Source: an uncultured delta proteobacterium (GTDB lineage: Bacteria; Myxococcota_A; Bradymonadia; REDH01). From it: a stretch of 33,707 bases of DNA. Where the stretch lies: positions 1 to 33,707 of the forward strand of contig CAIQPA010000047.1 of NCBI GenBank assembly GCA_903873545.1, written 5' to 3'. This document shows, piece after piece, positions 1 to 33,707 of the stretch. Numbering within the stretch: the stretch's first letter is position 1; every line of letters begins with the position of its first letter. The notes below the pieces were generated by a model that had not been told where the DNA came from, searched no databases, and saw nothing but the letters and a program-made list of their open reading frames with translations. The position numbers and the translations under genes were made by a program.

Positions 1-1
1 C

Positions 2-538
2 TGGTTCGAGGAGTGGACGATGCTGCTCCGACAGGCCGCCGAACAGCCAGACGACCTCACCGCGCTGGCCGCATCGGGCTGGCGCCTGCTGCTGCGCTCA
101 GTCGGGAGTCTGGTGGGCGTCTCGCTGCTCTGTGGTTGGGGCGTAGGCTGGATGCAGCGGAGGCTCTCGCCGCCTGCCGCGATGCGGTGGGATGGACCGC
201 TACCGACCTCCGATATGGCCGCGCCACGCTGGTTTGCCGGGCTTCTCGCCATGGCAGCGGTGCTATCGTTGGGCGGGGTCACGCTGCTGCTGTCTACGAG
301 CTTCAGCTATGGCGCGGGACTCCGCCTCTCGCGGCTGTCGGGAGCGGTGAGCGCCGCCCTGCTCTGCCTCGCCGTCGTTGACCTGCTTGTCACGGCCGGG
401 CTGAGCACCTGGCGCCACCGGCGGTTCGACAGCGAGCAGGCCATGAGCCACGCTGAGATCGCCGAGGAGCGGCGCGGTGAGGAGGGCACCACCGAAGGTC
501 GCAACGAGGTGGCCAAGCGACGGACCGCCGAACGCTAG
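2..538 (+). CDS. FlhB/SctU-like type III export-gate protein, membrane domain only. The 5' end lies outside the window and there is no C-terminal autocleavage domain.
   Basis: The frame is open from the window edge (WFEEWTMLLRQ...). Several hydrophobic segments are followed by 'AMSHAEIAEERRGEEGTTEGRNEVAKRR'. This resembles the conserved post-TM4 linker of FlhB/YscU ('KMSKQEIK.E.KE.EG.PE.K.R.R'). The ORF stops right after it (TAG 536-538), and no NPTH-type domain follows. Confidence 0.45.
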   Translation, partial: WFEEWTMLLRQAAEQPDDLTALAASGWRLLLRSVGSLVGVSLLCGWGVGWMQRRLSPPAAMRWDGPLPTSDMAAPRWFAGLLAMAAVLSLGGVTLLLSTSFSYGAGLRLSRLSGAVSAALLCLAVVDLLVTAGLSTWRHRRFDSEQAMSHAEIAEERRGEEGTTEGRNEVAKRRTAER

Positions 539-543
539 TGCGC

Positions 544-2085
544 CTACTGACCCTGTGCCCGCCTGATCTCGTCCTCGGTGAGGCCGCGCTGTCCCGAGAT
601 GACGATGCTCTGCGAACGCCTGCTGCCGACGTCGAGCGCGTTGACGTGGACGATACCGTCACGGTCAATCTGGAAGGTGACCTCGATCCGGTTTGCACCG
701 GCCGGCGCGGGCGGGAGCTCCGAAAGCGTAAAGTTGCCCAGCAGCCGGTTCTCGGAGGCCACCCGGCTCTCGCCCTGTAGCACCTCGATGGTGACGAACT
801 CCTGGTCGTCCTCGGTGGTCTGGAAGACCTTCTTGCGCTGCGTCGGGATGGGGCTGTTGCGGGTGATGACGGAAGACATCATCCCGCCCGCCACGCGGAT
901 GCCGAGCGTGAGCGGTGTGATGTCGAGGAGCACCACCTCCGTGACCTCGCCCCCCACAATGCCGCCTTGAATCGCGGCACCCTCGGCGATCGCCTCGTCG
1001 GGGTTGATGCTCTTGTTGGGCCGCTTGCCAAAGATCCGGGCCACCCGCTCCTGCACGCTTGGCATGCGCGACATGCCTCCGACGAGGAGCACATCGTCGA
1101 TCTCTTCGGGCTTGACGCCGGCGTCGGCGAAGGCTGTCTCGCAGGGGAGCTCGAGCCGGTCGATCAACGTGGCGGTAAGGTCGTTCAACTCCACCCGGGT
1201 GAGGGTGTAGGTGAGGTGGCGCGGGCCGGTCTCATCCACCGCCAGGAAGGGGAGATTGATGTTGGTCTCGTTGAGCGAGGAGAGCTCGCACTTGGCCGCT
1301 TCGGAGGCCTCGCGAAGCCGCTGCAACGCCATCTTGTCGCTGGCGATGTTGATGCCGGTGCGCTCCTCGAAGACGGCAACGAGGCGCCGGAGGATGGCGC
1401 GGTCGAAGTCGTCGCCGCCCAAGGCATTATCGCCGCAGGTCGCGATGACCTCATAGACACCGCTACGGAGGCGGAGGATGGAGACGTCGAAGGTGCCGCC
1501 GCCGAGGTCGAAGACAGCGATGCAGGCGTTGGCCTTGGCGTTGGAGCCGTAGGCGAGCGCCGCTGCCGTCGGCTCATTGATGATGCGCTTGACCTCGAGG
1601 CCAGCGATGCGGCCGGCATCCTTGGTGGCCTGGCGCATGGCGTCGTCGAAGTAGGCGGGGACGGTGATGACAGCCTCGGTGACCGGCTCGCCGAAGTAGT
1701 CTTCGGCCGTCGACTTCATTTTCTGAAGGACGAAAGCCGAGATCTCCTGTGGAGAGTAGTCCTGACCGTTGATGGTGATGAGGCAGTCGCCATTCGCCGC
1801 GTCGGTAATCCGGTAGGGTAGCAGCCCCTTGATCTCTTCGACCTCAGCAGAGTCGAACTTGCGACCGATCAGCCGCTTGACGCCGGAGATGGTGCGCTCC
1901 GGGTTGATGATGGCCTGCCGCTTGGCCTGCTGCCCAACGAGCCGCTCCCGGTTCTCCGTGATGGCCACCACCGATGGGGTGGTGCGAGCGCCCTCCGCAT
2001 TCGGCAGTACGATGGGTTCGTTGCCCTCAATCACAGCGACGCACGAATTCGTGGTCCCCAGATCGATCCCGATGATTCTGCCCAT
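544..2085 (-). CDS. Hsp70/DnaK-family chaperone, short form without the C-terminal helical lid
   Basis: ATG at 2085, 513 aa. ATPase motifs are present: 'GIDLGTTNSCVAV', 'DLGGGTFDVSIL', 'EPTAAALAYG', 'LLVGGMSRMP'. A beta-sandwich substrate-binding domain is present ('VLLDITPLTLGI...VTFQIDRDGIVHVNA'). The protein ends 'GLTEDEIRRAQGQ*', about where lid helix A of DnaK begins. Confidence 0.92.
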   Translation of the reverse strand: MGRIIGIDLGTTNSCVAVIEGNEPIVLPNAEGARTTPSVVAITENRERLVGQQAKRQAIINPERTISGVKRLIGRKFDSAEVEEIKGLLPYRITDAANGDCLITINGQDYSPQEISAFVLQKMKSTAEDYFGEPVTEAVITVPAYFDDAMRQATKDAGRIAGLEVKRIINEPTAAALAYGSNAKANACIAVFDLGGGTFDVSILRLRSGVYEVIATCGDNALGGDDFDRAILRRLVAVFEERTGINIASDKMALQRLREASEAAKCELSSLNETNINLPFLAVDETGPRHLTYTLTRVELNDLTATLIDRLELPCETAFADAGVKPEEIDDVLLVGGMSRMPSVQERVARIFGKRPNKSINPDEAIAEGAAIQGGIVGGEVTEVVLLDITPLTLGIRVAGGMMSSVITRNSPIPTQRKKVFQTTEDDQEFVTIEVLQGESRVASENRLLGNFTLSELPPAPAGANRIEVTFQIDRDGIVHVNALDVGSRRSQSIVISGQRGLTEDEIRRAQGQ

Positions 2086-2130
2086 GGATGATACTTACGC
2101 GGAAGGGAGCAAGGAGCTTACGAAATTCAG

Positions 2131-4530
2131 TTAGCCCGGCTTCTTGGGGGTGAGGAGCCGGTCGAGGAAACTGACCGGTCTTTTCGCCTTGTCGAGCTGC
2201 TGACGGAGGTGACGAACCCAGCGGTTGGCCTCCTGGTTGTTTCCATCAATGTCGGTGGCCTGCCGGTAGCAGGCGAGGGCCTCCGTGTAGTTCTCTTCGG
2301 CCCTGCAGAGGTGGCCGAGCAGAACGGCAGCCGAGGCGCGCAAATGGGGCTCGACGAGATCTTCCAGAGCCTTCTCGATTTGCTTCTTCGCGGTCCGGCC
2401 GTCGAGCTTCTTGCGCATCATGAGCAGGTAGGCCTCATGCGCCTCGACAAGCGGGCCAGAGGCTCCCTTCTGGCGGGCCGCAACGAGCATGTCCCAGGCC
2501 TTGTCCACCGCACCCGTCTCAAGCACCTTCTGGGCGTTGCGGAAGAGCTGGTCGCCGCTTGCTCTTCCCGCAGCCGGAGCCGCAGCGCGAGGCGCGGCCT
2601 GCGACGCTGCTGCACTCGGCACGGCCGCCATCGCTACGGTGCGCGCCATAGATGGATGAGAGGAGACCAGCGGCGCCGGACCGGTCCGAACAGGCGACGT
2701 CCCCATCGAGGGCGGCGCTCCGACCCGAGGATGCACACCTGACTGCGTCGGAGAAGAGCCTCCGCTTCTGCGGGCCTGTTCGAGCGCCTCCTGGGCAGCC
2801 GAGGTGCGCGACTCGGCAGGACGAGCCACAAGGGGCCTAGGCGCGGTCACTGGCAGCGCGGAAAACGGGGCCGATGGGTTGGCGCCTTGTGCCGGGAGTC
2901 CATCCGTCTGCCCGCTCTGCGGAGCCGGCCGAGACCGTTCGAGACCGCCGAGAATCCCCTGCAGGTCGCGCAGGCGCACAAACAGCGCATCGGCCTCTGC
3001 GCGCACCGACGCGTGATTCGAACGCCCGAAGCGATCCGGGTGAAACTCACGGACCAACTCGTAGTACCGGCGCTCCACCGACGCGAGCCCGCAGCCGGGC
3101 GCCAGTCCGAAGGCAGCGTAGGGGTCGGACTTGCCGAAGCGTGCCTGCAGCTCCTCGAGCTGGTTCAACGCACCGATCGAGGCGGAGGATTGAGGCCCAA
3201 CCGATTCGATGCCCGCACCCGAGTCATCCGTGATGGCGAACCCACCGACCGCCTTGGCCCGCCGAAGCACCACTGCCACCGGCTGGGATGCAGGTTCGGG
3301 GAGGAAGACGATGCCGCCGAGGCTCCAGCAGAGGTGCGCATGTTGCATGGTCGCATCCACGTTGCCGGCCGCGCGGGCCAGCAGCTGCTCAAGCGTCGCC
3401 GTCCCAGTTTCCGCCTCGAGGAAGCGGGCCACCTCGGGGCTCGACTCGCGCAGACCAACAAGAGAATCGCTCGAATTCGCCACGACAGGATAGCTCGAGA
3501 AATGCCTCACGAGCGACGAGGCGATCTCGTTCAAGCTCGCATGTCGCTGCACGCTTCGCAGGACCACCGAGGCGGCGCTGCCGAAGCCGTAGAAGCGGGG
3601 GCGCGACACCTGCCCGCTCACGAACTCATACTGCCCTGCATTCCAGGTGATCACCGAGAAGAGCCTGGCCTCGTCCGCGGTGCTGATCGGCTGATCAAGC
3701 CGACCCAACTCGCCGTTGCACACCACGAACCGACGCTCCACGCTCCCGTTCCGAAGCACCAACTCTCCCGAGCGACGAGCAAGCCCTATGGCCAGCATGA
3801 GCCGTGCGAAGACAAGCGGCGTTACCTCACCCGAATCGGTGGAGGGGAGCTCAATCTGCACCTGCAGCACGCCTTCGAGCGCCAGCGCCGTGCCGCTGGT
3901 CGGGGTGCTTCGCAGAACGCTCCCTGCGAGGAGCTCATTGGCATGCGAATCCAACTCGGCCAGCCTCTCACGCTCGCCCGTCTCAGGGGCACGCTCGCCG
4001 GCCGCCGAAGGCACCGCGTCGAAGTGGCCGCTCGCGTCGCTGCTGTCGCCGTAGAGATCTTCCTGAAAACCAACATCATCTGGATCGAAGGGCGTTACAT
4101 CGTCGCTGATGCCCGCAGGTAGAGACGACAGAGCTGGAGGCGTGCCGGGCACCTCGCCGCGGACAGCATGATTTCTCACCGCGTCGGCGCAGACCCGCGC
4201 CATCTCATCGGCATCTTCGGAGAGGAGGCAGACCCCATCAAATGCGTCGAGCGGGAAGCCGCAGGCGGAGAGCTCTTCTTGATCCGCAAAGGCGACCACG
4301 CTCGGAATGCCGAGTGCCTGCAACGCCCACGGCGCAGAAGACAGCGTCTCTTCACCGGCAAGTAGGAGGGCACGGAAGCCAAGAAAGGCAATCGACGGCC
4401 CCTCTTCCACCACCGCCTCCATGAAGGAACCCCAGGAATCGGCCGTCCGAACATCTGCCCCCTCCAGGTGCGTCAGCGCCTGGAGGAGGATGTCAGCGCG
4501 AGGATGTGAGAGAAGGCAAAGTATCTTCAC
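2131..4530 (-). CDS. Multidomain J-domain co-chaperone: receiver-like N-terminus, DUF4388-like region, J-domain with HPD, Pro/Ala/Ser linker, C-terminal TPR-like helices
   Basis: GTG at 4530 with GGAGG 6 nt upstream, 799 aa. The J-domain reads 'DPYAAFGL...RRYYELVREFHPDRFG...LFVRLRDL'. 'GELVLRNGSVERRFVVCNGELG' is typical of DUF4388. The N-terminal alpha/beta pattern 'KILCLLSH...SIAFLGF' looks CheY-like but lacks the acidic residues. The stop lies 45 nt upstream of the Hsp70 start. Confidence 0.85.
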   Translation of the reverse strand: MKILCLLSHPRADILLQALTHLEGADVRTADSWGSFMEAVVEEGPSIAFLGFRALLLAGEETLSSAPWALQALGIPSVVAFADQEELSACGFPLDAFDGVCLLSEDADEMARVCADAVRNHAVRGEVPGTPPALSSLPAGISDDVTPFDPDDVGFQEDLYGDSSDASGHFDAVPSAAGERAPETGERERLAELDSHANELLAGSVLRSTPTSGTALALEGVLQVQIELPSTDSGEVTPLVFARLMLAIGLARRSGELVLRNGSVERRFVVCNGELGRLDQPISTADEARLFSVITWNAGQYEFVSGQVSRPRFYGFGSAASVVLRSVQRHASLNEIASSLVRHFSSYPVVANSSDSLVGLRESSPEVARFLEAETGTATLEQLLARAAGNVDATMQHAHLCWSLGGIVFLPEPASQPVAVVLRRAKAVGGFAITDDSGAGIESVGPQSSASIGALNQLEELQARFGKSDPYAAFGLAPGCGLASVERRYYELVREFHPDRFGRSNHASVRAEADALFVRLRDLQGILGGLERSRPAPQSGQTDGLPAQGANPSAPFSALPVTAPRPLVARPAESRTSAAQEALEQARRSGGSSPTQSGVHPRVGAPPSMGTSPVRTGPAPLVSSHPSMARTVAMAAVPSAAASQAAPRAAAPAAGRASGDQLFRNAQKVLETGAVDKAWDMLVAARQKGASGPLVEAHEAYLLMMRKKLDGRTAKKQIEKALEDLVEPHLRASAAVLLGHLCRAEENYTEALACYRQATDIDGNNQEANRWVRHLRQQLDKAKRPVSFLDRLLTPKKPG

Positions 4531-4551
4531 GGGTGACCTCCGCGAAGGTTG

Positions 4552-7500
4552 CTAGCGGTTCGACCGCCACCTGTCGATCTGGTTTTTGTAGCTCCGCTGC
4601 TGGTCGCTCGGGAGGGTCGGAACCTTCGCCAGATAGCGCTGCAGATCGCTCACCGCGCCGGCGATGTTGCCCGCCTGCGCCTTTGCGTAGGCCATCTTTT
4701 CGAGCACCCGCGGGTTCGAATCGGCCAGCCCGCCCGCAACCGCCTGCTCGAGATGCCGAAGGGCCTTCCCATTCTCCGGGACCGGCAGCGCGAGGTAGCA
4801 GAGCGCCCCGTAGTAGTGAGCCTCCGACAGCTTGGGATCGACCGCGAGGGCATGATCGAGGCGGGCAATGGCCCCTACGAAATCGCGCTCTTCGTAGAGC
4901 ACGCGGCCGAGCAGCCACGAGGCCAGCGCATGGTCGGGATGCAGCGTCAGCACGACGCCAAGATCGAGCTTCGCGAGGCTGTTCTGCTTGCGTGCCTGGT
5001 AGATGCTCGCCCGGTCGAAGAAGACCTCCGGGTTCTCGAGCGACCAGGCCGCATCCTCGTCGATCGCCTGCGTGTACTCCGCCATCGCCTGATCGCCGGG
5101 CACCCGCGCCATCGCCTTCCCGAGCCAGTAGTGATACTCGCCCGACGGGTTGCGCTGGGAGACCCGGGTGAGCGCGCTGATGGCCTCGTTGAGGTGTCCA
5201 AGTTCGAGCTCGCAGCGGCCAACATGGTAGAGCGCGCTATCCATGGTCGGGGCCTGGTCGTAGGCCCGCGCGAAGTTCTCCCGGGCCGACTGCCACGACT
5301 TGTTCTCCATGTGGGCGCGACCGAGTTCGAAGAGGTAGGCCGCGTTCTTTGGCTCCGCTTCGATCAGTTTGAGCAGCGTCTCAATCGCTCGGTCTGCCTC
5401 ACCCACGCCGATCATCGCGCTCGCCTGCCGGAGCTTCACCCTCGGGCTCGCAACACCCGCAGCAATCATCTCGTTCAGCTCCTCGAGCGCCTCGCCGAAC
5501 TGCCGCGTCTCGATGAAGTGGCCCGCGAGGTTGATACGGGCATCGGGGTTGCTCCGGTCGATGGTCAGCGCGGCGCGGAAGGCTGCAACCGCCCGGTTCG
5601 TCTCGCCCATCGCAAGGAAGGACTCACCCACATCGTTGGCCAGATCAGAGGAGGTGCTACCTCCGCCGAGCGCCTCGTCGAGCCGCTTGCGGGCAGAGGG
5701 CAGATCGTTGGAGCGGAAGTCGAGCTCCGCGAGCCGAATGTAGGGCTGAAGGAAGTTCGGATCGGCCTGAATCGCCTTCTCATACTGCGTGCGGGCCTTG
5801 TCGAACTCTACCTCCTCCTCCTGAACCCGGCCGAACCAGTAGAGGAAGCGACCATCCCGCGGGTACTGCGCAATGGCAGGCGGAAGCCCCTTCTTAAGAG
5901 CGCTCCAGTCCTTCTTCCCAAACTGCGCCTTGATGAGGCCCAGCGTCGACTCGGGATCACCCGCCGACAGCGCTGCGTTCTGCCTGAAGTGTTCAAGCGC
6001 GCGATCGAACTCGCCGGCGCGGAAGAACTGCTCGCCGAGTTCGCGGGTCGCGCGCCGGTTGCGGGGGTCTGCCTGAAGCGCCGAGAGCAGGTTCTCGATG
6101 GCCAGTGGAGGCTGCATTCGAGCAACAGCAATGCTGGCCGCGAGCAGGTAGGTCTCGCACCGCTCCGACTTCGTCATGGTCGCGGCGAGGTCTTCGATGG
6201 CGCGGGTTACACGCGTCTCAGCATCAACCAGTTTGGCCTCGCGGAGCTGCGCCTCGGCCATGCCAACCACCGAGCGGACATGCTGCGGATTGAGCTCGAG
6301 CGCCTTGCCGAACGAGAGTTGGGCCTTCGCCGGCTCTCTTTCCGACAGCGCGACCCAGCCGAGCCAGTAGTGGGGCGCCACAAACTTCGGGTCGAGCGAT
6401 GCAGCACGTTCGAGCGCCTCGATGGTCCCCTTCGGCAATTCACGAATGATCTCAGCCTCTGCGGGGGCCGCGGGCACGGCCGCAGCCTCGGTTGCAGGTG
6501 CAGGCTTGTCGCCCGGAGCCGCCACGGCCGCGGCAGCGGCAGCCGCACCCTCAGCCTTCGCCGCGGGCTTGCCGCTGCCTTCAGCGGCGCCCGATCCTTC
6601 GGCTGCCGTCTTCGGCTTGCCGGCAGCACCCTTGCCCGCCTTGGGCGCCACGAGCGGCACCGTCAAATCGATGCCTCGGTAGATCTGGAGGGCGCCGATC
6701 GCCTGAAAGAGCGAGGCAAAGGCCCGCAGGTTGGGGTCGGAGACCCCCTCGAGCGTCGCCTTCGCGGTTTCGTCTCTACGCATCGCCAGGTAGGCACCAC
6801 GGGCCAGCCGCGTCAGCGGGGCATCGGCCGACTTGAGCTGCCCGTTCCACTTCTCGAGATCCGTGAACAGATCGCGCTGTTCCGGCTGCTCGGCCAGGAG
6901 CAGCGCCGCGGCGATCATGACCCGTGCACGCTCCTCATCGGAGCCGCCGCGCGACAGCACCTTGCGACCGTTGTCGACAAAGGTCTGGTAGGCCTTCGAC
7001 GAGCCGGATTCGAGCTCCGAGAGCTGCCCGAGGACAATCTTGGGCTGCTCCACCACCCGGTTCTGCGCCGCCTCAATGGCTGCAAGACGGGCTGCCTCTT
7101 CGGCCTGCTTCTGCTGATAGACGGTGAAGCCGTAGTAGCCACCGCCACCCACAACCAGCAGACCCAGCGCAATGGCCAGCCAGGGCTTCTTGTTGCTCGC
7201 CGGACGAGCCACCTTCCGCGCGCTTGTCGACTGACCGGTTCCGGAGCCGAAGTACTCGCCATACTCGTCCGTTCCGGCCGGCACGTCCGTCGCCTCGGCT
7301 CCCTCGACCGGCTCCCCCCACGGGTCGCCGCCTTCAGGGGATGGCTGATAGCTGTCGAAGCCGGAGAGTTCGGAAGGCTGGTCAAACCCGGAGAGGAAGG
7401 GTGCTCCGCCATCGGTGTGGGCGGCGCCCGCATCGGGCGCATCGAAGTCGTCCAGATGGGCGCTGCTCGGCACCGTCGAAGGGCCGAAGACGGTCGCGGC

Positions 7501-8766
7501 GCGGGCGGCCGCAACGGTCCGTGCGCCTCCACCACGGAGCTCCGAAGCAGGGGCAGACTTGCTCTCCGCAGGACCGGCCCAGATGGCGTCCACCGAGGAG
7601 AAGGTATCGAGAATGTTGGCGCCGGCGGCCCGTGCGGAGGCAGGCAACTCGCCGCCGCCCATCGGCTCATCGAGCGGCTCGCCAAAGTCGCCCACGAGCC
7701 CATCGAGCGACTGGATGCTGCCCAGCGCCGCGCCGCGGTTGGCAGGGAACTCGGCAGACCCATCGACCACCGCATCGTCCGGCGCGACCAGCGTCGCTCC
7801 GCCGCGTGGAAGCCCCGCTGTGGGCGTCGGCAGATTCGAAAGTCCGCCAGCAGAGCGGGGGAGTTCCTCCGATGCAGAGCGCGGAAGTTCAGGCCCCGGA
7901 CCGGCGGAAATCGGCAGGTCTTCCACCTCGAGACCCAAGGCCTCCACCACGCTCAAATCAGCCTGGCCCAGATGGGTAAATCCGTGGGGAAGCGGTAGAT
8001 CTACTGTCTGCGGCGGCTGTTGCTCACGCACGGCCTCCATCAGTGCAAGCGGCGCGTCGGAGAAGGCGGTGAAGCCCTTGGGTGACGGGAGCAAGAGCGA
8101 CTCGCTCAGCGGCTCGTCCTCGAGGTCGAGAAGCTCCGGTTCCGCCTTCGGCGCCGGGACCTCCTTCGCCTCATCGGTGAGATCAAGATCCATCAGATCG
8201 GCAAGGATGGAGGCCTCGGCAGGAAGCTCTTCGATGTCGAAGTTCATCGTCGCGCCTCCGCTTGCAGGCGGCGCAATCTCGCCGAGAACCAGCCCCTCGG
8301 GCAGCTCCATGGCCATCGTCGCGGCGCCGGTCGGTGCGGTGAGCGACTCGAGTTCGTCGTCGCTCAATAGGCCGAGCGCATCGTCCGATTCGGAGGGTGA
8401 ATCCATCGGGAGGCCCAATGGCGCGCCGCCGAAGAGGGTCGCGCCCGAGGGGACCTCGGACGACCGGAAGGCAGCACCAAGATCGGGGATCGCAACGATG
8501 GGAATCCAGAAACGACCGTCGCGGGAGACCGACTCGTCGCCCGTGTAGCGGCCGGCACGGATGGCGCCGATCAGCGCGTCGGTGGCCATTGGGCCTTCGA
8601 CCTGACCGTCGACACCACGCACGGAGAACTGCTCCTCCACCGCCTGTGAAAGCCCCTCAAGCGCAGGCATGCCGATCACCGTCGCGCCATGGCCGCTCAC
8701 CGGTTCGTCGGAGCCGGCCTCGGAACGCTCTGCACCATCATTCGGTCCACCGTGCTTGGTCGCCAT
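4552..8766 (-). CDS. Large single-pass membrane protein: N-terminal GYF_2-like domain, long acidic region with ELP/DLP short repeats, one TM helix, and more than 800 aa of TPR repeats
   Basis: I place the start at ATG 8766, with GGAG about 12 nt upstream. The ORF stays open to 9144, but that part overlaps the divergent CPBP gene. GYF-like segment: 'GPMATDALIGAIRAGRYTGDESVSRDGRFWIPIVAIPDL'. TM helix: 'KKPWLAIALGLLVVGGGGYYGFTVY' (nt about 7118-7190). There are many TPR-like units (e.g. 'YLFELGRAHMENKSWQSARENFARAYDQAP', 'EAHYYGALCYLALP'). The stop lies 21 nt upstream of the J-protein start. Confidence 0.85.
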   Translation of the reverse strand: MATKHGGPNDGAERSEAGSDEPVSGHGATVIGMPALEGLSQAVEEQFSVRGVDGQVEGPMATDALIGAIRAGRYTGDESVSRDGRFWIPIVAIPDLGAAFRSSEVPSGATLFGGAPLGLPMDSPSESDDALGLLSDDELESLTAPTGAATMAMELPEGLVLGEIAPPASGGATMNFDIEELPAEASILADLMDLDLTDEAKEVPAPKAEPELLDLEDEPLSESLLLPSPKGFTAFSDAPLALMEAVREQQPPQTVDLPLPHGFTHLGQADLSVVEALGLEVEDLPISAGPGPELPRSASEELPRSAGGLSNLPTPTAGLPRGGATLVAPDDAVVDGSAEFPANRGAALGSIQSLDGLVGDFGEPLDEPMGGGELPASARAAGANILDTFSSVDAIWAGPAESKSAPASELRGGGARTVAAARAATVFGPSTVPSSAHLDDFDAPDAGAAHTDGGAPFLSGFDQPSELSGFDSYQPSPEGGDPWGEPVEGAEATDVPAGTDEYGEYFGSGTGQSTSARKVARPASNKKPWLAIALGLLVVGGGGYYGFTVYQQKQAEEAARLAAIEAAQNRVVEQPKIVLGQLSELESGSSKAYQTFVDNGRKVLSRGGSDEERARVMIAAALLLAEQPEQRDLFTDLEKWNGQLKSADAPLTRLARGAYLAMRRDETAKATLEGVSDPNLRAFASLFQAIGALQIYRGIDLTVPLVAPKAGKGAAGKPKTAAEGSGAAEGSGKPAAKAEGAAAAAAAVAAPGDKPAPATEAAAVPAAPAEAEIIRELPKGTIEALERAASLDPKFVAPHYWLGWVALSEREPAKAQLSFGKALELNPQHVRSVVGMAEAQLREAKLVDAETRVTRAIEDLAATMTKSERCETYLLAASIAVARMQPPLAIENLLSALQADPRNRRATRELGEQFFRAGEFDRALEHFRQNAALSAGDPESTLGLIKAQFGKKDWSALKKGLPPAIAQYPRDGRFLYWFGRVQEEEVEFDKARTQYEKAIQADPNFLQPYIRLAELDFRSNDLPSARKRLDEALGGGSTSSDLANDVGESFLAMGETNRAVAAFRAALTIDRSNPDARINLAGHFIETRQFGEALEELNEMIAAGVASPRVKLRQASAMIGVGEADRAIETLLKLIEAEPKNAAYLFELGRAHMENKSWQSARENFARAYDQAPTMDSALYHVGRCELELGHLNEAISALTRVSQRNPSGEYHYWLGKAMARVPGDQAMAEYTQAIDEDAAWSLENPEVFFDRASIYQARKQNSLAKLDLGVVLTLHPDHALASWLLGRVLYEERDFVGAIARLDHALAVDPKLSEAHYYGALCYLALPVPENGKALRHLEQAVAGGLADSNPRVLEKMAYAKAQAGNIAGAVSDLQRYLAKVPTLPSDQQRSYKNQIDRWRSNR

Positions 8767-8904
8767 CGTCGATTCCGTCTCCACTAGGTCGCGCCATCCG
8801 CCGGGGAACGCATCACCAGAAGGGCTCGCCTTCCAGGACGTCTGCGCGAGCAGACTACCCTTGGTGCTTGTCACCAACGGCGGGGCGAGCATACAACGAA
8901 ACCC

Positions 8905-9987
8905 ATGGAGTTGAACACAAAATCGCCCGTCGCCAGCCACCTTGGCAGCGCCGTGACAGCGGAGCATCCCGCACCGCCCGGGGGCCGCGAGCTGTTCGGG
9001 GCGACCGCAGGCCTGCTCCTGCTCCTCGTTGCCCTCGATCTCCTCGGCCGGGCCGTTGGATGGGTCGGCGGAAATCTCCTCGCCTTCGTCGCAGCAACCT
9101 TTCTCCTGCTCCCCGATCTCATCTGGCCCGCCGGAAGGAGCCACCCGAGCCAGGCCGACCGGCCGCGCCGCGAGCAGCTCCGAGGGATTGCGATGGGACT
9201 CGGGCTAACCGCGATCGTCTTTGCCGGCTTCGTCCCCGGCTACCACCTCTGGAACACCCACTTCGCGGGACGGAGCCCCGCGCCAGCACTCAGCGCGCTA
9301 CGACAGCCGGCAAACGAGCTGAGCCTCCGCCCTGCCTCCGCCCTGCCGACCGACCTCACCGTCGAGCGCGACGGGCGCGACCTCCTGCTGCACTGGCAGC
9401 CCGCCGCGGCCGCGACGCTCTCCCTGCAGAGCGATGGACAGCTCACGCGGGTTTCGGGCGCGCTCATGCCCATGCCAGCCGCCTCGGGAGCCCTTCACTT
9501 CGCGGTCCGGGCGGGGGAGCCGCTCGCACTTCGGGTGCGGGTGGAGGAGGCGCACACGGTGTCGGGTAGCGTCACCCCTGCGACCGACCTCTGGCTCGGG
9601 AGCGACGCCCTGCCCTCCGCGACCAGCTTCACCATCCCCTACAATCTGCGCTGGCTCCCCTGGATGCTTCTCATGCAGATCGTGCTGGTTGCCATCCCGG
9701 AAGAGACCTTCTTCCGCGGCTACCTGCTGCGAAGGTTTGCACGGCGCTGGCCAGGCGCCAGCTCCACCCGCTTTCTGCACATCAGCGCAGCAAACCTGGC
9801 GAGCTCCGCCATCTTTGCGCTCGCCCACTTCGCCATCGGCTTTCACCCGGCGCGCCTTGCGGTCTTCTTCCCATCATTGCTCTTCGGACGACTCGCTGAA
9901 CGGACGGGGGGCATCGCCGCCTCTGTCACCCTTCATGTGATGTCGAACATGATGATGCAGTTCGTCTCCACACAGTATCTGCCGTGA
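8905..9987 (+). CDS. CPBP-family (CAAX/Abi-type) intramembrane glutamic metalloprotease with a soluble insert of about 150 aa
   Basis: ATG at 8905, 360 aa. All three CPBP motifs are present: 'IPEETFFRGYLLRRF' (EExxxR), 'IFALAHFAIGFH' (FxxxH), 'TLHVMSNMM' (HxxxN). Three N-terminal TM helices are followed by a non-hydrophobic insert before the catalytic core. Confidence 0.85.
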   Translation: MELNTKSPVASHLGSAVTAEHPAPPGGRELFGATAGLLLLLVALDLLGRAVGWVGGNLLAFVAATFLLLPDLIWPAGRSHPSQADRPRREQLRGIAMGLGLTAIVFAGFVPGYHLWNTHFAGRSPAPALSALRQPANELSLRPASALPTDLTVERDGRDLLLHWQPAAAATLSLQSDGQLTRVSGALMPMPAASGALHFAVRAGEPLALRVRVEEAHTVSGSVTPATDLWLGSDALPSATSFTIPYNLRWLPWMLLMQIVLVAIPEETFFRGYLLRRFARRWPGASSTRFLHISAANLASSAIFALAHFAIGFHPARLAVFFPSLLFGRLAERTGGIAASVTLHVMSNMMMQFVSTQYLP

Positions 9988-10583
9988 GCGCCCGGAGCGC
10001 AGGCGTCATGCTGTTGACGGCGTTCGCTTTGGCGGGCTGCGGCCGCGACACCTCAACGCAGCCGGCCGCAGGCAGCCCACAGGCGCGCCTGCTTCCGCTC
10101 CCGAGGCCGGACGACACCTTCGCCGTCGAGCGCATCGCGACGGTTGACGGCCGCTCCCATACCTCCGCCGCGGTGGCGACGGTGAGCTGGCGCTGGTCGG
10201 CTGATGCGCCCGATGGCATCGAACTGCTCCGCGTTGAAGGGCTCCACACCGAACTCTGGTGGCGCTCCGATTTGGGGCTGGCGCTCTGGGATGGCGATGC
10301 ATGGCAGACCATCGAAGGCAGCGGGCCGGCCTCGGAGCCGGTAAGCAACGAGCGCGGTCAGCTCCGCGCGACCATCACGACGGAGCAGGCAACCGGTTCG
10401 GGCGAACGGGCCGACGGCTGCCTCCGGCTCCGGATCGCCAGCCGGGAGCGGGCCGATGAGGCCACCTCCGCGCTCCTCCGCGTGGAGGAGCGGCAGCTCT
10501 GTCCCGACCGGGGCGAGGTCAGCATCGAGCGCACCGGCCGCGGCCCGCTCGGCGAGCTCAACGAGCGCTGGGTCCGACGCTAG
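9984..10583 (+). CDS. Hypothetical lipoprotein, translationally coupled to the CPBP protease
   Basis: GTG at 9984 overlaps the upstream stop (GTGA). Signal peptide plus lipobox 'MLLTAFALAGC'. I recognised no other motif. Confidence 0.7.
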   Translation: MSARSAGVMLLTAFALAGCGRDTSTQPAAGSPQARLLPLPRPDDTFAVERIATVDGRSHTSAAVATVSWRWSADAPDGIELLRVEGLHTELWWRSDLGLALWDGDAWQTIEGSGPASEPVSNERGQLRATITTEQATGSGERADGCLRLRIASRERADEATSALLRVEERQLCPDRGEVSIERTGRGPLGELNERWVRR

Positions 10584-11650
10584 GGTCGGATGCGCCGCCA
10601 CGCGGCCGGCGGGAGGGTCTCGCTGGTCGGCGGCGACCCGACCGACAGCACACACTGCGCGCGCCGGTTGGCAGCCTCATCGGCGTTGTCGTCGGTCTTC
10701 ACCACCTGCCCGTTCTCGCCGAATCCGTAGACATAGACAGGCACCTTCAGCCCCCGCTTCATGAAGTAACGTGCGAGCGACTCGGCGCGCGCATCGGAGA
10801 GCTTGCGGTTGTCTTCGCCGGGCCCGACCGTATCGGTGAATCCACCGATGTAGAGCTCCACGGCAACCCACTTCGAGACCCGCGTGGCGGTCTCGGCGAT
10901 CTGGTCGTAGAACGCGGAAACAACTGGTAAATCTGCCTCCGGGATCACCGCGCTTCCTGTCGCGAACTTGATACCGGCAACCGTGTAGTCGACGCGCCAC
11001 GGGATGTACTGGCGCCCGATCCAGGCCCCCTCCTCCGAGAAGACCTTAAGGTCGATGGTCAGCACCTGGCCGGCCGCCTGCGCCCAGCTCACGGGAAGCC
11101 TCGTCCCCGCGGGCTCGCCCGCGAAGGCCACCGCCGTGTCAGCGAGGATCTCGCCCTTGTCACCGCGCACCACCAGCTCGACATGGCCTGCAGGCGCGGT
11201 GAGTTCCAGCACAAGTCTCGCGCCCTCCACATCGTAGCTGCCGGCGACCAGCGTGAAGTCGAGCGGCTTCACAACGGGCACCTCGAACTCCATGGCGAGC
11301 GAGCCCGGTTCACCGGCAAACTTGCCTGACACGAGGCAGCGGTAGGACTCCGTCCGGTCGGAGGCGGGGAACTTGAGCGAGTGGGCCTGGTCGGTGCCGA
11401 GCCTTGCCCTCTTGTCGCGGTAGACCTTCTTATCGCGGAGCCGGGTCACCTCGATGGTCAGGTCGGTAATCTCGTCGTCGGCCAGGACGCGGACCTCGAC
11501 CCCCTGATCCACGGTGCGCCAGTTCATCTCGATGGGGAGCCCCGCGGCGTAGGCAGAGGCTGCGCCAAGCGCTGCGTAGATGGGGATCGCTCCAGCGAGC
11601 AGCGCGCAGGCAAGCAGTGTGCGGTAGATGAGCCGAGCCAAGTGAGACAT
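10580..11650 (-). CDS. OmpA-family (OmpA_C-like, peptidoglycan-binding) protein with N-terminal signal peptide and beta-rich middle domains
   Basis: ATG at 11650 with GGAG 6 nt upstream; a GTG at 11662 is an alternative start. Signal peptide 'LLACALLAGAIPIYAALGAASAYA'. C-terminal 'GGFTDTVGPGEDNRKLSDARAESLARYF...EAANRRAQCVL' matches the OmpA C-terminal domain pattern. Confidence 0.85.
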   Translation of the reverse strand: MSHLARLIYRTLLACALLAGAIPIYAALGAASAYAAGLPIEMNWRTVDQGVEVRVLADDEITDLTIEVTRLRDKKVYRDKRARLGTDQAHSLKFPASDRTESYRCLVSGKFAGEPGSLAMEFEVPVVKPLDFTLVAGSYDVEGARLVLELTAPAGHVELVVRGDKGEILADTAVAFAGEPAGTRLPVSWAQAAGQVLTIDLKVFSEEGAWIGRQYIPWRVDYTVAGIKFATGSAVIPEADLPVVSAFYDQIAETATRVSKWVAVELYIGGFTDTVGPGEDNRKLSDARAESLARYFMKRGLKVPVYVYGFGENGQVVKTDDNADEAANRRAQCVLSVGSPPTSETLPPAAWRRIRP

Positions 11651-11668
11651 GCGAAACTCCACTGCAGA

Positions 11669-12079
11669 CTAGGGCGAGGTGACCTTCTTGGCCCAGGCGA
11701 GAACGGTATCGTGAACCTTGTCGCCGTTGGCCGAGAGCTTCTGGAGCTCCGGCGCGGGTGCGAACCGGTACTCCTCTGCGAGGGCGGCGAGTTTGAGTTC
11801 GATCGCCGAATGCACCGTAGAGGTGCCGGGACGACCCACGTTGGGGACCTCGAGGTTCTGCTCGGTCTCGAGCGCGAAGGCGGAGTCGACCAGTCGGTAG
11901 CAGCGCACATCCCAGCTGCTGCTGTCGACGAGCGGGTTGATGGCCCTGTCCCAGGCCTTCGCCTGGCGAAGCCAGACACGAAAGATCTGGCTGCCGTCGG
12001 CGGAGGTTCCAGTGAGTTTGAAACCGAGTTCACCCGGCTTTCCGCCCGGTGATTGGAGGAGTTGGAGCTGCTGCTTCAT
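11669..12079 (-). CDS. Hypothetical protein of 136 aa, with no signal peptide and no recognisable motif
   Basis: ATG at 12079 (MKQQLQLLQSPGG...). The longer track ORF, which runs to 12253, would overlap the upstream gene. Gaps to the co-directional neighbours are 16-18 nt, and the frame shows GC-rich third codon positions. Confidence 0.6.
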   Translation of the reverse strand: MKQQLQLLQSPGGKPGELGFKLTGTSADGSQIFRVWLRQAKAWDRAINPLVDSSSWDVRCYRLVDSAFALETEQNLEVPNVGRPGTSTVHSAIELKLAALAEEYRFAPAPELQKLSANGDKVHDTVLAWAKKVTSP

Positions 12080-12095
12080 CGTGTAACTTCGGCGG

Positions 12096-12689
12096 TCAAA
12101 GGGTGGTGCGAATCTGAAGGAGCTTGTCGTCCGCCACCCGATAGAGGAGCGGAGTGGCGCGCAGGCTGGGGAGCATCGCCTCGAGCCGGCGGCACTCGTG
12201 GACCACAAAGGCGACCACATCGTGCTGCTCGTAGAGGGTCGAGAAGCGGTCAAACTCGTTGTTGGCGAAGTCGGCCGTGCAGCCGCCGCGCGCTACGAGC
12301 CCGTCGACAAACTTGGCGCGCTTTCCGCTCACGCCGACCATGCCGCAGTCGGTGTGGGCCAGGAGCGCAATCTCCGTCACCCCGCCAACGGCCACCGCAT
12401 ACTGGACCTCGAAGTCGCTGTCGCGGAGCGTACCGCCGGCAGAGCGGAGGATGTAGGCAAATTCGTTGGGGATGATGAGGTCGGCCCGATGGTCCATGCA
12501 CATGCTGACGAGCAGCCTAGCCCGCGCAGAGGACAGTGGCATGGAGCCTCTGCTCTCCGGCAGGTTGTGCCAGCGGAGCAGGTCCCCCACGGCGGTGCTT
12601 TCGAGTTCAGGGAAGATGTCGGCAGGGTCGTTGACCTCGACCAGGCGAGGGTCGTTCGGGTCGAGGGCCGGTGCGTGATGCTCTGCCAT
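12096..12689 (-). CDS. Beta-class carbonic anhydrase-like protein (Cab / Rv1284-type)
   Basis: ATG at 12689 (MAEHHAPALD...). The zinc-ligand motifs 'CMDHR' (CxDxR) and 'HTDCGM' (HxxC) sit at the expected spacing. Confidence 0.7.
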   Translation of the reverse strand: MAEHHAPALDPNDPRLVEVNDPADIFPELESTAVGDLLRWHNLPESRGSMPLSSARARLLVSMCMDHRADLIIPNEFAYILRSAGGTLRDSDFEVQYAVAVGGVTEIALLAHTDCGMVGVSGKRAKFVDGLVARGGCTADFANNEFDRFSTLYEQHDVVAFVVHECRRLEAMLPSLRATPLLYRVADDKLLQIRTTL

Positions 12690-12810
12690 GGCGGACGTGC
12701 GTAGCGGAAGGGAGGAAGCGTGCGGGCGGCATGGAGGGCCGTTTCGGGATTGCATCAACACGCCACGCGTGAAAGAGAGGGCCGCTCCCGAGCCTGCTGA
12801 GTTACCTTAC

Positions 12811-13836
12811 ATGAGACGACCCTCGCCGCAACAGCATCGCACCCTTGTCGCAGCCCTTGCAGTCGCGCTGCTTCTGGCCGTCGTGGGTTGCAGAAAGGAG
12901 CCGAAGCATCCGCCACCGCAGCCTCCGCCGGCGATGCCGGCCCGCTCGTCTGCGCTGCCGCTGCAGGCCATTTTGCCGCGTGGCGTCACTGCGGCGGCCT
13001 GGCTCGACCTGGCTGCGGTCCGGCGCGACCCGCGGCTGCAGCGCGTCTGGCAGGAGGTCGGGATGCCGGGAGGCGCGAGCCGAGAGGGCGACCGCGAACG
13101 GCTGATGTCGCAGGCCTCGGAACTCGTCGTCGCCTGGTATGGCATGGACGGCTCGCGTCCGCTCCGGCTCCTGCGCGGCGCCTTTGCGCCACCTCTCGCG
13201 GCAGACGGTGAAGGCAGCGGCCACAAGCCAACGCCCGACTGGCGGGTCTGGAGCCCGACCGAAGACCTGCTCATCGCCGGCGACCCTGAACTCGTGCTTC
13301 AGTCCGGCGCTCGGATACGCATCGCGCAGCCCGGCACAGACGAGGCCTGGCGCGCCGCCGTGGCCGGCCCACCCGCCGTTGCCAGAGCCGTCTTCGTTGC
13401 CGACCCCGCGCACGCCATCTGGCTAGCCACCCAGGTGGACTACAAGGAGATCACCGATCGCGCCGCCGATATCGCCCGCATCGAGGCCTCCGCCACGCTC
13501 GGGCTCGGGCTAGACCTGGTCGTCTCTGTTGTCCCGACGCAGCCAGCACTCGGAGCGCGGGCTGCCGAGCTGGTCGCCGCGCTGCTTGCGGTAGCGCGCG
13601 GTCTCGTCGAGCGATCGGAGGGTTCAGCGGGTTCCGGCGAGCCGGGGCTGATGGCGGGATTGCTGACCGCGGTCCGCGTGGCGGCGCCCGCTGCAGACGG
13701 CAGTGTCGCCCTCTCGCTCGAGGTCAGCGGCACCACCCTCGACCGCCTCGTGGAGGGACTGCTCACCTCTCCGCCGCCGGTGAAAGCACCCGCCACCCCG
13801 CCCCAGCCCCTACCGACACCTCCCGTGAGACCATGA
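12811..13836 (+). CDS. Hypothetical lipoprotein
   Basis: ATG at 12811. Signal peptide plus lipobox 'LAVALLLAVVGC'. The stop overlaps the next start (ATGA at 13833). Confidence 0.7.
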   Translation: MRRPSPQQHRTLVAALAVALLLAVVGCRKEPKHPPPQPPPAMPARSSALPLQAILPRGVTAAAWLDLAAVRRDPRLQRVWQEVGMPGGASREGDRERLMSQASELVVAWYGMDGSRPLRLLRGAFAPPLAADGEGSGHKPTPDWRVWSPTEDLLIAGDPELVLQSGARIRIAQPGTDEAWRAAVAGPPAVARAVFVADPAHAIWLATQVDYKEITDRAADIARIEASATLGLGLDLVVSVVPTQPALGARAAELVAALLAVARGLVERSEGSAGSGEPGLMAGLLTAVRVAAPAADGSVALSLEVSGTTLDRLVEGLLTSPPPVKAPATPPQPLPTPPVRP

Positions 13837-14591
13837 GCTGCACGCCCCGCGAACTCGAAGCCTACCTTGCCACGCTCCTCGGCGTGGGCGCCTTTGCCGA
13901 CTACTGCCCCAACGGCCTGCAGGTCGAAGGTGGACGGCAGATCCAGCGCCTCGCCGTAGGCGTGACCGCAAACCTCGCCCTCCTCGAGGCCGCGCGCGAG
14001 GCAGAGGCCGACGCCATCCTGGTGCACCACGGCCTGTTCTGGAACAAGGACCCCCGCGTACTCACCGGCTGGCGGGCTGCGCGGGTGCGGAGCCTCATGC
14101 AGGCAGACCAGTCACTGTTTGCCTACCACCTGCCGCTCGACGCCCACGCCGACTTCGGCAACAACGCAGGCATGCTCCGAGCGATGGCGCTGGAGCCGAC
14201 CGAGCCACTCACGGTTGACGGCGTGGCGCTCGGCTTCATCAGCAGGCTCTCCGCCCCCATGATGGCGCTGAACATCGTCGAGCGGATTGAGGCTGTCACG
14301 AGCCGGGAGCCGCTCGTCTTCGGCGACCCGGACCAGTTGGTTGGCACCATCGGGATGCTCTCCGGCGGAGGCGCGAGCTACTTCGAGGCAGCGCGCCGCG
14401 CGGGCGTCGACCTCTTCATCACGGGCGAGGCGGCCGAGTCGAGCCAGGCGATGAGCGAAGAGCTGGGTGGGATGTTCGTCGCCGCGGGTCACCATGCGAC
14501 GGAGCGGTTCGGGGTGGAGCTGCTGGGCAGGCACCTGGCGCAGACCTTTGGCGTCGAACTGCTGGTCATCGACATCGACAACCCGGTCTGA
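13833..14591 (+). CDS. NIF3-family dinuclear metal-centre protein (YbgI-like)
   Basis: The protein aligns by eye along its full length with E. coli YbgI: 'DYCPNGLQVEG', 'GVTANLALLEAA', 'DAILVHHGLFW', 'YHLPLDAH...GNNA', 'AAGHHATERFG'. Confidence 0.9.
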   Translation: MSCTPRELEAYLATLLGVGAFADYCPNGLQVEGGRQIQRLAVGVTANLALLEAAREAEADAILVHHGLFWNKDPRVLTGWRAARVRSLMQADQSLFAYHLPLDAHADFGNNAGMLRAMALEPTEPLTVDGVALGFISRLSAPMMALNIVERIEAVTSREPLVFGDPDQLVGTIGMLSGGGASYFEAARRAGVDLFITGEAAESSQAMSEELGGMFVAAGHHATERFGVELLGRHLAQTFGVELLVIDIDNPV

Positions 14592-14715
14592 GGCTCGAGC
14601 GGTCGCAGGAAGGATCGCCCGCGAAACAAAACGGGCGCGGGGGTCGTTGCCCTTGTCGGCTTGCTTCAATAGGGTAGACCGACGCCCCGATCTTGGGGGT
14701 AGAAACGAGATTGCC

Positions 14716-17700
14716 ATGCGCCGTTCCTGGGCCCTTGTTCAGTACACCATTACCGCGCTGGCGCTTGTCGCCGGTTTTGCCCTCAGCATCCGATTCAGCG
14801 ACCGCGGCTACGTGCTGGACGCCGAGGCTGGCAGCCCGCTCGCGACCGCGACGGTCACCGAGGGGGACTACGACCTGACGAGCCTGCGGCTGCTGAGCCG
14901 CGTCGCGCTGCAGATCACCAACAGCTACGTGGAACCGGAGCGCATCGACGGCAAGAAGATGCTGGTCCGGGCCATCGACCGGGTGCAGAAGACGGTGCCC
15001 GAACTGGTCGCCATCTTCTCCTCCGACATGGACAAGAACCCCGCGTCGGTCGAGATCCGCATCGGCACGCAGAAGAAGGTCTTCGACATCTCGAAGGTAC
15101 AGTCGCCTTGGGAGGTCCCGCTGCATCTGCGGCAGATCTTCAGCTTCATCGGGCCCCACATCGATACCGAAGAGACCAAGTTGCAGGAGGTCGAGTACGC
15201 GGCGGTCAACGGCATGCTCGATACGCTCGACCCCCACACAACGCTGCTGACGCCCGACGTCTACGACGACATGAAGAACAGCAACCGGGGCAACTTCGGT
15301 GGCTTGGGCATCGTCATCTCGATCCGCGGCGGCGAACTCACCGTGATCTCGCCCATGCCCGACACCCCTGCCGGCCGGGCCGGTATCAAGTCCGGCGACA
15401 AGATTCTGAAGATCAACGAAGACTCCACCATCAACATGCCGCTGGACGAGGCGGTCGGCAGACTCCGCGGACCGCCGGGCACCACCGTCACGGTGGAGTT
15501 CATGCGCCACGGCTGGTCGGAAGCCCACAAGTACACCTTCGAGCGCGAGGAGATCGAGGTGCAGTCGGTCACCAGCAAGGCGCTGGCAAACAACATCGGC
15601 TACGTGCAGGTGCGCGGCTTTCAGGGCAACACGGCCCGCGAAGTCGGCGATGCTGTGAACGCGCTGTCCAAAGAGATGGGTGGCATGAAGGGGCTCGTCC
15701 TCGACCTGCGAAACAACCCGGGTGGGCTCCTTCGCGAGGCCATCAGCATCTCCGACCTCTTCCTCGAGTCGGGCACCATCGTCACCACCGTCGGCGAGGC
15801 CGACAAGCTGCGCGACGAGGTCCGCGCGAACCGTGCCGGGACCCAGCCCAACTACCCGCTGGTGCTGCTGATGAACCCCGGCTCGGCCTCCGCGAGCGAG
15901 GTCGTCGCGGGCGCCCTCAAGAACAACGACCGCGCCATCGTCGTCGGCGAGCGGAGCTTCGGCAAAGGCAGCGTTCAGAATGTGCTCGAAATGGACGACG
16001 GTTCGGCCCTCAAGTTGACCATCGCGCAGTATCTCACGCCGGGCCGCAACGGCTCTCCCAACGGCGTCTCCATTCAGGGCGTCGGCATCGTCCCCGATGT
16101 GCAGCTTGTCCCGGTCTCCATCACCGACAAGGCGGTCGACCTCTACCCGAGCACCGAGGTGCTCCGTGAGGGTGACCTCGAGACCCACCTCGCCTCCTCC
16201 CACACCGCCACCGAGCAGGAGCTGCCGAGCTCTGTCATCAAGTACTACCACGAGCCGGAGGAGGCCGACCCGGAGGCCATTAACGACCCGAATGAGTTCA
16301 AGCTCGACATGGAGATCACCATCGCCCACGACATGCTGGTTGCGGCCGGTCCCGTCTGGGAGCGCTCCGCGGTGCTCGCCAAGGCGCAGCCAGCCATCGA
16401 CAAGCTGGCACAGCAGCAGGCCGAAGAGATCCGTCTCAAGCTCGTGAAGCAGAAGATTGACTGGAGCCGCGCCGACAACGTGATCCAGCCCATCAAACTC
16501 CAGATCACCAGCGATCACCCCAACAATCAGGTGACGGTCGGCGAGAAGATCAAGCTCACCGTCTCGGCAACCAACCTCGGCAACCGGCCCCTCTCGCAGG
16601 TGCGCGCCGTCAGCGAGAGCAGCTACGAAGCCTTCACCGACCAGGAGTGGATCTTCGGCCGCGTGGAGCCCGGCGCCACTGCCACTTGGACGGTCGAGGT
16701 CACCGTACCGCAGGAAGACACCACCCGGGTCGACGAGATCCGGTTCAAGGCCTTCGCCGACGAGATCGACCTGGGCAGTTCGGCCTCGGCCTTCATCCGC
16801 GTGGAGGGCAAGCCGCGGCCCCAGTTCGGCTTCTCCTACTGGATCGACGACTCCGAGAGCGGCAACAGCGATGGCCTCCTTCAGGTGGGCGAGAGCGTGA
16901 AGTTCCACATGCTGGTTCGGAACACGGGCGGCGGCGAGGCCGGCAAGGTCAACTTCAACATCCGCAACAAGTCGGAGAGCGCCGTCTTCATCACCAACGG
17001 CCGCGGCAACGCCCCCAAGCTCGGCGTCGGCGAGGAGCACACCTCCATCTTTGACTTCTCGGTCCGTTCGCGTCCTGCCGACGGGAGCATCAAACTCGAC
17101 GCTGAGGTCTTCGACACGGACTACATCGAGCTCCTCCGCGAGACCCTCTCCATCCCCGTCGACGAGGCCGGCGCTGCCACCCCCACTGCAACCGCCAACG
17201 CCTCCGCCGAGGTCGCGTCGCGTCGCGCGCCCATCTACGCCGGCGCCATGATCGGCACGCCGATGCTCACAGAGGTAGAGGCAGGCGCCATCCTCCGCGT
17301 CGTCGGCCAGCGCACCGACTGGTTCCGCGTAGAGCTCGAGAAGGCCCGCTTCGGCTGGGTCCCGGCCGCTGCCGTGAAGCTCCGCGCAAAGCCCGCGCCG
17401 ACCTCCGTTCACCCGCCGATGCTCCTGCAGTTCCAGGCCCCCTTCATCGACCTCAAGGCTGGCCCCTCCATCACCGATCAGGCCTCCATCACCATCTCCG
17501 GCGTGGTCAGCGACGACCACCTCGTGAAGGACCTCTACATCTTCGTGGAGAATGAATCGTCGCCCTTCAACCCCCAGTCGGTGAAGCGCGCCTACGAGTC
17601 GATCGACCTCATGTCTTCGCCCTTCAGCGCCGAGATTCCGCTGCGGCCGGGCTACAACCGCATCCTCCTGGTGGCTCGCGACAACGACAAGGCGACCACC

Positions 17701-17748
17701 TCTGAGGTCAGCCACATCTACCGCAGCAAGAGCGCGAATGCGCCTTAA
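14716..17748 (+). CDS. Membrane-anchored S41 C-terminal processing peptidase (PDZ-containing) with a C-terminal extension of about 540 aa (two CARDB/Ig-like modules, an SH3b-like domain and a terminal beta domain)
   Basis: ATG at 14716; the longer ORF from 14467 overlaps nif3. N-terminal anchor 'WALVQYTITALALVAGFALSI'. PDZ 'GGLGIVISIRGGELTVISPMPDTPAGRAGIKSGDKILKIN'. S41 motifs 'LDLRNNPGGLL', 'GSASASEVVAGAL' (Ser nucleophile) and 'GERSFGKGSVQ' (Lys). SH3b-like 'APIYAGAMIGTPMLTEVEAGAILRVVGQRTDWFRVELEKARFGWVP'. Confidence 0.9.
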   Translation: MRRSWALVQYTITALALVAGFALSIRFSDRGYVLDAEAGSPLATATVTEGDYDLTSLRLLSRVALQITNSYVEPERIDGKKMLVRAIDRVQKTVPELVAIFSSDMDKNPASVEIRIGTQKKVFDISKVQSPWEVPLHLRQIFSFIGPHIDTEETKLQEVEYAAVNGMLDTLDPHTTLLTPDVYDDMKNSNRGNFGGLGIVISIRGGELTVISPMPDTPAGRAGIKSGDKILKINEDSTINMPLDEAVGRLRGPPGTTVTVEFMRHGWSEAHKYTFEREEIEVQSVTSKALANNIGYVQVRGFQGNTAREVGDAVNALSKEMGGMKGLVLDLRNNPGGLLREAISISDLFLESGTIVTTVGEADKLRDEVRANRAGTQPNYPLVLLMNPGSASASEVVAGALKNNDRAIVVGERSFGKGSVQNVLEMDDGSALKLTIAQYLTPGRNGSPNGVSIQGVGIVPDVQLVPVSITDKAVDLYPSTEVLREGDLETHLASSHTATEQELPSSVIKYYHEPEEADPEAINDPNEFKLDMEITIAHDMLVAAGPVWERSAVLAKAQPAIDKLAQQQAEEIRLKLVKQKIDWSRADNVIQPIKLQITSDHPNNQVTVGEKIKLTVSATNLGNRPLSQVRAVSESSYEAFTDQEWIFGRVEPGATATWTVEVTVPQEDTTRVDEIRFKAFADEIDLGSSASAFIRVEGKPRPQFGFSYWIDDSESGNSDGLLQVGESVKFHMLVRNTGGGEAGKVNFNIRNKSESAVFITNGRGNAPKLGVGEEHTSIFDFSVRSRPADGSIKLDAEVFDTDYIELLRETLSIPVDEAGAATPTATANASAEVASRRAPIYAGAMIGTPMLTEVEAGAILRVVGQRTDWFRVELEKARFGWVPAAAVKLRAKPAPTSVHPPMLLQFQAPFIDLKAGPSITDQASITISGVVSDDHLVKDLYIFVENESSPFNPQSVKRAYESIDLMSSPFSAEIPLRPGYNRILLVARDNDKATTSEVSHIYRSKSANAP

Positions 17749-19018
17749 CCGCAAAGACTCGAAGTTTGAGGCCATCCGCCTCGGCCAGCTGCAGAATGGC
17801 CTCTCCTACGCGCTCTGGCCCGACTCGCGCGACGCTGTTGCGACGCTGCAGATCTGGGTCTCGGTAGGTTCGCGCGACGAGGCCAACGGAAAGACCGGCC
17901 TTGCCCACATGCTCGAGCACCTCATGTTCCGCGGCAGCGCCACCGTCCCCGACGGCGAGTTCGACCGCCGCATGGAGTCGCTCGGTGCGCAGGTCAACGC
18001 CGCCACCTGGCTCGACTACACCTACTACACCACCACGGTGCATGCAGCCGCGCTGCCCGAGGTGCTGGAGCTCGAAGCCGACCGATTCGCCCATCTGCTC
18101 ATCACCCAGGAGGTCTTCCGCGCCGAGCGGGAGGTGGTGGCCAACGAGCGCCGGCAGGTTGTCGAATCGGACCCCGAGTCCATGATGATGGAGCGGTTCT
18201 ACCGCGAGATCTACGGCGAGTCCTGTTACGGCTGGCCCACGATTGGCTGGAGCGACGACATCGCCGGCTACCGTGCCGAAGATGCTCAGGCCTTCCATCA
18301 GGAGGCCTACGCGCCGAGCCGTCTCTTTATCTCCATCGCGGGCGCAGTCGACCCGTCCCAGACACTCGCGCTGCTCGAGCGGACCTTGGGCAGCCTGACG
18401 CCGCGCGAGAGCGTTCGGCCGCAGCGGGAGGTGGCGCTTTCGGAGAGCTTCTGCCGGACGATGACCCTGCCGGTCGCCGCTCCGCGCGTGAATCTGGCCT
18501 GGCCCACCGAGGGCCGCCGCGCGACGAGTTTTGCGGTCTGGTGCCTGCTCCACGACCTGCTCAGCGGTGGCGACTCTGCCCTGCTGCCGGCGGCGCTGGA
18601 GGTGAACGAGAAGCTCGTGCTCGATGTGAATGCGAGCCAGTATGACCACGCCCTGCCCTCGCTCTTCGAGATCAGCGCGACCCTCCGCCAGGGCGTTGGG
18701 CCCGAGCGCATCCGGCAGGCTGTTGACGCGGTGCTGATGAAGCTGGCCGAGTCAGGACCGACCGAGGACGACATGGTCGTGGCCAAGACCCGGCTGCGCG
18801 CTCAGGACGCGCTATCGCTCGCCGGAACCTACGCCCGCGCCGAGGACCTCGGCGAGAGCTGGATCGCCTTCGGCGACCCGCTCGCCGGTCTCCGACTTCG
18901 AGACGAGATTGTGGCTGTCACGGCCGCAGAGATTCGCGGGCTTGCGCATCGGATGCTCCATGAGCTCCCGCGCTACGAGCTCGTCGTGCTGCCCACAGGC
19001 AGTGTTGAGGCAGCATGA
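17738..19018 (+). CDS. M16-family zinc peptidase, catalytically competent subunit
   Basis: ATG at 17738 overlaps the S41 gene by 11 nt. Inverted zinc motif 'HMLEHLMFRGS' (HxxEH) and downstream 'AEREVVANERR' (distal Glu ligand region). No signal peptide is evident. Confidence 0.88.
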   Translation: MRLNRKDSKFEAIRLGQLQNGLSYALWPDSRDAVATLQIWVSVGSRDEANGKTGLAHMLEHLMFRGSATVPDGEFDRRMESLGAQVNAATWLDYTYYTTTVHAAALPEVLELEADRFAHLLITQEVFRAEREVVANERRQVVESDPESMMMERFYREIYGESCYGWPTIGWSDDIAGYRAEDAQAFHQEAYAPSRLFISIAGAVDPSQTLALLERTLGSLTPRESVRPQREVALSESFCRTMTLPVAAPRVNLAWPTEGRRATSFAVWCLLHDLLSGGDSALLPAALEVNEKLVLDVNASQYDHALPSLFEISATLRQGVGPERIRQAVDAVLMKLAESGPTEDDMVVAKTRLRAQDALSLAGTYARAEDLGESWIAFGDPLAGLRLRDEIVAVTAAEIRGLAHRMLHELPRYELVVLPTGSVEAA

Positions 19019-20343
19019 TCCAGATTCCGAGATTTGATGTGGCGCTTGAGCCACTGCCGGGCTTGGACCGGATGGTACTCTCCGGCGGCCCCTCGTTCGG
19101 TATCGTCAGCATCCGGATCCACTTCGACCATGGTACGGCCAGCGAGCCCGACGAGGTCTCAGGCCTGCTCGATGTCGCGCTCACCATGCTCGATCGCGGC
19201 ACCCACAGCATGCCCCGCCTCGTCCTCAGCCGCGCCTTCGAACGGCTCGGCGCGAGCCTCGGCGTGCGTGCCTTCCGCACCTCCTGGTATGTCGACCTGA
19301 CCGTGCTTGAGGAGTACCTCGACCAGGCACTCGACCTGCTCCTCGCCTACCTTACGGACTCGGCCTTCGACGCCGACGAACTGAGCGACGTACTGACCGA
19401 AGCGGAGGAGGAGGCAGAGACGGCGCTCGAAGATCCGAGCGGCATCCTGGCACGCATGAACGGCCCTGTGCTCTGGAGCGGTACGGCCTGGGAGCATCAC
19501 CCCGACGGCCGCGTCGAGACCAGGCGCCGCATCAGGGCGGAGATGCTCGCGCCGCGCATGCTTGAGGCGCTCGGCGCCAAGGCTGTCGCAGGCATCGCGG
19601 CCGAAGATCCGGGCCGCCACGCCAAAGCGGTCGCCGGCTGGATGGCCAAGCTCCGGGCGCTGGTACCTGTGAACAAGAGCGAGAAGGTGCGGCGACCGCC
19701 TATTCGGACCGGAGCGGTGAGCGCGGCCAGAACCCGTGGTGGCGCACAGGCGGCCCTCATGCTGAGTGCACCCGCGCCCTCGAGCCTCGACGAGAGTTGG
19801 GACGCCGTGGTTCTCCACAACGCAGCCTTCGGTTCGGGCTTCATGACGCCTCTCGTGCAGCGTGTGCGCGGCAAAGAGGGGCTCTCTTACGGCATAGGGA
19901 GCACGCTCGTGCCCGACCGCGAGGAGTCGCTCTTCGCAGTGCAGTGCTCGCCGCAGGGGAGCAAGGCCGCCTACACGGCCTCGGTCTGCCTCGACGCATG
20001 GGAGCGCTTCGTCGAGACGCCCATGACCGACAGCTACCTCGATCAGGTGAAGTCCTTCTACCTCGGCACGCTGCTGATGCGGGCCGAGACAGTGCGTCAG
20101 CGCATGGGGCAGGCGGTGCAGTATGCAGCATCGAATCGTCCCGTGAGCGAGCTGTGGGAGCATCCGCAGAGACTCTCGGAGCTCGACGCAGCATCCGTCA
20201 GCGCGGTGGCGTCACGCTACGGCTTTGGCACCGGCAGCTACATCGTTGTCTGTGCCCTCCCCAAGGGCATCTCCGACCCCGGCTGGAAGCGCCACTTCGA
20301 TGCGCTCCCGCGCGAAGGCGTCCATCTGCGCCGCCTCCGCTGA
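19015..20343 (+). CDS. M16-family peptidase-like protein, non-catalytic subunit (no HxxEH)
   Basis: ATGA start/stop overlap at 19015-19018. The protein has M16-like length and pattern, but the position equivalent to HxxEH reads 'LLDVALTMLDRGT'. No signal peptide is evident. Confidence 0.75.
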   Translation: MIQIPRFDVALEPLPGLDRMVLSGGPSFGIVSIRIHFDHGTASEPDEVSGLLDVALTMLDRGTHSMPRLVLSRAFERLGASLGVRAFRTSWYVDLTVLEEYLDQALDLLLAYLTDSAFDADELSDVLTEAEEEAETALEDPSGILARMNGPVLWSGTAWEHHPDGRVETRRRIRAEMLAPRMLEALGAKAVAGIAAEDPGRHAKAVAGWMAKLRALVPVNKSEKVRRPPIRTGAVSAARTRGGAQAALMLSAPAPSSLDESWDAVVLHNAAFGSGFMTPLVQRVRGKEGLSYGIGSTLVPDREESLFAVQCSPQGSKAAYTASVCLDAWERFVETPMTDSYLDQVKSFYLGTLLMRAETVRQRMGQAVQYAASNRPVSELWEHPQRLSELDAASVSAVASRYGFGTGSYIVVCALPKGISDPGWKRHFDALPREGVHLRRLR

Positions 20344-20433
20344 CCAACACTGCGGAAGATTGGTGCAAGTGCCGCATCCTGTGGCCACTGCGAGCATCCA
20401 AGCAGGCAGGCTTCGCTTGCCAACAGGGGCAAG

Positions 20434-21555
20434 ATGAGCCAAGCACGGCGCCCTGCCGAGCACCTCGCCCGCGGCCTTCGGTCGCTCCTCTGCCATGGAC
20501 CAGTTTCGATGGATCGCACCGCATCACTTGAGGCGCTCGAACGTGCCGCCGAACGCGGCTCATCGGGCCGGATCCGGGAGGATGTGAGCTCGCTGACGGC
20601 CTTCCTCGAGACCGAACTCGATGAGGTCGCGGCATCGCTCCCCGCGTCGCTCCCGCTCACCGTCCATCCGCTCGCGGAGACGGGTCGCCACCTCATCGAG
20701 GCTGGCGGGAAACGGCTCCGTCCCATGCTGGTGCTCCTTGCTGCCCACCTCGCAGGCACGCGCGGGGAGGATGCCATCAAGTTGGCCTGCTCCGGCGAAC
20801 TGGTGCACCTTGCCACCCTGTTGCACGACGATGTGGTGGACGAGGGCACTGTCCGCCGCGGACGCCCAGCGCCGCGCATGGTCTGGTCCAACACGGCGAG
20901 CGTGCTCGGCGGAGACTATGCGCTCACGCGGGCGCTCGACCTCGTCGCCTCCGTCCCGTCGCAGGCTCCGCTCAAAGAGGCCATCTCCACACTCCGGCTT
21001 CTGGTCGAAGGCGAGATGCTGCAGCTGCAACAGCGGCATACGCCAGCGCCCACAGAGGCCGCCTACCTCGAGGTGGCGGAGCGAAAGACCGCCAGCCTCT
21101 TCGTCTGGTGCTGCCGCGCGCCGGTGCACCTCACAGACAACCCCGCACTGCTGGAGGCCATGACCACCTTTGGCAGGTCGCTCGGCCTCTGCTTCCAGAT
21201 GGTCGACGACATTCTCGACCTTGAGGCCGACGAGGCGGCGCTGGGCAAGCAGCTCCTCGTCGATCTGGCCGGCGGCAAGGCAACGCTGCCCGTCATTCTC
21301 GGCATGGAGCGCGACCCATCGCTCCGGCAGGCCTGGCTTAGACTTGCAGAGCTGCAGACAGCCAACGAAGAGGCAAGCGAGGCCGCCTCCGACTTCGCAC
21401 ATGCAGTCCGTGCCTCGGGCGGCATCGAGGCCGCGAGAGAGCGCGCGCGCGGGGAGGCTGCAGAGGCGCGCCGCGCCCTACTCCGGCTGCCAGACAGTGA
21501 GGCGCGCGCCCACCTTCTCACGATGACGGACGGGCTGGTCTCGCGCATCCGATAG
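20434..21555 (+). CDS. trans-Polyprenyl diphosphate synthase (IspB/GGPPS family)
   Basis: First and second aspartate-rich motifs are present: 'LLHDDVVDEG' and 'FQMVDDILD'. 'GKRLRP' is also present. The start is uncertain: ATG 20434 has AGGGG upstream, and an in-frame ATG at 20509 is the alternative. Confidence 0.85.
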   Translation: MSQARRPAEHLARGLRSLLCHGPVSMDRTASLEALERAAERGSSGRIREDVSSLTAFLETELDEVAASLPASLPLTVHPLAETGRHLIEAGGKRLRPMLVLLAAHLAGTRGEDAIKLACSGELVHLATLLHDDVVDEGTVRRGRPAPRMVWSNTASVLGGDYALTRALDLVASVPSQAPLKEAISTLRLLVEGEMLQLQQRHTPAPTEAAYLEVAERKTASLFVWCCRAPVHLTDNPALLEAMTTFGRSLGLCFQMVDDILDLEADEAALGKQLLVDLAGGKATLPVILGMERDPSLRQAWLRLAELQTANEEASEAASDFAHAVRASGGIEAARERARGEAAEARRALLRLPDSEARAHLLTMTDGLVSRIR

Positions 21556-21623
21556 AGGGCGTGCTTGACCGCCACACCGGTGCGCCGTAACCGAGCGGCC
21601 CTTCCGAACTTTGCCCGGTAGCC

Positions 21624-22151
21624 ATGCGCGACCCTGCTCCCCAACACCCCGCGCTCGAGCGGCGCTCCGTGCGGGTCATCCTCGCGCAGAATGCTGCACG
21701 GCTGGCTCGCGCCCGCATCATCAAGTTCGGGGTCGTGGGCGCCTCAGGGGTTGCCGTCAACCTGCTCATCGCCGGAGCCGTCAGCGACCTCATGGTGCGT
21801 GAAGGATTCAGCATCGGGAGCGCGACACCTGCGGCCCTCGTCGCCGGCATCGTGGTCTCCATCTTTACCAACTTTCTCTTCAACGACGGCTGGACCTGGG
21901 CCGATCAGCGCGGCGCTGAGGCCTGGCTCGTCCGCTGCCGCAAGTTCTACCTCACCAGCGCCGGCGCCGCCCTTCTCCAGTGGGCCATGTCGCTGCTCAT
22001 TCACCATTTCTACCTGCCCACCGAGGGCTTCTGGTTCCTCAGTGCAGATGCCCTGAGGCTGAAGGTCGCAGCCTGCGTCGCCATCCTCATCGCGATGCCG
22101 GTGAACTTCCTCGTCAACCACTTCTGGACCTTCCGGCGCGCGAAGACCTAA
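21624..22151 (+). CDS. GtrA-family membrane protein (polyprenyl-phosphate-sugar handling)
   Basis: 175 aa with four hydrophobic segments. 'IKFGVVGASGVAVNLLI' and the C-terminal 'NFLVNHFWTFR' are typical of GtrA-like proteins. Confidence 0.75.
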   Translation: MRDPAPQHPALERRSVRVILAQNAARLARARIIKFGVVGASGVAVNLLIAGAVSDLMVREGFSIGSATPAALVAGIVVSIFTNFLFNDGWTWADQRGAEAWLVRCRKFYLTSAGAALLQWAMSLLIHHFYLPTEGFWFLSADALRLKVAACVAILIAMPVNFLVNHFWTFRRAKT

Positions 22152-22163
22152 CGCGCCGCGGCA

Positions 22164-22186
22164 CCTTCTGCGCTCGACGCAGGAGG
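22164..22186 (+). terminator. Stem-loop 13 nt after the gtrA-like stop
   Basis: CCTTCTGCG-ctcga-CGCAGGAGG: 9 bp including one G-U pair, with a 5-nt loop. No U-tract follows. Confidence 0.2.
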
Positions 22187-22231
22187 CGAACTCGGCCAAG
22201 AAGGACACATCGGGTCGCCACAGAGTCCTCC

Positions 22232-23281
22232 ATGTCCGGCTATCTCTATCGCGAAGCACGTCCCGACGACCTCGATGGCGTCGTGCGGCTCGCCGCCCAC
22301 CTCGACTCGCTCAATCTGCCGGCCGATACAGCGGCAATCGCCGCGATGATCGATGCGTCGGTGAGCTCCTTCGAGCGCAACGACCCCGACGACCGAACGG
22401 GCCGCTTCCTCTTTGTTCTCGAACGGACCAGCGACGGCATGCTGCTCGGGACCTCCATGATTGTGGCCTCGCACGGCACCACCGACGACCCGCATCATGC
22501 CTTCCGCGTTGATGTGGAAGAGCGTTACAGCGAGTCGCTCGGCGAGCTCTTCGCCCACCAGACGCTCACCCTTGTCCAGTCCTACCGACCCCACACCGAG
22601 CTCGGCGCGCTGGTGCTGCACCCCGACTTCCGCGGCCATCCCGACCGGCTCGGCCAGGGGCTCTCCTTTGTCCGTTTCCTCTTCATGGCGCTCCACCCGG
22701 ACAGGTTTCACGAGCGGGTGGAGGCGGAGCTGCTGCCGCCGCTCGAGGCCGACGGTTCGAGCCTGCTCTGGGAATGGCTCGGCCGCCCCTTCACGCGCCT
22801 CAGCTACCGCGACGCAGACCGCCTCTCGCGGGGCAACCGCGAGTTCATCCGTTCGCTCTTCCCCCGCACCCCCATCCATACCTCGCTCGCGCCGGCCGAG
22901 GTGCAGGCGGTCATCGGCGCGGTCGGTGCGCAGACGCTCGGTGTGGCACGGATGCTGCGCGCCGCCGGCTTCCGTTTCAACCTCCACATCGACCCCTTCG
23001 ACGGCGGCCCCCACTTCGAGGCACAGCGGGCAGACATCCTGCCGCTGCAGCAGGCCCACACGCGCTCCTTCGCAGGCTTGACCTCGGCCGCTGACGCTCC
23101 CAAGAGGCTGATCACACGGGTCGGCGAGCGCCCCTTCCGCGCCGCGCTCGGCGCCTGGGTCGAGACAGCCGATGGCGCCCTCGTCGACGCCGACACCGCC
23201 ATAGAACTCGGTCTGCAGCAGGGCGACCTCCTGCTCGGTCTGCCGCTCACCTCACCACGACAGCACGAGAACCCACGATGA
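22232..23281 (+). CDS. astA: Arginine/ornithine N-succinyltransferase family protein
   Basis: ATG at 22232; the longer ORF from 21980 overlaps gtrA. It aligns by eye with E. coli AstA: 'LSFVRFLFMALHPDRF' versus 'LSKSRFMFMAAFRDKF', and 'IDPFDGGPHFEA' versus 'IDIFDGGPTLEC'. Confidence 0.82.
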   Translation: MSGYLYREARPDDLDGVVRLAAHLDSLNLPADTAAIAAMIDASVSSFERNDPDDRTGRFLFVLERTSDGMLLGTSMIVASHGTTDDPHHAFRVDVEERYSESLGELFAHQTLTLVQSYRPHTELGALVLHPDFRGHPDRLGQGLSFVRFLFMALHPDRFHERVEAELLPPLEADGSSLLWEWLGRPFTRLSYRDADRLSRGNREFIRSLFPRTPIHTSLAPAEVQAVIGAVGAQTLGVARMLRAAGFRFNLHIDPFDGGPHFEAQRADILPLQQAHTRSFAGLTSAADAPKRLITRVGERPFRAALGAWVETADGALVDADTAIELGLQQGDLLLGLPLTSPRQHENPR

Positions 23282-24729
23282 CACACCCTGCCCCCATGAG
23301 ACTGGCCGGCGGCTTTGTTGCAGGACGATGGAACCACGACCGCGCCGATCGGTGGGAGCGGTTCGCCCCCTACGACCTATCGATGCCGGTCTTTGTTGGC
23401 ACCGAGGGCACCGCGCTCATCGATGCCGCGGTCGAGCAGGGGCGACGGGCGCAGCGGGCTTGGAAGCTTCGGCCTCTCGCAGAGCGCATCGCCGTCATCG
23501 ACCGATTCAATGAGCGGCTCGGTGAACACTCGCCCAAGATTGCGCTGCAGATCATGCGAGAGACCGGCAAACTGGCTGTAGATGCCGCCGCCGAGATGAA
23601 GGGCGTGCTCTCGCGCTGGGAACAAACCAAGCAGATCGCGCTCGCGGAGTTGCAGCGCCACCAACCGGCGGCCGACGCCTGCTACGACCTCGTCCCGCTC
23701 GGCGTGGTGGCGGTGATCAGCCCCTTCAACTTCCCGATTCACCTGGCGCACGGGCAGCTGCTTGCCGCGCTGGTGGCGGGCAACGCCTGCATCCTCAAGC
23801 CCTCCGATTGGACCGCTGGCTGCGCAGAACGCTACTTCTTCGCCTGGCAGGAGGCCGCAGAGGAGAGCGGCGCCGATCCGAGCCTGCTCCAGCTCATTCA
23901 AGGCGGCGGTCAGACGGGCGCAGCGCTGGCGGCCCATCCGGGCGTCGACAGCGTCTCCTTCACCGGCTCCTACCCGGTCGGCGTCTCCATCGTCCGGGCC
24001 GCCGCGGCGCAGCCGAGCAAGCTCATCGCGTTGGAGCTCGGCGGCAAGAACACAGCGATCGTTCTGGATGATGCAGACCTGGCGCTGGCAACCGAGGCAA
24101 TCCTTACTGCGGCGACCGCAACGACGGGGCAGCGCTGCACCTGCGTGAGCCGCCTGGTCGCAACACGCGGCGTGGCAGAGGCGCTGCTCGACGAGCTCTC
24201 GATGCGGCTGGAGTGGATGGAGAGCGACGACCCGCAGCTGGAGAGCAGCGTGATGGGTCCGCTCGCCACGCCGGGCGGCTACGAGCGCTTCCTTGCAGCA
24301 CAGGAGGAGACGGCTGGGCTCCAGACGCTCCTCAAAGGAGCAGCCGTGGAGCGGGCAACGCAGGGCTACTTTGTGCGGCCCGGCCTGCACTTGGTTCGCG
24401 ACATCGAGGCGGCGAAGGGGCGCATCGAGCGGGAGCTCTTCGGGCCCGATCTGCTGGTCGAGGTTGTCGACACGGAGGAGGAGGCCGTGGAGCGGGCCAA
24501 TGCTACGCCGTATGGGCTGGCCATGGCGCTCTTCACGCGGACACAGTCGCGGTTTGAGCGGCTGCGGCTGGAGCTCGAGGCGGGCGTAGTGAACTGGAAC
24601 CGACCGACGGTCGGTTCCAACGCGCTGCTTCCATTCGGAGGCATCAAGCAGAGCGGCAATCACCGCGCGACCGGTTCGCATGCGTTGCGGCATGCGGTCC
24701 GGCCGCTGTCATCGATGCTCGGCGGCTAG
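23278..24729 (+). CDS. astD: Succinylglutamate-semialdehyde dehydrogenase-like aldehyde dehydrogenase
   Basis: ATGA overlap with astA. ALDH motifs 'ELGGKN' and 'GQRCTC' are present. The C-terminal 'LEAGVVNWNRPTVGSNALLPFGGIKQSGNHR' matches AstD '[31 protein letters not shown]'. Confidence 0.8.
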   Translation: MTHPAPMRLAGGFVAGRWNHDRADRWERFAPYDLSMPVFVGTEGTALIDAAVEQGRRAQRAWKLRPLAERIAVIDRFNERLGEHSPKIALQIMRETGKLAVDAAAEMKGVLSRWEQTKQIALAELQRHQPAADACYDLVPLGVVAVISPFNFPIHLAHGQLLAALVAGNACILKPSDWTAGCAERYFFAWQEAAEESGADPSLLQLIQGGGQTGAALAAHPGVDSVSFTGSYPVGVSIVRAAAAQPSKLIALELGGKNTAIVLDDADLALATEAILTAATATTGQRCTCVSRLVATRGVAEALLDELSMRLEWMESDDPQLESSVMGPLATPGGYERFLAAQEETAGLQTLLKGAAVERATQGYFVRPGLHLVRDIEAAKGRIERELFGPDLLVEVVDTEEEAVERANATPYGLAMALFTRTQSRFERLRLELEAGVVNWNRPTVGSNALLPFGGIKQSGNHRATGSHALRHAVRPLSSMLGG

Positions 24730-25247
24730 CCGGAGGTAAAGAGGCTATCGAGCTCTTTCTCGATGTGATCTTCGGTGGTCTTCATCGCCACACTGAGCTC
24801 CTGCACGAGGAGACGGCGGGCGGTGTCGAGCATCTTCCGCTCTCCGAAACTGAGGTTCTTGTCGGCCCGAATCAGGTTCAGGTCGCGAAGTACTTCAGCA
24901 ATTTCGAAGATGGAGCCCGTCTTGATCTTCTCGACATAGGCTCGGTAACGGCGGTTCCAGGTGCCGTGATCGAACGACACATTCCGCTCGCGCAGGATGT
25001 CGAAGACCTCGTCGACCTCGTCCTCCTCGATGACCTTTCGGATATCGACGGAGTCCACCTTGTTTTCGGGCACCATGATCTTTTTGTCTGAGTCCAGCAC
25101 GCGCAGGACAAAGAACCTCATCGTGGCATCCATGATAACTTTTTCTTCAAGTCCCTCGACCTTCGCTACACCTTGAGCCGGATAGACGACCATGTCGCCA
25201 ATCTTCAAGGAGAGTTCTCGCCGGGCACCAGACTTCGAGCGAGTCAT
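24726..25247 (-). CDS. cdnL: CarD/CdnL-family RNA-polymerase-binding transcription regulator
   Basis: It aligns almost along its full length with myxobacterial CdnL: 'GDMVVYPAQGVAKVEG', 'TWNRRYRAYVEKIKTGSIFEIAEVLRDL', 'LSFGERKMLDTARRLL'. Its stop overlaps the astD stop (CTAG at 24726-24729). Confidence 0.92.
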   Translation of the reverse strand: MTRSKSGARRELSLKIGDMVVYPAQGVAKVEGLEEKVIMDATMRFFVLRVLDSDKKIMVPENKVDSVDIRKVIEEDEVDEVFDILRERNVSFDHGTWNRRYRAYVEKIKTGSIFEIAEVLRDLNLIRADKNLSFGERKMLDTARRLLVQELSVAMKTTEDHIEKELDSLFTSG

Positions 25248-25310
25248 GCTAACCGCCCTCCGTCAAAAGATCTGAACCATTCAAAGAAAACAGACAGCCA
25301 GAGAGGGCGA

Positions 25311-25643
25311 CTATTTGGTCGGCTTCGAGAGCGAACCGTGCAGGTCGAGAAGCTTGGCCTTCGTGAAGGTCGACAGCTTCGACTTGTAGTCGGCGTTCGG
25401 CTTGCCGAACTTCAGGGCAACAATGGCATCCACGAGCGCATCCTTGGAGCCGAAGGTGCTGGAGACCTTCTCTTCCACCGCCGAGAGGCGGAGGAGCTGC
25501 TTGTTGGACGCACCCTGAATACGGGAAGCGAACTCCTTCTCGGTCTCGCCATCGCGGCGATCGAGAAGAGGAAGGAGCTTGGTGGCAAGCTCCTTCTTGG
25601 AACCGAACTGCTCTCGGACCTGGGTCAGCGGGCTCTTCGACAT
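25311..25643 (-). CDS. Small Lys-rich hypothetical protein of 110 aa with an internal 'FGSK..L' duplication
   Basis: ATG at 25643 with GAGGAAGG 6 nt upstream; the track start at 25649 is a TTG. The reading frame is clean. 'FGSKKELATKLLPLL' and 'FGSKDALVDAIVAL' repeat within the protein. The C-terminal 'KAKLLDLHGSLSK' resembles a helix-extension-helix (SAP/Rho_N-like) motif. The gene lies 63 nt upstream of cdnL. Confidence 0.7.
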   Translation of the reverse strand: MSKSPLTQVREQFGSKKELATKLLPLLDRRDGETEKEFASRIQGASNKQLLRLSAVEEKVSSTFGSKDALVDAIVALKFGKPNADYKSKLSTFTKAKLLDLHGSLSKPTK

Positions 25644-25822
25644 CGTCAACCTTCCTCACAGCTCGGCAACCCGCCGAGCGCATCTCCAACACCCCATGGT
25701 GCCGGAACATTCCTGATTTGTCTCCCAGCGTTGCCGCTGTTAGCAGACCGACCGCGCTGCCGGCATGGCTTGTAAAGACCAGCTAGGCGTTCAGAGTGGC
25801 CTGCTCTCTAGTGGTTTTAACC

Positions 25823-27373
25823 ATGTTTTTCAACCCCTCTCTCTCTCCTCGGCTTGCAGCCCCGCTGCTCGCCTCCCTCCTGCTTGCTGCCACTGTCGCA
25901 GGCTGCCGAACCAAGCCGGTCGCGGAACCGGCCGCTTCAGGCAGCGGCAGCGGCACCGGCCTCCCCGTCTCCGCGCCCGCCGTCGCACCGAAGACAGGCA
26001 CCCTCGCCGCGCAGCAGGGGCCTGTGCAGCTCACCGACGCGGAGGTCGTTGCCCGCTTTGAGGCCAACGCCTTCCGCAAGGGGCTCCGTCCGACGGCCAA
26101 AGATGCCCTCATGCTCGCCGACGACCAGCGGGTCATCCGCCTCTTTGCGGGCGACCAACTCGTGGCCCGCCGAGCCGGCGCCCTCGCCGAAGCCAAGGGC
26201 TGCAGCGTCTCTGCCGAACAGGCCCGCGCCGCCATGCAGAGCGAGCCCGAAGTGAGCCGACTCTTCGCGCTCGACGCTGCCGGCCAACAGGCGGCCTTCG
26301 CGCCCTACAACATGCTATCGATGGAGACGCTCGAAACGGTCTTCGCTGATGAGCTCCTGCGCAAATGCCTCGAGGAGAAACTCGCTGCAGGCCTCGACGA
26401 GCCGACACTCCGCGCCCGCGTGCTTGCCGAACGGGAGACCATCGAGATGCAGTTCGCCTCCGTCCGCTTGCCGCTCGAGGCCGGCCGGCTCAGCGCCGTG
26501 CTCACCACCCGCGCCGCCGATATCGAGAAGCGGTACGCCGAGACATCGGACCAGCACTGGCTGCCCCCGCGGCGGCGCATCTCGCTGGTCCGCCAGCCCA
26601 AGCCGGCCGACACCGCGGCCCTCGAAGCGCTCAAGGAGCAGATGAGAGGCTGGCGCGAGGCCGCCTCCGCGAGCCCCGAGGCCTTCGCTGCCACCGCAAC
26701 AGCCCACTCCGCCGACGCCTCCGCGTCGTCCGGCGGCCGATACGGGCTGGTCACCGAGACCCAGATGCCGCTCGTCTTCACCACGCCGGTGGGCGCGACC
26801 ACTGCGCTCTTCGAGTCGGAGACCGACCTCATGTTTGCCCGGGTCGAGGAGCAGACCGCGCCGGAGCGGCGGCCGCTGGACGACGGCATGCGCAGCGAGA
26901 TCGCGGCAACGCTCGCGCGCGAGTCCGGGCCCACCGACAAGGAGAAGGCACTCGCAGCAACGGTGCAGCAGGCCATGGTCCGCGGCGGCGTAGCGCTCGA
27001 GGCCATCAAGTCCGAGAAGGGCGTGGTGCTCGCGATGCCGAAGCCCTTCCGCCGCACGGCGACTGGCATGGTTCCGGGCGTGGGACCCAACCCTGCGCTG
27101 AGCGCTCAGCTCTTCGCCACGCTTTCCAAGCCGGGCGACACCTTCCCCGAACCCTACTTCACCGGCTACGGCCTTGTGGTGGTCAAGCTCATCGCGCGGG
27201 TAACGCCGACCGAGTCGGAGATCGCCACGGCGCTCGCCGAGCAGCGCGAAGAGACAGCCGCCATCGAGGCACGGGAGCAGGTCGATGCACTCCTCGCAGC
27301 AGAGAGCGCCAAGCCGGTTGTGATGGTTGAACCGATCTCTGCACTGCTGCGCGCCTTCGCCACGGCGAAGTAG
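25823..27373 (+). CDS. Lipoprotein with SurA/PpiD-like chaperone architecture and a degenerate parvulin (PpiC-type) domain
   Basis: ATG at 25823. Signal peptide plus lipobox 'LLASLLLAATVAGC'. 'FAATATAHSADASASSGGRYGLV' follows the parvulin pattern 'FaelAkkyS.D..Sa..GGdLG'. Confidence 0.6.
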   Translation: MFFNPSLSPRLAAPLLASLLLAATVAGCRTKPVAEPAASGSGSGTGLPVSAPAVAPKTGTLAAQQGPVQLTDAEVVARFEANAFRKGLRPTAKDALMLADDQRVIRLFAGDQLVARRAGALAEAKGCSVSAEQARAAMQSEPEVSRLFALDAAGQQAAFAPYNMLSMETLETVFADELLRKCLEEKLAAGLDEPTLRARVLAERETIEMQFASVRLPLEAGRLSAVLTTRAADIEKRYAETSDQHWLPPRRRISLVRQPKPADTAALEALKEQMRGWREAASASPEAFAATATAHSADASASSGGRYGLVTETQMPLVFTTPVGATTALFESETDLMFARVEEQTAPERRPLDDGMRSEIAATLARESGPTDKEKALAATVQQAMVRGGVALEAIKSEKGVVLAMPKPFRRTATGMVPGVGPNPALSAQLFATLSKPGDTFPEPYFTGYGLVVVKLIARVTPTESEIATALAEQREETAAIEAREQVDALLAAESAKPVVMVEPISALLRAFATAK

Positions 27374-27379
27374 CCTCGG

Positions 27380-28003
27380 TCAGTCGACGCCGTCGAGGAA
27401 CTCTACGCGCCCCGTCGTGAGCGAGTACTCGGCGCCCACGACCCGGAGCCCGTTGGTTGCGATGAGCGACTCGAGCAGGGCCGAACCGTGGCGCAGGTGG
27501 TTGACCGAGGCCCGCACGTTGGCCCGAACGGCGTGGGCAAGGAGCTCGTCGTCGGCCTCGTCGGGGCGATGGGTCTCGAGCAGCGTCTCGACCGAAGGGC
27601 GGATGCGATCGACGATGGAGCGGAGGTTGGGAGACTGCTGGGCCACGGGGCGGCGGAGCTCCTCGAGTGTCGCCTCGATGGCGCCACAGGAGGTGTGACC
27701 AAGCACAACCACGAGGCGGGTATGGAAGCGGGCAGCCGCGAACTCGATGCTGCCGACCTGCGACGGAGCGACGATGTTGCCGGCAACGCGAATGACGAAG
27801 AGGTCGCCGAAGCCCTGGTCAAAGACGAGCTCCGCCGGCACGCGGGAGTCGGAGCAGCCGAGGATGATGGCGAAGGGCTCCTGGGTGGCGCCAAGGACGG
27901 CCTCACGCCCGCGGTCGAAGCCTGCGACGGGCAGCGTCAGCCGCTCTGCAAAGCGTTGGTTCCCAACGCGAAGTCGTTCAAGTGCCTCTGCTGCGGAGAT
28001 CAT
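27380..28003 (-). CDS. Beta-class carbonic anhydrase (canonical type)
   Basis: ATG at 28003 with GAGG 5 nt upstream. Motifs 'ILGCSDSRVPAE' (CxDxR), 'FVIRVAGN' and 'VLGHTSCGAI' (HxxC). Confidence 0.9.
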   Translation of the reverse strand: MISAAEALERLRVGNQRFAERLTLPVAGFDRGREAVLGATQEPFAIILGCSDSRVPAELVFDQGFGDLFVIRVAGNIVAPSQVGSIEFAAARFHTRLVVVLGHTSCGAIEATLEELRRPVAQQSPNLRSIVDRIRPSVETLLETHRPDEADDELLAHAVRANVRASVNHLRHGSALLESLIATNGLRVVGAEYSLTTGRVEFLDGVD

Positions 28004-28047
28004 CGATGCCTCGGTGAGCGGGTTGGCACCCTGCTAGGCAAACATGA

Positions 28048-28084
28048 CGCCCTGCGCAACGCGACGGATGCGCGTTGCAGGGCG
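28048..28084 (-). terminator. Strong GC-rich stem-loop immediately after the thiG stop. It may be a terminator/attenuator or an RNA-processing element lying before the carbonic anhydrase gene.
   Basis: Pairs 28048-28053 with 28079-28084 and 28056-28063 with 28071-28078, giving 14 bp with a 2-nt bulge and a 7-nt loop. It begins 2 nt after the thiG TAG. The downstream tail carries only a short U stretch (UCAUGUUUGCC), so it is not a textbook intrinsic terminator. Confidence 0.35.
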
Positions 28085-28086
28085 GC

Positions 28087-28911
28087 CTACGACCAGAAGC
28101 CGCCCTCTTCGGGAGAGCTTGCCGATGCGTGGAGTTTGCGCGGGATGCGGCCGGCCTGACGCGCCGCCCACCCTGCTGTCGCGGCATGACGCATCGCTTC
28201 GGCCATCAGCGTGGGGTGCTTGGCGCCGGAGACGGCCGTGGAGAGGAGGACAGCGTCGCAGCCGAGCTCGAAGGCCTGGACCACATCCGAGGCGGTGCCG
28301 ACGCCGGCGTCGAGGATGACGGGCAGCTCCGTGATCTGCTCGCGGATGATGCGGAGGTTGTAGGGGTTCCGGATGCCCATGCCGCTGCCAATCGGGCTGC
28401 CGAGGGGCATGATGGCGGCGCAACCTGCGTCGCGGAGCCGGAGGGCGAGGATGGGGTCGTCGTTGGTGTAGGGCAGGACGACGAAGCCGTCGCGGACAAG
28501 CTGGGTGGCAGCCTTGAGGAGTTCGATGGGGTCGGGGAGCAGCGTGGTGTCGTCGCCGATGACCTCAAGTTTCACCCAGGGTGTGTCGAAGGCCTCCCGG
28601 GCAAGATGGGCCGTGAGGATGGCGTCGCGGGCGGAGTAACAGCCGGCGGTGTTGGGCAGCAGGAAGCGTCCGCTCCGCCGCAGCGCTCCGAAGAGGGATG
28701 ACTCGTCGGGCTCGGTGGGATCGACGCGCCGCACGGCTACGGTGACGACCTCTGCACCCGAGGCCTCGATGGTCCGCATGAGCGCGTCGAGGCTCCGATA
28801 ACGGCCGGTCCCCATGAAGAGGCGGGAAGCGAAGCGGCGCCCCGCGATGACCAGACCTTGGTCGGCGGGCTGGAACTGCGAGAGCGGGTCTCGGGGAGCG
28901 ATCGAATCCAT
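28087..28911 (-). CDS. thiG: Thiazole synthase
   Basis: '[10 protein letters not shown]', 'LLPNTAGC', 'VKLEVIGD...[12 protein letters not shown]', '[12 protein letters not shown]', '[15 protein letters not shown]' and '[12 protein letters not shown]' all match ThiG. The start is uncertain: ATG 28911 or GTG 28962. Confidence 0.9.
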
Positions 28912-29042
28912 GGCGGCGTCCGAAGGAGCGGGCTGGGCGGAGCGGCGATACCTCGCCGCCACAGGGCGTGCAACCCTGCCGGACAGGCCGCAGTGGGCAG
29001 CTCAGACTTGAACTTCGCAGGCAGAGGGAGCATAGCGCGGCC

Positions 29043-30020
29043 ATGAAGAGGCCAGACGCGCAGCAGAGCCCGCTCGGGGCAGGCTTCCGAGGAGTAGGGA
29101 GCCTGGCGCTGCTCTGCGCCGCGATCCTGCTTGCGGGCTGCCGCGACAAGGAGCCCTTCGCCGGCGTGACGGCGCAGTCGAATGCCGAGACGCAGGGCGG
29201 CCTGATGGTATCCCGCATCGCCGGGACAGCAGCGGGCGGAGGCTCAGCCGAGAACACGGGCCAGCAGCTCGCGCAGGGTGCGGCACGGCTCGCCTCTACC
29301 TTTGCACCACAGGGCACCCCTCTCTTTGCGCCCCTGCCCTGGAAGTTCACGGGCGACGGAAGGCGCGATCTGCCCGTGAAGCTGAGGCAGGGGATGCGCG
29401 TAGCCTTCATGGCCTATGCGCAGCCCTCCGATATCGACCTCGACCTCGTCCTGACGCTGCCCGATGGGCTGCAGGCCGCTGAGGACCGGTCGCCTGACGA
29501 GATGCCGGTCATCGTCCATTTCGAGGTGCCGCGAGATGGCATCTACAACCTCCGCGCCTCTGCCGATGGTGCCGGAGAGGCGCTCATTCTGGGCTTCGAG
29601 GAGGCTACCGTCCCCGAGACCTTCGCCGAGCGCGACCTAGCGGCCCTGGCTGGCCGTTACCTTCCCGGTGCAACGGCCCTCAGCCCTGTGCACCGCGAGA
29701 GCCTGCTGCCGGGCCACGCAGCCCGCCTGACCTTCGCCGCCCTCTCCGGCCACTGCTACGGCGTGGTGGCTGTTGGCAGCAAAGAGCTGCGCGATCTCGA
29801 CCTCTATCTCGCCACCGCCGAAGGCCAAGAGCTCGAGGAAGACACCGGCCCCGCAGCCGATGTGGTCATCCCGGAGGTCTGCATGGATCACGCAGGGATG
29901 ACGACCGTGACGCTGCGGGCCGCGGAGGGCAAAGGAGACGCCTTCTGGCAGGTCTACGAACTCGCCCGCAGGCAGGCGCCCAAGGCCGCGCAGGCAGGCA
30001 GCGGCAACGCGGAAAAATAG
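29043..30020 (+). CDS. Hypothetical lipoprotein with two tandem beta-sandwich-like (pre-peptidase C-terminal-like) repeats
   Basis: ATG at 29043. Signal peptide plus lipobox 'LLCAAILLAGC'. Internal duplication: '...VAFMAYAQPSDIDLDLVLTLPDG...GIYNLRA' versus '...LTFAALSGHCYGVVAVGSKELRDLDLYLATAEG...TVTLRA'. Confidence 0.7.
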   Translation: MKRPDAQQSPLGAGFRGVGSLALLCAAILLAGCRDKEPFAGVTAQSNAETQGGLMVSRIAGTAAGGGSAENTGQQLAQGAARLASTFAPQGTPLFAPLPWKFTGDGRRDLPVKLRQGMRVAFMAYAQPSDIDLDLVLTLPDGLQAAEDRSPDEMPVIVHFEVPRDGIYNLRASADGAGEALILGFEEATVPETFAERDLAALAGRYLPGATALSPVHRESLLPGHAARLTFAALSGHCYGVVAVGSKELRDLDLYLATAEGQELEEDTGPAADVVIPEVCMDHAGMTTVTLRAAEGKGDAFWQVYELARRQAPKAAQAGSGNAEK

Positions 30021-30097
30021 CGGCCAATCGTAGCCGTTGCTATCCGACCTCTGCTCCGCGTTGCGGCGCACCCCCACGACACCGACGCAGGTCCGCC

Positions 30098-31660
30098 GTG
30101 CTCAGAGAAATCGGTCCCTACCAGCTCCTCCGGCTCCTTGGCGAAGGCGGAAACGCACGCACCTACCTTGCCCGCGACCAGCGCTCCGGCCAGCTCCGCG
30201 CCATCAAGGAGCTGAAGCTCGTCAAGCAGCGCCACACCAAGCAGATTGAGCTCTTTGAGCGGGAGTGCGCCACCCTCAAGACCATCAACCACGCGCAGGT
30301 CCCGGAGTTCACCGAGACCATCGTCGACCGCCGTGAAGAGACCATCGCCTTCTACCTCGTGCAGGAGTTCATCGAGGGGCCCTCGCTGCAGCAGCTCCTC
30401 GAGGTGCGTGGCACAATCCCCATCCCCGAGGTGGTCTGGCTGATGAAGAGCTGCCTCGTGCCGCTCGGCTATCTCCACGGGCGCAATCCGCCGCTCTACC
30501 ATCGCGACATCAAGCCCTCCAACCTGGTGCTTCGGCCCAACGGCGACTGCGTCCTCATCGACTTTGGCGCCGTGCGCGAGGCCGTGCTGGATCCGCGTGC
30601 CGGCGGCTCGAGCGTTGTCGGCACCTTCGGCTACATGGCGCCGGAGCAGTTTCAGGCCCGCGCCTACGCAACGACCGACCTGTACGCGCTGGGCGCAACG
30701 GCCCTGCACCTCATCACGGGCATCGAGCCGGCGAGGTTTGAGATCCGGCGGCTCAAGCCCGACGTCTTCCCCCACCTCACCCACGACCCCGCCATCGCTG
30801 CCATCCTCGACCTGCTCCTGGAGCCGGCAATGGAGGACCGCTACCCGTCGGTCGACGCGCTGCTCCGCGCCCTGGAGCGTTGGGAGGCGGCCAACGGCCC
30901 GGCGGTGCGCATCGTTGTGCCGGAGGGCGCCAGCCAGCCCGTCTCCTCGCCCATCTCCTCGCCCAGCATGGGCGGCCTCTCGGCGCCCTCCTCCCTGCCG
31001 CCGATCGCGCTCGCTCCCGCACCTGCTCTGGTGTCGGCAGCCGCGCCGGTGGCTCTACCCGTCGCAGCGGCTGCAGCGGCGCCAGCGCCGGCGATGGTGG
31101 CTGCGTCAGCGATGGTTGAACCCGAGCCGGCCCCTCCGCGCATCGAGCCGCCCGCCCTCTCGTTGCCCATCGAGCCCGTGCCGCTCCGCCGCGAGGAGAG
31201 CCCCTTCTACCGCGCGCTGCTGCCCGGCGGCCATGGAGCCACCCGCGCGGCACTTCTGCCCATCGCCATCTCGCTCGGGCTCGCCCTGTTCTCCATGAGC
31301 CATGCCGCCCGCTACGACAAGGTCGCCTACCTCGTGGGAGCCGGCATCCTCGGCCTTGTCGGGCTCCTCCTCACCATGCCGCGCACGGCTGGCACGCAGG
31401 CCGCCAAGCGGCTCAAGAGCGGTGGCGAGGTTGCCACTGCCCGCACGCTGGAGGCGGTCGAGCGGGTGAGCCTGATCGGCGGCTCGGAGTTCTGGATCAC
31501 CTACGAGTTTGAGGGGGTCGACGGCCTCATGCACACCGGCAGCCAGCGACTGGCGTCGAAGGTGGCGCTGCAGACATTCTGGAACGATCGGGCCCGCGTC
31601 CGCATCCGCTACCTCGCCACCGACGCGACCGTCTCCTGCCTCATGCTGACGAAGCGCTGA
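30098..31660 (+). CDS. Hanks-type Ser/Thr protein kinase with a Pro/Ala-rich linker, two TM helices and a DUF3592-like C-terminal domain
   Basis: GTG at 30098. Kinase motifs 'LGEGGNARTY', 'RAIKELK', 'YHRDIKPSNL', 'IDFGAV' and 'GTFGYMAPE'. TM helices 'ALLPIAISLGLALFSM' and 'YLVGAGILGLVGLLLTM'. The tail 'EFWITYEFEGVDGLMHTGSQRL...RVRIRYL' fits the DUF3592 pattern as I remember it. Confidence 0.9.
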   Translation: MLREIGPYQLLRLLGEGGNARTYLARDQRSGQLRAIKELKLVKQRHTKQIELFERECATLKTINHAQVPEFTETIVDRREETIAFYLVQEFIEGPSLQQLLEVRGTIPIPEVVWLMKSCLVPLGYLHGRNPPLYHRDIKPSNLVLRPNGDCVLIDFGAVREAVLDPRAGGSSVVGTFGYMAPEQFQARAYATTDLYALGATALHLITGIEPARFEIRRLKPDVFPHLTHDPAIAAILDLLLEPAMEDRYPSVDALLRALERWEAANGPAVRIVVPEGASQPVSSPISSPSMGGLSAPSSLPPIALAPAPALVSAAAPVALPVAAAAAAPAPAMVAASAMVEPEPAPPRIEPPALSLPIEPVPLRREESPFYRALLPGGHGATRAALLPIAISLGLALFSMSHAARYDKVAYLVGAGILGLVGLLLTMPRTAGTQAAKRLKSGGEVATARTLEAVERVSLIGGSEFWITYEFEGVDGLMHTGSQRLASKVALQTFWNDRARVRIRYLATDATVSCLMLTKR

Positions 31661-31665
31661 CGCCC

Positions 31666-32973
31666 ATGGCACTGACCCGCGCCGCCATCGTCGAACTGGA
31701 CCACCGCCACGTCTGGCACCCCTACACGCAGCACGATGAGTGGGTGACGAAAGAGCCGCTCGTGGTTGCCTCGGCGGAGGGCATCTGGCTCACCGACGAA
31801 GACGGGCAGCGCTGGATGGATGGCAGCGGGAGCTGGTGGGTCTCGAACCTCGGCCACGGCTATCCGCGGGTCCGGGAGGCGCTCCATGCGCAGCTCGACA
31901 AGGCCGCCCATGTGATGTTTGGCGGCGCCACCCACGCGCCTGCTGCGACCCTTGCTGCACGGCTCGCATCGGTCGCTCCGCCTGGGCTCACGCGCACCTT
32001 CTTCTCCGACAACGGCTCAACCGCCGTCGAGGTCGCCATCCGGGTCGCCTATGAGTCGTGGCAGCAGCGCGGAGAGACCGCCCGCCGCCGCTTTGTGACC
32101 CTCGAAGGCGCCTACCATGGCGACACGCTCGGCACGGTCTCGCTCGGCAGCATCGCGGCCTTCCGACACCGACTCGATGGCCTGCTCTTCGATGTGCTCT
32201 CCATCCCGGCCGGCGACGGCGCGACGGGGACTGGCTGGGAGTCGGAGATGGTCGACGCGCTCGCCGCGATGCTGGCGGCGCGGGGCCACGAGGTAGCCGC
32301 GGTGGTCGTCGAACCGCTCATCCTCGGCGCGAGCGGAATGCGGATGTACAGCGCAGCCACGCTCCGGCGCATGTATGAACTCGCCAAGGAGGCGGGCGCC
32401 CTCTTCATCGCAGACGAGGTCTTCGTCGGCCTGGGTCGGACCGGCACGCTGTTTGCCTGCGAGCAGGCCGGCATCACGCCCGACCTTCTCTGCCTCTCGA
32501 AGGGCCTCACGGCAGGCTCTCTGCCCTTTGCGGTGACCCTCGCCACAGAGGAGCTCTTCGACGCCTTCCGCGGCGAGCGCCCGCGCATGTTCCACTACGG
32601 CCACAGCTACTGCGGCAACCCGCTCGGCTGCGCGGCGGCACTCGCCACCCTCGATGCCTTCGCCGAGGACGGCATCCTCGAGCATGCAGCCCTTCGTGCA
32701 GAACAGATGCGGCGCACGACGGCAGACTGGCGGCAGTGGCCGGGCGTGGCCGAAGTGCGCCAGACCGGCCTCGTGCTCGCCGTGCAGCTGGCCGAGGGCA
32801 GCGACTACACCGACCCCGTTGGCTGGCGCATCGCCAAGGCGGCGGCGGCGCGCCAACTGCTCATCCGGCCGCTCGGAAACGTGCTCTACCTCGTCCCTGC
32901 GCTGACCATCACAGAGCACGAGCTGTACGACATGCTAGAGCGCTTCGGCAGCGCCATTCAGAGCCCGCTCTAA
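31666..32973 (+). CDS. bioA: Adenosylmethionine-8-amino-7-oxononanoate aminotransferase (class III PLP aminotransferase)
   Basis: It aligns closely by eye with E. coli BioA: 'HVWHPYTQ', 'SWWVSNLGHG', 'HVMFGGATHAPA', 'YHGDTLG', 'EPLILGASGMRMY', 'IADEVFVGLGRTGTLFACE', 'DLLCLSKGLTAG'. It starts 5 nt after the kinase stop. Confidence 0.87.
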   Translation: MALTRAAIVELDHRHVWHPYTQHDEWVTKEPLVVASAEGIWLTDEDGQRWMDGSGSWWVSNLGHGYPRVREALHAQLDKAAHVMFGGATHAPAATLAARLASVAPPGLTRTFFSDNGSTAVEVAIRVAYESWQQRGETARRRFVTLEGAYHGDTLGTVSLGSIAAFRHRLDGLLFDVLSIPAGDGATGTGWESEMVDALAAMLAARGHEVAAVVVEPLILGASGMRMYSAATLRRMYELAKEAGALFIADEVFVGLGRTGTLFACEQAGITPDLLCLSKGLTAGSLPFAVTLATEELFDAFRGERPRMFHYGHSYCGNPLGCAAALATLDAFAEDGILEHAALRAEQMRRTTADWRQWPGVAEVRQTGLVLAVQLAEGSDYTDPVGWRIAKAAAARQLLIRPLGNVLYLVPALTITEHELYDMLERFGSAIQSPL

Positions 32974-32986
32974 GGCGCCAGCGCGG

Positions 32987-33707
32987 CTACTCTTCGAAGA
33001 ACCAGTTGTCGTAGAAGCGGCCAGCCCGCTTGAAGGTCACCGCGCCGAAGGCATTGGCGGCGATGCCCCAGATGATGGCCACCTTGAAGAGCCAGGAAAG
33101 GCGGTCGCGCCCCTGCGCCAGCAGCACCAGCAGGAAGGGCAGATAGTCCATCTGAAAGCGGTAACCGAACTGCTCCCAGCCAGTGTTCTGGTAGAAGAGG
33201 TGCGAGGTGGCGATGGCGGCGATGGTGGCCCAGGCCGCGCGATGAAGCCACCGGTTCTGAGCGCCTTCGCGGGCCTTGGGCCAGAGCAGGTAGAGGTAGG
33301 CCGGCGTGGTCAGCCAGATGGCGAGCCCATGCTTGGAGACGATGAGGTAGGGGGCCTCGGGCTGCAGCTTCGGGAGCAGCGCAAACATGGCAGCGAGGTT
33401 GCGCGACAGGAAGTGGTAGTTGAAGAGTCCCCACTCCTTGATGCGATCGAGCTGGCCGTTGGCGAGGTAGGTGTGGCCGAACTCTCCGAGCCGCTCGAAG
33501 CGGGCCTGGTTGGCGGCCATCAGCAGCAGCCCAACGACAAGCGGCGTGACGGCGAAGAGCAGCCCGTCGCGCCAGAACCGGCGGTCGCGCAGCGAGGCCA
33601 ACTGTCCGTTCGGGAAGAAGAGCGCCGCTGCGGCAAAGACCGTGGCATAGAGCAGCGGCGTGCGGGAGGCGAAGCCGAAGGCAAGCGCCGCACCGGCCCA
33701 GAAGAAG
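32987..33707 (-). CDS. Polytopic membrane protein, possibly a GT-C-type (ArnT/PMT-like) glycosyltransferase. This is the C-terminal part; the 5' end lies outside the window.
   Basis: The frame is open to the window edge (FFWAGAALAFGFASRTPLLY...), and the track start at 33601 is only an internal TTG. There are multiple hydrophobic helices rich in aromatic residues. The functional assignment is weak and rests on pattern only. Confidence 0.55.
   Translation of the reverse strand, partial: FFWAGAALAFGFASRTPLLYATVFAAAALFFPNGQLASLRDRRFWRDGLLFAVTPLVVGLLLMAANQARFERLGEFGHTYLANGQLDRIKEWGLFNYHFLSRNLAAMFALLPKLQPEAPYLIVSKHGLAIWLTTPAYLYLLWPKAREGAQNRWLHRAAWATIAAIATSHLFYQNTGWEQFGYRFQMDYLPFLLVLLAQGRDRLSWLFKVAIIWGIAANAFGAVTFKRAGRFYDNWFFEE

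What the first reader, a model, noticed from the sequence alone, without database searches (positions are those of the whole stretch)
544..8766. Three-gene operon: membrane GYF/TPR scaffold, atypical J-protein and lidless Hsp70, a candidate dedicated membrane-tethered chaperone machine
Three co-directional minus-strand genes are separated by only 21 nt and 45 nt. They encode a 1404-aa single-pass TPR/GYF protein, a 799-aa J-domain protein with an intact HPD motif, and a 513-aa Hsp70 with no helical lid. The J-protein has no DnaJ-type G/F or zinc-finger region, and no grpE is present. Specialised Hsp70/J pairs such as HscA-HscB and HscC-DjlC have narrow client ranges. By analogy, this trio looks like a client-specific system whose targeting comes from the TPR, GYF and DUF4388 modules. 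I know of no characterised system with this exact composition. It also abuts a type-III export-gate gene.
Basis: partly seen in the sequence, partly recalled or inferred. Interest (0 to 1): 0.7.

Follow-up and report, generated by a model that had tools for sequence, protein, structure and literature searches.

The report
Lidless Hsp70 module with membrane partner
Three neighbouring genes encode an Hsp70 chaperone that naturally lacks its lid, its own unusual helper protein and a membrane-spanning partner. The trio is conserved across a group of predatory bacteria, has not been described, and often sits beside the enzyme that sorts proteins to the cell surface.

Summary
Three minus-strand genes (4552-8766, 2131-4530, 544-2085) are separated by 21 and 45 nt.

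They encode three proteins:
- A bitopic protein with a GYF domain, a disordered tail, one TM helix and a TPR region.
- A class-C J-protein with a pseudo-receiver, a PATAN/DUF4388 domain, a J-domain with invariant HPD, and three TPRs.
- A 513-aa DnaK-type Hsp70 that ends at the first turn of the lid.

The order TPR, J, Hsp70 recurs in 13 of 15 independently sampled distant loci, with J-protein identity down to about 20%. One of these is the cultured Lujinxingia litoralis. Of the 120 best Hsp70 hits, 113 are at most 530 aa, so lid loss defines a clade.

- The large TPR region is predicted periplasmic. Only the GYF domain and an acidic tail carrying 12-19 [E/D/N]LPx[S/P][A/K] motifs face the chaperone.
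- The type-III gate neighbour is convergent and not conserved.
- The divergent neighbour is myxosortase MrtP, and it is linked in about half the lineages.

Best reading: a dedicated Hsp70/JDP pair acting on the cytoplasmic tail of this membrane protein. I found no description of it. I rate it a new variant of a known kind. Function is untested.

The parts
544..2085 (-). Lidless DnaK-type Hsp70, 513 aa: NBD, conserved linker and SBD-beta, ending at the first turn of lid helix A
   Evidence: PF00012 scores E 4.7e-210. It aligns to DnaK 1-514. All module orthologues are 513-525 aa and end at the same point. Of the best 120 database hits, 113 are at most 530 aa.
2131..4530 (-). Class-C J-domain co-chaperone, 799 aa (REC-like, PATAN, J-domain, Pro-rich linker, 3-TPR)
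   Evidence: The AF2 model has mean pLDDT 77.8, with four domains above 90.
4156..4530 (-). N-terminal pseudo-receiver domain (aa 1-125)
   Evidence: AF2 gives pLDDT of about 95 with an alternating beta/alpha fold. Foldseek matches the VicR, MicA, GlnR and PhoP receiver domains with TMt 0.63-0.74. The sequence lacks the acidic pair after beta1 ('LLSH') and the phospho-acceptor Asp after beta3 ('AFLG'), as read directly from the sequence.
3256..3891 (-). PATAN (DUF4388/PatA_N) domain plus helical extension (aa 214-425)
   Evidence: PF14332 scores E 3.7e-5 and 24.2 bits against a cutoff of 25. It matches 22 of 50 family members, best E 4.5e-11. PatA_N is precomputed on the orthologues in L026, L028, L029 and L033. 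AF2 is confident over this region.
2932..3186 (-). J-domain (aa 449-533); the HPD motif at aa 497-499 is nt 3034-3042
   Evidence: H497 and P498 are invariant and D499 is at least 90% conserved. The family profile matches PDB J-domains over their full length. AF2 predicts the expected helices.
2575..2931 (-). Disordered Pro/Ala/Ser-rich linker (aa 534-652, 17% Pro) with one conserved short helix (aa 578-588)
   Evidence: consensus 'PxRxxVxxxLxRLR'.
2152..2574 (-). C-terminal three-TPR domain (aa 653-793)
   Evidence: TPR Pfam hits cover aa 733-768. AF2 gives pLDDT of about 97. The top Foldseek hits are 3-TPR co-chaperone domains (RPAP3, SGT, Hop, CHIP) and designed CTPR3.
4552..8766 (-). Bitopic membrane protein, 1404 aa: cytoplasmic GYF domain and acidic disordered tail, one TM helix, periplasmic TPR region
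8479..8634 (-). GYF_2 domain (aa 45-96)
   Evidence: The window protein scores E 1.4e-3. Orthologues pass the Pfam cutoff (L008 29.0 bits, L028 26.6 bits), and 7 of 8 orthologues match. L023 and L025 carry an extra N-terminal Zn_ribbon_4.
7183..8469 (-). Acidic disordered cytoplasmic tail (aa 100-528, net charge -55) with 12 LP motifs of the type [E/D/N]LPx[S/P][A/K]G
   Evidence: The whole cytoplasmic part (aa 1-528) has 12 LP dipeptides against 5.3 +/- 2.0 in 2000 shuffles. Orthologues have 12-19 against 3.4-5.4 expected. The larger periplasmic part has 1-5 (net charge).
7117..7182 (-). Single transmembrane helix (aa 529-550), predicted N-in/C-out
   Evidence: It is the only hydrophobic segment. 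The N-flank has 5 K/R and the C-flank has 2. The same bias holds in 13 of 14 orthologues.
4555..7116 (-). Predicted periplasmic region (aa 551-1404) with an Ala/Pro-rich linker and about 600 aa of TPR repeats
   Evidence: TPR_19 scores E 1.2e-39, with many other TPR families. NCBIfam hits to PrsT, PilW, GltE and Tgl are all sub-threshold. This region is 25-43% identical across orthologues.
8767..8904 (.). 138-bp divergent intergenic region between the TPR gene and mrtP; presumed promoters
   Evidence: Read from the sequence. No sigma-70-type consensus was found.
8905..9987 (+). Myxosortase MrtP (CPBP/Rce1-like intramembrane protease), divergent neighbour and possible functional partner
   Evidence: NF040674 scores 291.2 bits against a cutoff of 250, E 1.4e-86, over the full length. 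PF02517 also matches. The gene is adjacent in L001-L011, L023/24 and L031, and absent near L025, L026, L028, L029, L032 and L033.

Best explanation
This is a dedicated three-component Hsp70 system of the Bradymonadia and related Myxococcota.

**Components.**
- The 513-aa protein is a DnaK-derived Hsp70. It keeps the ATPase domain, the interdomain linker and the peptide-binding beta-sandwich, but it has lost the helical lid.
- The 799-aa protein is its cognate class-C J-domain co-chaperone. It supplies the HPD trigger for ATP hydrolysis. Its pseudo-receiver, PATAN and 3-TPR domains supply targeting.
- The 1404-aa protein is an inner-membrane protein. Its GYF domain and roughly 430-residue acidic disordered tail face the cytoplasm, and its large TPR region faces the periplasm.

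**Proposed mechanism (inferred).**
1. The J-protein docks on the membrane protein. One plausible contact is GYF binding to the J-protein's proline-rich linker, as GltJ-GYF binds the AglZ proline-rich sequence.
2. The J-protein then loads the lidless Hsp70 onto the repeated [E/D/N]LPx[S/P][A/K] motifs of the tail.
3. Several Hsp70 molecules therefore bind and release a membrane-proximal disordered chain in an ATP-driven cycle.
4. This either remodels the tail, coupling the cytoplasm to the periplasmic TPR scaffold, or concentrates the chaperone at an envelope machine.

**Insulation from the housekeeping system.** The helix II / subdomain IIa contact is re-patterned on both partners. This suggests the pair is insulated from housekeeping DnaK/DnaJ.

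**Shown versus inferred.** Gene order, domain content, clade-wide lid loss, the motif array and the co-conservation are shown. Topology is predicted. All protein-protein contacts and the physiological role are inferred.
For: **Co-conservation.**
- TPR, J, Hsp70 occur in the same order in L007-L011, with J-protein identity of about 30-43%.
- The same order holds in L023/24, L025 and L026, where J-protein identity is 20-26% by tblastn.
- It also holds in Lujinxingia litoralis (L028) and in L029, L031, L032 and L033.
- In total the trio is present in 13 of 15 independent distant loci. Hsp70 is absent beside the J-homologue in L027, and no J-protein lies beside the Hsp70 in L030.

**Lid loss is ancestral to the clade.** All module Hsp70s are 513-525 aa and end after 'GL(T/S)EEEIRRA'. 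Of the best 120 hits, 113 are at most 530 aa and rank above full-length DnaKs.

**The functional core is retained.** R167, N170, T173 and the VLLLD-type linker are conserved, and identity to E. coli DnaK is 56%.

**Clade-specific changes at functional sites.**
- The subdomain IIa hairpin changes from 'E..GD' to '(Q/R)..R'.
- SBD-beta changes from 'LGIET(M/L)' to 'LGIRVx' and from 'FSTA' to 'FTTT', which alters the arch residues M404 and A429.

**J-domain.** HPD is conserved across the family, and the positions of DnaJ K26/R27 are replaced by (Y/F)-E. According to PMC7289447, helix II contacts the subdomain IIa beta-sheet electrostatically and this interface co-evolves.

**Motif array.** Each cytoplasmic tail carries 12-19 LP motifs against about 4-5 expected, with E/D/N at position -1 in 132 of 165 cases.

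**Topology.**

**GYF precedent.** Bacterial N-terminal GYF domains, with or without a zinc ribbon, are commonly followed by a membrane module. GltJ-GYF binds the proline-rich sequence of AglZ, which is itself a receiver-plus-PRS protein (PMC11135422). The J-protein here has a receiver-like domain and a linker that is 17% Pro.

**Precedent for membrane-directed specialised pairs.** HscC works with the tail-anchored DjlB and DjlC (PMC8215388).
Against: - There is no experimental or transcript evidence. Operon status rests on spacing and conserved order only. The promoter and terminator scans were uninformative.
- No interaction could be modelled, because no multimer prediction was available.
- The LP motifs contain only one hydrophobic residue, so they are weak DnaK-type sites. 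They could equally be ligands of the GYF, PATAN or 3-TPR domains.
- Some lidless Hsp70s stand alone (L030). Some PATAN-J proteins have no adjacent Hsp70 (L027 and L034).
- The window protein's DnaJ, PATAN and GYF Pfam scores are all below the curated cutoffs. They are supported only at family level.
- Loci were sampled by homology to one member of the trio, so the 13 of 15 figure is conditional adjacency and not a phylogenetic profile.
Confidence: 0.55

Rival explanations
1. The module is an accessory of MYXO-CTERM surface-protein sorting. It works with the divergently encoded myxosortase MrtP. The periplasmic TPR region would hold or hand over substrates. The cytosolic lidless Hsp70/J pair would engage the Arg-rich cytoplasmic ends or the cleaved TM remnants, or would power the TPR protein.
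For: - The divergent neighbour passes the MrtP equivalog cutoff (291 against 250 bits).
- The mrtP and TPR-gene pair is conserved in L001-L011, L023/24 and L031, where the J-protein is only about 26-43% identical by tblastn.
[quoted passage not shown] A repeatedly conserved neighbour is therefore notable.
- The MYXO-CTERM tail, a TM helix followed by an Arg-rich cluster, resembles a DnaK-type binding site. This comparison is from my own knowledge and PMC11980579.
Against: - mrtP is not within 8-10 kb of the trio in six other lineages, including cultured L. litoralis.
- The M. xanthus MrtX work reports cleavage in E. coli with MrtX alone (abstract), so no chaperone is strictly required for cleavage.
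- No MYXO-CTERM protein is encoded in the window.
Confidence: 0.12
2. The module is a regulatory Hsp70 for surface motility or polysaccharide output, analogous to M. xanthus StkA/SglK or cyanobacterial DnaK1/DnaJ3. The PATAN domain would target the J-protein to a type IV pilus motor ATPase. The Hsp70 would hold a regulator in an alternative state.
For: - PATAN response regulators bind the PilB1 motor (Jakob et al. 2020, cited in PMC9239167).
- StkA is a short (540-aa) DnaK homologue that regulates exopolysaccharide downstream of type IV pili, and it has two same-strand upstream ORFs (PMC4319316).
- REC-PATAN-TPR proteins occur next to PATAN-J proteins elsewhere (L034).
Against: - No pil, dif or eps genes lie near the trio in any sampled locus.
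- The stkB (SCP2) and stkC equivalents are absent downstream.
- No 540-aa protein appears among the best 120 Hsp70 hits.
- The constant partner is the membrane GYF/TPR protein, not a motor.
Confidence: 0.2
3. This is an ordinary extra DnaK/DnaJ paralogue pair for general proteostasis that happens to lie next to a TPR membrane-protein gene.
For: - The Hsp70 passes the NCBIfam DnaK equivalog NF001413 (767.6 against a cutoff of 648).
- Databases name its relatives 'molecular chaperone DnaK'.
- Myxobacteria carry many Hsp70 paralogues (PMC8265645).
Against: - It fails TIGR02350 (744.4 against 822.55).
- The whole clade lacks the lid.
- The J-protein has none of the client-binding domains of class A/B JDPs.
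- Gene order with the TPR gene is kept at 20-30% J-protein identity.
- No grpE is linked.
Confidence: 0.05
4. The short Hsp70 is a truncated pseudogene or an assembly artefact.
For: None beyond its length.
Against: - The same end point occurs in more than 100 independent clusters from NCBI, JGI, ENA and Logan, including isolate genomes.
- Coding-type GC3 is 0.87.
- Close relatives are 96-99% identical.
Confidence: 0.01

Closest known systems
HscC with DjlB/DjlC (E. coli)
   Same: It is a specialised, non-heat-shock Hsp70 encoded next to its own class-C J-proteins. Those J-proteins are membrane-localised, and a role with cytosolic domains of membrane proteins has been proposed (PMC8215388).
   Different: - HscC is a separate deep Hsp70 branch, about 28% identical to DnaK, with an L1,2 insertion and an NBD deletion. 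It keeps a shortened lid.
- The protein here is DnaK-derived (56% identical), aligns to DnaK 1-514 with only a short hairpin gap, and has no lid at all.
- The J-protein here is soluble. The membrane link is a separate GYF/TPR protein.
HscA-HscB with IscU
   Same: It is a dedicated Hsp70/JDP pair with one client that carries a short Leu-Pro motif (LPPVK). Here [E/D]LPxPK-type motifs recur in the partner's tail.
   Different: - The HscA NCBIfam models are not met (526 against 620 and 708).
- HscA has a lid.
- The client motif here is a 12-19-copy array in a disordered membrane-protein tail.
- No isc genes are nearby.
- The resemblance to LPPVK is drawn from memory and was not tested.
M. xanthus StkA locus (MXAN_3471-3476)
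   Same: It is a short (540-aa) DnaK homologue in Myxococcota with two same-orientation upstream ORFs. It is not heat-inducible and has a regulatory phenotype (PMC4319316).
   Different: - stkB (SCP2) and stkC lie downstream there. Here the downstream gene is a convergent flhB-like gene.
- No 540-aa protein appears in the top 120 Hsp70 hits.
- The content of MXAN_3471 and MXAN_3472 could not be retrieved, so orthology is untested.
Cyanobacterial DnaK1/DnaJ3/GrpE
   Same: It is a specialised DnaK/JDP pair recruited to an envelope machine (type IV pilus motors) to control polysaccharide secretion (PMC9239167).
   Different: DnaK1 lies between grpE and dnaJ11. No membrane GYF/TPR partner or PATAN-J fusion is reported for it.
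GltJ (M. xanthus gliding machinery)
   Same: Its N-terminal cytoplasmic zinc ribbon and GYF domain are followed by a linker and a TM segment. The GYF domain binds the proline-rich sequence of a receiver-domain protein, AglZ (PMC11135422).
   Different: GltJ belongs to the Agl-Glt motor and is regulated by MglA/MglB. No Hsp70 or JDP is associated with it. Its periplasmic part was not compared here and is not assumed to be alike.
Mitochondrial import motor (mtHsp70 with Tim44 and Pam18)
   Same: An Hsp70 is held at a membrane by a J-protein and a tether, and it acts on an extended chain next to the membrane by entropic pulling. This comparison is from my own knowledge.
   Different: mtHsp70 has a lid and pulls a translocating chain. 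Here the chain is a resident tail. The analogy is mechanistic only.

Membership tests
Hsp70 / DnaK type | Actin-like NBD with catalytic residues and the J-responsive R167/N170/T173 | tested here: met
   PF00012 scores E 4.7e-210. 'VKRIINEPTAAA' is identical to DnaK.
Hsp70 / DnaK type | Hydrophobic interdomain linker (VLLLD) and SBD-beta sandwich | tested here: met
   The linker reads 'EVVLLDITP'. SBD-beta aligns to DnaK 394-507. The arch residues are changed (M404 to A, A429 to T).
Hsp70 / DnaK type | Alpha-helical lid (SBD-alpha, helices A-E) and C-terminal tail | tested here: not met
   The protein ends at the DnaK residue 514 equivalent plus 4 aa. The same holds in all module orthologues.
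Hsp70 / DnaK type | Curated DnaK equivalog scores | tested here: inconclusive
   NF001413 scores 767.6 against a cutoff of 648, which is met. TIGR02350 scores 744.4 against a cutoff of 822.55, which is not met.
HscA | NCBIfam HscA model cutoffs | tested here: not met
   NF003520 scores 526.5 against 620. TIGR01991 scores 524.5 against 708.55.
HscC | Deletion of DnaK 76-101 and an L1,2 insertion in SBD-beta (PMC8215388) | tested here: not met
   The protein aligns to DnaK 1-514 without those indels.
J-domain protein | HPD tripeptide between helices II and III | tested here: met
   HPD lies at residues 497-499. H and P are invariant and D is at least 90% conserved in 50 relatives.
J-domain protein | Four-helix J fold or profile match | tested here: met
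   The family profile hits 6rzy (E 6.5e-5), 2y4t and 5nro_B over the full J-domain. AF2 predicts helices at 449-467, 482-496 and 507-533. The window protein alone is below the Pfam cutoff (22 against 27.8).
Class A/B JDP (DnaJ/CbpA type) | G/F region, zinc-finger, C-terminal client-binding domains | tested here: not met
   There is no DnaJ_C or DnaJ_CXXCXGXG hit. The linker is rich in Pro, Ala and Ser.
PATAN / PatA_N (PF14332) | Pfam gathering score | tested here: inconclusive
   The window protein scores 24.2 bits against a cutoff of 25. Of 50 relatives, 22 match, best E 4.5e-11. PatA_N is precomputed on four orthologues.
Response-regulator receiver | Phospho-acceptor Asp and acidic pocket | tested here: not met
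   The REC fold is supported by AF2 and Foldseek. The sequence has 'LLSH' and 'AFLG' at the acidic-pair and acceptor positions, so it is a pseudo-receiver.
Bacterial GYF_2 (PF14237) | Pfam gathering score | tested here: met
   The window protein scores 18.8, below the cutoff of 25.8. The aligned orthologues L008 (29.0) and L028 (26.6) pass, and 7 of 8 match.
Myxosortase MrtP (neighbour 8905..9987) | NF040674 equivalog cutoff and Mrt core domain | tested here: met
   NF040674 scores 291.2 against a cutoff of 250. NF040914 scores 128.8 against a cutoff of 100.
M. xanthus stk locus | stkB (SCP2) and stkC immediately downstream of the Hsp70 | tested here: not met
   The downstream gene is a convergent flhB-like gene. 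Relatives have varied downstream genes.
M. xanthus stk locus | Sequence orthology to StkA and MXAN_3471/3472 | not testable with these tools
   M. xanthus sequences could not be fetched.
Type III export gate (left neighbour 2..538) | FlhB/SctU family profile | tested here: inconclusive
   The window fragment has no Pfam or NCBIfam hit. Its orthologue in L001 has a faint Bac_export_2 hit and follows fliP, fliQ and a 225-aa ORF.

The most novel reading that the evidence does not exclude
The trio would be an ATP-driven transmembrane coupling device.

- A J-protein docked on the GYF domain loads many lidless Hsp70s onto the LP-motif array of the cytoplasmic tail.
- The resulting entropic pulling or expansion is transmitted through the single TM helix to the periplasmic TPR scaffold.

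If true, this would be a fourth functional type of prokaryotic Hsp70 system and the first chaperone motor tied to a C-terminal sorting pathway.
Probability: 0.12. Interest if true: 0.85.

Novelty: new variant of a known kind. Interest (0 to 1): 0.6.

Why it matters
A recent review recognises three prokaryotic Hsp70 types: DnaK, HscA and HscC (PMC8215388).

This module would add a naturally lidless branch derived from DnaK. It comes with its own PATAN-containing J-protein and a fixed membrane partner. It therefore offers a natural experiment on three questions:
- what the lid is for;
- how J-domain/Hsp70 pairs become insulated from one another;
- how an Hsp70 can be dedicated to a disordered tail that carries a repeated short motif.

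Databases currently label the Hsp70 'molecular chaperone DnaK', and its partners carry no informative name ('hypothetical protein' where a name is given at all). The system is therefore invisible in annotation.

The recurrent pairing with myxosortase MrtP gives a testable lead into the still incomplete MYXO-CTERM surface-sorting pathway of Myxococcota.

Cultured hosts such as Lujinxingia litoralis carry the module, so experiments are feasible.

Tried and rejected
**Searches that led nowhere.**
- The word-indexed homologue search with the J-protein found only 18 relatives at 70% identity or more. The same search with the 50-sequence profile found 21 hits, almost all of them the same close relatives. 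It added only three new proteins, and the search was largely wasted. The exhaustive representative search was what revealed the wider family.
- The search for related loci with the 50-sequence alignment failed because no stretch was conserved enough. The 16-sequence alignment worked.
- Literature searches found no description: J-domain with DUF4388 gave 0 papers; lidless bacterial Hsp70 and atypical Hsp70/TPR gave nothing relevant; the large JDP survey PMC10410713 mentions neither DUF4388, PATAN nor GYF.
- Tests of orthology to the M. xanthus stk locus or to MXAN_2747 failed. MXAN_3471 and MXAN_3472 are mentioned only once and without annotation. The supplements of PMC8265645 give no lengths or sequences.
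- Ten distant J-family clusters were checked for named or isolate sources. All came from metagenomes and none had a name.
- Promoter and terminator scans gave counts no higher than shuffled sequence and found nothing at the junctions.
- tRNA, Rfam and tandem-repeat scans of the window found nothing relevant.
- A scan for MYXO-CTERM-like tails in the window found none.

**Ideas rejected.**
- A link to the type-III export gate, because the neighbour is not conserved beyond close relatives.
- A truncation artefact.
- Membership of HscA or HscC.
- The large TPR region acting as a cytosolic scaffold.

**Not attempted.** Multimer modelling was not attempted, because the tool folds single window-derived chains only.

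Full report
**1. Observation.**

The window has about 67% G+C. Three minus-strand ORFs with coding-type GC3 lie at:
- 544..2085 (513 aa);
- 2131..4530 (799 aa, GTG start);
- 4552..8766 (1404 aa; the open frame runs up to 9144).

The gaps are exactly 45 nt and 21 nt. The J-protein GTG is preceded by GGAGG.

ATG 8766 is the likely start of the large gene. It is preceded by GGAGA and lies 138 bp from the divergent gene that starts at 8905. Orthologue N-termini align from this Met.

No promoter or terminator consensus stands out, and none lies at the junctions.

**2. The Hsp70.**

PF00012 scores E 4.7e-210. The protein aligns to E. coli DnaK residues 1-514 at 56% identity. It ends at 'GLTEDEIRRAQGQ', the first turn of lid helix A.

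It passes one DnaK equivalog model (NF001413, 767.6 against 648). It fails another (TIGR02350, 744.4 against 822.55) and fails the HscA models.

The J-responsive residues R167, N170 and T173 and the hydrophobic linker are retained.

In the word-indexed search, 113 of the 120 best hits are at most 530 aa, at 60-73% identity. They rank above the first full-length DnaKs, which are 612-647 aa and about 61% identical. All module orthologues end at the same point.

The clade shares derived residues:
- the subdomain IIa hairpin reads '(Q/R)L R' instead of 'EL GD';
- SBD-beta reads 'LGIRVx' instead of 'LGIET(M/L)';
- SBD-beta also reads 'FTTT' instead of 'FSTA', so both arch residues that clamp the peptide in DnaK are changed.

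Lid loss is therefore an ancestral, fixed trait of a distinct DnaK-derived lineage. Named members come from Lujinxingia litoralis, Bradymonadaceae TMQ3 and MAGs labelled Bradymonadia, Myxococcales or Myxococcota.

**3. The J-protein.**

In the window protein, the DnaJ, DUF4388/PatA_N and TPR hits are all just below the Pfam cutoffs.

An exhaustive HMMER search found 221 representative clusters at E 1e-3 or better, and 96 at 1e-10 or better. They typically cover residues about 220-795.

In a 50-member alignment, H497 and P498 are invariant and D499 is at least 90% conserved. The J-domain consensus is 'PYxxFGLxxGCGxxxVxxRFYxLVRxxHPDRYA'. DnaJ matches 37 of 50 members and PatA_N matches 22 of 50. 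The family profile hits solved J-domains end to end.

The AlphaFold model has mean pLDDT 77.8 and shows four confident domains joined by disordered linkers:
- residues 1-125, a receiver fold. Foldseek matches VicR, MicA and PhoP with TMt 0.64-0.74. It lacks the acidic pocket and the acceptor Asp;
- residues 214-425, PATAN plus helices;
- residues 449-533, the J-domain;
- residues 653-793, a 3-TPR domain. Its best structural matches are co-chaperone TPR domains and designed CTPR3.

There is no G/F, zinc-finger or DnaJ C-terminal domain, so this is a class-C JDP.

Helix II carries (Y/F)-E where DnaJ has K26-R27. Published work shows that helix II docks electrostatically on the subdomain IIa sheet, and that this interface co-evolves to insulate Hsp70 networks (PMC7289447). 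The complementary changes on both partners here fit an orthogonal pair. This is an inference and was not modelled.

**4. The membrane protein.**

It has a conserved N-terminal GYF_2 domain. The window copy is below the cutoff, but the L008 and L028 orthologues pass and 7 of 8 orthologues match. Some lineages add an N-terminal Zn_ribbon_4.

A roughly 430-residue acidic disordered region follows. Then comes one hydrophobic helix (aa 529-550), and then about 850 residues with many TPRs.

The N-flank of the helix is richer in K/R than the C-flank in 13 of 14 orthologues. Zinc-ribbon and GYF domains are cytoplasmic modules. The TPR region is therefore predicted periplasmic.

The cytoplasmic tail carries 12-19 copies per orthologue of [E/D/N]-L-P-[R/A/Q/K]-[S/P]-[A/K]-G. 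Composition predicts 3.4-5.4 copies. The larger periplasmic part has only 1-5.

**5. Co-conservation.**

A genome scan and contig look-ups gave the following.
- Close relatives L001-L006 are fully syntenic.
- L007-L011 keep MrtP, TPR, J and Hsp70, with J-protein identity of about 30-43%.
- L023/24 keeps all four genes, with J-protein identity of 26% by tblastn.
- L025 and L026 keep the trio without MrtP.
- Starting from lidless Hsp70s, L. litoralis (L028) and L029, L031, L032 and L033 all have the trio.
- L030 has the Hsp70 alone. One distant J-homologue, in L027, has no Hsp70 beside it.

That makes 13 of 15 independent distant loci. A PATAN-J protein also exists without an adjacent Hsp70, next to a REC-PATAN-TPR protein (L034). 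This shows the J-protein is a J-domain-bearing member of a wider REC-PATAN-TPR family.

**6. Neighbours.**

The left neighbour (2..538, +) is the 3' end of a short flhB-like gene. In relatives it closes a fliP-fliQ-(225 aa)-flhB' cluster. It is convergent with the Hsp70 gene and is present only in the 82-86% relatives.

The right, divergent neighbour (8905..9987) is myxosortase MrtP: NF040674 scores 291.2 bits against a cutoff of 250. MrtP is the Bradymonadales form of the CPBP protease that cleaves MYXO-CTERM sorting signals (10.1101/2023.06.07.544157; PMC11980579).

The pairing of mrtP with the trio holds in roughly half the sampled lineages.

**7. Interpretation.**

The best-supported reading is a dedicated Hsp70/JDP pair whose fixed partner is the cytoplasmic tail of a bitopic GYF/TPR protein.

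I propose that the GYF domain recruits the J-protein through a proline-rich linker. The precedent is GltJ-GYF binding the AglZ proline-rich sequence (PMC11135422). I also propose that the LP-motif array is the multivalent binding site for the lidless Hsp70. A lidless Hsp70 would be expected to bind and release extended segments quickly. These steps are inferred.

The rivals are an MrtP-linked sorting accessory, a PATAN-directed motility or polysaccharide regulator of the StkA or DnaK1/DnaJ3 kind, and a generic paralogue. They are ranked in the rival list.

**8. Novelty.**

Specialised Hsp70/JDP pairs are known: HscA/HscB, HscC/DjlB/DjlC, DnaK1/DnaJ3 and StkA. The kind is therefore not new.

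The composition is new. It combines a clade-wide lidless DnaK derivative, a REC-PATAN-J-TPR co-chaperone and a GYF-tail-TM-TPR partner, often paired with a myxosortase. I found no description of it.

I rate it a new variant of a known kind, with interest 0.6.

Noticed in passing
window 2..538 (+); L001 13987..16242: This is the 3' end of a short (226-aa) flhB-like gene that lacks any family hit. In close relatives it ends a compact four-gene cluster of fliP, fliQ, a 225-aa ORF (likely fliR) and flhB'. That cluster has overlapping gene ends and no flhA, ATPase or other flagellar or injectisome genes nearby. It looks like an orphan type-III export-gate core.
   Followed up: partly
window 8905..9987 (+): The divergent neighbour is myxosortase MrtP (NF040674, 291 bits against a cutoff of 250), the MYXO-CTERM sorting protease of the Bradymonadales. 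It is divergently paired with the trio in about half the sampled lineages, although it has been described as a housekeeping gene not linked to its substrates.
   Followed up: partly
window 9984..10583 (+) and 10580..11662 (-): A 199-aa putative lipoprotein ('LTAFALAGCG') with no family hit lies next to a 360-aa OmpA-domain protein. Both are conserved beside mrtP in L001-L007 (35-92% identity).
   Followed up: no
L025, L026, L029, L032, L033 (downstream of the Hsp70): A TonB-dependent receptor, a roughly 400-aa ORF with no family hit and a Cob_adeno_trans gene recur downstream of the trio in most lineages that lack mrtP linkage (L026, L032, L033). L025 and L029 show only the receptor within the stretch fetched. 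A glycogen phosphorylase (L026, L029, L033) or a DAGK_cat gene (L025, L029) often lies in between.
   Followed up: no
window 24726..25775: Local G+C dips to 0.59. The region holds a 173-aa ORF whose N-terminus ('GDMVVYPAQGVAKVEG') looks like a CarD/CdnL-type regulator, plus small ORFs of uncertain reality. There are no tRNA or Rfam hits.
   Followed up: no
window 14467..17748 (+): A 1093-aa S41 (Ctp-type) peptidase carries PDZ, DUF11/CARDB and SH3 domains. It is followed by a pair of M16 peptidases (17738..20343). Together they form an envelope-protease cluster 6 kb from the module.
   Followed up: no
J-protein aa 478-481 (window about 3088..3099): A 'GCG' motif lies in the loop between J-domain helices I and II. 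Its Cys (C480) is conserved in at least 90% of the family. This is unusual for J-domains.
   Followed up: no
L009, L010, L031 Hsp70 linker: Three orthologues have a partly polar interdomain linker ('SLQD', 'ELQD', 'TLQD') instead of VLLLD. This hints at altered NBD-SBD coupling in one sub-lineage.
   Followed up: no
L034 8001..14955: A 1474-aa PatA_N plus DnaJ protein is followed by a REC-PatA_N-TPR protein, with no Hsp70 nearby. PATAN-J fusions therefore exist outside the trio.
   Followed up: no
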